Shown: positions 1-64,000 of the stretch, in pieces
How positions within the stretch are numbered: position 1 is the stretch's first letter
Layout of the letters: every line of letters starts with the position of its first letter
NCBI GenBank assembly: GCA_051531975.1
Contig: JAOPTT010000009.1
Location: 224,001 to 288,000 of the forward strand
Direction: 5' to 3'
Source of the DNA: Spirochaetaceae bacterium
GTDB lineage: Bacteria > Spirochaetota > Spirochaetia > DSM-2461
DNA length: 64,000 nt
Notes under the pieces: model-generated
What the model was told of the DNA's origin: nothing
The model's database searches: none
Seen by the model: only the letters and a program-made list of their open reading frames with translations
Position numbers and translations under genes: made by a program

Positions 1-2
1 AG

Positions 3-443
3 ATATCAGTTTCTGGAATTACTACCGAAGGAGAATCATATAATGGAAGGATTTTGTATATATCCCAAGAACCGGATTATAATACAGGGCTATTTACTCT
101 AAATATTCGATTTCCCAATAGTCAGGGTCTTTTTCTAGGAATGGTACTATTTGTAGATATAGAAGCCCAGAAAGGTGAAGGTATTACTGTAGAGAGTAAC
201 GGGCTAGTAAGAGATGAAGATAAAACCTTTTTATGGAAAATTAATAAAGATAACAAGTTAACTCTAGGTGAGATAGAAGTTGAAAAGGAAAGTGAATCAA
301 AGATAACTGTAAGCTCAGGAATATTAGCAGGAGAACGTTATATAAATAAAATAAGTGGAAATGAGAAAGAAGGAATGGAGTTAAAGGATCTTATAAAAGC
401 AAATCTAAACGATAATGCGACCAAGGGAAAAAATGATGCTTGA
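3..443 (+). CDS. Efflux RND transporter periplasmic adaptor (MFP) subunit, 5' partial
   Basis: Frame is open from position 3 (ISVSGITTEGESYNGRILYISQEPDYNTGLF...). MFP-like C-terminus ('GMVLFVDI', 'VSSGILAGERYI'). Stop overlaps the start of the RND gene. Confidence 0.75.
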   Translation: MSVSGITTEGESYNGRILYISQEPDYNTGLFTLNIRFPNSQGLFLGMVLFVDIEAQKGEGITVESNGLVRDEDKTFLWKINKDNKLTLGEIEVEKESESKITVSSGILAGERYINKISGNEKEGMELKDLIKANLNDNATKGKNDA

Positions 444-3400
444 TTACATATTTAAAAAATCCACAGGTATTTTTCTGTTTACCCTAGTACTTATTCTATT
501 TGGGATTTATATAGTTCTTAAACTTCCGGTTATGATGTATCCCCAAACACGAAGACCACAGGTTCAGATAGATCTTAGACATTCAGGAATATCAGCTGTT
601 GATTTTCAGGAACAATATGCAGGACCAATTGAGTCTAGACTTCTCTCTTTAAAAAATATTGATCTGATAGAAACAACATATTCTACTGATTCCAGCAGGT
701 TTAACCTTACATTTGATTGGAACGTGATTAGTGACGATGCTAGAACCGCAGTTGAGAACATTATGGTCTCCATCGATTCAACACTACCAAATGAAATAAG
801 GGATTCCTATAATGTTAGATATAGAGATGGTGAAAATGCAGGATATCTTGTTATGGGTATCACTTCCGGGAGTTTACCTTCAGAAGCTTTATACCAGATA
901 TTAAAAAACAACCTTGAAACTAAATTAAATCAGTTACAGGATCTAGATGAAATTGGATTTTATAATACACAGAGATTAATAGTTGATGTAACTCTGGATC
1001 AAAAAAAAATGTTGGCATACGGTATTACAATTCTTGATGTTAATAGCGCTCTTCAGTCCGGATTTTTACCCCAACCCCTTGGTTCCATTAGAACTTCGAC
1101 CGGGCGTTTAAGTCTTCGTTTAGAAAAGAGTGGGAAAAGCCTAAAGGATCTTCCAAGAATCGAAGTTAAGAAAGTAGGGGATTCAAGTATTACTCTTGAT
1201 GATATTGCAACTCTTAATATTCAATATACCCTGCCGTCCCGTGTATTTCTTGTGGATGAAATTCCAGCAGTTCAACTAACTGCAACCCCTGTTGAAGGTG
1301 GAAATATAAATTATATGACTAGTGAAATTCAGAGGATAATGGAGGATGCTAGGGTAACAGGTGTTATACCTGAAGATTCTAAGTTTTCTCTTTATCTCGA
1401 TCCAGCTAAATATATAAAAAAATCTATAGAAAACGTTATTCAAGCAGCTATGATAGGTGGTTTTCTGGCAATTATTATTGTTTTTCTCATATTAGGAGAG
1501 TGGAAAAACACATTAATTATTGCAGCATCCCTACCTGTAACAATCATTCTGAATTTCCTTCTTATGGGAATTTTTAAAGTATCTATAAACCTTATATCCC
1601 TAGGAGGTTTAGCCCTAGCGGTTGGAATGATTGTCGATTCCACTATTGTTGTTATGGAGAATATACACAGGCACCGTAAAGAACCGGAAAATCTAAATAC
1701 TCCCTTAAAACAAGTTATATTAGAATCGGTAGCCCAGGTAAGATCTCCAGTTATCGCTTCCACATTAACATCTGTACTTGTTTTTTTACCAATTTCATTT
1801 ACGGCTCCTTTAACAAATGCAATACTTGGGGATCAGGCAAGAACCGTAGTATTTTGTCTTCTAGTATCCCTAATTGTCTCATTGACCATAGTGCCGTTAA
1901 CATCCTACCAACTCTTCCGTTTCAGTAAAAATAGAACAAAGAGAAAAAAGAGAAAACATCTGGTACAAAATCATATTGAGAGTGTGATAAAAAAAATTAT
2001 CTCTATCTATCATAAAAGTTTGGAAATGTTACTGCACAAAAAAAGACGAGCGTTTATATTTCTTTTTCTAGCCTTTAGCGCTCTAGCAGTTTCAGTTCTA
2101 GTCGTATTACCAGAAATCCCAAGGGAAATTATATCTACTCCAACATCTGATAGGATTGTACTCTTTTTTCGTAATTCCAATATCAGTGATCCTGAAGAAC
2201 TAATGAAGGAGATATTGCCTGATATGAATTTAACTATAGAGAATATTCTCGGAGATCGACTTGTTAATAAATATACAAATCTTTCAGGACGGTTTAATCA
2301 GACTTTTCTTGATTTAAGAAGCTCTGAGGATACAGAAGAAGCAATAACACTGCTACAAAAGGAATTTGTATCAAAAGGGGACTGGTATTATAGCATCCTC
2401 CCGTGGGATCCAGCTGCACTTCCTCTTCCTAGGAGTTTTGATTTTCAAATGAGTATATATGGTCCCGATCCGGGAATAAAAGTGGATCTTCTTATTGCAA
2501 TACAAGGGCTACTGAATCAGGAAGAACTATATAGAAGAATTTTCACACGGCCTTCTTCATCAATAATTGAGCAGTTAAATATGAAACCCAGAGAGGAAAC
2601 TATTAATAAATTACCCCCTTGGTCTGAATCAAGTCTTGTTTCTTTAATACGTAGAGTTTTAACAGGAACTTCATCTATTACATTAAATGATGGTTCTAAC
2701 GATGTAAATGTATCCGCAGATTATCCCTCGGAAAATCTAGATACAAGAGAGGAAATTGAAGACTTTTTAATTCCCTGGAAACAGAGTTTTGTTCCTCTAA
2801 AACATTTTTTTGATTTTAGTACTAGTAAGGGCGTTTCACAGATTTATAGTCAAAATGGGGAACCAGCATTCCAGATCTATGGATCAGCTGGTTTCAGGAT
2901 TAGTGATGCCAAGAGACTTGAGATTCAGAAAGAAACTCAAGCTTATCTGAAAGAAGTTCTGGTTTTACCAGAAGGTTACAGCTACAGCTTTGATAACCCG
3001 AGGGTTGAAATGGATAAATCTATAGATTCTCTATTTTTTGCTCTGATAATCTCTATCGTCCTCATCTACATATTACTTGCATTTCAATTTAATTCTCTAT
3101 GGATACCGATTATTATTCTTGTAACTATTCCTCTTGGTTTTATTGGAGTTATTCTCTCTTTAAGAATATTTAATTCAACTCTTAACCTAAATTCACTTCT
3201 TGGTACGATCCTATTAGGAGGTATTGTTGTAAATAATGCTATCATTATGATCGATTTCTATCAAAAAAATAGAAAGAACTATCCTGATTACAAATCTGCG
3301 CTTATTTCAACTGCAACAATACGTTTTAAACCAATACTAATTACAACATTAACAACTATCTTTGGAATGCTTCCACTTGCAATAGGTCTTGGAGAGGGTT

Positions 3401-3549
3401 CCAATATTCTACAGCCACTGGGAATTGCCGTTTCAGGTGGTCTAATTGTATCAACTTTATTTACAATTTATGCAGTTCCGTCCATTATTTTTTTAACACA
3501 CAGCAGTAAAAATATTCCAGATAACAGGGCAAAAGGAGTCAACTTTTGA
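433..3549 (+). CDS. Efflux RND transporter permease subunit (AcrB/AcrD/AcrF family)
   Basis: ~1040 aa. RND motifs 'SINLISLGGLALAVGMIVDSTIVVMENI', 'GIVVNNAI', 'RFKPILITTLTTIFGMLPLA', 'PLGIAVSGGL'. ATG 433 or 436 preferred over 415. Confidence 0.93.
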   Translation: MMLDYIFKKSTGIFLFTLVLILFGIYIVLKLPVMMYPQTRRPQVQIDLRHSGISAVDFQEQYAGPIESRLLSLKNIDLIETTYSTDSSRFNLTFDWNVISDDARTAVENIMVSIDSTLPNEIRDSYNVRYRDGENAGYLVMGITSGSLPSEALYQILKNNLETKLNQLQDLDEIGFYNTQRLIVDVTLDQKKMLAYGITILDVNSALQSGFLPQPLGSIRTSTGRLSLRLEKSGKSLKDLPRIEVKKVGDSSITLDDIATLNIQYTLPSRVFLVDEIPAVQLTATPVEGGNINYMTSEIQRIMEDARVTGVIPEDSKFSLYLDPAKYIKKSIENVIQAAMIGGFLAIIIVFLILGEWKNTLIIAASLPVTIILNFLLMGIFKVSINLISLGGLALAVGMIVDSTIVVMENIHRHRKEPENLNTPLKQVILESVAQVRSPVIASTLTSVLVFLPISFTAPLTNAILGDQARTVVFCLLVSLIVSLTIVPLTSYQLFRFSKNRTKRKKRKHLVQNHIESVIKKIISIYHKSLEMLLHKKRRAFIFLFLAFSALAVSVLVVLPEIPREIISTPTSDRIVLFFRNSNISDPEELMKEILPDMNLTIENILGDRLVNKYTNLSGRFNQTFLDLRSSEDTEEAITLLQKEFVSKGDWYYSILPWDPAALPLPRSFDFQMSIYGPDPGIKVDLLIAIQGLLNQEELYRRIFTRPSSSIIEQLNMKPREETINKLPPWSESSLVSLIRRVLTGTSSITLNDGSNDVNVSADYPSENLDTREEIEDFLIPWKQSFVPLKHFFDFSTSKGVSQIYSQNGEPAFQIYGSAGFRISDAKRLEIQKETQAYLKEVLVLPEGYSYSFDNPRVEMDKSIDSLFFALIISIVLIYILLAFQFNSLWIPIIILVTIPLGFIGVILSLRIFNSTLNLNSLLGTILLGGIVVNNAIIMIDFYQKNRKNYPDYKSALISTATIRFKPILITTLTTIFGMLPLAIGLGEGSNILQPLGIAVSGGLIVSTLFTIYAVPSIIFLTHSSKNIPDNRAKGVNF

Positions 3550-4886
3550 ATAAAATGTTTTTAGTTCTATCTATGTTTTTAACCATGTTAAATGGTTTCT
3601 TTTTAATGGCCCAGGAAGTAGAACAATCCAGCATTTCCTTTGAACTTAAAGACGCTTGGTTAAAAATGGAAGAGTATGATCCTGACCTACGTAAATTATT
3701 GATTGACCAGGCTGCAGCTTATCGTGATATGAATAGTAAAGGATATCTTATTCCTAGTATCAGTTTAACAAGTAACCTATCACGATCTTCACCTCTAATA
3801 AGTAGCCTTACTAATTCTGAGGATCAAGATCTTTCTGAGGAAGATAACTGGTCATTACGTGCTGGGGTGGATTTACGTTTAAACCTAAAAACAAACATGA
3901 AAACCGAGGATAAGGTTAATGCGTTACAATATAATCTACTTATACTTAGGCAGGAAATTATCATAAGAGATCTCCGGGCAGGGCTTGAAAAACTATATTA
4001 TCAGATCTCTGCTGGAGAGAAAAAAATAGAGCTTCAGGAGAGGATTTCAGGATTAATTCAAAGCCGTTTTGAACAGATAGAAATCCTTTACAATAAAGGT
4101 CTACGATCAGAATCAGATCTTTTAACCTCCCAGATTTCTGTAGCCCGTGATTTGCCTTTATTACAGAAAGCCCGTGTAGAACAGGAAAAGAGACTAATTC
4201 AATTTCGGGAACTACTGGGACTAGAGCCTCATATGTCAGTTTCTTTGGTTTATTTACCTGATAGAACTACTGATACAGATCTGGAAACCAAAGAACTAAA
4301 ATTAAGACTGGTCAAAAATGAAGAGTACAGAATGGCACTTCTACAGTTAGAACTTGCCAAGAAAAATAGGGAATTATTGAAAAAGAATCAAAAATCGCCT
4401 TCGTTGGGTCTATCTTTAGGTTGGTCAACAAGTATGAATCCTCTTTTTAATTCAGATTCCTGGACTAGTGAAGATTGGAGCGACAGTATGACCTTATCCT
4501 TCTCTTTTTCACTACCTTTAGATTCAGGAATTAAGGGTTCAGAAGATCAAAACAATCTGTTAAAACTAGACGAAATTATTCAAAAAATGGAAATTACACT
4601 GGAGTATTCTGAACAAACAATGGTAGACAACATTCAGTCCCTTCTTTTGGATCTGGATTTAAGTAGATCTAATGTCGAAGTTAATGAACTTAACATAAAA
4701 CTTCAGGAAATTAATTTTAAAAAAGTTCAGGGTAATTATGAAAATGGAAGAACCTCCCTTCTTGACCTGGATAATAGCCGGCAGGAACTACAAAAAGCTC
4801 TAGTTGCTCTAGAAAATGAGAAATTAAATAAAAACCTTATATTAATTGAGCTTGAAAAAATTATTGGATTATCTTTGCAGTTTTAA
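3546..4886 (+). CDS. TolC family outer membrane efflux protein
   Basis: Signal peptide, coiled-coil repeats 'YNKGLRSESDLL' and 'YENGRTSLLDL', translationally coupled to the RND gene. Confidence 0.8.
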   Translation: MNKMFLVLSMFLTMLNGFFLMAQEVEQSSISFELKDAWLKMEEYDPDLRKLLIDQAAAYRDMNSKGYLIPSISLTSNLSRSSPLISSLTNSEDQDLSEEDNWSLRAGVDLRLNLKTNMKTEDKVNALQYNLLILRQEIIIRDLRAGLEKLYYQISAGEKKIELQERISGLIQSRFEQIEILYNKGLRSESDLLTSQISVARDLPLLQKARVEQEKRLIQFRELLGLEPHMSVSLVYLPDRTTDTDLETKELKLRLVKNEEYRMALLQLELAKKNRELLKKNQKSPSLGLSLGWSTSMNPLFNSDSWTSEDWSDSMTLSFSFSLPLDSGIKGSEDQNNLLKLDEIIQKMEITLEYSEQTMVDNIQSLLLDLDLSRSNVEVNELNIKLQEINFKKVQGNYENGRTSLLDLDNSRQELQKALVALENEKLNKNLILIELEKIIGLSLQF

Positions 4887-5087
4887 TCATATAAGTAGGT
4901 ACTAAATATATACATATGATCCAGAGATGCGAATAACAATATTAGTATTGAACATAAATAAAAGACTCCACGATTATTAGTAGATGATAGTTTTACTATT
5001 TAAGTTCACTGGAATTGATAGCAAGAAGAAGTTAATAAAATTCTTCATGTCTTTGATTCTGTCGGATGCTTTTTATTGAGTTAAACG

Positions 5088-5125
5088 GTTCAGTTTATGA
5101 ACTTTTGTGTGCTTTACTATTTGAA
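5088..5125. promoter_or_regulatory. Putative IclR operator sites (TTCA-N5-TGAA)
   Basis: GTTCAgtttaTGAAC at 5088-5102 and TTTActattTGAA at 5113-5125 upstream of iclR. Same motif recurs upstream of the ALDH operon. Confidence 0.45.
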
Positions 5126-5188
5126 TACGGCTTACAATATTTGATATTATAATATATAATATAATTAAAATTCCACTAAAGGATCCAT

Positions 5189-5968
5189 ATGTCAATAAAT
5201 AAAAGCGACAAACTAAATAAGAGTTCAACTGTGGCTAAAGCATTTCTTCTATTAGAACATATTTCTCAAAACAGCAATCCCGTATCACTAAATCAGTTAA
5301 CAGAATTAACGGGATTTGATAAAACAACAACATACCGCTTTTTAATGACTTTGGTAGAACTTGGATATGTATGTCGTGAGGAATCATCAAAAAACTTTAA
5401 GTTGAGTTATAAAGTATTATCTCTTGGAAAAAATTTATTAAGAGATAATGAAGTGACAGAATATATTAAACACGCACTAGAACAGCTTTGTGAAATTACT
5501 GGTGAAACTATTCATTATGCTGTATTAGATGGCAAATATACAGTTGTAACTCAAAAAGTAAAAGGATCCCAGCTTGTTGCAGTTGATTTCCAAATAGGTG
5601 ATAGATCTCCTATAAGCTATACATCCATTGGAAAAGCAATCTCTACTTATCAAAGTAATGAATTTATCGATAGTATAATTGCCCAAGGGATACCCCAAAT
5701 AACAGAATATACAATAGTTAAACCGGAACAATTCAGAGAAGAACTTAATAAAATTCGAATTCAGGGATATGCCATTGATGATCATGAATGTTCCAATGAA
5801 ATGCGCTGTATAGCTGTTCCTATTTTTGAAAAGGGTGGGGTTGTAAGAAGTGGAATTAGTATTTCTGGTCCTGATTCAAGATTTACAATTAAAAAATTAA
5901 AATCAATGAGTATTCCAATGAAAAAAATAGCAAATGAACTATCTCAAAAGCTTGGCGGTATGCCTTGA
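5189..5968 (+). CDS. IclR family transcriptional regulator
   Basis: N-terminal HTH 'DKTTTYRFLMTL'. C-terminal IclR effector domain 'GYAIDDHE...MRCIAVPI...ISISGP'. Confidence 0.93.
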   Translation: MSINKSDKLNKSSTVAKAFLLLEHISQNSNPVSLNQLTELTGFDKTTTYRFLMTLVELGYVCREESSKNFKLSYKVLSLGKNLLRDNEVTEYIKHALEQLCEITGETIHYAVLDGKYTVVTQKVKGSQLVAVDFQIGDRSPISYTSIGKAISTYQSNEFIDSIIAQGIPQITEYTIVKPEQFREELNKIRIQGYAIDDHECSNEMRCIAVPIFEKGGVVRSGISISGPDSRFTIKKLKSMSIPMKKIANELSQKLGGMP

Positions 5969-6010
5969 TAATAACACTGGAGAGATATACTTTCCCCCCA
6001 GTGTTATTAT
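5968..6010. terminator. Bidirectional hairpin terminator between convergent genes
   Basis: Perfect 13-bp inverted repeat ATAATAACACTGG (5968-5980) / CCAGTGTTATTAT (5998-6010), extendable by G-U pairs on the minus strand. Confidence 0.75.
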
Positions 6011-6021
6011 ACTAAACATAT

Positions 6022-6978
6022 TTAGAAAATAGATTCAGCATTATAATATTCCTCTGCATTTTCAGAGGTAATTAATGGTGAATTGAATACTGTTTCATAT
6101 TGAGGTTCATCACCTGCTAATATAGACATCAGTCTTTTATATCCAGCACGACCTATGGCATCAGCATCATTTAGACCTGTTGTTGCATAGTTTGACCCAT
6201 CTTTCATAATCGCAGATAATGCAGCTTTTTCACCATCTACACCAGAAATCATGATTTCAGAACTTCTGTCAGAATCTTGAATTGCTTGTTGTGCACCAAG
6301 TGCCATAGAGTCATTCTCACAAAAAACCCAATCAATTGAATCATATTTAGCTAAAAGATCCTGCATTTGTGATTGTCCACCAGCAGCTCCCCATCCTGCG
6401 TATTCTGGAGCTTCAATTATTTCAATATCTGTTTTACTTACAATATCTTTAACACCATTTGAACGATTATATCCAATTGAGTTATCAGCAGGTCCACCCT
6501 TTATAATAATAATTCGGCCTTTCCCATTAAGTTTCTCAACAATATATTTTCCAGTCTGCTGTCCAATAGAATAGTTATCAGGACCAATCCAGCTTGTAAA
6601 GTTATCACTTGCATATCGTCTATCTACTAAAACAACTGGAACACCTGCTTCTTCTATCATGTCCAATGCAGCTGGTGCATCTTCAAACCAACCACCACTT
6701 ATAATGATACCGTCTACATTCTTTGCTAAAATATCTTCTACATCAGAAGTTAACTTAGCTTGATCGCCATTTGCATCAGTAACATAAACTGTTACATTTG
6801 GATTAGATTTAGCTTCATCTTCTATAGCTTTTGACATAGCGATGAAATAGGGAGGTCCCTGTGATAGGTTGACTATTCCTATCTTAATTTGACCATCTTT
6901 TGATTCTTCATTTTGACCAGTGGCAAAAACCATGAAACTTAACATTAAGAACACAGAACACATTAAAAACTTTTTCAT
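6022..6978 (-). CDS. Monosaccharide ABC transporter substrate-binding protein (RbsB-like)
   Basis: Peripla_BP fold motifs 'GVPVVLVDR', 'IGPDN', 'FCENDSMALGA', 'SGVDG'. Signal peptide. Confidence 0.9.
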   Translation of the reverse strand: MKKFLMCSVFLMLSFMVFATGQNEESKDGQIKIGIVNLSQGPPYFIAMSKAIEDEAKSNPNVTVYVTDANGDQAKLTSDVEDILAKNVDGIIISGGWFEDAPAALDMIEEAGVPVVLVDRRYASDNFTSWIGPDNYSIGQQTGKYIVEKLNGKGRIIIIKGGPADNSIGYNRSNGVKDIVSKTDIEIIEAPEYAGWGAAGGQSQMQDLLAKYDSIDWVFCENDSMALGAQQAIQDSDRSSEIMISGVDGEKAALSAIMKDGSNYATTGLNDADAIGRAGYKRLMSILAGDEPQYETVFNSPLITSENAEEYYNAESIF

Positions 6979-7032
6979 TATAATCTCCTTTTTTTATATA
7001 TTTAACATCTCAATTCTCATAAGACACTAAAA

Positions 7033-8022
7033 CTAAAGTTGTTTTTCTTTATTTCGAACTAATACTGCGGTTAGAATTATTCCTCCCTTAATGATTTGCT
7101 GATAATAAGACTGCACATTAAAAAGATTTAGTAGATTATTTATTAATCCGAGGGCGAATACTCCACCAAAAGTACCAAGAACGCTTCCTCCTCCACCTCC
7201 AAGCATTCCACCACCTATAACTACAGCGGCAATTGCATCAAGTTCATAACCGACACCTACATTTGGTTGTGCTATACCGAGTCTAGATGCTAAAACTACT
7301 CCTGCTGCGGCTGCAAAAAATCCGGAAATCATATAAGCTATCATTTTATTTTTTTTCACATTAAGTCCAGCCAGCCAAACTGCCTCTTCATTACCACCTA
7401 TGGCAATAATTGCTCGTCCAGTTGTTGTCTTATTCAAAAAGAACCAGAGTATTGGAAAGAATGCAAACATGATAATTGCAGGTGTAGGAATACCAGCAAG
7501 CTTACCTCCACCTATAAGTGCCCTAAAGGCAGGATAAATTGGTTGTACAGGGCTTTCTGAGTAGATGTATACTACCCCTCGAATTGCCCCCATTGTTGCT
7601 AATGTAACAATAAAAGGTTGTAACTTAAACTTCGATATGAAGAATCCATTAACGCAACCACATAAAACTCCAACAAGAAGTGCCAATATAATTGCTATAG
7701 ACCAATGCATACTCGTTTGAGCCTTAACAGCGACCATACCAGCTAAAGCAACTACAGGACCAACAGATAAATCAATTCCTCCATTTAGAATAACTACTAA
7801 CATTCCTAAACTAATCAAACCGTTTGTTACAACCTGACGTAGTAGGTTAATTATATTCCTTTGAGTAAAGAAGTATTCTGTAGACAAAGCTGCAAGAACA
7901 ATTAATAATACAAATATTATTACTATAATATAATTAATCATTTTTGATTTTGACCTATTTGAATTGAGCATTTCACTTATTTTATTTTTAGTATTTGTAA
8001 TAGGTTTGTCCATATCAGCCAT
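7033..8022 (-). CDS. Monosaccharide ABC transporter permease (RbsC-like)
   Basis: 'GGIDLSVG', 'PFIVTLAT', 'GGNEEA', 'YELDAIAAVVIGG'. Confidence 0.92.
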   Translation of the reverse strand: MADMDKPITNTKNKISEMLNSNRSKSKMINYIIVIIFVLLIVLAALSTEYFFTQRNIINLLRQVVTNGLISLGMLVVILNGGIDLSVGPVVALAGMVAVKAQTSMHWSIAIILALLVGVLCGCVNGFFISKFKLQPFIVTLATMGAIRGVVYIYSESPVQPIYPAFRALIGGGKLAGIPTPAIIMFAFFPILWFFLNKTTTGRAIIAIGGNEEAVWLAGLNVKKNKMIAYMISGFFAAAAGVVLASRLGIAQPNVGVGYELDAIAAVVIGGGMLGGGGGSVLGTFGGVFALGLINNLLNLFNVQSYYQQIIKGGIILTAVLVRNKEKQL

Positions 8023-9535
8023 TTTTATCTCCTATGTTTTTGTTTATTAATATTCCAGATGCACAACCTAAAAGTGAGACTTCTGTCATTTGTTCTTTAG
8101 CAAATTCACCAACAATTCCACCATGTCTAAAGACAAGAGCTCTATTGCTTAACCCGATAATTTCTGGAAGCTCCGATGAAATCATTATGATAGCGAGTCC
8201 ATCTTGTGCAAGTTTACCAATGAGTTTATAAATCTCTGCTTTAGTTTTTACATCAACACCTCTAGTTGGTTCATTAAGAATCAATACTTTTGAATTAGTT
8301 AATAACCATCTAGAAAGTAGTACTTTTTGTTGGTTTCCCCCACTTTGAGTACTCACAAGTTGATTGTAATCTTTTGGTTTGACCTCCATGCTATCCATCA
8401 TAGAAGAGGCTTTTTCTGCTTCCAAAAATTTATTTAGGAAAATACCCTTACTTATCTTATTTAAAATTGAAAAAGTCATATTTTCTTTAATTGAGTTACA
8501 AAGAACCAAACCATCAATTTTCCGGTCTTTTGTTAGGTATGCTAATCCATGTCCTATCGCTTCCCCTGGTGATTGTGGAGTGATTTTTTTTCCTTTTAAA
8601 ATGATATTCCCAGAATCAATCTTAGATGCTCCAAACAAAGAACGACTCAAGGCGGTTCTACCACTTCCTACTAATCCAAAAAGTCCTAGAATTTCACCTT
8701 GTTTTAATTCAAATGAAATATTATTAAATTCCTTTTCTTTAGATAAATTTTCAACCTTAAGTATAGGAACTCCCGTATTTAGTTTACGAACAGGAAACAG
8801 ATCACCAATAGATCGTCCTACCATTAGATGAATGAGACCCTGTTCATCAATTTCTGAAGTAGGAAGTGTTTTAACCTTCTCGCCATCTTTTAAAATAGTA
8901 ATTTTATCGGCTATTTTAAATACTTCATCAAACCGGTGTGAAATATATATGATAAGAGTCCCTTTTTTCTTTAGTTTCTCTATCAGAGTAAATAGTTGTT
9001 CTAGTTCAGGTGCAGCAAGAACTGCTGATGGCTCATCAAGTATCAGTATTTCAGGATCTTCAGTAATCGCTTTAGCAATTTCAACAACTTGCATTTGTGA
9101 GACATCTAAATTACTAATTTTATCTTTTACATTTATTCCTGGAAATCCTAGGCTATTAAGTATTTCCTGGGACTGTAAATATGCACTTTTCCAGTCGACT
9201 AGGAATTTTGTTTTAAAGTAAGGCATTTTACCAATCAATATATTTTCAGCTACTGAAAGATTAGGTATTTGGCTGAATTCCTGATATACAGTACGTATAC
9301 CATGTTCAAATGCTTTATGAGGTGTAAAAATATCAATTTTTTTACCCTTTATATAAAGCTCTCCTGAATCTGGGGTTGTAGCACCAGATAAAACCCGCAT
9401 CAATGTAGATTTTCCGGCGCCATTTTCCCCAACAATTGCATGAACTTCTCCGGCACTTGCTGAGATATGTATATTATTAAGAGCCAGTGTGGCCTCATAT
9501 CGTTTACTTATTCCTCGTATTTCTAGCATCTGCAT
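8015..9535 (-). CDS. Monosaccharide ABC transporter ATP-binding protein (RbsA-like, two NBDs)
   Basis: Walker A 'GENGAGKST', 'LILDEPS', 'YISHR', second domain 'SGGNQQKV...EPTRGVD'. Confidence 0.93.
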   Translation of the reverse strand: MQMLEIRGISKRYEATLALNNIHISASAGEVHAIVGENGAGKSTLMRVLSGATTPDSGELYIKGKKIDIFTPHKAFEHGIRTVYQEFSQIPNLSVAENILIGKMPYFKTKFLVDWKSAYLQSQEILNSLGFPGINVKDKISNLDVSQMQVVEIAKAITEDPEILILDEPSAVLAAPELEQLFTLIEKLKKKGTLIIYISHRFDEVFKIADKITILKDGEKVKTLPTSEIDEQGLIHLMVGRSIGDLFPVRKLNTGVPILKVENLSKEKEFNNISFELKQGEILGLFGLVGSGRTALSRSLFGASKIDSGNIILKGKKITPQSPGEAIGHGLAYLTKDRKIDGLVLCNSIKENMTFSILNKISKGIFLNKFLEAEKASSMMDSMEVKPKDYNQLVSTQSGGNQQKVLLSRWLLTNSKVLILNEPTRGVDVKTKAEIYKLIGKLAQDGLAIIMISSELPEIIGLSNRALVFRHGGIVGEFAKEQMTEVSLLGCASGILINKNIGDKNG

Positions 9536-9556
9536 AAGTTTGATTTGAACTCCTTT

Positions 9557-11002
9557 TTACGAATACATCTTAAGCGCATCTTTAATGATTATTGTTTTTT
9601 GTTCAGTCATTTCTAGAATGGTATCCCTGATGCTTTCTCTTCCAACACCACTTAATTTTGTACCACCAAAAGGAAGATTCTCTGCTCGTACTGCAGATCC
9701 CCAGTTTATTACTACTCCACCAACATCTAGTTTATAAGAAATATCCATGGCTGTATTTATATCTTTTGTAAAAACTGCTGCTTGTAATCCATATGGACTA
9801 TTGTTGGCAATCTTAACTGCTTCTTCAATTGTTGAAAAAGGTACTATTGGGAGTACTGGACCAAATGTTTCTTCTGCAAATATTTCAGTTTCCGGGTCAA
9901 TATCAGTAATTATTGTAGGTTCGATAAAAGAACCCTTCCGATTACCACCAAGACGAATGGTACATCCTTTACTTTTTGCATCTTCTATTAGTCGTTCTAC
10001 ATTTTTTGCGGCATTTTCAGAAATTAACGGCCCAACATCTGTATTCTCTCCTAGTGGATTTCCCATGATTAATTTATTAGCTTTTTCTGTTAATAGATTG
10101 GTAAATTTTTCAAATATCTCACTGGCAACAATTACTCGCTTTACAGCACAACAAATTTGTCCATTCCCTCGAGCAAGACGGCCCATAATAATCCCTTCAG
10201 AAGCAAGCTCTAGGTCAGCATCGGCACAAACGATTGTCGCATCATTTCCTCCTAGCTCTAAGAGAACTTTTTTCATATTACTAGTTGCAAGTTTTGCAAC
10301 CTGTTGTCCTACTCTAGTGCTTCCTGTTAAAGTTATAAGCTGAATATTAATATCTTTAGCCAAATGGTTACCTATTTTGGCACCATCACCGGTAATTACC
10401 TGTTGTGCAAATTTAGGCAATCCTGCTTCTTCTAAGTATTTACTTAATCTGAGAATCGTTAAAGGACATGTAGTTGGTGGTTGAATAATAACGGCATTAC
10501 CTGCAGCAATTGCAGCTGGAGCTTTATGGGCAAATAACTCAGCAGGATAATTGAAAGGTATAACTGCAGCCACGATTCCAACAGGCTGACGAATTGTCAT
10601 TGCCACACTATTTTCCATAGAAGGTACAGAATCCATAGGAACAGTTTGTCCCGTCAACCTTTTTGCTTCTTCAGAAAATCCTTTAAAAAGACGAATAGTA
10701 GCTGATATTTCTTCTCTTGTCTGAATAATGGGTTTCCCATTTTCCCTTGTTAAAAGTTGGCTTAATTCCTCATGGTCTTTTTCGATAAGTTCTGCTGCTG
10801 TTAATAATATTTTTGAACGGACATGTGCTGGAGTCTTTTGCATGTTTATACGTCCCTGTTTAGCTGACTCAATTGCTTTTACTATGTCATCTGTAGTCGC
10901 AGATGGAACAGTATCGATTATTTCTCCATTTGCAGTATCTACTATTTTTGTTTCTGAAAGATCAGATGCATCTGTCCATTCTCCAGCAATAAACATTTTC
11001 AT
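9557..11002 (-). CDS. NAD(P)-dependent aldehyde dehydrogenase (lactaldehyde dehydrogenase-like)
   Basis: 'PFNYP', 'LTGSTRVG', 'LELGGND', catalytic 'GQICC', 'EETFGPV', 'PFGGTKLSGVGRE'. Confidence 0.9.
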   Translation of the reverse strand: MKMFIAGEWTDASDLSETKIVDTANGEIIDTVPSATTDDIVKAIESAKQGRINMQKTPAHVRSKILLTAAELIEKDHEELSQLLTRENGKPIIQTREEISATIRLFKGFSEEAKRLTGQTVPMDSVPSMENSVAMTIRQPVGIVAAVIPFNYPAELFAHKAPAAIAAGNAVIIQPPTTCPLTILRLSKYLEEAGLPKFAQQVITGDGAKIGNHLAKDINIQLITLTGSTRVGQQVAKLATSNMKKVLLELGGNDATIVCADADLELASEGIIMGRLARGNGQICCAVKRVIVASEIFEKFTNLLTEKANKLIMGNPLGENTDVGPLISENAAKNVERLIEDAKSKGCTIRLGGNRKGSFIEPTIITDIDPETEIFAEETFGPVLPIVPFSTIEEAVKIANNSPYGLQAAVFTKDINTAMDISYKLDVGGVVINWGSAVRAENLPFGGTKLSGVGRESIRDTILEMTEQKTIIIKDALKMYS

Positions 11003-11039
11003 ATTTATATCCCCTTTTTTTGATAATACCTAATAGTAC

Positions 11040-11110
11040 ATCACTATTTGATATCTGTATACTATATTTGAATATAATTCATTTATTGAATAAATAGTTT
11101 AATAATTGAA
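11040..11110. promoter_or_regulatory. Putative IclR operator sites upstream of the ALDH-ABC operon
   Basis: ATTCAtttatTGAAT at 11077-11091, TTTAataatTGAA at 11098-11110, ATCActattTGAT at 11040-11052. Confidence 0.4.
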
Positions 11111-11226
11111 GTTTGAAATACTAGTATGACTCTTATAAATAATAGTACATAATTCATCTATATCTTGGTTGAGTAAAACCAGAATAGTTTGAATATAAAA
11201 GAGTTTATTTCAATAAAGGAGAAAAT

Positions 11227-11313
11227 ATGTTTGTTTATAATAAAGAAAGGCAATTAGAAGATTTAGGAGGAGGTATTAAAAGAAAAGTTTTAGCATATTA
11301 CTTTCTATATTAA
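11227..11313 (+). pseudogene. Truncated cupin (KdgF-like) N-terminal fragment
   Basis: Strong RBS (AAAGGAG) then MFVYNKERQLEDLGGGIKRKVLAY, resembling the start of KdgF-type cupins, then a stop after 28 aa. Confidence 0.65.
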
Positions 11314-11876
11314 AGAGTTTTTAACCACTCAAAGTAACTTTTTAGAGTAGTTTTACCACGTTTAGGACCTACGCCATCTATTTCTCCAGCAGTCACAATA
11401 AAGTCTGCTAGGTCGCCAAACTGTTTTGAAAGTAGTCTAATAGCTTTTACTAAGAAACGGGCTAACCACATAGGGATTACTGATATTTTTATTGGTTTAT
11501 CTAATACTTTAAAGGCTAGTTCTGCAGCTACACGTTGTGTCAAGATGTCTGGTCCACCAGCTTCAACTTCTAATTCTTCACCCTCTGCTGTCTCTACACA
11601 GACCTGGGCTAGATCGGCACCATGAATAGGATTCATTTTATTGGTTCCTTTTCCTACTAGGTAAGAACGTCCTTTTTTAGCCATGTCTGAGAAATAACCA
11701 CAAGGTCTAACTATCCTATAATCTAGTTTTGAATCTATTAACTCTTTAACAACTTTCTCGTAGGCTATCGTAATTTCTAAATGTTTAATATCTGAATTTA
11801 ATGAAAGGTCTATTAGGTTTTTGTTACACTGGTAGTCTACCTGTTCAAAGGTAAGTCCATCTCTCTGTCTTGATAT
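11310..11876 (-). pseudogene. 5'-truncated atypical SDR / NAD(P)H-binding oxidoreductase
   Basis: Frame of the 11310-11684 ORF stays open to ~11876 (ISRQRDGLTFEQVDYQCNKNLID...DYRIVRPCGYFSDMAKKGR...NPIHGADLA) but has no start codon and no N-terminal GxxGxxG motif. Confidence 0.7.
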
Positions 11877-13051
11877 TTTTTAATGATACACTCTAGTTCT
11901 TTTTGTGTAACTTCAATATGACCACCATGACTAATACGACTTTGGTAGTCTAATTTTTTGATTGGAAGCTGCTTGTTAATACCGTGATGTTTCCACTCTG
12001 TATCTAAACTGTCTGAAGATGAATATTTATAGGTGTGTGTGTGTTGGAAATCATCGTAATATAGATACCACTTTCCATCTTTTAGTGATTTAAATGCAAA
12101 AGGACCTTCTACAAAATCATTAGGATCAGTTACGCAAATATTTTCAAGTTTGAATGAGCCTGGTGTTAAGGTTTGTGACTTTGCCATAATTATATTCTTC
12201 TTACCGGATCTCTCATCTTTACAAAAAAGGTAATAATACCCTTTGTCTTTTGATATGGAAGCATCGATTAATGGAAACTCTGTTTCAAAAAAGCTTAAAG
12301 GCCCGGAAATTGAGATAAAATCCTCTGTTATTGTACAGTAGATAGGCCTTGAGGTTTTATCATCTGTACGAGATTTCCATGGGTGTGATGGATCGGACCA
12401 TAATATTATATATCTGTCTTTTTCAATATCATAATAGGCTTTAGGAGCCCAGACTCGCTTACCTGTTAACTTATGATGAGGGTTATTATCAACAGCCCCT
12501 TTTCTACTAATTCTAATAATCTTTTCATTAAACGTTATCATATCATGGCTATGAAAGTAGAAAATGTATGGTGTATCCCATCCCTGAGTTGCCACAATTC
12601 CAAAAGAACCGTCCCTCATACGGAAGGTGTTAGGATCTCTTAGCCAATTTGTTTTTCCTAGTGTAGCATTAACAACACTTTTACCATTGTTTAGAGGTTC
12701 CCAGTCCAAACCATCATAACTATAAGCTAGACGTAGTCCTGCATCAGGATTCCTTCCACTCTTTTTACCTTCATCATGGTTAAAATATGTCATTAAGTGT
12801 GCAACATACTCATCTTTTAATATAATATCTCTGAAAAAGAACTCCTGGTCACTTATAGTAGCTTTTAATGTAATAACTTCATTCTCTTTAGCACTCTCTA
12901 ACTTTAATATCTTATCTCCCTGGATTTGGGCACTGCCTGAGACAACCAGCCATTTAATAACGTCCCCTTTATCTGTTTCTAAAGGTAGAATTGTCTGTTT
13001 GTCATTTACAATATAACCAATATAATTTGTAAGATATTTACTGATGTCCAT
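11837..13051 (-). CDS. Glycoside hydrolase family 43-like protein with small N-terminal Ig-like domain; 3' end probably truncated
   Basis: 'LAYSYDGLDWEPLN', 'LRDP', 'WAP', 'LIDAS', 'VEGP', 'HG' motifs. RBS GGAGG. Last ~13 codons read out of frame through the SDR remnant. Confidence 0.78.
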   Translation of the reverse strand: MDISKYLTNYIGYIVNDKQTILPLETDKGDVIKWLVVSGSAQIQGDKILKLESAKENEVITLKATISDQEFFFRDIILKDEYVAHLMTYFNHDEGKKSGRNPDAGLRLAYSYDGLDWEPLNNGKSVVNATLGKTNWLRDPNTFRMRDGSFGIVATQGWDTPYIFYFHSHDMITFNEKIIRISRKGAVDNNPHHKLTGKRVWAPKAYYDIEKDRYIILWSDPSHPWKSRTDDKTSRPIYCTITEDFISISGPLSFFETEFPLIDASISKDKGYYYLFCKDERSGKKNIIMAKSQTLTPGSFKLENICVTDPNDFVEGPFAFKSLKDGKWYLYYDDFQHTHTYKYSSSDSLDTEWKHHGINKQLPIKKLDYQSRISHGGHIEVTQKELECIIKKYQDREMDLPLNR

Positions 13052-13265
13052 ATGAAACCTCCGTTACTAAAATGACCTGATACTTATAAAGCCTATATAA
13101 TATATAACACAATATCGATAATTATCTATCAAAAAAGTATAAGTAGATTTATATAACGGGTATAACTTTTTATATAAGGATTAAGGCTTCATTAAGGAAA
13201 ATATGTTCGTAAAATTCATATGTATGGTTTATTATAATAAGAGTAACACTTCATAAAGGATCATT

Positions 13266-16200
13266 ATGAAAACAAAGATAATATTAGTATTAGAATTGCT
13301 TCTTTTTATTACTTTATCTACATATTCTCAAAACTTCACAGATGAAGAGAAGTTATGGATACAAAATAGTCCAGTTCTTAGAGTTAGTAATATTAAAAAC
13401 TGGGTTCCTTTTAACTTTAATCGAGATGATACTCCGCTAGGATATTCCATTGATTATATGAATAAAATATCTAAGATCTCAGGATTAAAAATAGAATATA
13501 TTACCGGTCCTACTAGAGATGACTTTTTTGAAATGATTACAACTGACGGTCTTGATATTTTACTTAATGTTGTGCCTACAGAAGCAAGGGAAAAGGTTTT
13601 GAATTTCACTGATCCCTATCTTATTGTTGCTCCGTCTATTTTTGTAAAGAACTCTGATGATATAATTAATACTGTTGAAGATATATTTGGAAAGACCTTT
13701 GCTATCCCTTCAGGATATTATTATGAAGGGATAATAAAAGAATATCCTGAGATAAATGTCTTAACAGTTAAAGATACAGAAGAAGCTATAATCGCTGTAT
13801 CAAGTGGTAAAGCTGATGTTTTATTTGATTTATCCCCTGTTGTTAACTATCTCATGGATAACCTTTTAGTCTCTAACTTAAAACCTGGTGGAACATTAGA
13901 CTTTGGTGTAGGTAATCTTGTCCCTATATCAATAGGTGTCAGAAAAGATTTACCAATATTAAGATCTATTCTTCAAAAGAGTAGTGATGTTATACCAGTA
14001 GGTTATATAAAAGAGATAAGAAGTCATTGGCTTGGATACTCTAGCGAAGAGAATGACCTAGACCTTACTGTAAAAGAGTTAAGTTTTTTAGATTCTCATC
14101 CTATAATTCGTGTGCATAATGAACTGAATTGGCCACCATTTAATTATAATGTTAATGGGGTTCCATTAGGTTTATCAGTAGAATATATGGATCTGTTGGC
14201 AGAGAAGATCGGTATCGATATTGAGTATGTTTCAGGCCCTACATGGAATGAGTTTCTAGATATGATTAAGCAAAAAGATATTGATCTGATGCTGAATATT
14301 GTAAATACACCTGACAGACAAAATTATATGCTTTTTACAGAAAGTTACATGAATAACCCAAATGTAATTGTCTCCCACATTAGTAATAAGTTTAATAATT
14401 TAGAATCCTTAGGTGGGAAACGAGTTGGTATTGTAAAAGGTTTCTTTTACGAAGAGATTATATCTAAAGATTTTCCTAATATTAAAATAATACCTTTTAA
14501 AGATGTTGAAACAGGCTTAAAAGCTCTAAACTTTAACCAGATAGATTCAATGTTAAGCGAAGAGGCAGTAGTTAATTATCTTATAACAGATAACTATCTA
14601 TCAGAAATCGAGATAACTGGAGAGATAGAGTTAGGATCAAAAAATTATCAAAAATTAAATATTTCTGTTCGAGATGATTGGCCAGAAATGCAATCTATTT
14701 TAATAAAAGCAATGGCAAGTATTACTAGTGCAGAGATGCTTGAACTAAAAACTAAATGGAACAGTAATTTATCAAATAGTTTAGCTGAAGTTAATGATGA
14801 ATCAGCCATTAATAAAATATTCTTCATTTTTATTATTATGGTGGTTCTATTAAGTATTATATTTTTTGGCCAGAAGTTTATTAAAATTAAAAAGATAAAT
14901 TATGGTACATTTAATATTAGAAAAATGAGGGTTTTTAGTCTTACTATATTAGCTATTAGTATGACCGTAATGTTGATTATTTCAATTATGGGTACTCAAA
15001 ATATAAGACAAAGAGCAATTAAAAAAACTGAATCAGAACTGTATACTATTGTCACTACGACCCAAGAATCTTTAGAAGTGTGGACTGATCGTAACTTAAA
15101 ACAGATAAAACTAGAATCTACAAGTCCTGCATTGTTGGCAATTATAGAGGACTTATTAGAACTTCCAACAGATAAAGAGACATTAATTAACAGTAAATCT
15201 CAGCATGATATTCGATACTACTTTAATAAGCTAAATCCTTATCGATTCTCTGATGGTTTTTTTATAATTTCTCCAGAAGGTGTAAATATAGGTTCAAACC
15301 GAAATATTAACCTAGGTGAAAAAAATATTGTTTATCAATATAGACCCGAGTTACTAGATAACACATTTTTAGGTAATGAGACTTTTATACCCCCAGTATA
15401 TAGTGACGTCTTTAATCGAGGTGATAATCCCACTGGTAATACTAGTCTATTTTATGCGGTACCAATAAAGGATGATACCGGTAAAATAATCGCAGTTATG
15501 ACTCAACGTGAAGATCCAAAAATAGAGTTTGAAAGGATTTCACAAATAGGAACTATTGGTAACACTGGGGAGACATATACATTTGATAGAAATGGATACA
15601 TGCTTAGCCCAAGTAGGTTTAATAAAAACCTTGAGGAAATTGGTATTATAAAGCAGGGCGAGTCACCAATTCTTAATCTGATGATTAAAGACCCTCTAAT
15701 AGACCTAACAAAGAACTCATCTGAATCCATCGGTTTTGATAAGTTAGAATATACTTTTATGGTTAAGGATGCACTGGAAAATGGTTCTGGTATAAATACC
15801 CAAGGTTACAGAGATTACCGAGGTGTTGAGGTTTATGGTGCCTGGATATGGAATGAGTATCTAAACTATGGTATTGCAACTGAAATTGATAAAGATGATG
15901 CGTTATCTTCATATTATGTTACCAGAAATATCTTTATAGTTTTAATTATTATAGTATTTTTATTGTCGACAGGTGCTACCCTGTTTAGTATATCAACAAG
16001 TGAGGCTGCAAATAAATATCTCCAGGATTCAAACGAGAAACTTGAAGATCGAGTTGAAAAAAGAACTAAAGAATTAAATGTTTCAAAAAGAAATTTAGAG
16101 AATACTATCGAGGCATTAACCCACCCATTTTATGTTATCGATGCCAATACTTACGAGGTCATATTGGCAAACTCTGCAGCTAAAAAATCAGCTGATGGTA

Positions 16201-19097
16201 AAGATCTTACAACATGTTATAAGTTGACCCACAGGGTTGATACTCCCTGTGATAGTAAAGAACATCCATGCCCACTTAAAGTTATTAAAGAGACCAAACA
16301 ACCATACGAAGTAGAGCATATTCACTATGATAAAAATGACAACCCGATCTTTGTTGAAGTTCATGGTTATCCAATATTTGATGAAGATGGAACATTAACT
16401 CAGATGATAGAGTACTCTCTTGATATTACAGAGAGAAAGATGGCAGAAGAAGCATTAAAAAAGGCCCAAATAAATAGTGATTTTGCATCAGACATTGCCA
16501 AATTAGCCTATTGGGAACAAGATTTTAAAAGCAATACATACACTGTGAATGATAACTTTTATAAAATAGTTAATACCACAGCTAAAGCTGAGGGTGGATA
16601 TGTATTAAAATTTAAAGAATATCTAAATAGATTTGTACACCCCGAAGATCATAGTTTAATAAGAGATAAGTTAATGTATCATTTTAACTCTCCTGAAGTT
16701 GTTACAGGTCAGTTTGAATACAGAGTTCTACCAAGAGGTGGTGGGCTGCAACATGTATTTATTAAATATCATATAACCTATGATTCTAATGGACAGGCTA
16801 TAAGTGCCAATGGAATACATCTGGATATAACAGAAAGAAAGAAATCAGAGAATGCTCTAGAATTAGCAAAAAATATGGCTGAAGAAGCTACAAAAGCTAA
16901 ATCTGATTTCCTTGCAAATATGAGTCATGAAATAAGGACTCCCATGAATGCTATAATTGGACTTTCTCATCTGATACAGAAAACGAATTTAGATGTAAAA
17001 CAAACCGATTACATACATAAAATATATGGCTCTGCACATAATCTATTAGGTATTATTAACGATATTTTAGATTTCTCTAAAATTGAAGCCGGAAAAATGA
17101 CTATGGAGTTAATTAACTTTGACCTTCATGAAGTATTTGATAATTTAGGTGGGATGATTAGTCAAAAAGCTTTAGATAGTGGACTAGAACTTATCTTCCA
17201 TATATCTACAGATGTTCCATGTCAACTTGTAGGAGACCCTTTAAGGTTAGGGCAAGTTCTTCTAAATCTGGTCAATAATGCTATTAAGTTTACTGATTCA
17301 GGGGAGATTGTTGTTATTGCAGAACTTATAGATGCCACTGAAGAAAACGCGGAAATTAAGTTCATGGTTAAGGATACTGGTATTGGTCTTACAGAGGATC
17401 AACAAGGTAAGTTATTTAGATCTTTTAGCCAAGCAGATACCTCTACAACAAGAAAATATGGTGGTACAGGTTTAGGTCTATCTATAAGTAAAAAACTTGC
17501 GGAACTTATGGGTGGAAGCATTGGAGTTGAAAGTGTTTATACAAAGGGGTCAACTTTTTACTTTTCAGGTCTGTTTGAGCGCCGTGATGAAGTAAAAAAA
17601 GATATTATACCAATTGAGTTTGCTAATATTAACGTTTTAATTGTAGATGATAACTTAACAAGCCGTGAAGTTCTAACTGAATACGTTAAGGGTTTTTCAC
17701 TGAATTCAGTGGCTGTAGATAATGGGAATGAAGCTATACAGATTATCCAGAAAAAATATGAAGCAAAAGAAAAAGGTTTTCAGTTAGTTCTAATGGACTA
17801 TAGTATGCCCGGCCTAAATGGTTTCCAGACTGCTGAAAAAATAAATGAGATATTAAGTCCCCAGGAAAGACCTAAATATATTCTTGTAACAGGTTATGGT
17901 AGAGATGAAATTCTAAATGGTGTAGAAAATAATAATTTTGTAGGTTTTGTTTTAAAGCCTGTGAATCAATCTCTACTTTTTGATACAATTATGCAGGCAT
18001 TTGGTCAAGAAACAAACGCTGTAAAAAAACAGTCTAAGGATGAGTACCCAGTTGGTTTTGATAAAATAAGAGGGGCACATATATTGCTGGCAGAGGATAA
18101 CCTAATTAATCAGCAGGTTGCTACAGAATTATTAGAAAGTGAGGGCTTTTATGTGGAAATTGCTAATAATGGGGAAGAAGCTGTCTCTTTAGCCTTAAAA
18201 AATAGCTACGATATCGTTTTAATGGATCTACAGATGCCTATAATGGACGGATATGACGCTACTAAAGTAATAAGAGAGACAATAGATATCGATACTCTTC
18301 CTATTGTAGCTATGACAGCAGATGCAATGTCAGGAGTTAGGGATTCAGTTATAAATATCGGTATGAATGATTATGTTACAAAACCGATTGAGACAGATTC
18401 TTTATGGAAATCCTTGAATAAGTGGATAAAATCTGGAGAGCGGAACTTACCAGAAAACTTTACTAATAATGACAACTTAAATGATAAAACAGGTATTCCT
18501 AAAATTGATGGAATAGACACTGTCACTGGTCTAAAAAGAGTTGGAAATAATATAGAACTATATACTAAATTGTTAAGTAGATTCTTAGATGATCAAAAGG
18601 ATTTTACTGGTAAAATTAGGAAACTATTAAAAGATGAAAACAATGAGGAAGCAAAAAGAGAAGTCCATACTGCCAAAGGTGTTTCATCAAATTTAGGAAT
18701 TAATAATTATTGGGAAGAGATGAAATTGATGGAGATCTTAATTGAAGATGATAAGGAGCTAGAAGACTTCTTTAATAAGGTCGATGAAGATTATAACAAT
18801 GTTTTAATAGCTGTTCATAGTTCTGGGATATTAGATAATAAAGATGAGCAAAGTGAAGATAAAAAAGAAGTTGATATTCCATTTTTACTAAATGAGTTAG
18901 AAGCAGTTAAATTGACTCTAATAAAGAGAAAACCTAAACCAACATTGGAATTGCTTTCAACATTAAGCAGTTATAATATAACAGATGAAATCAAATCAAT
19001 TGTTAATGAAATAAAAACTTCATTAGAAAAATACAAAATGAAAGAAGCTATTGTATCTATCGATAAATTAATAAAGTTACTAGAATCTAATAAGTAA
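13266..19097 (+). CDS. Hybrid sensor histidine kinase (2x PBPb, Cache-like, 2x PAS, HisKA, HATPase, 2x REC, HPt)
   Basis: Two 'WxPFN' SBP_bac_3 domains, '[14 protein letters not shown]', 'GGTGLGL', receivers 'VLMDYSMP' and 'VLMDLQMP', HPt 'VHTAKG'. Confidence 0.92.
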
Positions 19098-19227
19098 TAT
19101 TGTTAATTATATCCATAAAAACTTCTAATGTTTCAAAAAGTGGTTATTAGAAATATGTCCTTTTTGTTTACAACTTAATTCATCCATATTTAGATCATAA
19201 TCTCATGTAATTTTTTTATTAATTTAT

Positions 19228-19296
19228 TTGACAATATAGAATCCAAGGTGTAGTCTGAGTTAATGCTATCTTAAGAAATCTTAAGATAGCATTAAC
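19228..19296 (+). promoter_or_regulatory. Sigma70 promoter followed by a 38-bp perfect palindrome (putative operator)
   Basis: TTGACA (19228-19233), 17 bp, TAGTCT (19251-19256). GTTAATGCTATCTTAAGA-aa-TCTTAAGATAGCATTAAC at 19259-19296. Confidence 0.7.
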
Positions 19297-19320
19297 GTAA
19301 TAATAAGAAAAGGAGCAAAA

Positions 19321-20484
19321 ATGATTATTTTTTTAAAAAAAGAAGTATCTATTCTGATGGTATTACTATCAGCTCTTCTACTTTTTAGTGGTTGTACAGC
19401 ATCTACTAAAAAGAGTAAAAGTGTCGCTAAAGATGAAGTTGTGGTAGTTGAAAAAGAGATGACCCACGATGAACTTGTAGCTGCTGCCCAGGCAGAAGGA
19501 AAGGTCGTAGTATACTCTGTTTCAAGTCGTATATCTAAGGCTGCAGTAACTTTTGAAGCTAAATATGGAATAAAAGTAGAAGCGACAAATCTAAAAGACT
19601 TCGAACTTATTGAAAAAGTTTCAAAAGAGGGAAGTACTGGAGTTAAAGGTGCTGACTTTGTTCTTGCCCAGGATGGTGGAAGAGTTATGGGTGAACTTAT
19701 AAACCTTGATTATCTCTACAACTATGTCCCACCAACAATGAAAGATATTATTCCAGCAAAATATCAGGAACCTCTTGTTTTTTCTATTATTAACAAAGTT
19801 TTTATATACAATAATGAAAAAACTAACGAATATCCTTTAACAAATATTTGGGAATTGACGGAGCCTAAGTGGAAAGGTCAATTTCAATTTAAGAATCCCT
19901 TCCAAGAGGGTGTTAATGCCAATTTTATGACTATGGTGACTTCTGATAAAGTTGCTAAAAAAATTGCCGATGCCTATAAGTCCTTATATGGGAAAGATAT
20001 TGTTTTAACCACCAAAAATGCAGGTTATGAATGGATTAAGTCTGTTTTTGACAATGGACTAGTTTTAACAAGTTCTGATACAACTACTGCAGAAAATATT
20101 GGGATCCGGGGACAGGCAAAGCAACATGTTGGACTCTTTGTATACTCCAAATTTCGATATGCTAAAACAAAAAACCTGGCACTAGCTCCAATTATGGAAA
20201 TGGAACCATTTTCCGGTTTCTACTATCCAATCTATGCTCTAATGAGTAGGGGTGCAGAAAATGAGTATGCTGCAAAGCTCTTTATAGAACACCTTTTAAC
20301 TGAGGAAGGATTTAAACCTTGGAGTGTGAATATTGGTACTTATTCGTCTAATCCTACTATAGGAATACAGGAAGGAGACCACCCTGTTTCTGTATGGGAT
20401 AAAATCCTTGTTGAGGAAGATCCTGAGTACTGTTTTGAGAACCGTGCTGAAGTAGAAGCATTTCTTAACAATTATATTTACTAA
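19321..20484 (+). CDS. ABC transporter substrate-binding lipoprotein (Fe3+/thiamine/sugar-phosphate, AfuA/FbpA-like class)
   Basis: Lipobox 'LFSGC', 'AAQAEGKVVVYS', 'IWELTEPKWKG', 'AAKLFIEHLLTEEG'. Confidence 0.82.
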   Translation: MIIFLKKEVSILMVLLSALLLFSGCTASTKKSKSVAKDEVVVVEKEMTHDELVAAAQAEGKVVVYSVSSRISKAAVTFEAKYGIKVEATNLKDFELIEKVSKEGSTGVKGADFVLAQDGGRVMGELINLDYLYNYVPPTMKDIIPAKYQEPLVFSIINKVFIYNNEKTNEYPLTNIWELTEPKWKGQFQFKNPFQEGVNANFMTMVTSDKVAKKIADAYKSLYGKDIVLTTKNAGYEWIKSVFDNGLVLTSSDTTTAENIGIRGQAKQHVGLFVYSKFRYAKTKNLALAPIMEMEPFSGFYYPIYALMSRGAENEYAAKLFIEHLLTEEGFKPWSVNIGTYSSNPTIGIQEGDHPVSVWDKILVEEDPEYCFENRAEVEAFLNNYIY

Positions 20485-20500
20485 TAAAGCAAATCATAAA

Positions 20501-20534
20501 AAGATAGGACACTAAATCCATAGTGTCCTATCTT
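20501..20534 (+). terminator. Intergenic hairpin after SBP gene (mRNA stabiliser or partial terminator)
   Basis: 14-bp perfect stem AAGATAGGACACTA / TAGTGTCCTATCTT with 6-nt loop. Confidence 0.65.
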
Positions 20535-20563
20535 ATATTAAAATAAATTAAGTAGAGGGTAAT

Positions 20564-22357
20564 ATGAATTCAGCTAATAGGTTTAAATCCTTTATAAAAA
20601 AACCTCACAATATAATTTTGGTAACGTTGGTTGTAGTTTTGACTTACCTGACGGTTGTCCCATTGTTTACAATATTAATGGACACATTTAAAGTTCATTC
20701 ATCTGAACTTATGCAGATTAAAGGTTCACGTCTAGGAGATCTGACACTTTTTCACTGGAAGCAGGTTTTTTTTAATCCAGAAAATAGTGCTAAAATTTTC
20801 TATATTCCATTTTTAAATACACTGGGAGTGGCCCTTGGTACATGTTTTATTTCCCTTACTTTAGGGGGGATGTTTGCATGGCTTATTACCAGAACCAATC
20901 TTAGATATAAAAATTTGATGTCCACCCTTTTTATATTTCCATATATTATGCCTTCGTGGACTCTAGCTATGGCATGGTTGAATTTCTTTAAAAATGATCT
21001 AGTAGGGGGAGTTCCAGGATTCTTCACATCAATAACTGGTCTTATGACACCAAACTGGTTTGCATATGGTGCATTTCCTATTGTTATGGTTCTTGGACTT
21101 CACTATGCACCTTTTGCTTATATACTTATTGGTGGAATCCTCCGAAATATGGATGCTAATCTTGAAGAAGCAGCCTTGATCCTAAAAGCAAGCCGTGCAA
21201 AAATTATGTGGAGGGTAACTATACCTATTGTCCTACCAGCAGTGTTGTCCACTTTTCTTCTAGTTTTTTCTAGTTCTATGAGTGCCTTTGCAGTTCCAGC
21301 TTTTCTTGGAACGCCAGTTAGATTCCAAGTTTTAACAACCCAGATGTTTAGGACTTTAAACGGTCTGAATCCGGGATACGGCTATCTAATGGCTCTGGTT
21401 ATGATTCTAATAGGTGTGTTTATACTTTCAGTTAATCAGAAAATTATTGGGAAAAGACGTTCCTATACAACTATTACCGGTAAGAGTTCTAATATAGCGC
21501 TTATTAAATTAAGGAAAATAAGAACACCTCTATCTATTCTATTAATGGCTATGATTCTTATGGTATGTATAATGCCTTTAATTTCTTTTGCTGTTGAGTC
21601 ATTTATTATGGAACCGGGAAATTACTCCCTAAGTAATCTAACGACTCAGTTCTGGGTAGGAGAAGGTAGCCTTGAGATTGCTAATGGAGAACCTGGTGTC
21701 TTACGTAATCCATCAATTTTTACAGGATTGATGAATAGTATAAAGTTATCAGTTATAATCTCCTTTATTGCAGGTACCGTAGGGATTTTGGCTGGATATG
21801 CAATAGTGAAAAGAAAAAATTCAAAGCTATCCCTTGCAGTCAACAATCTAGCTTTTTTCCCTTATCTAATGCCTAGTATGGCTTTTGGAGCAATATACCT
21901 CTCCATGTTTGCTATACGTCGTGGATTTATTCCATCTCTTTACGGTTCCTTCGCTCTACTTGTTCTTATCGGTGCGGTTAAATATCTACCCTTCGCTTCC
22001 AGGGCAGGCGTTAGTGCTATGCATCAGCTTAGTAATGAAATAGAAGAAGCCGCAACTATTATCGGTATTTCATGGTTTAAGCGAATGACACAAATTATTA
22101 TACCCATTCAAAAGACGAGTTTTTTATCGGGATATTTATTACCTTTTATATCGTGTATGAGAGAATTATCGCTTTTTATACTTCTTGTTACACCTTCATC
22201 AAAAATTCTTACAACCATGCTCTTTCAATATAATGAGAAAGGTTGGAATCAGTATGCCAATGCCATAAATCTGATGATTGTAAGCATAGTCGTTATTAGT
22301 AATGTTTTAATAAACAAATTTACAGGAGCTTCTGTAGATAAAGGAATAGGGGGCTAA
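20564..22357 (+). CDS. ABC transporter permease (FbpB/AfuB-like, two TMDs)
   Basis: Two EAA motifs ('NLEEAALILKAS', 'EIEEAATIIG'), 597 aa, hydrophobic. Confidence 0.88.
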   Translation: MNSANRFKSFIKKPHNIILVTLVVVLTYLTVVPLFTILMDTFKVHSSELMQIKGSRLGDLTLFHWKQVFFNPENSAKIFYIPFLNTLGVALGTCFISLTLGGMFAWLITRTNLRYKNLMSTLFIFPYIMPSWTLAMAWLNFFKNDLVGGVPGFFTSITGLMTPNWFAYGAFPIVMVLGLHYAPFAYILIGGILRNMDANLEEAALILKASRAKIMWRVTIPIVLPAVLSTFLLVFSSSMSAFAVPAFLGTPVRFQVLTTQMFRTLNGLNPGYGYLMALVMILIGVFILSVNQKIIGKRRSYTTITGKSSNIALIKLRKIRTPLSILLMAMILMVCIMPLISFAVESFIMEPGNYSLSNLTTQFWVGEGSLEIANGEPGVLRNPSIFTGLMNSIKLSVIISFIAGTVGILAGYAIVKRKNSKLSLAVNNLAFFPYLMPSMAFGAIYLSMFAIRRGFIPSLYGSFALLVLIGAVKYLPFASRAGVSAMHQLSNEIEEAATIIGISWFKRMTQIIIPIQKTSFLSGYLLPFISCMRELSLFILLVTPSSKILTTMLFQYNEKGWNQYANAINLMIVSIVVISNVLINKFTGASVDKGIGG

Positions 22358-22361
22358 TCCA

Positions 22362-23480
22362 ATGCCAGAAATTATACTTAAAAACTTAACAAAAAAATTC
22401 GGAAAATTTGTAGCAGTTGAAAATCTTAACATGACAATAAACGACAGGGATTTTGTGAGTCTTCTTGGTCCATCGGGCTGTGGGAAGACTACAACACTCA
22501 GAATGATTGCCGGATTGGAATCGCCAACAGAAGGAGAGATCTGGATTGATAACAAACTTGTATTTTCTTCGGAAACAGGAGTTGATATCTCCCCTGATAA
22601 AAGGAATGTTGGTTTTCTTTTTCAGAATTATGCTTTATGGCCCCATATGACAGTTCATAAAAATATAGCTTTTGGGCTAGAAAATATGAAGTGGGAAAAA
22701 GAGGATATTAACAACAGGGTAAATGAATTATTAACGATGCTTAAGATCGAAGAGTTCGCTGGGCGTTATCCCTCAGAATTATCTGGTGGACAGCAGCAAC
22801 GGGTAGCAATAGCCCGTACCCTTGCAACCGGTCCTAAGGTTCTGTTTATGGATGAACCTCTTTCCAATCTGGATGCCAAGCTTAGAATGGAAATGAGAAC
22901 AGAACTTAAAAGACTGCATATAGAGACAGATTGCACCTTTGTATATGTAACCCATGACCAGTTAGAAGCTATGACACTTTCAACCAAAATATGTATGTTG
23001 AAAGATGGATTCCTTCAGCAGTATGATCCTCCACTAGAGGTTTATCATAATCCTGGGAATTCATTTGTTGCAGATTTTGTTGGTAGTCCAAATATGAATA
23101 TATTAGAAACAACTGGTAACAATACAAATCTGGATGAGATACTTCTTAAATCTGAAAATATCGAACTTATGTATACACCTGTTTCATCAAGTATTACAGT
23201 ACAGAAAGATCAGAAACTTCTACTTGGTATACGACCCGAGGATATTATTATCGAGGAGAATGGTAAACTTAAGGGAGTCGTTTATTCGACACTTCCATCA
23301 GGGATGGAGACAATTGTAAAAATCGATATTAATGGAACTATACTTACAAGTGTTGTATTCAGGGGGTCTGATTTTCAGGTAGGAAAAGAGATCGCTATCA
23401 GTTTCAAAGAAGATAGGTATATCCTTTTTGATGCGGAAAACGGAAAAAACCTGACACAAGGAAAACTTAGTACTTTATAG
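22362..23480 (+). CDS. ABC transporter ATP-binding protein with C-terminal TOBE domain
   Basis: 'GPSGCGKTT', 'LSGGQQQR', 'MDEPLSNLDAKLR', 'YVTHDQ'. Confidence 0.93.
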   Translation: MPEIILKNLTKKFGKFVAVENLNMTINDRDFVSLLGPSGCGKTTTLRMIAGLESPTEGEIWIDNKLVFSSETGVDISPDKRNVGFLFQNYALWPHMTVHKNIAFGLENMKWEKEDINNRVNELLTMLKIEEFAGRYPSELSGGQQQRVAIARTLATGPKVLFMDEPLSNLDAKLRMEMRTELKRLHIETDCTFVYVTHDQLEAMTLSTKICMLKDGFLQQYDPPLEVYHNPGNSFVADFVGSPNMNILETTGNNTNLDEILLKSENIELMYTPVSSSITVQKDQKLLLGIRPEDIIIEENGKLKGVVYSTLPSGMETIVKIDINGTILTSVVFRGSDFQVGKEIAISFKEDRYILFDAENGKNLTQGKLSTL

Positions 23481-23572
23481 TACTCATAAACTTAGGGATG
23501 TGGGATTAAGCTTTACTTTTAGAGATTCATTGGGGATAATCTTAAGGACAAGGTTTGTACGGGAGGTTTGTT

Positions 23573-24259
23573 ATTAATAGGAAAATACTTATTATTGATG
23601 ATGAAATACATATCATCGAATTAATTTCTATGAACTTAAAGAATCAGGGATACAGAACTGTTCATGCACTTTCGGGAGAAGAAGGGCTAAAAATTGCCGC
23701 CCAGGAGCTGCCAGATCTAATTTTACTTGATCTTATGATGGAAGGTATTGACGGAATAGAAACATGCAGACGTTTCAAAACAGATCCAGTACTTGAGAAT
23801 ATTCCTGTTATTATGGTTACTGCTAAAAGTGAAGAAACTGACAAAGTAATAGGCCTTGGAATAGGCGCTGATGATTATTTAACTAAACCGTTTAGCCTCA
23901 GAGAGCTTTTTGCCAGAATATCCGCCGTTTTAAGAAGAGTGGGTAAATACAGTAGTGGTAATATTTTAAGAATTAACGATCTTATTATTGACTCCCTTCA
24001 GTATAAAGTAACTAAAGGTAGCGAAACTATAAACCTTACCCTTACTGAATTTAGAATTCTTCATCTGTTGGTTTTAAACAAAGGAAATGCAATCAGCCGA
24101 GGGAGAATTCTTTCTGACATACTAGGTAAAGATGCTTCCCAGGATGATCGGATTCTAGATGTCCATATTAGGAACCTTAGAATGAAACTTACTATAGATT
24201 CTATACAGGCTGTAACTATAGAGACAGTACGTGGAGTCGGTTATCAGATACTTAGGTAA
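23573..24259 (+). CDS. OmpR/PhoB family response regulator
   Basis: REC 'ILLDLMM...DDYLTKPF' plus winged HTH 'DVHIRNLR...ETVRGVGY'. Start placed at ATT 23573 after GGAGG; the alternative TTG 23555 has only a weaker RBS. Confidence 0.9.
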   Translation: MNRKILIIDDEIHIIELISMNLKNQGYRTVHALSGEEGLKIAAQELPDLILLDLMMEGIDGIETCRRFKTDPVLENIPVIMVTAKSEETDKVIGLGIGADDYLTKPFSLRELFARISAVLRRVGKYSSGNILRINDLIIDSLQYKVTKGSETINLTLTEFRILHLLVLNKGNAISRGRILSDILGKDASQDDRILDVHIRNLRMKLTIDSIQAVTIETVRGVGYQILR

Positions 24260-24262
24260 TTT

Positions 24263-26026
24263 ATGAATAATAGGCGTATTTACGGTATTTTTACATTGTT
24301 ATCTGTCCTGTTTATTGTTGTTGTTTTATCTTTCTATTTAAGAACAGTCAGTATGTATGTCTATCAAGCCAGAAATAATGGATTAATTTTGATAGATTTG
24401 GTCGCTGGTGATCTTTTGGTAGAAAATGATAATGGAAAACCTGATTTTCAGTCTACTGCTATAAAATTTGCCAAAATAACAGGAGCCAGACTGATTATCA
24501 TAAATAAAGATTCCAAATTACTTGCCGATTCGTGGAAAGAGTATATTTCGGGCATCTACTATGATTCTGTTTTATCAGAAGCAAAAAAGGGTGAAACATC
24601 ATATAAGGTCTACAGGAGTCCTCTCGATGATACACTTGTAATGAGTATCGCCCGGCCTCCAGTTTTGATTGGTGATCAGAATATCCTGATAGAAGTGGTT
24701 AATGAAATTCCCGGGGTATTAGGAATTAATAGAATTCTTTTTCAGACATTATGTTGTATGTTTTTTATTCTGTTAATTGGGATAATTATTTTAATAGATA
24801 TTTTTAATAAACGGGTGAAAACCCAGATGAAAACACTATTAGAATCAACAGAAAGAGCAATGCAGAGTGGACTTAACAATATAACTGTTCAGTCGTCGAG
24901 CGAGGAAGTTGGAAAGCTAGTTGAGCATTTTAATACTATTGTTAATCGTTATAACAATCTTGTAGTTGCGGACAACAAAAAGTATAGCCGTATTAATACT
25001 GTATTCTCTAGTATAGGTAGTGGTATTATTGCTTTGGATTCTAATAATAAAATCAGTATGGTAAACTCTCAGGCTGAAAGTTTGTTAAATATCGATAAAG
25101 CAGATCTTTTCAGTTCCCGGATAGACAGAAAAGTCCTGAATCCGGTTCTTGTCACGATTCTGGAACATACTGAAAGTGTTAATAAGACCCGAATAGATCA
25201 AAATTTTTCTATTCAGGATGATAATAATAATATCCTTGATGTTACAGTCACGGTTATAAACAATAAGTATATTCCATACGATCATTTTGGAGTATTAGCA
25301 GTAATAGTTGATGTAACGGAAATGCGAAGGTTGGAAAACTTGAGGAGTGAGTTTATTTCCAATGTCTCTCATGAGTTAAGAACCCCGCTGACTCTTATAG
25401 GTGGATTTGTTGAAACTCTAAAAAATTGGAATGTATTAACTGAGCAGGATCGAAATAGATCTCTGGATATTATAGAGATTGAAACCGACAGGCTTAAACG
25501 ACTTATTTCGGAGTTGTTACTGCTTTCTAAAATAGAAAGTAAAATTGTAAGGAAGCATGAAACATTTATACAAGCTGACTCTCTGGTTTTGGAAGTTATT
25601 AGGTCTCTTATGCCTCTGGCTGAAAAAAAAGGGATAGAGTTTGTTAATCAGATAGACAAAAATATCCCTCATCTAAAGGGTGTAGATAGCTGGTTTAGAC
25701 AGATAATTGTGAACCTTTGTGAAAATGCAATAAAATATACCCCTGAAGGTGGACGGATTTCTGTAGAAGTTGGTAGAGAAGATCAATCACTTCTGATAAA
25801 GGTGAAAGATAATGGGATCGGAATACCACTAAAAGATCAGGAGAAGATCTTCGAACGCTTTTACCGAGTGGATAAGTCCAGGAACAGCCGAATTGGTGGT
25901 AGTGGACTAGGGTTGGCAATTGCACGTCATATAGCCAATGAATTTGGTGGAGACATTCTCCTGGAAAGCAAAGAGGGGGAAGGAAGTGATTTTACAGTAT
26001 CTCTTCCTTTTCGAGAAGAAAATTGA
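24263..26026 (+). CDS. PhoR-like membrane sensor histidine kinase (HAMP-like, PAS, HisKA, HATPase)
   Basis: Two TM segments, 'EFISNVSHELRTPLT', 'FERFYRVDKSR', 'GGSGLGLAI'. Confidence 0.9.
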   Translation: MNNRRIYGIFTLLSVLFIVVVLSFYLRTVSMYVYQARNNGLILIDLVAGDLLVENDNGKPDFQSTAIKFAKITGARLIIINKDSKLLADSWKEYISGIYYDSVLSEAKKGETSYKVYRSPLDDTLVMSIARPPVLIGDQNILIEVVNEIPGVLGINRILFQTLCCMFFILLIGIIILIDIFNKRVKTQMKTLLESTERAMQSGLNNITVQSSSEEVGKLVEHFNTIVNRYNNLVVADNKKYSRINTVFSSIGSGIIALDSNNKISMVNSQAESLLNIDKADLFSSRIDRKVLNPVLVTILEHTESVNKTRIDQNFSIQDDNNNILDVTVTVINNKYIPYDHFGVLAVIVDVTEMRRLENLRSEFISNVSHELRTPLTLIGGFVETLKNWNVLTEQDRNRSLDIIEIETDRLKRLISELLLLSKIESKIVRKHETFIQADSLVLEVIRSLMPLAEKKGIEFVNQIDKNIPHLKGVDSWFRQIIVNLCENAIKYTPEGGRISVEVGREDQSLLIKVKDNGIGIPLKDQEKIFERFYRVDKSRNSRIGGSGLGLAIARHIANEFGGDILLESKEGEGSDFTVSLPFREEN

Positions 26027-26047
26027 AATAAATCAGGAGTTCAAAAT

Positions 26048-26917
26048 ATGAATTTTATAATAGTAACCGGTATGTCCGGTGCAGGAAAGTCAACAGTGCT
26101 CAATACTCTAGAAGATATCGGGTATTACTGTAGTGATAACATTCCTCCACAGTTAATTATGCATTATGCTGAGATCCTTCATGACGAAAAAAAGGATATC
26201 CATAAGATAGCTTTAGTTGTTGATTCCAAAGGTATGGAAATATTTGAGAGTTTTCAACAAAGTTTGGATGATTTATCAGCGGAAAATTATGTCTATAAAC
26301 TTCTATTTTTAGATGCTGACAATAAAGTTCTACTTAATCGATATAAGGAAGGAAGACGGAGGCATCCTCTAGCTAAAAATGATGCTTATTCGTTAGAAGG
26401 TTCCATTAACAATGAACGGGATCTATTGAATTCTGTAAGGGATGAAGCAGATTTTATAATAGATACTTCTCTAATTTCTCCATCTCAGCTTAAAACAAGA
26501 ATTGTCGATTTGTTCCTTGAGGATGAGAGAAAAGGATTAACTATTATTTGTATGTCGTTTGGGTTCAAGAATGGATTACCTCCAGAGGTGGATTTAGTTT
26601 TTGATCTCCGATGCCTTCGAAATCCATTTTATGTCCCCGAGCTAAAAGAGAGAACTGGGCTTGAATCTGCAGTTAGTGATTATGTTATGGACCATCAGGA
26701 AAGTCTGGATTTCTATGGTAAAATTTATGATCTAGTAGAATTTTCATTACCATTATATATCAGAGAAGGAAAGAGTTGCTTGGTAATTGGTATGGGTTGT
26801 ACAGGAGGAAAGCACCGTTCCGTTACCTTTGCAGAGCGACTTGCTAAGCAATTAATCGATTCTGATTACAAGGTTAATATTGTACACCGTGACGTTAATA
26901 AAATAAATCAATATTAG
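26048..26917 (+). CDS. rapZ: RNase adapter RapZ / YvcJ P-loop NTPase
   Basis: 'IVTGMSGAGKS', 'DIGYYCSDNIP', 'RRHPL', 'SFGFKNGLP', 'GCTGGKHRSV'. Confidence 0.92.
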   Translation: MNFIIVTGMSGAGKSTVLNTLEDIGYYCSDNIPPQLIMHYAEILHDEKKDIHKIALVVDSKGMEIFESFQQSLDDLSAENYVYKLLFLDADNKVLLNRYKEGRRRHPLAKNDAYSLEGSINNERDLLNSVRDEADFIIDTSLISPSQLKTRIVDLFLEDERKGLTIICMSFGFKNGLPPEVDLVFDLRCLRNPFYVPELKERTGLESAVSDYVMDHQESLDFYGKIYDLVEFSLPLYIREGKSCLVIGMGCTGGKHRSVTFAERLAKQLIDSDYKVNIVHRDVNKINQY

Positions 26918-26987
26918 TTTATATTAAAATTCTAGCAATATTAGTAAGGAGATCAAATAAAAATGGTTATGAAGTGTAAGAATATAA

Positions 26988-28463
26988 ATGCTGAATGAAT
27001 ATAAATGTTCTGTACGTAAACATAGTAAAAAGCAGTTGGAAATTAAAGTTGAATATCCACTTATAGAAGATGAGAAAATCAGTAACTTCTCACTGGAACT
27101 CTATTATTTTTTCCCATCTCAGCTACATGTTAATGAAAAAAGAATTGGCCTAAAAAACTTTCTAAACAGTATGTTAATAAATACACGGTTCTCTTCCCCA
27201 CTTATTCGTCTAGAAAATGTTCTGGATCTAGATTACGACCTAAGCCCATTAATCAGAATTGAGAAATTATTAAACGATCACGACCTAGGTAATTCAAAAA
27301 TTCATAATAAACTTTTATACGAATTACAAACTCTGTGTAACTTATATCGGACAGAAATTACAAACTTGGTTAAGCTTATAAAAAGAGAAATAAAGAAAGG
27401 ACAACGAGAGGATATATATCTGGAAAGAATAGTTTTAATGATAAAAACTGTTAAAATATTTCTAGTGCGTTTTAGAAACTTACATATGTTGTTTCTAAAT
27501 CATCATATCCACGAAGATCTTAGAACAGCACTACTCTGGGCTGACGAATCCATAAGTATTATTACAGGCCGGTGTTTTATAAACCTTTTTGATAGTTGTG
27601 AAAGTCATTTAGACGAGTATAAATTTAGAGATAAAATAAAGAACGTAATCGAAAAAGAGGTCACTTATAGAAAATCTATGAACTTTAGGTATCAGTACGA
27701 TAAAAACAATCCATTATGTGGAGAGACAATGGCGTACAGAGATAGTGTATTAAAAAAATGGTACCAGAGTTCCATGTATATGAACAATGAAAATAGTAAT
27801 ACACCTAAAAGAATAGGGCACATTATGGCTGGGATTGCGGCTGGTGTTGCTATGGCTTTAACTGTATTTATAGTAATGTTTGCAGAGAGTTATTTCCCTA
27901 AAAATAGCAGTCTGTTAATTATGGCTATAGTTCTGTCTTATATATTAAAAGATAGAATAAAAGAGATTTTACGTACAGCTTTTGGTAATATGCTTCCAAG
28001 ACTAACAACAGACCAGCAGTCTAATCTATTTGATCCAGCATTAAAAAGCAAAGTTGGTAGATCATCTGGAGCAGTTAGTTTTGTGTCTTCTGCTACCATA
28101 CCAGAAGTTGTTAATAAAATAAGATATAAACAACCTAATCCCTTTAGGAAAATTTTACCTGAAAATGATATTTTTCATTATAAAAGAAGAATAAAAATAA
28201 AGTCCGGGATATTAAAAAAGAACCACTCTAGGCTGGAATCTATAACCGAGATTATACGTTTTCAAATAGACGACTGGTTAAAGGATATGGATGATAGCAA
28301 GGCTGATCTATGGTATCTAGAAGATGATAAAAGAATTAAAATAAACGGCGGACGTGTCTATAGAGTACACCTTATAGTCGCTCTTAATACAGACAAGTTC
28401 TACCACTATAAATTAATTATTAACAGATCTGGAATACTTAGAATTTTAAAAGAGGATGTTTAA
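26988..28463 (+). CDS. Hypothetical membrane protein (two central TM helices)
   Basis: 491-aa ORF with hydrophobic pair 'AGIAAGVAMALTVFIV' and 'LLIMAIVLSYILKDRIKE'. Confidence 0.75.
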   Translation: MLNEYKCSVRKHSKKQLEIKVEYPLIEDEKISNFSLELYYFFPSQLHVNEKRIGLKNFLNSMLINTRFSSPLIRLENVLDLDYDLSPLIRIEKLLNDHDLGNSKIHNKLLYELQTLCNLYRTEITNLVKLIKREIKKGQREDIYLERIVLMIKTVKIFLVRFRNLHMLFLNHHIHEDLRTALLWADESISIITGRCFINLFDSCESHLDEYKFRDKIKNVIEKEVTYRKSMNFRYQYDKNNPLCGETMAYRDSVLKKWYQSSMYMNNENSNTPKRIGHIMAGIAAGVAMALTVFIVMFAESYFPKNSSLLIMAIVLSYILKDRIKEILRTAFGNMLPRLTTDQQSNLFDPALKSKVGRSSGAVSFVSSATIPEVVNKIRYKQPNPFRKILPENDIFHYKRRIKIKSGILKKNHSRLESITEIIRFQIDDWLKDMDDSKADLWYLEDDKRIKINGGRVYRVHLIVALNTDKFYHYKLIINRSGILRILKEDV

Positions 28464-28532
28464 AATCCAGACCAGAAAGTGAATCTAAGTGGTACGAATA
28501 AATATTGGTATAATTATTACTGATGAAAAGTG

Positions 28533-29711
28533 TTAATAAGTAATACTATTAATTATATCCATATCAACTTCTAAAGCTTTAAACAGTGGATATTCCACAT
28601 CGACCATAGCTTTCATTGTTGTAAAAGTTGTATCGTATGTCCCATCATATGAGTAATCAAAATATACACCATTCGGTTCTGTCTCTAACAATACATAGTT
28701 TACATCCTGTGTAATAGCTGTTCCACCATTTTGCTCATCGTATTGCCAACCAGTTATGTTTGTATATTGTTCAGTAGTTGTAGTAAGAGTTAGAATTAAA
28801 GAGTTACCACTGTCGTAGACATAATAGACCCCAGAAATAAGTTGTAGAGTATGTGAATTTAATAATGGAAGAGCTTTTTTTAGAGAGTAAAAATTATCAG
28901 TTGTAGCATTATATTCATAACCTAGTAATTTTGGATTTGATCCTGTTATTTGTTCTGTATATGTTCTTGTTTCTACTATTGAGTCATCAACTACTAATAT
29001 ACCTTCTAAAGTATTGCTACCACCGTCTGAAAATAGATTAAATCCCAAACCTGTATTATCATTACTAGAATAAACAAATGTATCAATAACCCCTAAAATC
29101 TCTGCTTCTCTAAAATAATTTAATGTACCGTTTTCATTAAAAATTCTAGTAATATAATTATAATCAACACCAAGTAAATTACGATTTATATAAGAATCAA
29201 TATATTTGTTCGCAGTATTATACATTATGTATCTTTTTATAATGGAACCATTATTATTTAGATATATTGTTGATTCTATATCAAGTTCTCCACTTGAATC
29301 CTCTAATATTTTAATAGTTAAATTCGTTAAACTATCACTGAAATTTATGACTATAGAGTTATCATCTGCCAATGTAAAACTAATTCCATCTAATCCAAGA
29401 AGATCAATATCATCATCTTCTGTAATCGTACTACTTTGGGAATAATCGATAATGGCGTTATAGATATTTATTTCCATTAAGTCTACAGATTCATAGATAA
29501 ACTCTAACTCATTAATATTTGCATTATCTAGGTTAGTTTCAGTTAATATTACTCTACTTATACTTCTAGACATAGAAGTAGGAAGATCTATGTTAATTTT
29601 TGAAAAGGCCGAGATCTGATCAGTTAGATCTGCTCCAGAGGGACTATCTTCAATTGGATCGCAACTAAAAAATAGGAAGACCAAAAGAAAACTTATTATT
29701 ACTTTCTTCAT
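28533..29711 (-). CDS. Hypothetical lipoprotein
   Basis: MKKVIISFLLVFLFFSC lipobox. N/T/Y/D-rich mature part. Start uncertain within 29711-29723. Confidence 0.72.
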   Translation of the reverse strand: MKKVIISFLLVFLFFSCDPIEDSPSGADLTDQISAFSKINIDLPTSMSRSISRVILTETNLDNANINELEFIYESVDLMEINIYNAIIDYSQSSTITEDDDIDLLGLDGISFTLADDNSIVINFSDSLTNLTIKILEDSSGELDIESTIYLNNNGSIIKRYIMYNTANKYIDSYINRNLLGVDYNYITRIFNENGTLNYFREAEILGVIDTFVYSSNDNTGLGFNLFSDGGSNTLEGILVVDDSIVETRTYTEQITGSNPKLLGYEYNATTDNFYSLKKALPLLNSHTLQLISGVYYVYDSGNSLILTLTTTTEQYTNITGWQYDEQNGGTAITQDVNYVLLETEPNGVYFDYSYDGTYDTTFTTMKAMVDVEYPLFKALEVDMDIINSITY

Positions 29712-30053
29712 AAACATCACCACATTTTAAAATTTTTAATACCTATAAGTATTATAAGCCCAAAAGAATTAGAAGTAAATTAACTATACATGAATAAGGT
29801 AAGGTTAATAGGAATATTAATTTAACCTTAAGTTATTACTGTTTTTGTAATTAAAGGCCTAATTTTACAACTTATATTCAAACAATACATTCTGTAGTGA
29901 TTCGCAACTTAAAAATAATATAGTTTTACATAACCTCTTATACCAAAAGACTTTATAGTCAATTCTGTGTATTTTATCTATTCGATTAAGAGCTTAATAG
30001 GTTTCTTTTTTTTTACTTTAGTAGACTAAATATAATTAATATCAATTTATAAG

Positions 30054-30144
30054 TTGACAGAATTTGAGTAGAGGATGTAGGATACTGTAAACGTTTACAG
30101 TATAATTCTTAAAACGTTTACAGTGATTCACTTAAAACGTTTAC
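30054..30144 (+). promoter_or_regulatory. Sigma70 promoter with three LacI-type operators
   Basis: TTGACA 30054-30059 and TAGGAT 30078-30083. Perfect palindrome ATACTGTAAACGTTTACAGTAT at 30082-30103 plus two further AAACGTTTAC cores at 23-bp intervals. Confidence 0.8.
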
Positions 30145-30171
30145 GATATATCTATTTTTAAGGTTAGGGTA

Positions 30172-31497
30172 ATGAAATCCAAGATTAAAATAACATTTGT
30201 AGGTGCAGGAAGCACAATATTTTTAAAGAACTTATTAGGTGATTCATTTTTATATGAGAGTCTAAAAGATTCAGAAATTGCACTTTACGATATTGATAAT
30301 GAGAGACTTGAAGAGTCCCGATTAGTTCTAGAATCTATGAACAACACTATTAACGACGGTAGAGCGACAGTTTTTACATATTTAGGTGTAAAACAGCGTA
30401 AAGATGCGCTAAAAGATGCAAACTTTGTATTTAATGCAATACAGGTTGGAGGTTATGAGCCAGCAACAATAGTAGATTTTGATATTCCTAAAAAATATGG
30501 ATTAAGACAAACAATAGGGGACACAGTAGGTATTGGTGGAATATTTAGGGGTTTAAGAACAATCCCTGTTGTTATCGATATTGTAAAAGATATGGAAGTT
30601 GTTTGCCCAGATGCACTGTTTTTAAATTATACAAATCCTATGGCTATGGTAACAGGTGCAATTCAGAGGGTTTCAAATATTAAATCAGTTGGACTTTGTC
30701 ACTCAGTTCAAGTTTGCGCTCCAGATTTATTAAAATCTTTAGATATGGAAGTTAAAGATCTTAGATGGCATGTTGCAGGTATTAACCATATGGCATGGTT
30801 ATTAGAAGTACGAGACGGGGATGAAGATCTCTACCCTGAAATTAAGAAAAGAGCAGCAGCTAAAAATAGTTCTGGTAAACACGATGACATGATTCGGTTT
30901 CAGATGATGAAATATTTTGGTTATTACATTGCTGAGTCCTCGGAGCATTTCTCTGAATATACTCCATATTGGATTAGACGAGACTCTCCAGAATTAATAG
31001 AGAACTTCAATATTCCATTGGATGAATACCCAAGACGATGTATTGAACAGATCGATGACTGGAACAGACGTAAAGATGACATTATTAGTGGAAAAGGTTT
31101 AGTCCACGAAAAAACAAAAGAGTACGGTGCAGATATTATGAATGCAGTAGTTACTGATATACCAATATGTATTCATGGAAATATGATAAATAGAGCAGGT
31201 TATATTTCAAATCTAATAACTGATGCCATTGTTGAAATCCCATGTATGATCGATGGAAATGGTGTTAATGGTGTTTTTGTAGGAGCCCTTCCTACCCAGT
31301 GTGCTGCCTTAAACTCAACAAATATAAGCGTACAGTTAATGACTATAGAGGCAGCTTTAACCCAGAGTAAAGATGCTGTTTATAGAGCGGCAATGTTAGA
31401 TCCCCATACATCTCAGGATCTACCAATAGAAAAAATAACCCAGATGTGCGACGAACTTTTGGAAGCCCATAAACAGTGGTTACCAGAGTATAAATAA
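30172..31497 (+). CDS. melA: GH4 NAD+/Mn2+-dependent alpha-galactosidase
   Basis: 'KITFVGAGS', 'QTIGDTVGIGGIFRGLRTIP', 'NYTNPM', specificity motif 'GLCHSVQ', 'AGINHMAW'. Confidence 0.85.
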   Translation: MKSKIKITFVGAGSTIFLKNLLGDSFLYESLKDSEIALYDIDNERLEESRLVLESMNNTINDGRATVFTYLGVKQRKDALKDANFVFNAIQVGGYEPATIVDFDIPKKYGLRQTIGDTVGIGGIFRGLRTIPVVIDIVKDMEVVCPDALFLNYTNPMAMVTGAIQRVSNIKSVGLCHSVQVCAPDLLKSLDMEVKDLRWHVAGINHMAWLLEVRDGDEDLYPEIKKRAAAKNSSGKHDDMIRFQMMKYFGYYIAESSEHFSEYTPYWIRRDSPELIENFNIPLDEYPRRCIEQIDDWNRRKDDIISGKGLVHEKTKEYGADIMNAVVTDIPICIHGNMINRAGYISNLITDAIVEIPCMIDGNGVNGVFVGALPTQCAALNSTNISVQLMTIEAALTQSKDAVYRAAMLDPHTSQDLPIEKITQMCDELLEAHKQWLPEYK

Positions 31498-31550
31498 GTA
31501 ATCTACTTTGTGGTATCAAGCTACAAAGAGGTAAATAAGAGGAGATTTTT

Positions 31551-32909
31551 ATGAAGTCAATTTTAAAAGCACTTACAGTGTGCGCTCTATTAATTGCATC
31601 GGCATCAATATTTGCAGGTGGAAATAAAGAGGAAGCAGCTCAACAACCAACTACTCCAGAAAAAGTAGTTTTAACTTGGTGGACATGGTCACTACCTACT
31701 GTTGAGGATTTTGTCGTTATTAAAGCGGGATTTGAAGCTAAATACCCAAATATCGAACTACAATCTAGTGTAAACCAGATGGATGATTACAAAACTAAAT
31801 TACAGGCAGAGTTCTCTTCCGGTGCTGGACCAGATATTTTATGTGTTCAACCAGGTTCTTTGTTAAATAAATATAAGCCATTCCTATTAGACTTAACTGG
31901 ACCAGCTGCATCTACTTTAGATCAGTTAGTACCTGCAGTTGTTGCAGATGCTAAGTTCAGATCAGGTGGTGATAAAACTTTGATGGCACCACTAGGTTCT
32001 GCTTCTACAATGTTTGTATATTACAATGCAACTTATTTTGAAGCTGCTGGAATTAAAGAAGTTCCTACAGATTTAACTTCTATGAAGACAGCTATTGCTA
32101 AATTAAAGACAACATTCCCAGATAAATTACCATTAACTGTTGGTCTGAAAGACAGCTGGTTTAATGGTGATATTTTCTCTCTATTTGCTAACATGGTAGA
32201 GAAAGGAATTACTGAGAAAGCTGATAACGGTGAAGTTAAATGGAATGCTCCACAGTTTGTTCAAGCTATGACAGTTTTAAAACAATTAGTAGACGAAGGT
32301 GTAATTGAAAAAGACGCACTTGGTGTTTCTGTATACGAAGATTCAATTGGTATGTGGGCAGATGGAAAAGCTGCAATGCACATTAACGGTGGTTGGGCAG
32401 TTGGAATGTTATCTAACCCTACAAATGTAAATGCTGAAGGTAAACCATACGCAGATAGACGTGGTGACAGAGCTACAGATAATGACGTATTTGGTGCATT
32501 TCCAGTTCCTAACTTTGCAGGTGGAGATCCAGTTGTTCTTGGTGGAATTGACGTTGGTATTTCGATAAATAAAAACGTAGCAAAAGATGCAGCTAAATTA
32601 GATGCAGCTACAAAACTACTTGAGTATATGTTAGTTGGAGAGGGAAGAACTTACCAAACAGGTCGACCTGGTTCTGGTCTTATTCCATCTTTAAAAGGTG
32701 CTTCTTTAAACAAAACAATATACCAAGACAAAGCGTCAGCTGATGGTGTAGATGCAATTGTTGATGCAACTAATAACAATATGGCAGCTCCTAGAGGAAC
32801 TTCTAATCCTGCTGTATTTACTCAGTTAGGTATTGTAGTTCAAAACGTTGTAGCAGGTAACGACATTCAGTCTGAATTAGATGCTCTACAATTAGTTTCA
32901 GAGAAATAA
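31551..32909 (+). CDS. Carbohydrate ABC transporter substrate-binding protein (SBP_bac_1)
   Basis: Signal peptide, 'FEAKYPNI', 'GAGPDI', 'YYNATYF', 'GKAAMHINGGW'. Confidence 0.88.
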   Translation: MKSILKALTVCALLIASASIFAGGNKEEAAQQPTTPEKVVLTWWTWSLPTVEDFVVIKAGFEAKYPNIELQSSVNQMDDYKTKLQAEFSSGAGPDILCVQPGSLLNKYKPFLLDLTGPAASTLDQLVPAVVADAKFRSGGDKTLMAPLGSASTMFVYYNATYFEAAGIKEVPTDLTSMKTAIAKLKTTFPDKLPLTVGLKDSWFNGDIFSLFANMVEKGITEKADNGEVKWNAPQFVQAMTVLKQLVDEGVIEKDALGVSVYEDSIGMWADGKAAMHINGGWAVGMLSNPTNVNAEGKPYADRRGDRATDNDVFGAFPVPNFAGGDPVVLGGIDVGISINKNVAKDAAKLDAATKLLEYMLVGEGRTYQTGRPGSGLIPSLKGASLNKTIYQDKASADGVDAIVDATNNNMAAPRGTSNPAVFTQLGIVVQNVVAGNDIQSELDALQLVSEK

Positions 32910-32924
32910 TAGTTTAATTTTAAA

Positions 32925-32953
32925 GACCAGCTATGTTTTAACCTTAGCTGGTC
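32925..32953 (+). terminator. Intergenic hairpin after SBP gene
   Basis: GACCAGCTA / TAGCTGGTC 9-bp stem followed by ACTTTT. Confidence 0.55.
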
Positions 32954-32976
32954 ACTTTTATCAGGATGGTGTAATT

Positions 32977-33888
32977 ATGAAACAACCTAAAACAGGTTCT
33001 TTAATACGTATGAAGAGAGCAGAAGTCCTTTCAGGATATCTGTTTATAACTCCTATTTTAGTTCTACTAGGACTATTTGTTTTTTATGGTCTATTTTATG
33101 TCGTTAAGCTAAGTTTTTATAAATGGGATGGCTTTATGCCTGAAACAATGGTTTTTCGTGGTCTAAAAAATTACAAAATCCTATTTACTGATCCATTGTC
33201 TTTTAAAGCTATGGCCAATGTAGTTATTTTTATGGTTTCTACAGTAACTGTACAGATGTTTTTAGGTTTGTGTATTGCACTTTTGTTACGTCCTAAATTA
33301 GCCGGAAGTGGCTTTTTTAAAGCGATTATTTATATTCCAGTTACACTCTCATCAGTAGTAATTGCAAGAACTTTTATGGGACTTTATGAGCCATATTTTG
33401 GTGTTATAAATGTCTTTTTACGAACAGTTGGTTTAGATTCTTTAACTAGAGTTTGGTTAGGTGACCCTAATACAGCACTTTGGTGCATAATTATAGCTAA
33501 TATCTTCCAGTGGACTGGAGCTCAGATGGTTTTTTACATTGCAGGGCTTACCACAATAAGCGAAGACGTATTTGAAGCAGCCCAGATAGATGGAGCCGGC
33601 TTTTGGGAAACTTTAAGATCTATAGTTTGGCCAGGGTTATGGTCTACCCATACAACCGTAATAGTACTTGGAATTGTAGGTGCTATTAAAACATTTGATA
33701 TTGTGTGGTTATTAACCCAAGGTGGACCAGGTAATGCAACCCAGTTCCCTGCAACTATGTTATATCAGGCAGTAGCTCAGAATTCCCAGGCAGGTTATGG
33801 TGCCACAATAAGTGTATTCATGATTGTTATTAGTGTTATTTTATCCGCACTACAAATATCCTTTAACAGAAAAAAACAGGAGGCTTAA
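32977..33888 (+). CDS. Carbohydrate ABC transporter permease (MalF-like)
   Basis: 'FEAAQIDGA', 'LTQGGPGNAT'. Confidence 0.9.
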   Translation: MKQPKTGSLIRMKRAEVLSGYLFITPILVLLGLFVFYGLFYVVKLSFYKWDGFMPETMVFRGLKNYKILFTDPLSFKAMANVVIFMVSTVTVQMFLGLCIALLLRPKLAGSGFFKAIIYIPVTLSSVVIARTFMGLYEPYFGVINVFLRTVGLDSLTRVWLGDPNTALWCIIIANIFQWTGAQMVFYIAGLTTISEDVFEAAQIDGAGFWETLRSIVWPGLWSTHTTVIVLGIVGAIKTFDIVWLLTQGGPGNATQFPATMLYQAVAQNSQAGYGATISVFMIVISVILSALQISFNRKKQEA

Positions 33889-33889
33889 T

Positions 33890-34687
33890 GTGTTTAAAAC
33901 TATAAGTAGAAAAGAAAAAAATATAACTCAGACACTATTAATCCTTATTTCAACTATATATATTATCCCTATGATGTTTGTTCTTTTATCATCTTTTAAA
34001 GTTGGTGGAATTAAGAACTATACATATTTATTTACATCTGGTTTTCCTATTGTCAGAATGATTTTTAACAGTGTCTTTGTATCTTTAATGCAGGTAATAT
34101 TAATTGTTGGAGTTTCCTCCCCAGCAGCATTTGCATTTGCAAAAATTAGGTTCCCAGGTCGGGATACAATTTTTATGGTAATAATGTTAACGATGTCTAT
34201 TTCGTTATTATGTTTTATTACACCACTGTTTAGAACAATGAAGGCTTTAGGCTGGATGAATACATATGCCGCACTAATATTACCTGCAGCAACATTTTGG
34301 TTACCAATAGCAATATTAATTCTAAAAAACTACTTTGAATCTCTTGGTAATGAGTTAATGGAAGCTACAAAAATAGAAGGTGGTGGTTATTTTATTATAT
34401 GGTTTAAGGTTTATGCACCATTAAGTAAACCTGCTACAGTAAATGTTATTGTATTCGCTTTTATTAACTCTTGGAATGACTACTTAAATCCTCTACTTTT
34501 TTCTAGAACAGAGGAGATGAGAACTCTACCAATGGCTGTAATTTCTCTATCATCATCTATACATGGCGCACGTCCTGAAATCATCTTTGCCTGCCTTGTT
34601 ATTATGGCTATACCATCTATAATTATTTATTTGCTATTCCAAAAACATCTAGGTGAAGGGATGACATCTGGAGCTGTAAAAGGGTAA
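33890..34687 (+). CDS. Carbohydrate ABC transporter permease (MalG-like)
   Basis: GTG 33890 after GGAGG. 'ELMEATKIEG', 'WNDYLNPL', 'GMTSGAVKG'. Confidence 0.88.
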   Translation: MFKTISRKEKNITQTLLILISTIYIIPMMFVLLSSFKVGGIKNYTYLFTSGFPIVRMIFNSVFVSLMQVILIVGVSSPAAFAFAKIRFPGRDTIFMVIMLTMSISLLCFITPLFRTMKALGWMNTYAALILPAATFWLPIAILILKNYFESLGNELMEATKIEGGGYFIIWFKVYAPLSKPATVNVIVFAFINSWNDYLNPLLFSRTEEMRTLPMAVISLSSSIHGARPEIIFACLVIMAIPSIIIYLLFQKHLGEGMTSGAVKG

Positions 34688-34710
34688 AATATCAAACTGA
34701 GGAGTCCCCA

Positions 34711-35730
34711 TTGAAAGTTAAGCTTGTAGACGTGGCCCAAAAAGCCGGCGTATCCATTGCAACAGTCTCTAGAGTTCTAAATAATCACCCTGTAAGTGCT
34801 AAGGCAAAAAAAATTGTTGAAGAGACAATAACAGAGCTTGATTATAGACCAAATTTAACTGCCCGGGGTCTTATTAAGGGACAGTCTTTTCGTATTGGTG
34901 TTGTTGTATCAAACATGGAGAACCCCTATTATTCATCTATTATGAACTCAATGGAGTTACGTTTTAGAGAGGAAGGTTACCTTTGTAACTTTGCTAGTTC
35001 TACTAGTAGGGGAGATGAGGAAATTGATATCCTTAGGCGATTTGTAGACTCAGGGGTAGACGGCTTAATTATAGTTGATGTTGGAACAAAAGGTGAAAAC
35101 TCAGGCCTTTATACCGATCTTAATAAGCAGATTCCAGTTGTTTTAATAAATGGAAATCCAGACCGTTTGGATACAAACTTAATACTTGTAGACCAGGAAA
35201 AAGGTATGGAGCAGACCATGGACTACCTTTTTAGCCTGAATCACAAAAATATAGCCTTTATTCGAGGTGCATCAAATGGTTTTTCATTTGTATGTAAAGA
35301 ACAAGTCTATGTGCAGAAGATGAAAGAAAAGGGTTACGATATAAGTCCTGATATGATCGTTAATATAAAGGATACAAATCATTTTAACTGTATCGATTAT
35401 ACATGTAATAATATTTTGGATCTTCTAAAATCTAAAAATAGACCTACAGCTATATTTGCATCAAACGAACTTATGGGTCTTGGTGTATTAAAAGCTGCCC
35501 AATTATTAGGACTTGATGTTCCAAAAGATCTAACATTAGTTACTCACGATAATACTATCTTTTCTCTGATATCCCATCCACAAATGACAACAGTGGATAT
35601 GAACCCAGAACGTCTAGGTATAGAGTCTTCTGAAATGATGTTACAACTTCTAAGTAGTAAAGATAAAACACCTAGAAGGTTACTGATTTATCCTGAATTA
35701 ATCATTCGAGAGTCAAGTCGGAAAATATAG
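34711..35730 (+). CDS. LacI family transcriptional regulator
   Basis: 'DVAQKAGVSIATVSRVLN', hinge 'YRPNLTARGL', 'LIIRESS'. Confidence 0.93.
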   Translation: MKVKLVDVAQKAGVSIATVSRVLNNHPVSAKAKKIVEETITELDYRPNLTARGLIKGQSFRIGVVVSNMENPYYSSIMNSMELRFREEGYLCNFASSTSRGDEEIDILRRFVDSGVDGLIIVDVGTKGENSGLYTDLNKQIPVVLINGNPDRLDTNLILVDQEKGMEQTMDYLFSLNHKNIAFIRGASNGFSFVCKEQVYVQKMKEKGYDISPDMIVNIKDTNHFNCIDYTCNNILDLLKSKNRPTAIFASNELMGLGVLKAAQLLGLDVPKDLTLVTHDNTIFSLISHPQMTTVDMNPERLGIESSEMMLQLLSSKDKTPRRLLIYPELIIRESSRKI

Positions 35731-35876
35731 TAATAAACACCATAACAACTTGATAATAATTAAACCTAATAGTGTACATTAATAGCAACAGTATAAGTTG
35801 CCATGTAATTTAACTAAACTAGGTATTTAACTGACTCTATATTGTTTGATGTTTATTTGTTATCTAATAATATAAA

Positions 35877-37133
35877 TTAAATAGAACTCTTTAATAGATC
35901 TATGGAATCTGTTCTATTTTTCTCTAATTCTAACATATATATTTCATCCTTTATTATTATTGAACGAGATTGTATGTTAGGTGAAACTGATGTTTTATCC
36001 CAATCTAAGTATGTTGCAGAAAGAGTTAATTCTCCATCATAGCGACGATAATTTTCTGATTCTGAATGTGTAATCCCTGGTAAAATAATTTCAAATACAT
36101 CAGAATAATCTACATAGAAACCTTCACTGTTTTCCCAAAGAGCACCACCTGTAAACATAACATTCTCTGTTATTCCATTTTGCACTGTCCATTCTATTTC
36201 ATTATTAATAAGTTCATTAGATATTACCACATTTGGGCTCACAGGACTTAAAGTTTCAGGAGTCCCAGGTTCAAATAATATAGTTATTCCTGCAACATCC
36301 TCAGTTTGAATGTTGCTTTCTCCTATCTCCAAGTCATTAATTATAAAAAAATAAGCTTCTGAATTAGGTGTAAGACAGGTATATGTATTAAAACCAATTT
36401 CGCCAGATAGTTGGGTACCTTCTCCATCAATATAGGTATATTTATCCTCATCAAAAGCTTTATTTCCATCGTAGTCAATAAAATTATAATACAGTTTTAC
36501 AAATTTATAAGAGTTTGTACTGTTATTTTTTATTTTGTAATGGCCATAAACGTATGTTGATCCAGTATAAGGTACATAGATATTACCTTTAGATACAGAT
36601 ATATCATTTTTACTAAATTCTGGATTAATTAAATGAATTTCGGGAGCTAAAATATCAGATTCAATACTTGGATCAAATGTCGTACTTGTTATAGAGTTTG
36701 GTTCAAAGTAAAAGTTGAAATTATATCTAAATAAGGTTGTGTATGTAATGATAAATTCATAACTTCCATCAGACTTAAATATATACTTTTCATCAGTCCT
36801 ATTGCCATTTGGAATTGTATAATAGGTTGATTCTCCATATTCTTGTAATATTAAATCAACTAATTGCATGTCATTTGGTATAATTATTTCTGAATCACCA
36901 GGTTGAATGGTTGCTGTTTCTTTATACATATCATAGGGATTGTTATCTATGTTTCCAAGATAGAGTGTTATTACCTTATCAGAGTTATTAACTACATTGA
37001 TCCCAGTATAATTAACAGGGTTTTTTACTATGGAAGTTAATGCATCTAGATCATTACTATTATTTGAATCTCCTGAATTATCACAGCCTGTTAATACGAT
37101 TAGTATAAGTAGTAGAGTTGAAAGTTGTTTCAT
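35877..37133 (-). CDS. Hypothetical lipoprotein
   Basis: MKQLSTLLLILIVLTGC lipobox. Beta-rich, N/T/Y-rich sequence. Confidence 0.75.
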   Translation of the reverse strand: MKQLSTLLLILIVLTGCDNSGDSNNSNDLDALTSIVKNPVNYTGINVVNNSDKVITLYLGNIDNNPYDMYKETATIQPGDSEIIIPNDMQLVDLILQEYGESTYYTIPNGNRTDEKYIFKSDGSYEFIITYTTLFRYNFNFYFEPNSITSTTFDPSIESDILAPEIHLINPEFSKNDISVSKGNIYVPYTGSTYVYGHYKIKNNSTNSYKFVKLYYNFIDYDGNKAFDEDKYTYIDGEGTQLSGEIGFNTYTCLTPNSEAYFFIINDLEIGESNIQTEDVAGITILFEPGTPETLSPVSPNVVISNELINNEIEWTVQNGITENVMFTGGALWENSEGFYVDYSDVFEIILPGITHSESENYRRYDGELTLSATYLDWDKTSVSPNIQSRSIIIKDEIYMLELEKNRTDSIDLLKSSI

Positions 37134-37380
37134 TTAAGTCCTTTATATATTTTTAATTATCTTATGTAGCTTAAGTATCTTATTAGAATATGTCAAATAT
37201 AAAAAAAATTGTGAATGATTAGTTTCTTTTTAAACTTTAACCCAATGCTATTATTACTATCTTTTAATGCAGTTAAAAAGGAGATCTAAGTCTCCTCCAT
37301 ACTATATTAACTAATCTGCATTTGCCTCCACTGTTACTATTAAAGTCTGGGAAATGTTAACTGGGAAAGAGTATAAAGAT

Positions 37381-38025
37381 TTATACAATAAAATCTAAAT
37401 TGTCACCATTAATTCCTACATAAGCTCCTCTTTTTACTGCAGGGGAGTCGTTATGGCATATTAACCACTTGTTTTGCATAAACAGTGTATTATCTGTAGT
37501 ACTGTTTTTTAACGGTGAATTAGTACCAGTAGGTAGAACTATAATTGTACAAAATGGGGTTTCTGATGTTCTACAAGGAGCTAGATGAAGTGTTCCAGCA
37601 TATAGTTCAACTGCGGTACCTTTAGGTAGATAAAAACACTGGGTCAGAGATGAATTCCAGCTATCATTAACAATATCTGTATGTTTTCCTAACATTAAAA
37701 CAACATCAGTAACTGATATAATAACCTCACTGCTTTTATGCCATTCCATCCCATTTAATAGGGTGTTATTCCCAAAACAAATACCAGTCTGAATTTCTAT
37801 TTCACCAAAAACAGTATCTTTTAGATATGTAAAAGATGGGGTTTTATGAAGAGACTCTATATCTTTAAAATATGTTGGACCATCTTTTTCCATAGCCTTT
37901 AGAGCATCTGAAAACATAGGGGCAAAGTTATGGCCTTTTAATTGATGACCATAAAATGTGAACTCCTTAGAGTCCACATTAAATAGCTGTAGGTTAGGGT
38001 TTAGTTCTCTAAGTCTTTCTAACAT
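37381..38025 (-). CDS. DUF4867 family protein (SftX-like, associated with sulfoglycolysis clusters)
   Basis: 'IQTGICFGNN...LNGMEWHKSSE', 'ELYAGTLHLAPC', 'LPTGTN', 'NKWLICH'. Overlaps the stop of the SQase gene. Confidence 0.8.
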   Translation of the reverse strand: MLERLRELNPNLQLFNVDSKEFTFYGHQLKGHNFAPMFSDALKAMEKDGPTYFKDIESLHKTPSFTYLKDTVFGEIEIQTGICFGNNTLLNGMEWHKSSEVIISVTDVVLMLGKHTDIVNDSWNSSLTQCFYLPKGTAVELYAGTLHLAPCRTSETPFCTIIVLPTGTNSPLKNSTTDNTLFMQNKWLICHNDSPAVKRGAYVGINGDNLDFIV

Positions 38026-40010
38026 TCTGCTAAACCCTTAAAAAGTTCTGCATGTTTTGAGTCTTTTTTGTAAAATACTGGTGGCTCACCAATTGGGCTT
38101 TTAACTGTTACCCAACCACCTTTATATTCTTTGCCACTCCAAACATGAATCCACTGGTCATCTGGTAGATAAACCTTCCAGGTTTTTTTCCCTTTTTTAC
38201 AAACAGGGGCGACCAACAGATCAGAACCATACATATATTGGTATTTTAATTTATGTAGTTGTTCATCATTTTCATAATGGATAAAAGCATGTCTTACTGG
38301 AGGTATTCCTGTCTCCTGATACTCAGTTGATAGTTCTTTATGGTATGGCTTTAAAGTAGTATATATTCTAGTCATTTTTGCTAAGTGTGTCAGTGTATCT
38401 TTATCGGAATTAAACTGCCAGTTCGAACCTGGTCTGTTTCCTTCATGTGTTCTCATTATTTGAGTAAAAGCTGACATTTCACCCCAACGTTTAAATAGTT
38501 CTTTAGAACGTTTTATCCAAGCAATTGTAGTGTAACCACCTAAGTCTGAGTGAGTATAACCAATACCTGTAAATCCCATTGAAATTGAACCTGGTATAAC
38601 TGTTGCAAAACCGTTGTCATGGCTCCAGTTAACTAGCTGGTCACCATTCCAGTTCATTGCTGAGTATTTAGAAGAACCTGTATAAGCGGCTCTCATAAAA
38701 AATGTTACCTTATCTTCTGCCCCAGCTTCTTTTACAGCCTCGTGGTTAGCTTTTGCCCAATCGGCAGCGTACTGGTTATGGTATATTTCTGCATCTACTC
38801 CAGAATATAAAACAGCGTCTGTTGGAACATATTCACCAAAATCAGCCATCCAACCAGATAGACCGTTGCCTATCATATCTCTTTTAATAACTTCTTTAAT
38901 CCAAGTGTATGCTTCTGGGTTTGTAAGGTCTATCATAGCTGCTGGAAATGTTGTTATATAGACATAATAATCATCCCCATCCTTGTTTTTAACACAGTAG
39001 TTTTTCTCTTTTGCCTCTGCGTAAAGTGGGCCTTCAAGTGCTAAAAATGGGTTGATGTAACCCATAAACTTTATGCCTTTGTCATTTAGTTTTTTAACAT
39101 AATCTTTAAAGCCTGGGTATAGTTTTTCATCTGGTTTCCAGTCCCAAAATAGCTGCTTTCCAAAAGATGTAATTCTAATACCTTCCCAGTCCTGACACCA
39201 TATAGAGGCAACTTTAACTCCAGTATCTAAGGCATCTTGTAGCTTTTTATCTACAACTTCTGAACCACCTTGTAATCCTAACCACATTCCATCGTAAACC
39301 CACTCTGGAGGGGATACCTGTCTACCTAAGAATTCCGATAAATTAGTTAATGTTAATGGTGCACTCTCCCCAGCTCCAATAATTAAGGTTTCTGGAACTT
39401 CCCAGAAATCTAATTTATGAATGTTTTTATCTTTAAAATTAAATTCACAATAGGCAGTACCTTCCGAGTGGAAATACCAGTTATTTGAAGATACAAACGT
39501 TGGTTGAGAAAAATATGTGGTAAAAGAGTTGCCTCCATAACCCATTTTTAACTCAGCTAGAAGTGTTATAGCATCTTTACCACGACCTAAACCTGGTTCT
39601 TGTACCCAAATTGGTACATTTTGACCTCTAAGGTCTAGTTTTGAGTACTGTTCACCGCAGCCGTAGATATGTTCTTTCTCGATTGCAGGTAATACCATAG
39701 AAAACCTATTTATATCTCTGTTAGATGTTCTAGGTTTTATGTGTACTCGGCCGTCTTGCTCTATAAAGTCAACTGTTAAACTATTAAGAAAGTCTATGGT
39801 TACACTTTTGGAGCTGCTTTCAATAATAGTGAAGTTACTACAGTTCTCTAACTGTAAATTTTTGTTCTTAATCTTAAAAAGGCCATAATTGAATTTGTAT
39901 TTCCCAATACCTTTTCCAATATAAAAAGCCGGCTTGTTTACACTATGTTCAATTATTACTCTATTATTTAATGTAATGCTAAAACTATTTTCATTGTTAA
40001 GTAATTTCAT
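38019..40010 (-). CDS. yihQ: GH31 sulfoquinovosidase (YihQ-like)
   Basis: 'YGCGEQYS', 'WLGLQGG', 'WCQDWEGIRITSFGKQLFWDW', nucleophile 'WMADFGE', acid/base 'WNGDQ', 'HSDLGGYT', 'RTHEGNRP'. Confidence 0.88.
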   Translation of the reverse strand: MKLLNNENSFSITLNNRVIIEHSVNKPAFYIGKGIGKYKFNYGLFKIKNKNLQLENCSNFTIIESSSKSVTIDFLNSLTVDFIEQDGRVHIKPRTSNRDINRFSMVLPAIEKEHIYGCGEQYSKLDLRGQNVPIWVQEPGLGRGKDAITLLAELKMGYGGNSFTTYFSQPTFVSSNNWYFHSEGTAYCEFNFKDKNIHKLDFWEVPETLIIGAGESAPLTLTNLSEFLGRQVSPPEWVYDGMWLGLQGGSEVVDKKLQDALDTGVKVASIWCQDWEGIRITSFGKQLFWDWKPDEKLYPGFKDYVKKLNDKGIKFMGYINPFLALEGPLYAEAKEKNYCVKNKDGDDYYVYITTFPAAMIDLTNPEAYTWIKEVIKRDMIGNGLSGWMADFGEYVPTDAVLYSGVDAEIYHNQYAADWAKANHEAVKEAGAEDKVTFFMRAAYTGSSKYSAMNWNGDQLVNWSHDNGFATVIPGSISMGFTGIGYTHSDLGGYTTIAWIKRSKELFKRWGEMSAFTQIMRTHEGNRPGSNWQFNSDKDTLTHLAKMTRIYTTLKPYHKELSTEYQETGIPPVRHAFIHYENDEQLHKLKYQYMYGSDLLVAPVCKKGKKTWKVYLPDDQWIHVWSGKEYKGGWVTVKSPIGEPPVFYKKDSKHAELFKGLAEC

Positions 40011-40013
40011 TTG

Positions 40014-40841
40014 TTAACCTTTTACAGCACCAGCTGTTAAGCCAGATATAATTTTATTATGAAACAGTATATAAACTACAATACTTGGGATAATTGTTAT
40101 AACAATTGCTGCATACATAGCAGTATAATCTGTTACAAACTGACTTGTGAAAAACCTAATACCTAACTGTAGTGTTCTAGACGATTCGGAAGACGTTAAA
40201 AGTAGAGCCATAATAAACTCATTCCATGCGTATATAAAACAGAATGTTCCCGCAGTAACTAAACCAGTCTGAGAGAGTGGTAAAATAACCTTAGAAAACC
40301 TTTGGAAAAAGCTAGCTCCATCTATAGTTGCAGCTTCTTCTAACTCTACTGGAATTGTTTTCATAAAAGATGTAGTTAAAAATACTGATATAGGTATATT
40401 TATTGTGCTATATACTAATATTAAAGCAAACAAAGTATCGTATAATTTAAGCTTTTGTATAATAGAGAAATAAGGAACCATAAAGGATATTATAGGAAGT
40501 AAAATTCCCGCTATTATTATTGTATATATAACATTTTTTCCTCTGAATTCTTCCCGTGCTAATATAAAAGAGGTAATAGCTGCAATAAATAGATTCAAAA
40601 ATACAGCAAATACAGCTACAAATGTAGAGTGTAAAAACAGGGTAGGTATGTTTGCTTTTTTCATTGCATTTACATAGTTTATAAACATCCATTTTTCAGG
40701 GAAACCAAAAGAGTTTGTCTGTAGTTCTAAGTTACTTGATTTAAAAGAAGCAAGTATTAACCAAATTATTGGATATAAGGCAACAAAAAGAAAGAAGCCT
40801 AATATAATCCATTTTAAAATATTACCGATTATTTTTTTCAA
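40014..40841 (-). CDS. Carbohydrate ABC transporter permease (putative SQ/SQ-glycoside uptake)
   Basis: 'ELEEAATIDGAS', 'WNEF', 'GLTAGAVKG'. Confidence 0.88.
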   Translation of the reverse strand: MKKIIGNILKWIILGFFLFVALYPIIWLILASFKSSNLELQTNSFGFPEKWMFINYVNAMKKANIPTLFLHSTFVAVFAVFLNLFIAAITSFILAREEFRGKNVIYTIIIAGILLPIISFMVPYFSIIQKLKLYDTLFALILVYSTINIPISVFLTTSFMKTIPVELEEAATIDGASFFQRFSKVILPLSQTGLVTAGTFCFIYAWNEFIMALLLTSSESSRTLQLGIRFFTSQFVTDYTAMYAAIVITIIPSIVVYILFHNKIISGLTAGAVKG

Positions 40842-40854
40842 TTTCTCGCTCCTA

Positions 40855-41724
40855 TTATGCGTTTATGCCGTCATTGGCTTTAGTTAAAAGTTTTCTGATT
40901 AGAACAATAACAACAGTTCCTAAGAATATTAGTATTACTCCAGTTGCATTTGCCTGTCCAAAACGGAAAGCATCCATTTTATGATATAAAATTAGACCCA
41001 TAACTGATGTTGAGTGTGCAGGTCCACCATTAGTCATTAAAAATGTTGCCTCAAAGTGTCGCATTCCATAGGCCATAGCAAGGGTTATAGTAGTAACTAA
41101 TATTCCCCTAATCATAGGAAGGGTAATATACCAATCTTGTCGAAATGCATCACAGCCATCTAACTCTGCTGCTTCGTAGTATGATTTTGGTATTGTAGTT
41201 GTTGCTGCTAATATAATTATCATGAAATAACCGATGTATAGTACTTGCTGAATAATTATTGAAGGTAGAGCTGTTCCTAATTCACCTAACCAGTTATGTC
41301 CATCGTTTCCAAATAGCTTTAAAAATGCATTTAGAAACCCGTACATAGGGTTATATATCGCCTTCCACATCATGGCAATTGCCACAGCGGATATAATGTT
41401 AGGTAAAAAGTATATTGTTCTAAGAGTTTTCCAACCCTTTGGTTTTCTAGCTAAGATTAGGGCTACAATTGTTGCAAATGGTATCTGTATAAAACCTCCA
41501 CTAAGTGCCCATATAATATTGTTTCTTATTGATAATCTGAAAGTATCATCAGAAAATAGTTTGTTGTAGTTTTCTAGACCTACAAACTTCATATCTGATA
41601 TACCATTCCATGTATGAAGGCTTGTAAATATTACAGATCCCAACGGATAGATAAAAAAGCAGACATATATTAATGTAACCGGTAAAAGGAATAACATTAT
41701 CTTTGTAATATTTTTATTTTTCAT
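40855..41724 (-). CDS. Carbohydrate ABC transporter permease (putative SQ/SQ-glycoside uptake)
   Basis: 'YYEAAELDG', 'MTNGGP'. ATG 41724 preceded by AAGGA. Confidence 0.88.
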   Translation of the reverse strand: MKNKNITKIMLFLLPVTLIYVCFFIYPLGSVIFTSLHTWNGISDMKFVGLENYNKLFSDDTFRLSIRNNIIWALSGGFIQIPFATIVALILARKPKGWKTLRTIYFLPNIISAVAIAMMWKAIYNPMYGFLNAFLKLFGNDGHNWLGELGTALPSIIIQQVLYIGYFMIIILAATTTIPKSYYEAAELDGCDAFRQDWYITLPMIRGILVTTITLAMAYGMRHFEATFLMTNGGPAHSTSVMGLILYHKMDAFRFGQANATGVILIFLGTVVIVLIRKLLTKANDGINA

Positions 41725-41790
41725 ACGCAACAAATCCTTATAATGTATAAAAAGGGGCACCTTTAATAGATGCCCCCGGTTTAAATTAAA

Positions 41791-43056
41791 TTATTGATCG
41801 TTAACTTTTTTTAACATTGCAACAAATTCTTCAGGTGTTGCACCGTCTAGAGCCATAAGACCTAGAGCCTGACCAAACTCACTAACAACCTCTGCAGAAA
41901 CCATTCCAGCTAGGTGAGGAATAGTAAAACTTGCATTGTTAGAAGCTTCAATAAACTTCTTTTGTAATGGATCGTTAATAGATGAAGCGTCGTATTTAAC
42001 AGCAAATAAAGAACCAGCTTGTTTAGAAATCTCTGCTACATTTTCAGCTTTTGTCATCCATTTAATAAACTTTACTGCTGCTGCTGCTTTAGCAGGATCA
42101 TCGGCATTTGCAGCTGCTGCTAAGTTAGTTTGTAAGAAACCAATTTGTGCACCTTTGTTTTTACCAAATGCTGGAGCAGGACCAACTTCAACTGCATCAT
42201 AAACTGATGGAGCATCTGATTTGATTCTACCGATATACCAAGGTCCATTAATAAACATTGCTGTATCTTCTGCTAAGAAATGACCACCAGAAACACCGGC
42301 GTCACCACCAACTGCATCTCTTGTAGTATTATCATTTAAGTACATAGAAAGTAAAACTTCCGCTGCTTGAACATAAGCAGGTCCTTTAAATAAGTTATCA
42401 TATACATCTTTTCCACCAAAAGACGCTAAAAAGTGTGAATAAAATAACATAGATGTCCAGGCATTAGATCCACCAGTCATCTGAGAAGTAGGTGTAATTC
42501 CAGCTTCTTTTAATTTTTCAGCTGCAGCTAAAAATTCTTTAGCTGTTTTAGGGTAATTTGAAATACCGGCCTTAGCAAAAAGGTCCATATTATATAAAAC
42601 AGGAGTAATTGCAACTTCATAAGGAAGTGATTTAACCATTCCATTAACAGTAGCTTGAGCTATTGTTCCTTCGTTAAAGTCTCTTTTCCATCCACCGTTT
42701 AGCTCACTAGAAAAATCCATTAATAGATCTGATTCATAATATGCTTTTGTAGAAGGGTTTAACTTCATTGTAAAAACATCAGGTACAATTCCAGCAGCAA
42801 TTGAAGTTCTCATTTTTTGCTCATAACCATCGTAATCTGGTTGTGCCTCAATAACAACTTTTATCATTCCAGCATTGTCAACATTAAACTGTTCAACTAA
42901 ATCTGCAACTGCAGCTGCTTTAGAGTCTTCTCCAACCCAGATGCATGGCCACTTTATAGTAACCTCTTTAGTTGCCTCTTCATTTTGACCACTTGCAAAT
43001 AGTGGACTAGCTAAAACCATAGCTAATGTTAGTGCCAGTAAATTAAATCTTTTCAT
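41791..43056 (-). CDS. ABC transporter substrate-binding protein (putative SQ/SQ-glycerol binding)
   Basis: SBP_bac_1 motifs 'VPDVF', 'LYNMDLF', 'AMFINGPW'. First gene of the operon that ends in the SQase and DUF4867 genes. Confidence 0.85.
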   Translation of the reverse strand: MKRFNLLALTLAMVLASPLFASGQNEEATKEVTIKWPCIWVGEDSKAAAVADLVEQFNVDNAGMIKVVIEAQPDYDGYEQKMRTSIAAGIVPDVFTMKLNPSTKAYYESDLLMDFSSELNGGWKRDFNEGTIAQATVNGMVKSLPYEVAITPVLYNMDLFAKAGISNYPKTAKEFLAAAEKLKEAGITPTSQMTGGSNAWTSMLFYSHFLASFGGKDVYDNLFKGPAYVQAAEVLLSMYLNDNTTRDAVGGDAGVSGGHFLAEDTAMFINGPWYIGRIKSDAPSVYDAVEVGPAPAFGKNKGAQIGFLQTNLAAAANADDPAKAAAAVKFIKWMTKAENVAEISKQAGSLFAVKYDASSINDPLQKKFIEASNNASFTIPHLAGMVSAEVVSEFGQALGLMALDGATPEEFVAMLKKVNDQ

Positions 43057-43072
43057 TCCGTTCTCCTATTTA

Positions 43073-43093
43073 TTACTTACTCTAAGTAAGTAA
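43073..43093. promoter_or_regulatory. Putative ROK-regulator operator, site 1
   Basis: Perfect 9-3-9 palindrome TTACTTACT-cta-AGTAAGTAA just upstream of the SBP RBS. Confidence 0.75.
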
Positions 43094-43149
43094 AGCATGT
43101 CAAACCAAAATCTGTCAAACAAAAAATGAATATTTTGCAAAAAAAATAA

Positions 43150-44322
43150 CTAAATGGAGAAATAATTTGTAAAAACCATATCAGCTGCACCTCTACCAGC
43201 GTCTATAGGATCGTAGATGACATGTCTTATCTGTACGGTTTTCGAATTGTGACGCTCAGAGTCCTCTTTTAGTAGTTCCTGAGCATACTCTGCTAGTTTT
43301 TCAACGAAAAGAGCAGATCTAGATATAAGTAAAAATGTATCAGGTGAGAATGAACGAACTAGTATTTTTAATCCTTTTGTTAGTTGTTCAGCTTTCTCTC
43401 TTATATATGCATCCATTTCTGGCTCTGTTTTGATTAAATTATCAATCTCTAAAAAGCTAGTCGCGTTATACTTTTCTTTTAGGTCTTTTAGTATTGCAGG
43501 TTCAGCTAAATAGGACTCTAAACATCCAAATTCCCCACACTCACATTCATGGCCATTTGTATTTATACATATATGACCAACTTCCATTGCTGTAAGGCCG
43601 TTAGAAGTTAAATTTTTCCCTTCGTTTATAAAAGCACCACCAACTCCACTTCTAATAAGTAGGGTTATTAAGGCGTTAGATTCAGATACGGCCCCATATT
43701 GGTATTCATTCATTGCAATTACAGAACAGTTATTATTTACATATATAGGCACATTAAAAAACTCTTTCATTCTGTCTTTTAAGTGGTAGTCACTTAATCC
43801 ACTAATTCTATTAAAGTAGAAGACTGTTCCAGATGAGATATCAACTCTACCGGGAGCTCCAATTCCTATTCCAAGTATTTTATCCGGGTTTATTCCAGAT
43901 TCAATAATAGCTTCGTTAATTAGTTTTGTTAACATTACAAGAACAGATTCTCCTGTAAGTTCTCCTTTTAACTCTATAAAGTTATTAAAAACTGTTTTTT
44001 TATCAAAATTCTCTATAACAACAGATGCAGAGGTAGAGCAAAAATCTACTCCTACAATAAAAGCAGCCTTAGAGTTTATCTGGTAAAATACTGGTCTTCT
44101 GCCTTTCTTTTCACTTTTAACAGTGCTCTTTTTATTTATCTTAATTAACTTTTCAGTCTCTAGATTAGTAAATATTCTTAAAATTGTAGGAGGTTTTAAC
44201 CCTGTTAGATTAACTGCCTGGGACTGGGAAAGCTCTTTATGTTTATGGATAAGGTTTAATATGAGTTTTTCGTTTCTTTTTCTTATATCGTTACCTCTAA
44301 GAGGGGATTTTGTCTCTGGCAT
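43150..44322 (-). CDS. ROK family transcriptional repressor
   Basis: N-terminal HTH and 'KKGRRP', 'GIGIGAPG', 'SGVGGA', Zn motif 'EVGHI...CECGEFGCLE'. Confidence 0.92.
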   Translation of the reverse strand: MPETKSPLRGNDIRKRNEKLILNLIHKHKELSQSQAVNLTGLKPPTILRIFTNLETEKLIKINKKSTVKSEKKGRRPVFYQINSKAAFIVGVDFCSTSASVVIENFDKKTVFNNFIELKGELTGESVLVMLTKLINEAIIESGINPDKILGIGIGAPGRVDISSGTVFYFNRISGLSDYHLKDRMKEFFNVPIYVNNNCSVIAMNEYQYGAVSESNALITLLIRSGVGGAFINEGKNLTSNGLTAMEVGHICINTNGHECECGEFGCLESYLAEPAILKDLKEKYNATSFLEIDNLIKTEPEMDAYIREKAEQLTKGLKILVRSFSPDTFLLISRSALFVEKLAEYAQELLKEDSERHNSKTVQIRHVIYDPIDAGRGAADMVFTNYFSI

Positions 44323-44398
44323 TATTTACTTCCTGTTAATTAGTTTACTTAGTTTAACAGTATTTATCGAGAATTTACAAGAAAATAAAGAAATTATC

Positions 44399-44460
44399 TT
44401 TACATAGTTTCAGTTCGGTGTTAATTTGAATCATCTTATTTATTTACTGTAAGTAACTAA
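44399..44460 (+). promoter_or_regulatory. Sigma70 promoter plus putative ROK operator, site 2
   Basis: TTTACA (44399-44404), 17 bp, TGnTAATTT (-10 at 44422-44427). Operator TTATTTACTgtaAGTAACTAA at 44440-44460. Confidence 0.72.
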
Positions 44461-44477
44461 ATGAATTAGGAGTGATT

Positions 44478-45296
44478 ATGTCAAATGAAGATTTGAAAGA
44501 ATTAGAAGTAATAGCAAAAGAAGTTAGAAAGAATACAATAGACTCTATTGGATATCTTGGTGTTGGGCATATAGGTGGTGCAATGTCTATAGTTGAGTTA
44601 TTAACAATATTGTATTACAGAAAGATGAAAATCGATCCTAAAAATCCAAAAATGGAAGATAGGGATAAATTAGTTTTATCAAAAGGACATGCTGGTCCTG
44701 CTTTATATAGTATTTTAGCTCAGAAGGAATATTTTCCTATAGAGTGGCTTAGAACTCTTAACCAGGGTGGTACAAAATTACCAAGTCACTGCGACATGAA
44801 CATGACCCCTGGTATCGATATGACAACAGGGTCTTTAGGCCAAGGATTATCTAGTGCTATTGGTCTGTGTTTAGCAATGAAGCTTGATAAAATTGATCGA
44901 AACGTTTTTACAATAATCGGTGATGGTGAATCCCAAGAGGGTCAAAACTGGGAAGCTGCAATGACAGCAGCCCACTATAAGTTAAACAAGTTAATTGCAT
45001 TTACTGATAATAACAAAATGCAGATAGATGGTTATACAAACGAAATTATGCCAATAGATGATTTAGAAAAAAAATGGTCAGCTTTTGGTTGGAATACTCA
45101 AAGAATAGATGGGCATGATTTTAAAGCTTTAGATAAGGCTATTGATAATGCAAGAGCCTGTACTGATAAACCTTCCATGATCATTATGGATACGATTAAA
45201 GGTAAAGGTTGTACATTTGCAGAGGGTGTAATTACAAATCATAACATGGCGTTTACTCACGACGCTGCATTAGAAGCTATTAAGGCTTTAGGTTAA
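44478..45296 (+). CDS. sqwG: Split transketolase N-terminal subunit (sulfofructose transketolase SqwG-like)
   Basis: 'GHIGGAMS', 'SKGHAGP', 'TTGSLGQG', ThDP motif 'GDGESQEG...DNN'. Symbol inferred from cluster context. Confidence 0.8.
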   Translation: MSNEDLKELEVIAKEVRKNTIDSIGYLGVGHIGGAMSIVELLTILYYRKMKIDPKNPKMEDRDKLVLSKGHAGPALYSILAQKEYFPIEWLRTLNQGGTKLPSHCDMNMTPGIDMTTGSLGQGLSSAIGLCLAMKLDKIDRNVFTIIGDGESQEGQNWEAAMTAAHYKLNKLIAFTDNNKMQIDGYTNEIMPIDDLEKKWSAFGWNTQRIDGHDFKALDKAIDNARACTDKPSMIIMDTIKGKGCTFAEGVITNHNMAFTHDAALEAIKALG

Positions 45297-45306
45297 GGGG
45301 GATAAA

Positions 45307-46251
45307 ATGTCAGATAAAGATATGAGAGAAGTATATACAAATACATTAATAAAAATGGCTGAAACTAACGATAAAATTTGTGTTATGGAAGCGGATTTAA
45401 TGAGAGCAACAGGTACTTTTCCTTTTAGAGATAAGTTCCCAGAAAGAACTTTTAATGTAGGTGTTGCAGAGGCAAACATGGTAGGTGTGGCATCTGGTCT
45501 ATCTGCTGGTGGAAAGATTCCATTTGCAGCAACATTTGGTTGTTTTGCAGCAAGAAGAACTTTTGATCAATTTTTCATCTCTGCAAACTATGCTAAACAA
45601 AACGTTAAACTAGTTGGAACTGATCCTGGTGTTTCTGCAGCATTTAATGGTGGAACACATATGCCTTTCGAAGACGTTGGTATGATGCGTTGTATACCTA
45701 ATCTAGTAATTTTTGAACCTTCAGATACTGTATCTTTAGCTAAACTATTAGTGCAATCAGCTGAACATAAAGGTTCAACTTACATGCGATTACAACGAAA
45801 GGGTAAAAACACAAGATATAACGATGATGATGAAATTATTTTAGGTAAAGGTAAGGTTATTCAGGAAGGAACAGATGTAACAATTATTGCAACTGGTTAT
45901 GTCCTTGTAGAAGAGGCTGTAAAAGCGACTGAAATCCTAACTAAAGAGGGTCTTTCTGTAAAACTAATTGATATGCATACAGTTAAACCATTAGATAGAG
46001 ATCTAATTTTAGAGTGTGCAAAAAGTACTAAAGCAATAGTAGTATGCGAAAATCATCAAAAAGCTGGTGGTCTTTATTCAGCTATAGCTGAACTTTTAGC
46101 AGCAGAATACCCAACTTTAATGCAAGCAGTTGCAGTAGAAGATAAATTTGGTCAGGTTGGAACATTAGATTTCTTAAAACAAGCTTATGGTTTTACAGCA
46201 GATAACATTGTAAATAAAACAAAACAATTATTAGGGAGAAAAAATGGATAA
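45307..46251 (+). CDS. sqwH: Split transketolase C-terminal subunit (SqwH-like)
   Basis: 'NVGVAEANM', 'GGTHMPFED', 'TVKPLD', 'CENH'. Symbol inferred from context. Confidence 0.8.
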   Translation: MSDKDMREVYTNTLIKMAETNDKICVMEADLMRATGTFPFRDKFPERTFNVGVAEANMVGVASGLSAGGKIPFAATFGCFAARRTFDQFFISANYAKQNVKLVGTDPGVSAAFNGGTHMPFEDVGMMRCIPNLVIFEPSDTVSLAKLLVQSAEHKGSTYMRLQRKGKNTRYNDDDEIILGKGKVIQEGTDVTIIATGYVLVEEAVKATEILTKEGLSVKLIDMHTVKPLDRDLILECAKSTKAIVVCENHQKAGGLYSAIAELLAAEYPTLMQAVAVEDKFGQVGTLDFLKQAYGFTADNIVNKTKQLLGRKNG

Positions 46252-46732
46252 AATTAAACTAGCAATAGCGTCGGACTTGTCAGGGTTTCCACTAAAACAA
46301 GCAATTGTTGCCCACTTAGAAGAGAACTATAAAGACAAAATCGAAGTAGTTGATTTTGGTATAGAGAGTGAAGATAAACCTCAACCATATTTTGTTCAGG
46401 CTCCTAAAGTTGCAAAAGTAGTACAGAGTGGGGAAGTAGATAAAGGTATTTTAATCTGTGGAACTGGTCAGGGTATGGCTATTGTTGCAAATAAATATAG
46501 AGGTGTTTATGCATCTGTTGTAGATAGTGTTTTCTCTGGAGAGAGATCTAAAATTATTAACAATGCAAATGTTATTACTATGGGTGGTTGGATAACAGCA
46601 CCATTTTTAGGATTACAAATTGTTGATGGTTGGTTATCTATGGCATTTACTCAAAAAATGGAGTTCAAAAAAGACTTCTTAACAAATGCTTTTAACGAAG
46701 TTCAAAAGATTGAGGAAGAAATTTATGGCTGA
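46244..46732 (+). CDS. sqwI: RpiB/LacAB family isomerase (4-deoxy-4-sulfoerythrose isomerase SqwI-like)
   Basis: 'GILICGTGQGMAIVANK', 'NNANVITMG'. Lacks the canonical DH and RHxxR residues. Symbol inferred from context. Confidence 0.72.
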   Translation: MDKIKLAIASDLSGFPLKQAIVAHLEENYKDKIEVVDFGIESEDKPQPYFVQAPKVAKVVQSGEVDKGILICGTGQGMAIVANKYRGVYASVVDSVFSGERSKIINNANVITMGGWITAPFLGLQIVDGWLSMAFTQKMEFKKDFLTNAFNEVQKIEEEIYG

Positions 46733-48140
46733 TACAAAATTAATAATTGCAAATCTTGTCGACAGAGCAAGAAAAGCACAATCTTTGGTTAATTCTTATT
46801 CTCAGACACAACTTGATGATATTTGCCTTTCCATTGCCTGGGAAATGTACAATGATGAAAATATTAAAATCTTAGCTGAAATGGCTGTCGAAGAGACAGG
46901 TATGGGAAATGTTTCTGATAAAATCAAAAAACATAAAGGAAAAGTCCTTGGTATTATTACCGATGTGAAAGGTGTAAAATCTACTGGACTTATTGACCAT
47001 GATACAAAAACTAAAATTAAAAAATATGCTAAACCTGTCGGTGTTGTAGGAGCTTTGACTCCTGTAACTAATCCCACAGCAACACCAGCAAGCAATGCTG
47101 TTTCTATCTTAAAAGGTGGGAACGCTGTTATATTCGCTCCTCACCCTAAATCAAAAAATTGTTCAAAAAAAGCAATAGATTTTATGAGACAGGGACTAAA
47201 AAAAGTGGGAGCTCCAGTCGATTTGATTCAGATTGTAGAAGAACCTTCTATTGAAGGTACAGGTGAACTAATGGCCCAGGTTGATCTTGTCCTAGCTACT
47301 GGTGGTGGAGCCATGGTAAAAGCTGCTTATTCTAGTGGAACTCCAGCTTATGGTGTAGGACCTGGAAACTCAGTTCAGATAATATCTGAAGATGCTGATA
47401 TTAAAGATGCAGTGGCAAAAGTTGTTTTGAGTAAATGTTTTGATCATGCTACATCCTGTTCATCGGAGAACTCGATAATTGTAGAGGACTCTGTATATGA
47501 CGAAGTTGTGACTAACCTAAAAGCTAGCGGATCATATCTCTGTAATAACAGTGAAAGAGAGACTCTAGGTAACTGGATGTGGATAAAAAACTCTAAAGGT
47601 TTCAGATCAATAAACCCATCCATAGTCGCTAAATCCGCTAAAGTTATAGCCGAGGGTGCAGGGCTTAAAGTACCTGAAACAACAGAAATTTTACTTGTTG
47701 AAGGGTCTATGCCCCTGGAAGATGATTTTTTCAGTCAAGAGAAATTATCACCTGTTTTAACAATCTGGAAATATTCAGGTTTTGATAATGCAATGGAGAT
47801 TCTTACAAGACTTACAGATAATTGTGGTACAGGTCATTCTTGCGGTATTCATACATTTACTGATTCATATGTAGAGAGAATGTCTCTAGAGATGAAAACC
47901 AGTCGTATTATGGTAAACCAGCCCCAGGCTCCAGCCAACGGTGGAAACTTTTTTAACGGTATGGCCTCGACAACAACATTGGGTTGCGGTACATGGGGTG
48001 GAAATATCACCACAGAAAATATTACTTACAAGCATTTTTTGAACATTACATATGTTTCACAGTGGTTTCCTCCGGTAAAACCGGAAGATGTTGATATCTG
48101 GGGTGAATTTCACAAAAAATACAGAACTGATAGGAAATAA
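46725..48140 (+). CDS. sqwD: CoA-acylating aldehyde dehydrogenase (sulfoacetaldehyde dehydrogenase SqwD/SauS-like)
   Basis: 'PVTNPTAT', 'APHP', 'ATGGGAMVKAAYSSGTPAYGVGPGN', 'FDHATSCSSENS', 'EKLSPVL', 'LGCGTWGGN'. Symbol inferred from context. Confidence 0.78.
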   Translation: MADTKLIIANLVDRARKAQSLVNSYSQTQLDDICLSIAWEMYNDENIKILAEMAVEETGMGNVSDKIKKHKGKVLGIITDVKGVKSTGLIDHDTKTKIKKYAKPVGVVGALTPVTNPTATPASNAVSILKGGNAVIFAPHPKSKNCSKKAIDFMRQGLKKVGAPVDLIQIVEEPSIEGTGELMAQVDLVLATGGGAMVKAAYSSGTPAYGVGPGNSVQIISEDADIKDAVAKVVLSKCFDHATSCSSENSIIVEDSVYDEVVTNLKASGSYLCNNSERETLGNWMWIKNSKGFRSINPSIVAKSAKVIAEGAGLKVPETTEILLVEGSMPLEDDFFSQEKLSPVLTIWKYSGFDNAMEILTRLTDNCGTGHSCGIHTFTDSYVERMSLEMKTSRIMVNQPQAPANGGNFFNGMASTTTLGCGTWGGNITTENITYKHFLNITYVSQWFPPVKPEDVDIWGEFHKKYRTDRK

Positions 48141-48142
48141 AT

Positions 48143-49264
48143 ATGAAACTATTTGAATACCAGGCTAAAGAGACTTTTAAACGTTATGGAATAACAATTC
48201 CGAATAGTGTAGTTATTACTTCTATCGATGAACTGAAAGATGCAACAGATAAAATAGGATTTCCTCTTGTTTTGAAATCACAAATTTTAATGGGCGGTCG
48301 TGGTAAAGCTGGACTTATCCCTTTTGTCAGGGATGAAAAAGAAGTCAAAGAAAAATGCGAAATGCTATTTGCATCGGAATACAATGTAAATACAATCCTT
48401 GTGGAAGAAGCTGTTGATATCAAAAAAGAAATTTATCTCTCAATTACTGTTGATCCAGTAACTGCTTCTCATATGGTTATAGCCTGTGCTGACGGTGGTG
48501 TGGAGATTGAAATTCTTGCAGTGGACTCACCTGAAAAAATCTTAAGAGAATTTGTCGATCCAAATCTTGGACTTATGCCGTTCCAGATTAAAGATATTGC
48601 ATTTCGTTTAGGATTTGAGGGTGATGTGATGAAAAAATTCTCATCAGTTCTAACCAAACTATATGAAGCTTTTTTAAAAAATGATGCAGAACTCATAGAA
48701 ATAAATCCACTATTTATTACAGGCAATGATGATGTTATAGCCGGGGATGGGAAATTATCAATCGATGATAACTCTACTTTCCGACAGGACACATATAAGA
48801 AAACACGGGATTATTACGATTCTGATGCTGAATATGAATCGGCTCTAGAGGGGATTCCTTATTTGCAATTTGATGGAGATATCAGCCTTATGTGTGCCGG
48901 GGCTGGACTTACGACGACAGTTTACGATCTTATCAATTATGAAGGTGGAACTGTTGCAAATTACCTTGAATTTGGTGGCCCCAACTACAAAAAGGCGTTA
49001 AAAGCCATGGAGTTGTGCCTGAAAAATGATTCCAAAGTTATTTTGATGGTTACTTTTGGTACAATTGCCAGAGCCGATGTTATGGCTGAAGGTATTGTAG
49101 ATGCTATTAAAAGACTTAAACCCGATCGTCCTATTGTCACCTGTATTAGAGGTACAAATGAAGAGGAAGCAAGCAGAATATTAAAAGCTGCCGGATTGGA
49201 ACCTCTTTACGATACAGAGGAAGCTGTCAGAAAAGCAATTTCAATTGCAGCGGGGGTTAAATAA
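48143..49264 (+). CDS. sqwK: Succinyl-CoA-synthetase-like beta subunit (ADP-forming sulfoacetate-CoA ligase)
   Basis: 'MKLFEYQAK', 'GGRGKAG', 'EINPL'. Substrate loops differ from SucC ('MCAGAGL', 'TFGTIARAD'). Symbol inferred from context. Confidence 0.72.
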   Translation: MKLFEYQAKETFKRYGITIPNSVVITSIDELKDATDKIGFPLVLKSQILMGGRGKAGLIPFVRDEKEVKEKCEMLFASEYNVNTILVEEAVDIKKEIYLSITVDPVTASHMVIACADGGVEIEILAVDSPEKILREFVDPNLGLMPFQIKDIAFRLGFEGDVMKKFSSVLTKLYEAFLKNDAELIEINPLFITGNDDVIAGDGKLSIDDNSTFRQDTYKKTRDYYDSDAEYESALEGIPYLQFDGDISLMCAGAGLTTTVYDLINYEGGTVANYLEFGGPNYKKALKAMELCLKNDSKVILMVTFGTIARADVMAEGIVDAIKRLKPDRPIVTCIRGTNEEEASRILKAAGLEPLYDTEEAVRKAISIAAGVK

Positions 49265-50148
49265 TGAGCATATTTATTGATGAAAATACACAAGTTCTGA
49301 TTCAGGGAATCACCGGTAAAGAGGGAAGATTCTGGACAGAGCATATGATAGGTTGTGGAACTAACGTAGTTGCTGGAGTTACCCCTGGAAAAGAGGGACA
49401 GCAGGTTGAAGGGAAAGATGTATATCATTCTGTTAGAAGAGCTGCCCAAGAAGTCGATGTAGAGGCTACCATGTTATTTGTACCTCCAAGATTTACTAAA
49501 GATGCAGTTTTTGAAGCTCTGGATTCAGGGATTAAAAAAATTGTTACTGTTGCAGACGGAATCCCTCTACACGATGCTATTCAGATTAGAAAAGCTGCTT
49601 TATCAGAAGGAGCCTTGGTAATCGGTGGTAATACATCAGGTGTTATATCTCCTGGAAAAGCAATGATGGGGTTTTTCCCATACTGGATCAAAAGAGTATA
49701 TAAACCCGGACGAATAGGAGTTATGACTAGAAGTGGATCTTTAACAAACGAAGTTACAGCTATGATTGTTAAGGCCGGATTTGGTGTTTCATCTTTAATC
49801 GGAATAGGTGGAGACCCTGTACCAGGAACTAGATTTGCAGAGATGCTCCCCTATTATGAAGCTGACAGTGAAACTGATGCCGTAGTAATTATCGGAGAAC
49901 TTGGTGGATCCATGGAAGAGGAATGTGCCCAGATGAAAAGAGATGGTTTATATACAAAACCTCTTGTTGCTTTTCTTGGTGGACGGACTGCTCCTGAAGG
50001 AAAAACAATGGGCCATGCTGGTGCTATTGTTTCCGGAGGAAAAGGTTCAGTTAAAGATAAAATTGAAGCGTTAGAAAGTGTCGGTGGTAAAGTTGCTGAA
50101 AGACCTCGTTTTGTTGGAGATCTATTAAAAGAGGTACTAAAAAAATGA
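49264..50148 (+). CDS. sqwL: Succinyl-CoA-synthetase-like alpha subunit (ADP-forming sulfoacetate-CoA ligase)
   Basis: 'QGITGKEG', 'GVTPGKEG', 'RSGSLTNE', 'GIGGDP', phospho-His 'MGHAGA'. Symbol inferred from context. Confidence 0.72.
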   Translation: MSIFIDENTQVLIQGITGKEGRFWTEHMIGCGTNVVAGVTPGKEGQQVEGKDVYHSVRRAAQEVDVEATMLFVPPRFTKDAVFEALDSGIKKIVTVADGIPLHDAIQIRKAALSEGALVIGGNTSGVISPGKAMMGFFPYWIKRVYKPGRIGVMTRSGSLTNEVTAMIVKAGFGVSSLIGIGGDPVPGTRFAEMLPYYEADSETDAVVIIGELGGSMEEECAQMKRDGLYTKPLVAFLGGRTAPEGKTMGHAGAIVSGGKGSVKDKIEALESVGGKVAERPRFVGDLLKEVLKK

Positions 50149-51593
50149 GTATAGTTAACAGAAAAAAATTACTTTATCTCGGACTGGCTTTTATTGTTAT
50201 GCTAATAGTGATGGTATTTCCTTTTTCGGAATCTGTAAGAGGTGCTGGTAAAGGTTTTTTGACCCATGAAGGGCAAATAGCAATGGCAATACTTCTTTTC
50301 AGCCTTGTTTTATGGATGACAGAAGCTCTGCCTTTTCATATAACTGGAATGTTAAGTGTTGTTCTCCTTGCTATTTTTAATGTTGATACTTTTAAAAATA
50401 TTATAAATGTTGGTTTTGGAAATCATATTATTGCGTTTTTTATCGGTGTATTGGTACTTTCTGCATTTATTACAAAATCGGGTCTTGGAAAAAGAATCAG
50501 TGTATTTTTATTATCCAAAACAGGAAATAGTACAAGTCTGATAATTTTGGGGTTTATGGTAGTTGGTGCGACCTTATCAATGTGGATTACAAATATGGCT
50601 GTTGCAGCTATGTTACTTCCTCTTGGTGTTTCTATTCTTGATGAAGAGGGTTGTCTCAGACTAAAAAGTAATTTTGGAAAAGCTCTTATGATCGCCTGTG
50701 TTTGGGGCCCACTAATCGGTGGAATCGGAACACCTGCAGGAGCAGGTCCAAATCCTATTGCTATCGGTTTTCTAAAAGAGATGGCAGGTGTTGATCTTAG
50801 TTTTACTCAGTGGATGAAATATGGAATCCCTGCAGTTATTCTGCTTCTTCCTATTGGATGGGCTCTGCTTATATTAATGTTTAAACCTGAAATGAAACAT
50901 CTTAAAAAAACAAAAGAGGACCTCCGGCACGAATATGATAATTATCCTCCTATGGGCCGTGAGGAAAAACTTACTCTTGTTATTTTCCTTCTAACAGTTG
51001 TTCTATGGTTGACTTCAGGAATGATTGGAAAAGCTATTGGAATATCTATTCCAGTTTCAATGCCGGTACTGTTTACTGCTACACTTTTCTTTTTACCTGG
51101 AGTAACAGGATTAAAATGGAAAGAGATTGAGGAAGATATTTCCTGGAGTGGAATAATATTGGTTGTTACTGGAATTTCTATTGGGATGATGCTCTATCAG
51201 ACAGGAGCTGCTGGATGGCTCTCTTTTGTTCTACTCGGAGGAATAGGTGATTTCTCTCCTTTAATGAGAGTCGGGGCTATTGTCTTTATCGTTATGATTT
51301 TAAAAATTGCTCTCTCGAGTAATTCGGTTACAGCAACAATTGTTATTCCTATAATGATTGCACTGGCTGATAATCTTGGACTAGATGCACTGTCAATTGC
51401 ACTGCCGGCAGCCATAACAGCCTCTCTTGCATTTATACTAGTTACATCGAGTCCAACCAATGTTATACCCTATTCAGCAGGATTCTTTTCAATTAGGGAC
51501 TTTGCAAAATCAGGAATTATCATGACACTTTTTACAACTGTAATAGTCTCTTTGGTTATATATTTCGTTGGAAGAGCATCCGGTTTATATTAA
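50145..51593 (+). CDS. DASS/SLC13 family anion transporter (putative sulfoacetate exporter)
   Basis: 'WMTEALP', 'SMWITN', 'GGIGTPAGAGPN', 'LSSNSVTA', 'SSPTN'. Confidence 0.82.
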   Translation: MSIVNRKKLLYLGLAFIVMLIVMVFPFSESVRGAGKGFLTHEGQIAMAILLFSLVLWMTEALPFHITGMLSVVLLAIFNVDTFKNIINVGFGNHIIAFFIGVLVLSAFITKSGLGKRISVFLLSKTGNSTSLIILGFMVVGATLSMWITNMAVAAMLLPLGVSILDEEGCLRLKSNFGKALMIACVWGPLIGGIGTPAGAGPNPIAIGFLKEMAGVDLSFTQWMKYGIPAVILLLPIGWALLILMFKPEMKHLKKTKEDLRHEYDNYPPMGREEKLTLVIFLLTVVLWLTSGMIGKAIGISIPVSMPVLFTATLFFLPGVTGLKWKEIEEDISWSGIILVVTGISIGMMLYQTGAAGWLSFVLLGGIGDFSPLMRVGAIVFIVMILKIALSSNSVTATIVIPIMIALADNLGLDALSIALPAAITASLAFILVTSSPTNVIPYSAGFFSIRDFAKSGIIMTLFTTVIVSLVIYFVGRASGLY

Positions 51594-51615
51594 TCGGAAA
51601 TAATATATTATTATG

Positions 51616-51658
51616 AAAACCGATTTTGCTTAATAGATATAAGTAAAATCGGTTTTTT
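51616..51658. terminator. Bidirectional intrinsic terminator
   Basis: AAAACCGATTTTGCTTA / TAAGTAAAATCGGTTTT stem with T-run, between convergent genes. Confidence 0.8.
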
Positions 51659-52170
51659 TATCTGATGGAATCTGCTGTTTCCTTTGCAAGTGTAACATAT
51701 TTCTCCGCACTTAGTTTTATCTGTTCATACTGCTCATCTGTAACAGTTTTAATAGCTCTACCTGGATTCCCGATAATTAATGATCGCGCAGGATAAACCT
51801 TTCCCTTTGTTACCAATGTTCCAGCACCGACAATAGAACCTTCTCCTATTTCAGCATTATCCAGGACAATAGAACCCATACCTATTAGACATCTATTTCC
51901 TATTGTACATGCATGAATAACAGCATTGTGACCAACGGTTACATCATCTCCAATTATAGTTGGGGAATCTTTACTTACATGAACAGTTGCATTGTCCTGT
52001 ATATTCGTTCTTTTCCCTATACTTATAGATGCAACATCCCCCCGGACAGTAACTCCGAACCATATTGAAACATTTTCTGCCAATAATACATCTCCAATTA
52101 TGAAACAGCCTGGTGCTTCAAGGGCAATATTATTTAAACAGGGTTTTTTCTCTTTGTATTTTAACTGCAT
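51658..52170 (-). CDS. Gamma carbonic anhydrase family protein (YrdA/CaiE/PaaY-like)
   Basis: 'IIGDV', 'VRGD', 'NIQDNATVH', 'VGHNAVIHAC', hexapeptide repeats. ATG 52170 follows GGAG. Confidence 0.88.
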   Translation of the reverse strand: MQLKYKEKKPCLNNIALEAPGCFIIGDVLLAENVSIWFGVTVRGDVASISIGKRTNIQDNATVHVSKDSPTIIGDDVTVGHNAVIHACTIGNRCLIGMGSIVLDNAEIGEGSIVGAGTLVTKGKVYPARSLIIGNPGRAIKTVTDEQYEQIKLSAEKYVTLAKETADSIR

Positions 52171-52236
52171 AATCGCTCCAATTATTTTAAGTTTAACAGA
52201 TCTATGCTTTTTATAGCAACAAACCATTTTTATATC

Positions 52237-52298
52237 TTTACATAAATTTCATTCAATGTTAACTTAAATTAGAATACTTATTTACCTTAAGTAACTAA
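52237..52298 (+). promoter_or_regulatory. Sigma70 promoter plus putative ROK operator, site 3
   Basis: TTTACA (52237-52242), 17 bp, TGnTAACTT. Operator TTATTTACCttaAGTAACTAA at 52278-52298, same spacing as the 44399-44460 block. Confidence 0.72.
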
Positions 52299-52318
52299 AG
52301 GCAGGAGGGGAGAGTAAC

Positions 52319-53080
52319 ATGGAAGAAATTTTAGATGCAACTAAACATAATGCTATAGAAAGCAGTTGTTTACTTAGTGAAGTATTTAACCAAAATAGTT
52401 CAAATTTAGACTGGCTAGCACTATCTGATATGAGAATTCAGAATAATAGATCTGCAGAGATCTCGTATAAAAACGAAGAGACATTAATTGTAAACCTTGA
52501 CGGGAATGTTCATGTATATGTTGATGGTGTTGACTACTTAGTAAAACATTACGATATGTTATATATCCCAATAGATACACCTTTTTCTGTTGAACAACAT
52601 GGTGAGGAAGAAGCTCATTTATATCTTTACAGAGCAACTGGTGATGTTAAATATGTAACTTACCACGCTGACTATGAAGCTTGTAAAAAAGATGAAGAGA
52701 GAATTAGATACTTAAATAAAAAAGTAGTATATAAAATGTTCGATGTAACTGAAAAAGCTAATAAGTTTATGGTTGGTTATACATTCTACGAATCAAGAAC
52801 TAGAGCTTGGCCTCCACATAACCACACAGACCAAGAAGAAGTTTACAGCTTTATTGAAGGTAATGGTGCAATGGAAGTTTATGCAGATGACGAAAACAAA
52901 ACTTTTGTTTCTTCTGTATCAGTGGGGGATCATATTACAATTCCTATACTTAACTATCACCCTGTTTTTAGTCACGATGAGCCATTATGTTTTATCTGGT
53001 GTATTTCTGGTGAGAGATACTGGGTTGGAGATAAAAATAAGGACTTCATGACTGCAAAAGTTGATAAGTTAACAACATAA
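52319..53080 (+). CDS. IolB/KduI family bicupin sugar-acid isomerase (candidate sulfoquinovose isomerase)
   Basis: Metal motif 'WPPHNHTDQEEVY...NYHPV', N-terminal cupin 'EETLIV...DMLYIP'. Strong RBS. Confidence 0.75.
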   Translation: MEEILDATKHNAIESSCLLSEVFNQNSSNLDWLALSDMRIQNNRSAEISYKNEETLIVNLDGNVHVYVDGVDYLVKHYDMLYIPIDTPFSVEQHGEEEAHLYLYRATGDVKYVTYHADYEACKKDEERIRYLNKKVVYKMFDVTEKANKFMVGYTFYESRTRAWPPHNHTDQEEVYSFIEGNGAMEVYADDENKTFVSSVSVGDHITIPILNYHPVFSHDEPLCFIWCISGERYWVGDKNKDFMTAKVDKLTT

Positions 53081-53113
53081 ATACAAAACAAATCAGGAGA
53101 AATTGGTGTTAGA

Positions 53114-53138
53114 ACAGCTCCACAAAATATGGAGCTGT
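53114..53138. terminator. Hairpin terminator between convergent genes
   Basis: ACAGCTCCA / TGGAGCTGT 9-bp stem with 7-nt loop. Confidence 0.65.
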
Positions 53139-53148
53139 AAACCGTTAT

Positions 53149-54051
53149 TTAACTCAATACTATATTTAAATTCCATACCTTTTTTTGATATGGTTTTAAG
53201 GTGGATTCTACACCCTGTTTCTCCGATGCCCCTGGGCTATCCATTGGTGCTGTTGCAGGTTCTAGCGCAATATTATACTGATTATTCCAGCCTCCATTGT
53301 TTATCCAAAAACCTAACCAGGGTAGGGATGTTTCAGAAAATATCATCTCTAAAGTTCCTCTTTTGTCCTTTAGACCACAATACCCCTCCTGTAGTGGTTC
53401 CCCAGAGTAAAATTTGAAGCAGGAATTAGCAGGCAGATTAAATGGTTTAAAGAGTGGAACACTTTTTTCTATTACTCCAGATCCGTCTGTATCATGTACC
53501 CGGTTTAAGCTTCCTAATATACCACCATTCATGGCCTGCCTAATGGATTTTAACCCTTTAGGCAGTAGAACCTTAGTATCCTCAAAAAAACTAAATAGAG
53601 GATGGGGAGTCCAAAGTGAAGGTAAAGAAACTGATGACAGATTTTCCACTGAGTAATGAATATGAATTTCATTAGATAATAGCTGAATCTTTCTCTTAAA
53701 AATATAAGGTAGAAGTTCACCTTTAACAGCCATCCCTAGGGAGGTATTATCAGAGTCGATGACTGTCCACTTTTTACTCCATAACTCACCATGATCAGGT
53801 AGTTCAATCGGTTTATTCAGTATGCCAGGGATAATTTCTCTGTTAATTGTTGGAAACATCTCATCAAATCCAAAAGCATCTGTTTTTCCAAAAACACTAG
53901 GGATCGATTCCTTATTATCCTTTGATGAATCTTGATACAACCATTCACATTTTTTAGATTTATTAAATATAGAACTGATTTTACCCCCCCGGGAGGGTAG
54001 AACTTCTACTCTAATTTCATCGTTTTCTAATATAATGATCCCTGTTTTCAT
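53149..54051 (-). CDS. Galactose mutarotase / aldose 1-epimerase-like protein
   Basis: 'LEND...LPSRGGKISSI', 'GFDEMFP', 'PDHGELW', 'WTPHP', 'IALEP'. ATGA overlap with the upstream gene. Confidence 0.7.
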   Translation of the reverse strand: MKTGIIILENDEIRVEVLPSRGGKISSIFNKSKKCEWLYQDSSKDNKESIPSVFGKTDAFGFDEMFPTINREIIPGILNKPIELPDHGELWSKKWTVIDSDNTSLGMAVKGELLPYIFKRKIQLLSNEIHIHYSVENLSSVSLPSLWTPHPLFSFFEDTKVLLPKGLKSIRQAMNGGILGSLNRVHDTDGSGVIEKSVPLFKPFNLPANSCFKFYSGEPLQEGYCGLKDKRGTLEMIFSETSLPWLGFWINNGGWNNQYNIALEPATAPMDSPGASEKQGVESTLKPYQKKVWNLNIVLS

Positions 54052-57000
54052 AAAAGCCCTATCTGGTGACAAATATCTTTTTCAAGTATCTCTTTTTTTA
54101 GTGATTCAAACTCTTTTTGGTTTTCCAGACCTTCATATCCCAGTGCCATAATATATTTTGCCTGTAGATCTCTTCTTAATGTTATATCATCTTCAAATAC
54201 CAGTAATAATGGTAGCGATGTAGCAAAATAATCAATCTCAGCTCTCTCTTTAAGTTGTTTTTCACCATAACTTATCATCTGCCTATAAAGGTTTTCAGCT
54301 TCAATATTATGACCTAATTCAGTCATTGATTTTGCTGTATAATAAGAGTTTTCACTAATATCTTGAACCTCCATAGAGCTAAAATCACCTTTTATTTCAC
54401 TACTTTTTTTAAAAAATATGTCACTTTTATCTTTATCTCCAGCAGCCTTGTATGTAAGACCTAAGTAAAAGAAAATATAACTCTGGTTCTGTAGGGGATG
54501 CCAACTCTCTCCAAGATTTTCTGGGATAGTTAGTATACTGTTAAAGTGGTTAATAGCTTTTTTATAATCCCTGTTTTTTAATGCAACTTTTCCTAAAATA
54601 AGGTGAGAAGTAGCCCATGAACCAACAACCTGTCCTTCGCCACCTTCCCAGGGATGGAACTGTCTTGAATTAAGGATTTTTAGAACTTTGTCACACTCTT
54701 CTGTTAAATTGTATAAGTTGGTTATCTCAATTACCAGGTCATCCCTTTCTGTTATTAAGTTATAGTTTTCCAGGAGAAACTCTTTTCTTAATTGTATAGA
54801 AATGTTCATTTTCTTTTTAAGCTGATCAAGTTCAAAAAGTACCCGTCCGTCATTAGGTGCAAGAGTAAATGCTTTGTTATAATATTTTAATGCTTTCTCT
54901 GGGTTTTCTTCAAAGTTAAAATACGCAATCCCTAAGTTTCTGTATACTACTGAAAGTTTTGATCCCCTAGTTTCAGCCATCTCCCAGCAATTAATAGCGT
55001 CGGATTTTCTTTTTTTATCATAAAGAAGATTCCCAAGATAATATGGAGCATTAAAATCACTGTTATTTGTAGTTATAACCCAGTTTAGTATGTCGTACTC
55101 AAAAGCTGTTGAAGGGAAAAAGTGGGTTGGGTCCTGTTGTGATGCAACCCTAAGATCACTCTCAAACTCTCTATTTAATATATTTTTTACCATAGCCATT
55201 GTGTAATATGGCAGGGGAGATTTGTTCTGTTTAGAAAGTATTAAATAACCTTCAAGTATAAACTCTGCCTCTTTATATAATCCTGCAGAAATATAATCTG
55301 CTGCTGTATCAATATAGTTATTTTCACAACCCCTCATTAATTTTAAGACAATTTCCTGGTGTTCTTTAAGTTTATTAGAATCATTAAGTTTCTCAAAAAT
55401 AAACAGTAATTCGTTATGTGCCATAAGAAATAGTTTGTCTTTTTTAATAATATCAAGGCAGATGTTAAGTGCTTCATTATATTTGCCTATATTTCTTAAA
55501 ACAGCAGCTTTTAGTGTCCATGCCTTAAAATTATCATAATTGTAGTTAATGGACTGGTCCAAATGTTCCAGTGCAGAACCTATATTATTATTTTTTATAT
55601 CCAGAAGTGCAACTTCAAAATAACCTGCAGATCTCCATGCATAGTTCCAGGTGGATTTATAAAATGCGGCATAAGCATCTCTGTTTTTGTTTTGTTTTTT
55701 TAGAGCCAAACCTAAACCGTAAAAAGCTTCACCATCTATAGGGTTTGGGTGTTTTGAAGTTAAGCGCTCTATTGCACTTCTAAAATATGTTTCAGCAAGT
55801 TTATATTCAAATCTACTAAGATGGTATTGTCCCATTGCTGTATTACATCGGATATCTCCAGGATCTCTTCTTAATGCCTCTTTCCAATAATCCTCTGGGT
55901 ATCTGGTTGGGTGACGATACTGGTTAAGATGCTCTCCAGCAAGGTAGAGATCTTCTGTACTTTCAAGATCTTTAGGTTCCGGTGTCTCTTTAGCTGCCTC
56001 GGGAAGTTCTTCAATACCTTTATTATTATTAATTGTATATTCTATAAGCTTTTTCCCATCAAAAGAGATTAGTTTTATTGAAAGACCTTCAGGATCAGAG
56101 TTAAATGGTATCTCTGATGTGAACGGTTTTCCAGGTTCTAATTCAGCTTTAAACGAGTCTAACTTCTCCCCTTTATAAGAGATAATAATTTGGGCATTGT
56201 GTAGTTGGGATGTGCAACAAACTCCGGTTTTAACTGTTCCATTTTCATAACTAAGATGAACTGCGCCAAATAGATTTGCCTGGTGTGCTATACCAATACC
56301 CTGTATAGGAAACCATGTTTGTGTAAATGTTTTAGTCTCTCCTGGCATTAGGTAGGTAAAATCCGGTTGATTATTGGTATAGACCCCTGCCATTAGTTCC
56401 ACATATGGACCATTATCATCAGTTAAGTTTTTATCCCAGTTCCAACCAAACTCAGAATTACCCCATGTCCACTGTTTTTTACCAGGTGAAATATGTCTAT
56501 TTGCAACATGAACAAATCCACCTTCTTGCTTAAAGTCATAACCTCCAAAAAACTCACCTTCGGTCTCTACAACCATGTAGCTTGTTGGTACTGGTATGTT
56601 TTTATATCTAGAAATGTCTGTCCCAGGGGCATAATCAATTCCATAATAAATATCTTTCGCCAAAGGGAATTCACTCATTGCCCGGGCAGCATGGTCAGCA
56701 ACATAGTTAACATCAGGGGGGAAAAATGACTGATATTCATCGTGTACCTCGGCTGCTACATTTGCCCACCAGAGGAAAGTTTTAATATCCTCAGTTCTGT
56801 TATATAGACGTACTTTTGCCTGCAGTACTGAACTATCAGGTTTAAGGGATAGACCTATCATCCCCTTCATTCTTTCCATAGGATCATGGTCGCTTAACCA
56901 GACAGTTTTTGTCCCATCACTCTCGATTTCAAATGTATATTCAACAGGCATATATGTACCGGGTCTATGATGTTGGGGCCAGTTGAATTCTACTCCACCT

Positions 57001-57386
57001 GAGAGCCATGGACCAGCTAGACCAACAAGTGCTGGTTTTATTACGTCATTCCTGTAAAAGAAATCGTAGTTATTGTTTGTTTTATCCTGACCGATTTGAA
57101 TCCGGCCTCCAAGCTCTGGTAGTATTATAAAACGTACATAGTCATTTTCGAGAAATATTCCGTCATACTCTTTATCTATTTTGTCGTCGGATACTTTATC
57201 AATATATGGGATAGGATAGACTTTTCCACAACTTCCCTGATATACCCTTTTTTCAAAGAACATAGGATTATGTTCAGCTTCTCCGACCTCGTATGTTGGT
57301 ATAGAAATTTTGCTATTCCACAATTTTACCGATTCATTTTTTTGCTCTGCCGGTACATTAAAAATATATGGTGATTTAGTTTCCAT
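54048..57386 (-). CDS. DUF5107 domain plus TPR protein (YphG-like)
   Basis: 'RVYQGSCGKVYP', 'IKPALVGLAGPWLSGGVEFNWPQHHRP', 'PGKKQWTWG', 'ELMAGVYT', TPR region, 'FHPWEGGEG'. Confidence 0.85.
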   Translation of the reverse strand: METKSPYIFNVPAEQKNESVKLWNSKISIPTYEVGEAEHNPMFFEKRVYQGSCGKVYPIPYIDKVSDDKIDKEYDGIFLENDYVRFIILPELGGRIQIGQDKTNNNYDFFYRNDVIKPALVGLAGPWLSGGVEFNWPQHHRPGTYMPVEYTFEIESDGTKTVWLSDHDPMERMKGMIGLSLKPDSSVLQAKVRLYNRTEDIKTFLWWANVAAEVHDEYQSFFPPDVNYVADHAARAMSEFPLAKDIYYGIDYAPGTDISRYKNIPVPTSYMVVETEGEFFGGYDFKQEGGFVHVANRHISPGKKQWTWGNSEFGWNWDKNLTDDNGPYVELMAGVYTNNQPDFTYLMPGETKTFTQTWFPIQGIGIAHQANLFGAVHLSYENGTVKTGVCCTSQLHNAQIIISYKGEKLDSFKAELEPGKPFTSEIPFNSDPEGLSIKLISFDGKKLIEYTINNNKGIEELPEAAKETPEPKDLESTEDLYLAGEHLNQYRHPTRYPEDYWKEALRRDPGDIRCNTAMGQYHLSRFEYKLAETYFRSAIERLTSKHPNPIDGEAFYGLGLALKKQNKNRDAYAAFYKSTWNYAWRSAGYFEVALLDIKNNNIGSALEHLDQSINYNYDNFKAWTLKAAVLRNIGKYNEALNICLDIIKKDKLFLMAHNELLFIFEKLNDSNKLKEHQEIVLKLMRGCENNYIDTAADYISAGLYKEAEFILEGYLILSKQNKSPLPYYTMAMVKNILNREFESDLRVASQQDPTHFFPSTAFEYDILNWVITTNNSDFNAPYYLGNLLYDKKRKSDAINCWEMAETRGSKLSVVYRNLGIAYFNFEENPEKALKYYNKAFTLAPNDGRVLFELDQLKKKMNISIQLRKEFLLENYNLITERDDLVIEITNLYNLTEECDKVLKILNSRQFHPWEGGEGQVVGSWATSHLILGKVALKNRDYKKAINHFNSILTIPENLGESWHPLQNQSYIFFYLGLTYKAAGDKDKSDIFFKKSSEIKGDFSSMEVQDISENSYYTAKSMTELGHNIEAENLYRQMISYGEKQLKERAEIDYFATSLPLLLVFEDDITLRRDLQAKYIMALGYEGLENQKEFESLKKEILEKDICHQIGLL

Positions 57387-57514
57387 TAGTATCCTCCAAA
57401 TAGAACTTTGTCTTCTTCTATATATAGTAGGCCGTATTTCTTAAAAAACAATGGAGGAAATTATCTTAAAACTGGACTATCTTATGAAATTATTATATTT
57501 TTATACTTTATTAT

Positions 57515-58423
57515 ATGCAAAAGATGTCTTATATTATGTTTATGGAGAAATATCAAATAGATGGGTTTTTTAATCAGAGGTTAATTGTAATCCCAAATAA
57601 AATAAAAGAATCTTTACAGTCCGAAGTACTTTATAGAAGGTTATATATTACTGATATAGGATTTTTTCCAAAGGTGGCAACACATAGGAGAGATAGAGAG
57701 AAGGGTGTTTCCCAGCATATTTGTATCTACTGTGTTAAAGGTGAAGGATGGATTAAAACCGTCGAGGGAATAAAAAAAATATCGGAGAAAGAAATCCTGA
57801 TTATCCCCCAAAACACACCTCATAGTTATGGGTCATCACAGGATAATCCATGGAGTATATACTGGTTCCACTTCTCGGGAGAGGACTCTATCCAATATTT
57901 TAAAGATCAGAATCATATAATAATTAAAAAATTACAGGTGAATAATGAACTGAATTTTATCGAAATATTTGACCGAATATACCTGTCCCTTGAGAAGGGG
58001 TATAACAGGGGGAATATGATTATAGTTTCTGGGCTTTTTAGTTATCTATTATCCCTTATTTTTTTCTCAGGAAATAGAGATGAGTATAAACTTGATAAAA
58101 ATGGAGAGATAGTAGATAAAAGTATAGAATATATGCGGAATCATCTGAATAGCCAATTAACATTGAAGCAGATGGCTTCCTATGTTAACTACTCAATACC
58201 ACACTTTTGTGGCATATTTAAGCAAAAAACAGGACATTCTCCAATTCATTATTTTCTACAGTTAAAAGTTCAGAAAGCCTGCCTACTATTGGATACTACT
58301 CTGGATAATATATCAGAAATAAGTCGTACTCTAGGATTTGAAGATCCCTACTACTTCTCAAGAGTATTCAGTAAAATAATGGGTAATTCACCAAGAACTT
58401 ATAGAAAAATAAAGAAGGGGTAA
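57515..58423 (+). CDS. AraC family transcriptional regulator
   Basis: N-terminal cupin 'PHSYG...PWSIYWFHF', C-terminal 'GFEDPYYFSRVF...SPRTYR'. True start may be 57536 or 57542. Confidence 0.92.
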   Translation: MQKMSYIMFMEKYQIDGFFNQRLIVIPNKIKESLQSEVLYRRLYITDIGFFPKVATHRRDREKGVSQHICIYCVKGEGWIKTVEGIKKISEKEILIIPQNTPHSYGSSQDNPWSIYWFHFSGEDSIQYFKDQNHIIIKKLQVNNELNFIEIFDRIYLSLEKGYNRGNMIIVSGLFSYLLSLIFFSGNRDEYKLDKNGEIVDKSIEYMRNHLNSQLTLKQMASYVNYSIPHFCGIFKQKTGHSPIHYFLQLKVQKACLLLDTTLDNISEISRTLGFEDPYYFSRVFSKIMGNSPRTYRKIKKG

Positions 58424-58435
58424 ATTCAAAATATA

Positions 58436-60280
58436 TTAGTCTTTATTTTCTAAATCTTTATCTTGAGCAATTGGTAATAGAATCGTAAAAACTGTATATT
58501 TTCCAGGTATACTTTGCACTGAAATATCCCCATTGTAGGATTCAACAATATGTTGACATATAGATAATCCTAAACCAGTATTTGTTTTTGTAACCTTAGT
58601 ACTATAAAAGGGAAGAAAAATATGATCCTGAATCTCACTTGGAATACCATGGCCATTATCCATAATTTCAATTTTTATATATTGTTCAATTTTATTTACT
58701 GATATTTGGGAAGTCTTTATAGTAATTTCACCACCAATAAGAACAGCTTCTGTTGCATTATACAGAAGGTTTATGAAAAGTTGCTTAAGTTTATTTTCAT
58801 GTCCTTCTAAAAATAGTGACTTACTTTTAAAAGATTTTTTAAGTGTTATTTTTCTTTTTTGAAAGCGGTGCCCTATTAGGGTTGCAACTTCTTCAAGAAG
58901 GGCATTTATATCTAGAGTCATCATAGGTCTAACAGCTACTCTAGAAAAAGACAGAAGGCTATTAATTGTTTCAACTATTCTAGTTAGTTCTGATTGAATC
59001 TTATCTACGCAATCAATAGAATCTTCATTTAGTTTTTCCATTTGAAGCAGGTCTAGGTAGTTTTGAATAATGCTTAAAGGGTTATTTACTTCATGGGCAA
59101 CACCTGCTGCCATCTCAGCAGTTGAAACAAACTTTTCGGCCTGCTGAAGATATTTTTGTGTCTCATAATCGACGGAAATATCTTCTAAGAACAATAACGT
59201 TCCCTGAGCGATATCCTTATCCTCACCAAGAGGGGACACCCGTATTTTTAATAACTTTTTATCTCCGAATTTTAATTTTTGCCACAATTCACTTTTTCGG
59301 TTTTTAATAGCGGCCAGAATATCATCACTTTTCTCAAGAGATAGTTTTTTAATATAATCAATTAATAGAGTATCTTTTATCTCTTCAGGTTTACATTCAA
59401 GAATTCTAGACGCAGCTAAATTAATATCTTGAATCTCATTTGTAGGTGAAATTATCATGAGTCCCTGGGGTATGTCGTTTATAATCCTTTTATCATACCT
59501 AGATATAAGCAGTGCTTTATTATTAACAGGAGTTTTTTCATAACCTTTATCTACAGCAAAGTTAAATGCAAGATTCATAAGTCTGGTTCTATTCACGAGA
59601 TTAACATCTTCTGTTCCTCGGCGGTGACCATTATGCATTATTGTAACTCTATCGGCTATTTGGAAAATCTCATCAATATTTGATGTTACATATATAATTC
59701 CCATTTTCTTATTACGACACATCCTTAAAAGTCTGTAAATATGTTCCTGCTGTTCTGGAGTTGTTCGTTGGGATATCTCGTCTAGAATAAGTATATCATC
59801 ACCACGGCCTAAAACCCGCATAAATGAGAGAACCTGTCTTCTTGAGAATGTAAGATCTGAAACCTTTGTTAGTGGATCTTCATCAAAACCATACTTTATA
59901 AAAAGTTCCTTGCACTCCTTTAAAAGCGCTCTTTTTTTAGTAGGTAACATAATGCCTGGGAAGCGCCCTATATATATGTTATCTAAAAGGGTTCCTGTAG
60001 TAATCACCTCATCATTTTGATATAACATCCCGATTCCATACTGGTGTGATAAAGAGGGAGTTAAACCTGTAACTATTTCCCCTTTTATTTTTATAACTCC
60101 ATCCTGGGCTGTATTATATCCACTTAAAAGTTTTACCAAGGATGATTTTCCTGAACCGTGATCACCTATTATAGCGTGAATTTCTCCAGGGTATAGATCA
60201 AAATCAATACCTTTAAGGGCGGTGAGGTTTCCATAAGAGTAATGAATGTTTCGCATTTTTACTAATGGATCTTTGTTCAT
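58436..60280 (-). CDS. Fusion protein: sugar-ABC-type ATPase domain + PAS + histidine kinase
   Basis: 'ALKGIDFDLYPGEIHAIIGDHGSGKSS', 'ILILDE', 'EIFQIADRVTIM', then PAS, 'AHEVNNPL', 'NLLYNA', 'DNGHGI', 'TGLGLSIC'. No TM helix. Confidence 0.88.
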   Translation of the reverse strand: MNKDPLVKMRNIHYSYGNLTALKGIDFDLYPGEIHAIIGDHGSGKSSLVKLLSGYNTAQDGVIKIKGEIVTGLTPSLSHQYGIGMLYQNDEVITTGTLLDNIYIGRFPGIMLPTKKRALLKECKELFIKYGFDEDPLTKVSDLTFSRRQVLSFMRVLGRGDDILILDEISQRTTPEQQEHIYRLLRMCRNKKMGIIYVTSNIDEIFQIADRVTIMHNGHRRGTEDVNLVNRTRLMNLAFNFAVDKGYEKTPVNNKALLISRYDKRIINDIPQGLMIISPTNEIQDINLAASRILECKPEEIKDTLLIDYIKKLSLEKSDDILAAIKNRKSELWQKLKFGDKKLLKIRVSPLGEDKDIAQGTLLFLEDISVDYETQKYLQQAEKFVSTAEMAAGVAHEVNNPLSIIQNYLDLLQMEKLNEDSIDCVDKIQSELTRIVETINSLLSFSRVAVRPMMTLDINALLEEVATLIGHRFQKRKITLKKSFKSKSLFLEGHENKLKQLFINLLYNATEAVLIGGEITIKTSQISVNKIEQYIKIEIMDNGHGIPSEIQDHIFLPFYSTKVTKTNTGLGLSICQHIVESYNGDISVQSIPGKYTVFTILLPIAQDKDLENKD

Positions 60281-61608
60281 ACTTCTATGCCAAGCTTTTT
60301 CATTTTGTTATAAAGTGTTCTTCTTGTTATTCCTAAAAAATCTGCAGTTTTACCTCGACTGTTATTTGTTTTATCCAGAGTATCAAGGATAATCTCTCTG
60401 GTTATATTATCCGAGACATTCCTAAGAGGTAACACCTTTTCTTTTGGTGAGTATATTTTGTACTGTTCAGGAATAACATCCATTCCAAGTGTATCTTCAT
60501 CACAGAAAATGACCATTCGTTCCACTGTATTTCTGAGTTCTCTAATGTTTCCTGGCCAGTCGTGCTGAAGAAAAAGCAGATCAACTTCACTAGTAAATCC
60601 ATCTATATTTTTCCCATATTTTATACTGAATTCTTTTACAAATGCCCGGGAGAGTGAGAGTATATCTTCTAACCTCTGTTTTAAAGAGGGTAGCTCTATC
60701 TGGATAACAGAGAGTCGATAATATAGATCCTCTCGAAAAGTTCCACCTGTAATACGTTCCTTAAGGTCCCTATTTGTTGCAGCAACAATACGGACATCCA
60801 TTTTTCTAGTTTTATGAGAACCAAGACGTTCATACTCTTTTTCTTGAATAACTCTTAGCAGTTTTGCCTGGGTTTTGGTACTCATCTCCCCAATTTCATC
60901 AAGAAAAATAGTTCCACCCTCAGCAACTTCAAATTTTCCAGGTCGGGATTCTGAGGCATCAGTGAATGCTCCCTTTTCATATCCAAATAGTTCACTTTCC
61001 AAAAGAGCTTCCGGAATAGCAGCACAATTTAATTTTAAAAAAGGTTTTCCCTCTCGGGAGCTATAGCTATGAATTGCTGAAGCTGCAAGTTCTTTTCCTG
61101 TGCCAGATTCTCCTGTTATCAATACTGGAACATCGGTTGGAGCAACCTTTGATATCATTTTAATTTTTTTTCTCATTATTGGATTCGCCGATATCATACA
61201 TTTTGTTGCATTTGATTCAGGAGAATAAATATCACTGTTTGATTCATCATCAGAAAGCAGAGGTTCAATCTCTTTAAGCAGATTGGCAAACCTAACTGGT
61301 TTTTCAAAGAAGTTAATTGCTCCATAACGCATGGCCTGAACTACATTCTCTACTGATGCATAACCAGATACCATTAATATAGGGAGTTTACTATAAACTT
61401 TTCGGATTTGCAGAATAAGATCTATTCCTGATAACTCTGGCATTTTTAAATCAGTGATTAGAAGATCACATGGATTTTCTCTTAACATATGAAGAGCGTG
61501 TTCAGGATTAACAGTGTATACTGGATCATAACCTTTTGCTTTTAATAGTTTAGATAGGCTAATACAGAGTTGTTCTTCATCATCTACAATCAAAATTCTT
61601 TTATTCAT
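60277..61608 (-). CDS. Sigma54-dependent response regulator (NtrC/AtoC family)
   Basis: REC 'LITDLKMP', AAA+ 'GESGTGKE', 'ESELFGYEKGAFTDA', 'FREDLYYRL', 'WPGNIREL', Fis-type HTH. Confidence 0.94.
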   Translation of the reverse strand: MNKRILIVDDEEQLCISLSKLLKAKGYDPVYTVNPEHALHMLRENPCDLLITDLKMPELSGIDLILQIRKVYSKLPILMVSGYASVENVVQAMRYGAINFFEKPVRFANLLKEIEPLLSDDESNSDIYSPESNATKCMISANPIMRKKIKMISKVAPTDVPVLITGESGTGKELAASAIHSYSSREGKPFLKLNCAAIPEALLESELFGYEKGAFTDASESRPGKFEVAEGGTIFLDEIGEMSTKTQAKLLRVIQEKEYERLGSHKTRKMDVRIVAATNRDLKERITGGTFREDLYYRLSVIQIELPSLKQRLEDILSLSRAFVKEFSIKYGKNIDGFTSEVDLLFLQHDWPGNIRELRNTVERMVIFCDEDTLGMDVIPEQYKIYSPKEKVLPLRNVSDNITREIILDTLDKTNNSRGKTADFLGITRRTLYNKMKKLGIEV

Positions 61609-61678
61609 ACTAAGGAATGATAATTGACAAAAGTTAAATTGACAAGGACTTCGTTCGAATAGACAATTTGGATATAAT

Positions 61679-61728
61679 TGGGAAAAAAGATTCTCAAATA
61701 ATATCGGAATGAGAAACGTTATTTCCTA
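61679..61728. promoter_or_regulatory. Putative upstream activator sequences for the sigma54 activator
   Basis: TGGGAA-N6-TTCTCA (61679-61696) and TGAGAA-N7-TTCCTA (61710-61728), about 100-150 bp upstream of the -24 box. Confidence 0.5.
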
Positions 61729-61824
61729 TTAATTCAATAATATGATTTATATTATTTTGTTTGTAAATAGGATATATCTATATATAGTAAGCATTTACCA
61801 GTTTTTGGTAATTGATTAAATGTT

Positions 61825-61841
61825 TTGGCATGAATTATGCA
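61825..61841 (+). promoter_or_regulatory. Sigma54 (-24/-12) promoter
   Basis: TTGGCATGAATTATGCA with GG at 61827-61828 and GC at 61839-61840 (GG-N10-GC), upstream of araF. Confidence 0.8.
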
Positions 61842-61875
61842 GTGTTAAGAGTATACAGAAAAAGAGGAGAACATT

Positions 61876-62874
61876 GTGAAGAAAAACGTAATTTTAACTA
61901 TCTGTCTGATTTTAATGACAGGTTCATTATTTGCCAACGGGGTAAAGGAAGCTAAAAGCGAGACTAAAGAGATTAAAATAGGATTTCTTGTAAAAATGCC
62001 TGAGGAAGGATGGTTTCAACAAGAGTGGAAGTTTGCCCAGGAAGCAGGAGCAGATTACGGATTTAAAGTAATTGAGATCGGAACTCCTGATGGAGAGAAA
62101 GTTCTATCAGCTATAGATAATCTTGCAGCGCAAGGTGCACAAGGTTTTATAATTTGTACACCAGATGTAAAGCTTGGATCTGCAATATTAGCCAAAGCTA
62201 ATGCAAATGACTTAAAGCTATTTACAGTTGATGATCGTCTAGTTGGAGCTGATGGAACACCTATTCAAGAGATCCCTCATATGGGTATATCTGCATACGA
62301 AATTGGTAAAGAAGTAGGTAAAACACTGGCCTCCCAGATGAAAGAGAGAGGATGGAAACAGGAAGAAACAGGTTTTATGAGAATAAGTTTTAATGAACTT
62401 CCTACAGCAGTAGATAGAATTACAGGTGCTACAGATGCATTAGTTGAAATGGGTTATGATAAGAATTTTATATTTGATTCCCCACAGAAAACCACAGATA
62501 CAGAGGGTGCTTTTAATGCGGCAAATATTACAATTACAAAAAATCCTAATATTAAACACTGGCTTATTACAGGACTTAATGATGAAGCTTCAGCTGGTGG
62601 AACAAGAGCTCTAGAAGGTAATGGTTTTGCTGTAGAAGATATCTGTGCAGTAGGAATTGGTGGAAGTGGTGTAGCTATTGCTGAATTTGAAAAAGAAAAT
62701 CTTACAGGTTTCTATTCTACAGCACTGCTTTCTCCTAGAAGACATGGTTATGAAACTGCAGAATTGGTATACAAATGGATTACCACTGGTGTTAAACCTC
62801 CAGCAACTACATGGACTAGTGCTGCTATGATGAACCGTTCAAACTATATTGCTGTACAAAAAGAAAACAGCTAA
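61876..62874 (+). CDS. araF: L-arabinose ABC transporter substrate-binding protein
   Basis: 'KIGFLVKMPEEGWFQQEWKFA', 'DGEKVLSAIDNL', 'ICTPDVKLG', 'VDDR', 'ELPTAVDR', 'HGYET' closely follow AraF. Confidence 0.85.
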   Translation: MKKNVILTICLILMTGSLFANGVKEAKSETKEIKIGFLVKMPEEGWFQQEWKFAQEAGADYGFKVIEIGTPDGEKVLSAIDNLAAQGAQGFIICTPDVKLGSAILAKANANDLKLFTVDDRLVGADGTPIQEIPHMGISAYEIGKEVGKTLASQMKERGWKQEETGFMRISFNELPTAVDRITGATDALVEMGYDKNFIFDSPQKTTDTEGAFNAANITITKNPNIKHWLITGLNDEASAGGTRALEGNGFAVEDICAVGIGGSGVAIAEFEKENLTGFYSTALLSPRRHGYETAELVYKWITTGVKPPATTWTSAAMMNRSNYIAVQKENS

Positions 62875-62898
62875 TACAGACATTATTTAAACAATTAC

Positions 62899-62931
62899 AA
62901 TAACAGGAAGATTATATTTCTTCCTGTTATT
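62899..62931 (+). terminator. Intergenic hairpin after araF
   Basis: AATAACAGGAAGA / TCTTCCTGTTATT 13-bp perfect stem with 7-nt loop. Confidence 0.6.
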
Positions 62932-62958
62932 TATCCTAAATTAAATTGAGAGTTTGAT

Positions 62959-64000
62959 ATGATACCTTATTTACAATTTCGATCAGTTACAAAAAAATAT
63001 CCTGGAGTGGTTGCTTTGAACAACGTTTCATTTGATGTGCAACGTGGTGAAGTTCATGGATTAATCGGAGAGAATGGGGCCGGAAAATCGACCCTACTTA
63101 AAACCCTAAGTGGAGCACATAAACCAACATCAGGAGAAGTTATTCTTAATGGCGTTGTGCAAGACTTTACAAATACAAAGGATGCTTTAAAAGCCGGTGT
63201 TTCAATAATTTACCAGGAATTACATCTTGTTCCGGAAATGACAGTAGCAGAAAACCTTCTTTTAGGTCATTTCCCAAAAAAGATATCAGGTTTTATAGAT
63301 TTTAAATCTATGAGATCAATAGCCCGTTCCGAGCTTAAGTATATACTGGAAGATATAGACGTTAATAAAAAAATTAAAGAATTATCAATTGGACAAAGAC
63401 AAATGATAGAAATAGCAAAGGCGCTTTTACATAATGCGGATATTATAGCTTTTGATGAACCTACAAGTTCACTATCTGAAAGGGAAACAACTCGTCTTTT
63501 TGAAATTATTGATAATCTAAGAAAAGAAGGAAAATCTATTTTATATGTTTCCCATAGAATGGAAGAGATATTTAAGATATGTGATTCTGTAACTGTTTTC
63601 CGTGATGGTCAGAAAATAGAAACATTTACTGACATGAATAAAATTGATAATGATATTCTTGTTAACCGTATGGTTGGTCGGGATATAAAAGATGTATATA
63701 GTTACAAACCAAGAAAAATTGGTGAGACTTATCTTAAGGTTGAAGGTGTAAAGGGTTTTGGTTTAGAAGAGCCTGCTACTTTCGAACTGAAGAGAGGGGA
63801 AATTTTAGGTTTTTTTGGTTTAGTTGGCGCTGGACGTACAGAACTAATGAAGTTAATATATGGCGCTGAAAAATCTGATAATGGAAGTTTAGTTTTAGAC
63901 GGTAATAAGATTAAAATAAATTGTCCAAAGGATTCAATTGATAATGGTATATTTTTCTGCCCTGAAGATAGAAAGGATGAAGGAATAATACCAATAAGAA
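62959..64000 (+). CDS. araG: L-arabinose ABC transporter ATP-binding protein, 3' partial (absent from the ORF track)
   Basis: MIPYLQFRSVTKKYPGVVAL...GENGAGKST...YQELHLVPEMTVAEN...AFDEPTSSLS...YVSHRMEE...CPEDRK, open to the window end. Confidence 0.88.
   Translation, partial: MIPYLQFRSVTKKYPGVVALNNVSFDVQRGEVHGLIGENGAGKSTLLKTLSGAHKPTSGEVILNGVVQDFTNTKDALKAGVSIIYQELHLVPEMTVAENLLLGHFPKKISGFIDFKSMRSIARSELKYILEDIDVNKKIKELSIGQRQMIEIAKALLHNADIIAFDEPTSSLSERETTRLFEIIDNLRKEGKSILYVSHRMEEIFKICDSVTVFRDGQKIETFTDMNKIDNDILVNRMVGRDIKDVYSYKPRKIGETYLKVEGVKGFGLEEPATFELKRGEILGFFGLVGAGRTELMKLIYGAEKSDNGSLVLDGNKIKINCPKDSIDNGIFFCPEDRKDEGIIPIR

Follow-up and report, generated by a model that had tools for sequence, protein, structure and literature searches.

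The window, a 64,000-nucleotide stretch of a Spirochaetaceae genome, holds a gene cluster for the breakdown of sulfoquinovose (SQ), an abundant plant sulfur-sugar, and a bicupin gene close beside it (Table 1). The sulfoquinovosidase, SqwGH, SqwI, SqwD and SqwKL all fall within this one cluster by family and synteny. The Sqw names were assigned in that way, not by comparison with the original Sqw sequences. Together they make up the sulfoacetate-forming sulfo-transketolase (sulfo-TK) gene set as it is described in the available text of PMC11659671, PMC12890257 and PMC9594981. All downstream genes of the sulfoacetate variant of Chu et al. 2023, as relayed in the available parts of PMC11659671 and PMC12890257, are in the window. 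The window cluster differs from that variant in having the cupin and no SqvD, and its DASS transporter is the likely exporter. Every sulfo-TK gene is present except the SQ isomerase. Neither YihS nor SqvD is in the cluster, just as the original prediction had said of the known isomerase types. The transketolase operon of the window does not end with the cupin, for a carbonic-anhydrase gene intervenes and the cupin has an operator of its own. In the close relatives L003, L005 and L231 the cupin directly follows the DASS gene, with no carbonic-anhydrase gene at this position.

Table 1. Features of the SQ cluster and the cupin gene, with positions in the window
Feature	Position	Strand	Basis or detail
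DUF4867 protein (SqvB/SftX), putative ring-opening enzyme or mutarotase	37381..38025	-	family match; role from available text of PMC11968277, PMC9594981
GH31 YihQ-type sulfoquinovosidase	38019..40010	-	PRK10426 880 bits, cut-off 553; 47% identical to E. coli YihQ
ABC sugar transporter, two permeases and binding protein	40014..43056	-	binding protein scanned; permeases by sequence and synteny
Operator before ABC/YihQ/SqvB operon	43073..43093		weight-matrix rank 2, 26.4 bits
ROK-family regulator with N-terminal HTH	43150..44322	-	family matches
Operator before transketolase operon	44440..44460		weight-matrix rank 1, 27.6 bits
Split transketolase (SqwG/SqwH-like)	44472..46251	+	family matches
RpiB-family isomerase (SqwI-like, sulfoerythrose isomerase)	46244..46732	+	family matches
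CoA-acylating sulfoacetaldehyde dehydrogenase (SqwD/SauS-like)	46686..48140	+	best family NF047625, 513 bits vs cut-off 600
Succinyl-CoA-synthetase-like beta and alpha subunits (SqwKL-like sulfoacetate-CoA ligase)	48143..50148	+	family matches
DASS/SLC13 anion transporter, putative sulfoacetate exporter	50145..51593	+	family matches
Gamma-carbonic-anhydrase-like gene between DASS and cupin, outside the system	51658..52227	-	family matches
Putative cupin promoter: TTTACA, 17 nt, extended -10-like box	52237..52265	+	conserved spacing
Near-palindromic operator upstream of cupin	52278..52298		weight-matrix rank 3 genome-wide, 25.0 bits
KduI/IolB-fold bicupin, candidate SQ -> 6-deoxy-6-sulfofructose (SF) isomerase	52319-53080	+	253 aa

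There is no ATPase gene in the cluster for the ABC transporter, which presumably shares one encoded elsewhere. In the cluster YihQ, Gln takes the place of Arg301 of the E. coli enzyme, the residue that we regard as binding sulfonate; the same Gln is found in 21 of 29 other YihQ matches from spirochaete and metagenome loci. Elsewhere in the window, a histidine kinase (58436-60280) whose N-terminal domain resembles an ABC ATPase adjoins a sigma-54-type regulator and a sugar ABC system. Some other sulfo-TK clusters (L182:5550-6653, L183, L187-L190, L249, L282, L284) carry a DUF362-type Fe-S gene beside the ROK gene or between it and the gene for the ABC binding protein.

The cupin ORF starts with ATG, preceded by a purine-rich Shine-Dalgarno-like run. 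It matches Pfam PF04962 (KduI/IolB) over residues 24-235 with 52.2 bits against a cut-off of 23.9, and the motif PPHxH...EExY...YHP read from it earlier is there as PPHNH, EEVY and YHP. It does not reach the NCBIfam equivalog cut-off for either KduI (NF002091, 42 vs 250 bits) or IolB (TIGR04378, 37 vs 205 bits). Family and structure searches gave no match of the cupin to PF02952 (the FucI fold) or NF048012, and it has none to the AGE family PF07221. A profile search at E<=1e-40 gathers a subfamily of 1,227 proteins, whose names are generic where any is given. The closest relatives carry the titles Spirochaetaceae or Spirochaetales. The cupin family forms a clade of 66 rows (98% SH-aLRT) in a quick tree of 106 rows, apart from the IolB-like and KduI-like rows; this tree left out every second locus from 25 to 80 and gave long-branch warnings.

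One can imagine that the cupin is an ordinary IolB or KduI of inositol or uronate catabolism that sits near the SQ cluster by chance. The database names of its homologues, which include 5-deoxy-glucuronate isomerase as well as cupin, would fit this. So would the acidobacterial neighbours of the family (Gfo/Idh/MocA, TIM-barrel and aldehyde dehydrogenase proteins), which loosely resemble iolG, iolE and iolA. However, those neighbours score far below IolG and IolE, the cupin is far below both equivalog cut-offs, and its clade is a separate one. Our scan of 16 further ORFs between 35877 and 58423 assigned none of them to an iol or kdu gene, which agrees with the earlier reading of the neighbourhood. 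Homologues lying mainly in inositol or pectin loci had been named as evidence that would count against an SQ role; a single PfkB-kinase query found no match in 80 cupin loci, and as far as our tests reach the homologues do not lie in such loci. The shared SQ operator and the co-occurrence with SqwI in 9 of 9 genomes, both described below, already largely refute this reading, and we regard it as scarcely credible.

The AlphaFold2 model of the cupin is a bicupin with a pLDDT of 94.5. Its best structural match is the IolB-like STM4420 (PDB 2QJV; Z 23.7, rmsd 2.9 A, 223 residues), and KduI (9kcz) matches with Z 21.6 and rmsd 2.1 A over 198 residues. Further bicupins trail the top match by only 2-3 Z units, and the function can therefore not be read from the fold by itself. 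IolB (5-deoxy-glucuronate isomerase) shares the Pfam family of the cupin as well as this best match. It differs in having 17% identity to the cupin and an iol operon that the cupin lacks, and the two IolB-like rows of the tree stand outside the cupin clade.

The likeness to KduI lies in the bicupin fold, the metal site and several cleft residues. In the available text of PMC10792219, the Lacticaseibacillus KduI holds its metal by His198, His200, Glu205 and His248, and its cleft binds sulfonate buffers with contacts from Arg163 and Thr184. A HMMER alignment places the four ligands on His167, His169, Glu174 and His214 in the C-terminal cupin, all invariant in 50 sequences. KduI Arg163, Ile165, Thr184, Tyr207 and Trp260 align to Lys135, Val137, Thr155, Tyr176 and Trp227, each conserved in at least 90% of the cupin alignment. 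KduI Arg203 is replaced by Gln172, which we count against the isomerase reading. Other differences are a structure-based identity of 14-18%, a C-terminal ERYWVG motif peculiar to the family, with Arg233 invariant, and a context that is sulfoglycolytic, not one of kduD or pectin. Judging from conservation, Arg233 together with the conserved Arg128, Arg130, Arg162 and Lys239 are candidates for a sulfonate pocket. The isomerase chemistry is proposed by analogy, since KduI and IolB isomerise C1/C2 of C6 sugar acids; the cupin would likewise interconvert the aldose and ketose forms of an anionic C6 sugar. Extracts in which E. coli KduI is overexpressed convert glucuronate faster, according to the available text of PMC3578941; glucuronate corresponds to SQ with a carboxylate at C6.

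Since the cluster lacks a known SQ isomerase, it is worth asking whether the genome has one elsewhere. The host genome is 98.5% complete in 29 contigs. Family searches with PF07221 and PF02952 alone are insensitive: the PF07221 control missed E. coli, and PF02952 missed a paralogue on contig C6 that the SqvD and NF048012 searches found. Protein queries and a local phmmer search over 6,008 ORFs took their place. In searches of the host for isomerases of the YihS and SqvD/SftI types, no orthologue of YihS or SqvD was found genome-wide, only distant paralogues in unrelated contexts, and the check proposed with the original prediction thus comes out in its favour. E. coli YihS finds a single AGE-family protein at 25 bits, in an unrelated context, whose best family is N-acylglucosamine 2-epimerase. 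There are three genes of the FucI fold. The first is a true FucI beside an FGGY kinase. The second (C7:246381, 493 aa) sits between an FGGY kinase, a fused transketolase and a GH43 gene, a pentose context. The third (G000:C6:700011, 474 aa) is AraA-like and comes after a monosaccharide ABC system that includes an AraC regulator. The SftI model, whose cut-off is 700, gives the 493-aa and 474-aa paralogues 62 and 55 bits, and it gives the SqvD-like gene in the SQ cluster of genome G210 158. We count the two weak host hits against our reading.

The regulatory sequences tie the cupin to the cluster. Our 21-nt operator matrix was trained on 17 regions upstream of transketolase and binding-protein genes, all of them in genomes other than the host, because we wished to avoid circularity. 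The three highest sites in the host are those of Table 1, and the best site outside the cluster reaches 19.7 bits in 10.9 million host genome positions. None of the FucI-fold paralogues is among the top 25 sites, so a yihS or sqvD under the same operator elsewhere, the finding that had been named as fatal to the idea, did not turn up. The block upstream of the cupin (52235-52300) and that upstream of the transketolase (44397-44462) are identical at 49 of 66 nt without gaps, and the next best match in about 10.9 million genome positions is 39 of 66. The claim of a promoter-operator block common to both therefore stands. A sigma-70 scanner did not call the promoter before the cupin, since no more than 3 of the 6 positions of its -10 box match. 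The spacing TTTACA-17 nt-(TGn)TAnnnT is found at several related upstream regions, including the one before the transketolase gene, and from this conserved spacing we infer the promoter hexamers of the cupin. The ROK repressor of the cluster probably binds the operators. The two blocks are alike even in the promoter spacer, unlike the corresponding pairs in relatives. This suggests a local duplication as the source of the cupin promoter, at the time the gene became separated from the operon.

Of 23 spirochaete loci, 14 have an operator of at least 16 bits in the 150 nt before the cupin, and one more has a site of 10.7 bits. Half of these 14 (7) are close relatives with an identical site. Most spirochaete cupins with the operator are far from the SQ cluster, so the gene keeps its operator even after moving off. 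All five further loci (L099, L203, L205-L207) have it as well. It is absent before the cupin in the other 8 of the 23. In three of these (L003, L005, L018) the cupin is a downstream gene of an operon, and in two (L022, L023) it lies beside a different ROK gene. The last three (L006, L007, L008) have no context to account for the absence and we count them against our argument.

The distribution of the cupin was examined in sets that were not chosen by it. SqwI occurs in 9 of the 38 genomes of the host order, and the full-length cupin (57-100% identity) occurs in the same 9, four of which are also among the 80 cupin loci discussed below. None of the 9 has SqvD at E<=1e-8. Nor does one more genome of this order (77% complete), which has a cupin fragment at a contig end beside a transaldolase and an aldehyde dehydrogenase. 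Across a phylum sample of 400 genomes SqwI is found in 5. G380, a single contig, has the cupin inside its SQ cluster and no match to PF02952, SqvD or YihS. In G210 and G323, also one contig each, there is no cupin, and the SQ cluster contains an SqvD/SftI-like gene. The cupin is present in G175, where SqvD found no match. In G105 (80% complete, 770 contigs) the only cupin match is 39 residues long, and we draw no conclusion from this genome. The other genomes of the sample have no match better than 23-32%. Of the 201 genomes in the family of G323, 8 carry its type of SqvD with an identity of at least 60%, and the cupin subfamily is missing from all 201.

Metagenomes give the same picture. Among the best 80 of 450 loci selected by SqwI, 10 have the cupin, 19 an SqvD-like gene, none both and none YihS; the 51 with neither isomerase are mostly short, and we count them against our argument. 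Nine of the 10 cupins lie immediately before the transketolase, which is the slot of the SqvD-like gene in L281, L309 and L310. Two other ORFs were considered as isomerases and rejected. One, of about 350 aa, precedes the transketolase in metagenome loci that lack an isomerase; Pfam gives no hit for it, and it looks like a lipoprotein. The other, of about 370 aa between the ROK and binding-protein genes in the SQ clusters of several genomes (L182, L183, L189, L190), is of the DUF362 Fe-S type. The distributions of SqvD and the cupin are almost perfectly complementary, and the single exception is G426. This supports the proposal that the cupin fills the isomerase gap. The counts overstate the independent events, because the genomes are related, many are incomplete MAGs and several loci are near-duplicates. 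Given these near-duplicates and a pattern at the level of lineages, the number of independent replacements is small.

We also took the best 80 of 166 relatives of the cupin in GTDB species genomes. These loci comprise 23 from Spirochaetota, and the rest are mostly from Verrucomicrobiota, Planctomycetota, Lentisphaerota and Acidobacteriota. The cupin is accompanied by a transketolase in 11 of the 80 and by a transaldolase in 22, together 33. The remaining 47 have neither in the flank examined and are counted against us. Ten loci have TauE exporters, and 10 have genes like those for the metabolism of sulfolactate or cysteate. YihS and both SqvD queries match none of the ORFs in the 80 loci. The spirochaete genomes with the cupin have SqwI in 18 of 23 cases vs 5 of 400 in the phylum sample; four of the other five have a YihQ orthologue and one has a cupin-transaldolase-TauE arrangement. 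The homologues are in SQ clusters without yihS or sqvD, or co-regulated with them, as the prediction would have it. At the level of whole genomes none of the 80 has a YihS orthologue, and 5 have partial matches of 22-30%. The MAG G426 has, in addition to the cupin, an evident SqvD homologue of 41% identity next to a class II aldolase, and this is a real exception. FucI-fold paralogues of 25-31% identity are present in about 10 Verrucomicrobiota and Planctomycetota genomes with the cupin, and they weigh against our reading; known SQ isomerases are mutually only about 32% identical, in the part of the literature available to us. The contexts inspected (L136-L147, L164-L167, L175) have no SQ marker except a transaldolase in two. 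Transaldolase matches are found in 38 of 62 genomes in a search that had no control set and does not separate SF from ordinary transaldolases, and we do not rest any argument on it. Since the cupin is found in both transketolase and transaldolase clusters, it points to the one step that they share.

We argue that the cupin is very probably a third, non-orthologous SQ isomerase, which by analogy with KduI and IolB would convert SQ to SF with the help of a metal and replace SqvD or YihS. A role at the entry step is very probable because the gene is co-regulated with the pathway and is found where both known enzymes are missing. The enzyme would be a metal-dependent aldose-ketose isomerase of KduI/IolB fold, with Zn the probable metal, that acts on open-chain SQ. 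Its reaction would be the entry step common to the sulfo-transketolase and sulfo-transaldolase pathways. SqvD/SftI has the same proposed reaction and pathway position, and in some clusters the same slot before the transketolase. It differs in its unrelated fucose-isomerase fold, in never joining the cupin in the 80 SqwI loci, and in being clearly present in only one of the 80 cupin genomes. YihS, the AGE-family SQ isomerase of sulfo-EMP, likewise has the same proposed reaction and an unrelated fold, and it is metal-independent according to the available text of PMC9594981. In the window the route would start with import by the ABC transporter, after which YihQ would free SQ and SqvB may open its ring. 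The cupin would then make SF, and SqwGH and SqwI would remove two ketol units. SqwD and SqwKL would yield sulfoacetate and ATP, and DASS would export the sulfoacetate. A single ROK repressor would govern all three transcription units.

Another scenario makes the cupin an accessory enzyme that opens the ring of SQ or SF, or a mutarotase, and leaves the isomerisation to an unlinked enzyme, either the C6 or C7 paralogue of FucI/AraA fold or a promiscuous housekeeping isomerase. Cupins can catalyse ring opening: SqvB belongs to the cupins too, and the available text of PMC11968277 names KdgF as a parallel. The host does have two FucI/AraA-fold paralogues and an AGE-family protein, and many clusters outside the spirochaetes have no visible SqvB. 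However, SqvB and the cupin are found together in G000, L004, G380, G509, L241 and L242. The cupin does not accompany SqvD but excludes it. G380 has no FucI-family hit at all. The C7 paralogue is in a pentose context, the C6 paralogue is behind a monosaccharide ABC system with an AraC regulator, and neither is in the top 25 operator sites. We find this scenario quite unlikely.

It is also conceivable that the cupin is an isomerase or epimerase for another 6-sulfohexose, of manno or galacto configuration, that feeds the same transketolase or transaldolase. Sulfofucose catabolism exists, in the text available to us. The Gln of the cluster YihQ could be taken the same way, as could the acidobacterial loci that have a different oxidoreductase and a TIM-barrel protein for YihQ/SqgA. 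However, Arg or Gln at this position does not follow the isomerase type. Gln is found with SqvD (L102, L303), and Arg is found in clusters or genomes with the cupin (L184, L242, L244). The rest of the cluster is collinear with and similar to clusters that bear SqvD, such as that of G210. We judge another substrate very unlikely, and SQ isomerisation remains our preferred reading.

Open-access literature, with subscription papers outside its scope, gave no description of a cupin, IolB-like or KduI-like SQ isomerase. This agrees with the original prediction, which knew of none; the papers that define sulfo-TK (Liu 2021, Chu 2023) are known to us through papers that cite them. The word cupin is absent from the available text of PMC12890257, PMC11659671, PMC13219744, PMC13436972 and PMC9594981, and in that of PMC11968277 it refers to SqvB/SftX. 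The novelty of a cupin SQ isomerase is thus likely but not established. The pathway and the fold are both known and their pairing is undescribed, and this is probably a new enzyme class for the SQ -> SF step.

A broader claim seems to us somewhat favoured. The subfamily as a whole would be a third class of SQ isomerase and would mark sulfoglycolysis missed by surveys in Spirochaetota, Verrucomicrobiota, Planctomycetota, Lentisphaerota and Acidobacteriota. This would include compact clusters with an ordinary-like transaldolase, clusters with genes of the sulfolactate-desulfonation type that may mineralise SQ fully in one organism, and possibly an acidobacterial release from glycosides by a 3-dehydrogenase and a TIM-barrel protein. 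According to the available text of PMC13372026, an aquatic survey of 2026 used BLAST hits to known SQ isomerases to define its sulfo-TK and sulfo-TAL clusters. Clusters that use the cupin would score as absent or incomplete. If the claim is true, abundant phyla of soil, freshwater and sediment join the primary SQ degraders, the KduI/IolB family gains a new reaction, and more than 1,000 proteins now named 5-deoxy-glucuronate isomerase or cupin get corrected.

Several cupin loci are compact units of transaldolase, Gfo/Idh/MocA protein, aldehyde dehydrogenase and cupin. The best PDB hit of the Gfo/Idh/MocA protein in these units is the GH188 sulfoquinovosidase SqgA (8QC2), at only 97 bits. The Arg of the sulfonate loop is kept in 6 of 7 members that match the pattern, and the Lys of the loop is mostly kept, at its own position or next to it. 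We rejected the idea that every Gfo/Idh/MocA neighbour is a GH188 sulfoquinovosidase, as the merged cluster splits into 20 groups. SqgA is the best hit for one group and the third for another, and the acidobacterial group is nearer to glycoside 3-dehydrogenases. Nine acidobacterial loci (L055, L058, L067, L070, L073, L075, L077, L078, L079) have no YihQ or SqgA hit and share a conserved pair of TIM-barrel (AP_endonuc_2) and Gfo/Idh/MocA genes. This pair may be another route that releases SQ from glycosides.

In L181 (G414) and L014 the SQ cluster and the surroundings of the cupin have many split ORFs, which may be sequencing frameshifts of this assembly. The transaldolases adjacent to the cupin (L072:223-867) resemble ordinary small transaldolases (258 bits) more than the Bacillus SF-transaldolase (156 bits). 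Ala replaces the usual motif Ser, presumably the phosphate-binding one, in 18 of 20 of them (L072:223-867 and 19 related). They may be an independently evolved SF transaldolase. Clusters of cupin, transaldolase and aldehyde dehydrogenase in L046, L053, L074 and L077 (also L024, L035, L040, L048, L071 and L080) include altronate-dehydratase-like genes, which we take to be SuyAB-like, or sulfolactate-dehydrogenase-like, LarA racemase or threonine-synthase-like genes. This suggests complete desulfonation of SQ in one organism. In the verrucomicrobial loci L033, L036, L037, L039, L040, L042, L043, L054 and L068 the cupin occurs with a TIM-barrel protein, a glycoside 3-dehydrogenase, an MFS transporter, a 281-aa protein and a PIG-L deacetylase, sometimes joined by a B12 radical SAM enzyme.

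Follow-up and report, generated by a model that had tools for sequence, protein, structure and literature searches.

The last part of the window, a 64,000-nucleotide stretch of a Spirochaetaceae bacterium genome, encodes a 614-aa cytoplasmic histidine kinase on the minus strand (58436..60280). In keeping with the original prediction, one uninterrupted open reading frame (ORF) joins an ABC nucleotide-binding domain (NBD) to PAS, HisKA, and HATPase_c domains without a transmembrane helix. Every Pfam match is at or above its curated cut-off, with ABC_tran at residues 22-169 (69.7 bits, cut-off 25), PAS at 264-368 (23.1, cut-off 22.6), HisKA at 389-447 (53.5, cut-off 26.9), and HATPase_c at 494-605 (84.8, cut-off 26.4), and the highest 19-residue Kyte-Doolittle mean is 1.18, versus 2.56 in AraH. 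The NBD (aa 1-238; 59567..60280) is followed by a poorly conserved linker predicted to be disordered (aa 240-262; 59495..59563), the PAS domain (aa 264-368; 59177..59491), and a kinase core of DHp/HisKA (aa 369-447) and HATPase_c (aa 454-605) segments (58466..59176), all on the minus strand. Kinase residues H396, E397, N400, and P401 are invariant across 39 sequences. The AF2 model has a mean pLDDT of 78 and a pTM of 0.43; pLDDT is 80-93 in most 10-residue blocks of NBD residues 1-230 (range 70-93), about 85 in the PAS domain, and 32-37 in the linker. In fold comparison the NBD resembles NBD chains that stand alone, LptB and the ABC domain of MacB among them (TMt 0.78-0.85), and matches MalK over 223 columns at an rmsd of 2.9, and the kinase core resembles the PAS-kinases 4gcz, 3a0r, and 4i5s. 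With a linker predicted to be disordered and a pTM of 0.43, the model shows no rigid connection between NBD and kinase.

Upstream of the kinase on the same strand is a 443-aa response regulator and sigma54 enhancer-binding protein with REC, AAA+, and HTH_8 domains (60277..61608; Pfam Response_reg 86.4 bits, Sigma54_activat 245.6, HTH_8 44.5), the NtrC-type partner that had been predicted. The junction, GAA GTA TGA / ATG AAC, can be read directly as an ATGA overlap, which indicates that the activator and kinase genes are translationally coupled. The GAFTGA-type loop of the activator is GAFTDA at residue 213, and such a loop is found in 31 of 31 partner activators. Divergently transcribed on the plus strand are a 332-aa AraF-like periplasmic sugar-binding protein (61876..62874) and the tandem-NBD CUT2 ATPase AraG (62959..64000), whose 503-aa gene continues past the window end to what would be position 64470; AraH (326-339 aa) and an MCP gene lie 3′ of AraG. 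AraG and AraH exceed their NCBIfam cut-offs (781.9 bits against 689 and 471.2 against 378), and thus the predicted araG is confirmed. The name araF is no more than plausible: the binding protein reaches no NCBIfam equivalog, its sole match being Pfam Peripla_BP_1 (140.4 bits).

A sigma54-type -24/-12 element, TGGCATgaattATGCA (61826..61841, plus strand), lies 35 nt 5′ of the binding-protein start, with two mismatches to TGGCAC-N5-TTGC. Two-mismatch matches occur in the window at chance level (23 versus 17.6 expected), so the weight of this element rests on its position and its recurrence in relatives. The divergent intergenic region also holds candidate regulatory repeats (61617..61731): a candidate direct repeat, AATTGACAA, present twice (61622-61645), and a candidate inverted repeat with the core TTCTCA-N13-TGAGAA (61691-61715). 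A candidate sigma70-like TTGTCA-17-TATCAT lies 5′ of the regulator gene on the minus strand (61645-61617); the region contains about as many sigma70-like matches as chance predicts (19 versus 16.6).

The fusion is not unique to this assembly, nor is it an assembly artefact. ABC_tran (PF00005), HisKA, and HATPase_c occur together in 120 of 120 relatives among the matches listed, which are 38-90% identical at 97-99% coverage, and the genome itself encodes three kinase paralogues (30-36% identity), each beside its own CUT2 operon. We surveyed the neighborhoods of 32 loci, comprising the three paralogues and 29 further loci from the Spirochaetota, KSB3/Moduliflexus, and Planctomycetota; the NBD-kinase design is widespread. 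The activator adjoins the kinase in 31 of 32 loci, and 29 loci have an ABC ATPase and a permease inside the fetched flanks. A sigma54 element is aimed at the first transporter gene in 23 of 30 loci (17 with at most one mismatch and 6 with two), and equivalents precede the transporter cluster at both other paralogue loci. Across 1.1 Mb of strand, 19 of all 35 matches with at most one mismatch fall before transporter clusters, against ~0.35 expected. The position and recurrence of the element bear out the anticipated promoter facing the transporter genes and divergent from the kinase and activator, and rpoN is present in the genome. Most likely, the kinase-activator cassette switches on the complete sugar ABC importer beside it, here AraF-like/AraG/AraH, through a sigma54 promoter. 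No transporter missing its own ATPase was found among the surveyed loci, which makes the kinase NBD an extra domain rather than the pump's engine.

The best NCBIfam matches of the kinase NBD are the N-terminal halves of AlsA, YtfR, LsrA, AraG, MglA, and RbsA, with alignment to residues 3-248 of 510 in AlsA and 4-239 of 504 in AraG. In a phylogenetic tree all 32 kinase NBD rows fall into a single clade (SH-aLRT 98), and kinase NBDs and NBD1s together are split from NBD2s at a support of 100. We regard a single, ancient capture of the kinase NBD from NBD1 of a CUT2 sugar-importer ATPase as established, or very nearly so. Neither a stand-alone form of the kinase-type NBD, sought among shorter proteins, nor an NBD-less split form of the kinase was found.

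All of the motifs quoted in the original prediction are present in the NBD: Walker A GDHGSGKS, Walker B ILILDE, EISQRT, YVTSN, and LTFSR. Its description of the domain as degenerate holds for the weak signature but not as new degeneration: the signature is inherited from NBD1, which in this genome's genuine CUT2 ATPases likewise carries LSIGQ, LTAAE, or YSMAI in place of LSGGQ, with LSGGNQQ in NBD2. Likewise, the switch His is lost in the kinase here, but its alteration is not a family trait: 29 of 123 close relatives and 10 of 16 diverse relatives retain the residue. Walker A residues G39, G44, and K45, Q88 of the Q-loop, and Walker B residues D167 and E168 are each found in 123 of 123 close relatives, as is the catalytic Glu, and an aromatic A-loop position is kept, as Y in kinases and F in pumps. 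Nucleotide binding by the kinase NBD is under strong purifying selection. Of the proposal that the domain binds ATP but hydrolyses it poorly, the first part is well founded on these invariant residues, and the second is likely. In both Planctomycetota members the Walker B Glu is replaced by Gln, a classic ATP-trapping change, which fits a binding switch over a motor.

We favor a reading, to which we assign a probability of roughly 0.45, in which the kinase NBD docks on the permease and reports its transport state. As a dimer, the kinase would present two NBD1-like domains, and this pair would compete with AraG for docking on the permease dimer, at its cytoplasmic coupling helices. Outside the cell, the substrate-loaded binding protein would shift the permease conformation, a shift read as ATP-dependent closing or opening, or capture and release, of the kinase NBDs; the change would alter kinase autophosphorylation, and the phosphorylated activator would then turn on araFGH. 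ATP would be bound with slow or no turnover, because both composite sites would pair a good Walker A with a weak, NBD1-type signature. Substrate specificity would be outsourced to the binding protein, which, if true, accounts for a soluble kinase responding to an external sugar and for one kinase family serving transporters of different sugars. Since the NBD-PAS linker looks flexible in the model, signaling by recruitment or sequestration seems more likely than a rigid helical relay. Q88, P94, E100, N101, and G105, which run from the Q-loop to the helical subdomain, are kept in kinase NBDs, and in ABC importers these motifs face the membrane subunit. The kinase family is unconstrained at G113 of the helical subdomain and at the position following the Q-loop Gln, a position occupied by Glu in 96% of genuine NBD1s (by weight), so the pump-type interface has changed.

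It is possible, with a smaller probability than docking, that the PAS domain senses the sugar, or a metabolite of it, in the cytoplasm, that the NBD is an ATP-dependent dimerization or energy-state switch gating the kinase and never contacts the transporter, and that the transporter is the regulated target only. Mean pairwise identity in the family is 46% for the NBD, 30% for PAS, and 25% for the linker, lower than in any other segment. Of the domains, PAS diverges most, and its identity is 17-19% between the three paralogues, whose transporters differ. Such divergence is what a substrate-specific sensor would look like, leaving room for PAS as the real sensor, and the predicted disorder of the linker points the same way. 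A comparison of the Q-loop and helical subdomain, the permease-facing region, between cognate and noncognate NBDs detected no excess similarity of the kinase NBD to its neighbor's NBD1 (mean rank 9.1/15, p=0.57, low power), which gives docking no support. At locus L107 the kinase pair lies beside LacI and araB/D/A-type catabolic genes with no transporter within about 8 kb, and invariant ATP-binding residues would suit any ATP-dependent switch. However, PAS sensing leaves unexplained both the capture of specifically a CUT2 NBD1 and the placement of the cassette beside CUT2-type importers in 29 of 32 loci from three phyla. Weak signatures on both sides should make ATP-driven self-dimerization of the NBD poor, the kinase catalytic domain already binds ATP and so leaves a second ATP sensor in need of a reason, and before induction the inducer would have to enter the cell by some other route.

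Less probable again, and in our view unlikely, is that the NBD has a soluble binding partner in place of the permease, either NBD2 of AraG or an unknown protein, and that the kinase reads ATPase activity or abundance. The good Walker A and weak signature of the kinase NBD would complement the weak Walker A (GAGRT) and canonical LSGGNQQ of AraG NBD2, and a kinase-specific conserved surface patch (R211, R220, T223, E224, V226, D230, L234, and L237) occupies the NBD's C-terminal end, outside the permease-facing region. Against AraG, the covalent link between its two NBDs would let them out-compete a partner in trans, L095 and L109 have single-NBD ATPases without NBD1/NBD2 asymmetry, and the cognate comparison gave no excess similarity to the neighbor's NBD2 (mean rank 6.9/15 at p=0.23, within a range of p=0.18-0.23, low power). 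It is very improbable that the NBD is a relic of evolution serving only structure or solubility, with the kinase regulated otherwise. In favor of this reading are the degenerate signature and, in this protein and most of its close relatives, the missing switch His. Against it, the Walker A, Q-loop, and Walker B residues do not vary even at 38% identity, three phyla retain the domain at an identity above that of PAS, and the search for the split form was negative.

A related system is MalK-MalT, in which the NBD of an ABC importer regulates transcription of its own regulon by transport activity; MalK is a working ATPase that sequesters a separate activator, with neither fusion nor phosphorelay. 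The NBD-kinase would belong with transporter-coupled two-component sensing known in other systems. No description of an NBD-fused histidine kinase was found in the literature searched, and the design is apparently unstudied. BceS-BceAB flux-sensing modules of Firmicutes (PMC4513084, PMC3023708) similarly have a kinase without its own ligand-binding domain that uses an ABC transporter as sensor and controls its synthesis. Those kinases are membrane proteins separate from the transporter, an exporter-type resistance pump whose NBD (BceA) is a separate protein with ATPase activity, and they act through an OmpR-type regulator. The present kinase is soluble with an NBD of its own, its output depends on sigma54, and the transporter beside it imports sugar by way of a binding protein and still has its own ATPase. 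In PhoR-PhoU-PstSCAB phosphate signaling (PMC13577022, PMC9239213, PMC5775613), the state of an ABC importer is likewise relayed from the cytoplasmic side to a PAS-containing kinase, but PhoR is membrane-anchored and PhoU is a separate adaptor between PstB and the PhoR PAS, whereas here NBD and PAS share one polypeptide, the NBD coming first; comparison with the reference set revealed no PhoU-like gene in the loci examined. XylFII-LytS, a membrane kinase with binding-protein-dependent sugar sensing that controls xylFGH, is also a two-component system governing a CUT2 importer with specificity from a periplasmic binding protein, and there contact is made between a dedicated binding protein and the transmembrane kinase's periplasmic domain (PMC8050422); the kinase here has no membrane or periplasmic part. 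CbrA and CrbS resemble the present kinase in fusing a transporter part to a histidine kinase, in their case a whole SLC5 solute-symporter membrane domain that itself transports (PMC7096432, PMC5715377). Here, the fusion takes in only the soluble ABC motor domain, with the membrane and binding-protein parts encoded by genes of their own. Like the activator here, CbrB is of the sigma54 type. Like AtoS/AtoC and NtrB/NtrC, the pair combines a PAS-HisKA-HATPase_c core with a REC-AAA+-HTH_8 partner, but AtoS- and NtrB-type kinases have no NBD. AtoS and AtoC are the best NCBIfam matches of the kinase and activator, at scores far under the equivalog cut-offs (AtoS 219.4 against 646, NtrB 103.7 against 240, and AtoC 391.9 against 714).

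The gene at 58436–60280 (minus strand) is a single uninterrupted open reading frame (ORF) of 614 aa, in which Pfam identifies four domains at or above their curated cut-offs: ABC_tran (PF00005; residues 22–169, 69.7 bits, cut-off 25), PAS (residues 264–368, 23.1 bits, cut-off 22.6), HisKA (residues 389–447, 53.5 bits, cut-off 26.9), and HATPase_c (residues 494–605, 84.8 bits, cut-off 26.4). Against NCBIfam, the first ~245 residues match the N-terminal halves of AlsA, YtfR, LsrA, AraG, MglA, and RbsA, and the rest of the protein aligns with AtoS/NtrB-type kinases. Scores are far below the equivalog cut-offs both for the CUT2 sugar-importer ATPases (AlsA 149.5, cut-off 772; AraG 135.4, cut-off 689), where the first half of each model only is covered, and for the kinases (AtoS 219.4, cut-off 646; NtrB 103.7, cut-off 240). 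The protein has a single nucleotide-binding domain (NBD), whereas the CUT2 ATPases have two per chain. It is a HisKA-type kinase by its domains and by its phospho-acceptor histidine box, in which H396, E397, N400, and P401 are invariant among 39 sequences. No membrane helix was found in the kinase, whose highest 19-residue hydropathy mean is 1.18 compared with 2.56 for the neighboring permease. The ORF, the Pfam domains, and the hydropathy profile thus bear out the original prediction of an uninterrupted NBD/PAS/kinase protein with no transmembrane segment.

An AlphaFold2 model of the kinase, built with the 39-sequence alignment, has a mean pLDDT of 78 and a pTM of 0.43, the low pTM leaving the relative arrangement of the domains undefined in the model. 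The NBD (residues 1–238) has a pLDDT of 80–93 in most 10-residue blocks and of 70–93 across residues 1–230, the PAS domain (residues 264–367) of about 85, and the ordered parts of the catalytic domain (residues 454–603) of about 84; the DHp (residues 369–444) is weaker in this monomer model at 53–72, and the linker (residues 240–262), at 32–37, is predicted to be disordered. In Foldseek searches, the front of the model resembles the ABC NBDs of LptB and the MacB ABC domain, with TMt of 0.78–0.85 for stand-alone NBD chains, and MalK superposes on the NBD with an rmsd of 2.9 over 223 columns. The rear resembles the PAS-kinases 4gcz, 3a0r, and 4i5s and a WalK model. Foldseek returned no solved chain covering both halves (best query-normalized TM-score 0.38), no CUT2 ATPase occurs among the sequence matches of the kinase NBD to solved structures, and AraH has no sequence match to a solved structure at E ≤ 0.001.

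A search of 5.8 billion protein sequences scored 7999 candidates, 1236 of them at E ≤ 1e-5, and PF00005, HisKA, and HATPase_c are present in all 120 matches listed (38–90% identity, 97–99% coverage, 583–649 aa). The fusion, found in at least these 120 listed relatives, is therefore not unique to this assembly. The window genome itself encodes two further full-length paralogues (36% and 30% identity), and because relatives and paralogues have the same architecture, we rejected an assembly or frameshift artifact as the source of the fusion. In a phylum sample of 401 genomes, a full-length match at E ≤ 1e-50 was detected in 14, representing 11 of the 153 genera; three candidates were scored per genome, so copy numbers are lower bounds. 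Full-length members are also found in records labeled KSB3/Moduliflexus and Planctomycetota. The window kinase belongs to an ESM Atlas cluster of 62 members, and ABC_tran plus HisKA clusters with GAF domains in Actinomycetota are leads only (scores <0.9). Source records name these relatives "ATP-binding cassette domain-containing protein" or "AtoS", routine annotations that the domain architecture corrects.

No stand-alone NBD of the kinase type was found among shorter proteins matched by query region 1–262: the best stand-alone NBDs there are generic ABC ATPases with 31–34% identity to the kinase NBD, and matches of 43–54% identity are fragments of 103–189 aa, one of them labeled partial. With an NBD-only profile, the best 150 matches among 1.84 billion representatives are nearly all ~500-aa tandem CUT2 ATPases, each scoring twice, and only two, the library proteins P0439 and P0495, are NBD-kinases; since tandem ATPases fill the list, the search says nothing about other output domains. 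Matches of odd length are ATPase-permease or ATPase-binding-protein fusions, together with one 752-aa protein containing ABC_tran alone. In P0394, P0433, P0478, and P0499 (828–870 aa), a tandem CUT2 ATPase is joined to a BPD_transp_2 permease, and in P0471 (829 aa) to a periplasmic-binding-protein domain; the topology of the latter join is odd, and it may have arisen in gene calling.

To place the kinase NBDs relative to those of genuine pumps, a tree was built from 32 kinase NBDs (16 members of one alignment and 16 picked from the 120 listed relatives), 29 first NBDs (NBD1) of genuine CUT2 ATPases, and their 29 second NBDs (NBD2), by a quick, bootstrap-free search. All the kinase NBDs group in a single clade with an SH-aLRT of 98, and this clade falls on the NBD1 side of a split from the NBD2s with an SH-aLRT of 100. 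A single clade indicates that the domain was captured once, and we rejected its repeated recruitment from each neighboring transporter. There are two subclades of kinase NBDs, and arabinose-type transporters pair with both (the window and locus L014 in one, locus L019 in the other).

Motif conservation was counted in 123 close family members and in a separate set of 16 diverse members, and all the motifs originally quoted for the NBD were found in the sequence. The window kinase has a Walker A (GDHGSGKS), a Q-loop glutamine (Q88), and a Walker B (ILILDE); G39, G44, and K45 of Walker A, S/T46, Q88, and D167 and E168 of Walker B are each conserved in 123/123 close members, and the proline of "DEPT" is replaced by Ile or Val in 120 of them. 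The fourth Walker A residue (window residue 42) is Gly in the window kinase and in 29/29 genuine NBD1s and is Arg in 101/123 close members (GEHRxGKS). Alteration of the switch (H-loop) histidine is true of the window kinase, which has Ser200, but is no family rule: the histidine, present in 29/29 genuine NBD1s, is kept in 10/16 diverse members and 29/123 close relatives, in which position 200 is otherwise mostly Ser (67), Thr (12), or Gln (12). The signature reads LTFSR in place of LSGGQ, as predicted, and SGG is found in 0/16 diverse members; it is not a new change, however, as genuine NBD1s share the weak signature (LSIGQ, LTAAE, and YSMAI in the CUT2 ATPases of this genome). The NBD2s of these same ATPases have LSGGNQQ but lack the switch histidine and the Q-loop glutamine, and of the two ATP sites in a CUT2 pump, one is thus consensus and the other degenerate; if two NBD1-like domains dimerized, both sites would be half-degenerate. 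Taken as a pattern of residues, these counts indicate that ATP binding by the kinase NBD is under strong selection and that efficient hydrolysis probably is not. Both Planctomycetota kinase NBDs (loci L020 and L046) have Asp-Gln for Asp-Glu in Walker B and have lost the Q-loop glutamine. Their Glu-to-Gln change is a natural counterpart of the laboratory ATP-trapping mutation.

The start of the kinase gene is overlapped by ATGA with the end of the partner activator ORF (60277–61608, minus strand), which contains REC, Sigma54_activat, and HTH_8 (Pfam) and whose domains and GAFTGA-type loop fit the NtrC-type sigma54 enhancer-binding class. The overlap, read directly in the sequence, and the Pfam domains confirm the ATGA-coupled NtrC-type activator that had been proposed, and a soluble NBD1-derived/PAS/kinase protein translationally coupled to a sigma54 activator is close to certain. 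A GAFTGA-type loop is present in 31/31 partner activators. In the window activator, it is GAFTDA at residue 213, and an Asp variant of this sigma54-contacting loop is found in 10 of the 31 (nine GAFTDA, the window's and eight others, and one GSFTDA); because it recurs so often, the variant is probably functional.

A candidate −24/−12 element, TGGCATgaattATGCA (61826–61841), has two mismatches to TGGCAC-N5-TTGC. Such two-mismatch elements occur 23 times in the window against 17.6 expected, so this one alone would not stand out. Both paralogue loci have perfect TGGCAC-N5-TTGC elements 33–37 nt before their binding-protein genes. The 30 loci showing any transporter gene were scanned with GG and GC fixed (GG-N10-GC), and in 23 an element points into the first visible transporter gene, at ≤1 mismatch in 17 loci and at two in 6 more; gene starts were our own ORF calls, and distances are accordingly approximate. 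Across 551 kb of double-stranded DNA there are 35 matches with ≤1 mismatch, and 19 of them fall in the short stretches upstream of transporter genes, against an expectation of about 0.35. The genome encodes the sigma54 gene rpoN (174 bits). The placement and orientation of the window element, its recurrence in 23/30 loci, and rpoN uphold, as a prediction, the sigma54 promoter proposed before the transporter operon. The recurrent elements, rpoN, and the GAFTGA-type loops together make activation of the adjacent importer operon by the kinase-activator pair a well-supported prediction.

That operon begins, on the strand opposite to the kinase, with a periplasmic binding protein gene (61876–62874) that matches Pfam Peripla_BP_1 only, with no NCBIfam equivalog match. 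The ATPase gene that follows runs off the window, and in the genome come the rest of AraG, AraH, and a chemoreceptor gene; AraG (781.9 bits, cut-off 689) and AraH (471.2 bits, cut-off 378) reach their NCBIfam equivalogs. To survey the neighborhood more widely, we assembled 32 loci: 3 from this genome, 12 from a collection of species-representative genomes, and 17 from the sample of the phylum. Neighboring genes were labeled by phmmer, with reference proteins taken from this genome. The 12 were kept from 80 returned loci by a match extending from query residue ≤10 to about 603; the other 68 were ordinary kinases matching the kinase core only. A sigma54 activator gene adjoins the kinase in 31/32 loci; in L109, the exception, the contig breaks off at the kinase. 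In 29/32, the fetched flanks include both an ABC ATPase and a BPD_transp_2-type permease. Of the remaining three loci, L021 (4.5 kb) and L093 (5.4 kb, with a permease only) are short contigs, and in L107 the kinase-activator pair is found beside a LacI-type regulator and araB/araD/araA-type genes. Position beside a sugar ABC importer with a predicted sigma54 promoter is thus conserved, with little room for doubt. Locus L016 (1290–15946) contains two complete modules back to back, each with activator, NBD-kinase, and binding protein/ATPase/permease, and their activator genes point away from a common site. Single-NBD ATPases are encoded in L095 and L109. L108:9050–13735 is apparently a decaying copy: its kinase match has in-frame stops (one TGA, one TAA), and the tandem ATPase next to it is broken into ORFs of 304 and 189 aa. 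No transporter cluster seen lacks an ATPase of its own; the kinase NBD is therefore an extra copy, and we rejected it as the pump's only motor.

We infer that the NBD couples the kinase to the importer. The reading we favor, at a probability of roughly 0.45, is that the two NBDs of a kinase dimer dock on the permease dimer and read the change imposed by the liganded binding protein. It is favored because the one specialized property of the captured domain is to bind CUT2 permeases and ATP, because the linkage to such importers persists across three phyla, and because a soluble kinase would otherwise have no access to external sugar. The kinase NBDs would bind ATP and hydrolyze little of it, and capture and release, not a rigid helix, would carry the signal. 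The regulatory wiring of the original interpretation (activator, sigma54 elements, and importer linkage) holds; the docking that it proposed on the permease or AraG stays conjectural. Conservation profiles of the 123 kinase NBDs and 29 genuine NBD1s correlate with a Spearman coefficient of 0.61. Landmarks from the Q-loop to the helical subdomain are kept in the kinases (Q88, P94, E100, N101, and G105), whereas four positions that are near-invariant in pumps are free in kinases, namely the Glu following the Q-loop Gln, G113, L188, and the switch histidine. A kinase-specific conserved patch (R211, R220, T223, E224, V226, D230, L234, and L237) lies on the C-terminal face of the NBD and the linker start.

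If kinase and pump share a permease, cognate NBDs might be more alike in the permease-facing region, a debatable premise. With 15 pairs, and hence low power, no excess likeness was found in this region for either NBD1 (mean rank 9.1 of 15, p = 0.57) or NBD2 (mean rank 6.9 of 15, p = 0.23); in the rest of the domain, taken as control, p was 0.16 and 0.58, respectively. The comparison thus lends docking no support. This negative result fits the main alternative, in which sugar is detected intracellularly by the PAS domain and the NBD serves as an ATP-dependent switch, as do the flexible linker, locus L107, and the divergence of the PAS domain, which has the lowest mean pairwise identity (30%, against 46% for the NBD and 56–60% for the kinase core) and is only 17–19% identical among the three paralogues. 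We regard it as rather unlikely, if the strongest competitor. Contact of the NBD with the pump's ATPase or another soluble partner, away from the permease, we consider distinctly doubtful, and a vestigial NBD is contradicted by the conservation of the domain and is highly improbable.

Docking on the permease could go further, and we advance tentatively, with a little more reserve than for docking itself, that the kinase NBDs replace the pump ATPase. The kinase dimer would plug two nonhydrolyzing NBDs into the permease dimer, displacing the pump's own ATPase and turning some copies of an ordinary binding-protein-dependent ABC importer into transmembrane receptors. External sugar would act through the binding protein to change the permease conformation, the kinase NBDs would close, and a phosphorelay would run to sigma54. 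This would be a general, modular route by which soluble kinases reach extracellular solutes, reused for different sugars and, in other phyla, with other regulators.

To our knowledge, sensing of outside solutes by cytoplasmic kinases and communication between ABC importers and regulators are represented by only a few cases (Pst-PhoU-PhoR, MalK-MalT, and Bce), and in those we know of, all parts are separate proteins, and defining their contact surfaces was difficult. In the present family, the kinase itself carries the presumed contact module, and one construct would suffice to test the docking hypothesis directly. The family is large, and its sigma54 activator and target operon are conserved with it in three phyla or more. 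Should the NBD dock, this would be a natural case of an ABC importer serving as receptor, with an ATP-binding, weakly hydrolyzing NBD as transducer; if it does not, NBD-kinases would still define a new ATP-binding input domain for two-component systems.

In its way of working, the kinase is most like the transporter-dependent kinases of the Bce-type, Pst-PhoU-PhoR, and CbrA/CrbS systems and is a member of none. Bce-type flux sensors (PMC4513084) share dependence of the kinase on a transporter. The Bce type is marked by an intramembrane-sensing kinase with two transmembrane helices and by a permease of BceB type, which has a large extracellular loop, whereas the present kinase has no transmembrane segment and the permease is BPD_transp_2/AraH. 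Pst-PhoU-PhoR likewise has a transporter-dependent kinase, and no PhoU-like gene was seen in the examined loci with the reference-protein set used. CbrA (PMC7096432) and CrbS (PMC5715377) are transporter-fused kinases; there a membrane transporter is fused, whereas here it is a soluble ABC motor. Known two-component systems that sense sugar on behalf of CUT2 importers, XylFII-LytS among them, rely on a contact made in the periplasm with a membrane kinase (PMC8050422), and Treponema denticola AtcS is a different, membrane-bound kinase (PMC12070737). No description of an ABC-NBD::histidine-kinase fusion was found in the full-text literature searched, subscription-only papers being outside its scope. 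Transporter-coupled two-component sensing is known, and its NBD::kinase version is a large, apparently unstudied family.

The genes around these modules include several of separate interest. Just past the window end, directly after araH and on the same strand, a gene encodes a 627-aa methyl-accepting chemotaxis protein (MCP) (L009:5530–7413, C9:289529–291412, in the extended locus of the window kinase). L019, L023, and L108 likewise have MCP genes no more than a few kb from the kinase, a linkage that may mean that the sugar and binding protein of the importer also serve in chemotaxis. Downstream of the MCP and beyond the window, three genes (L009:7540–11110) encode an enolase-superfamily sugar-acid dehydratase (galactonate-dehydratase-like, below cut-off), a short-chain dehydrogenase, and an SMP30/gluconolactonase domain fused to an RraA-like aldolase domain; they look like an oxidative, nonphosphorylative sugar pathway linked to the importer. 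In the transporter operon of the second paralogue, the binding-protein and ATPase genes are separated by an ORF of 407 aa (L010:6449–7672, minus strand) that matches neither Pfam nor NCBIfam, and a relative (121 bits) occupies the same operon place in another genome (L015:2007–3200, minus strand). Upstream of the kinase, window positions 52319–58423 hold a second sugar-related cluster with its own regulator: a KduI/IolB-type cupin (52319–53080, plus strand), a DUF4432/aldose-epimerase-like protein (53149–54072, minus strand), a 1112-aa DUF5107 and TPR protein (54048–57386, minus strand), and, beside the kinase, an AraC-family regulator (57515–58423, plus strand).
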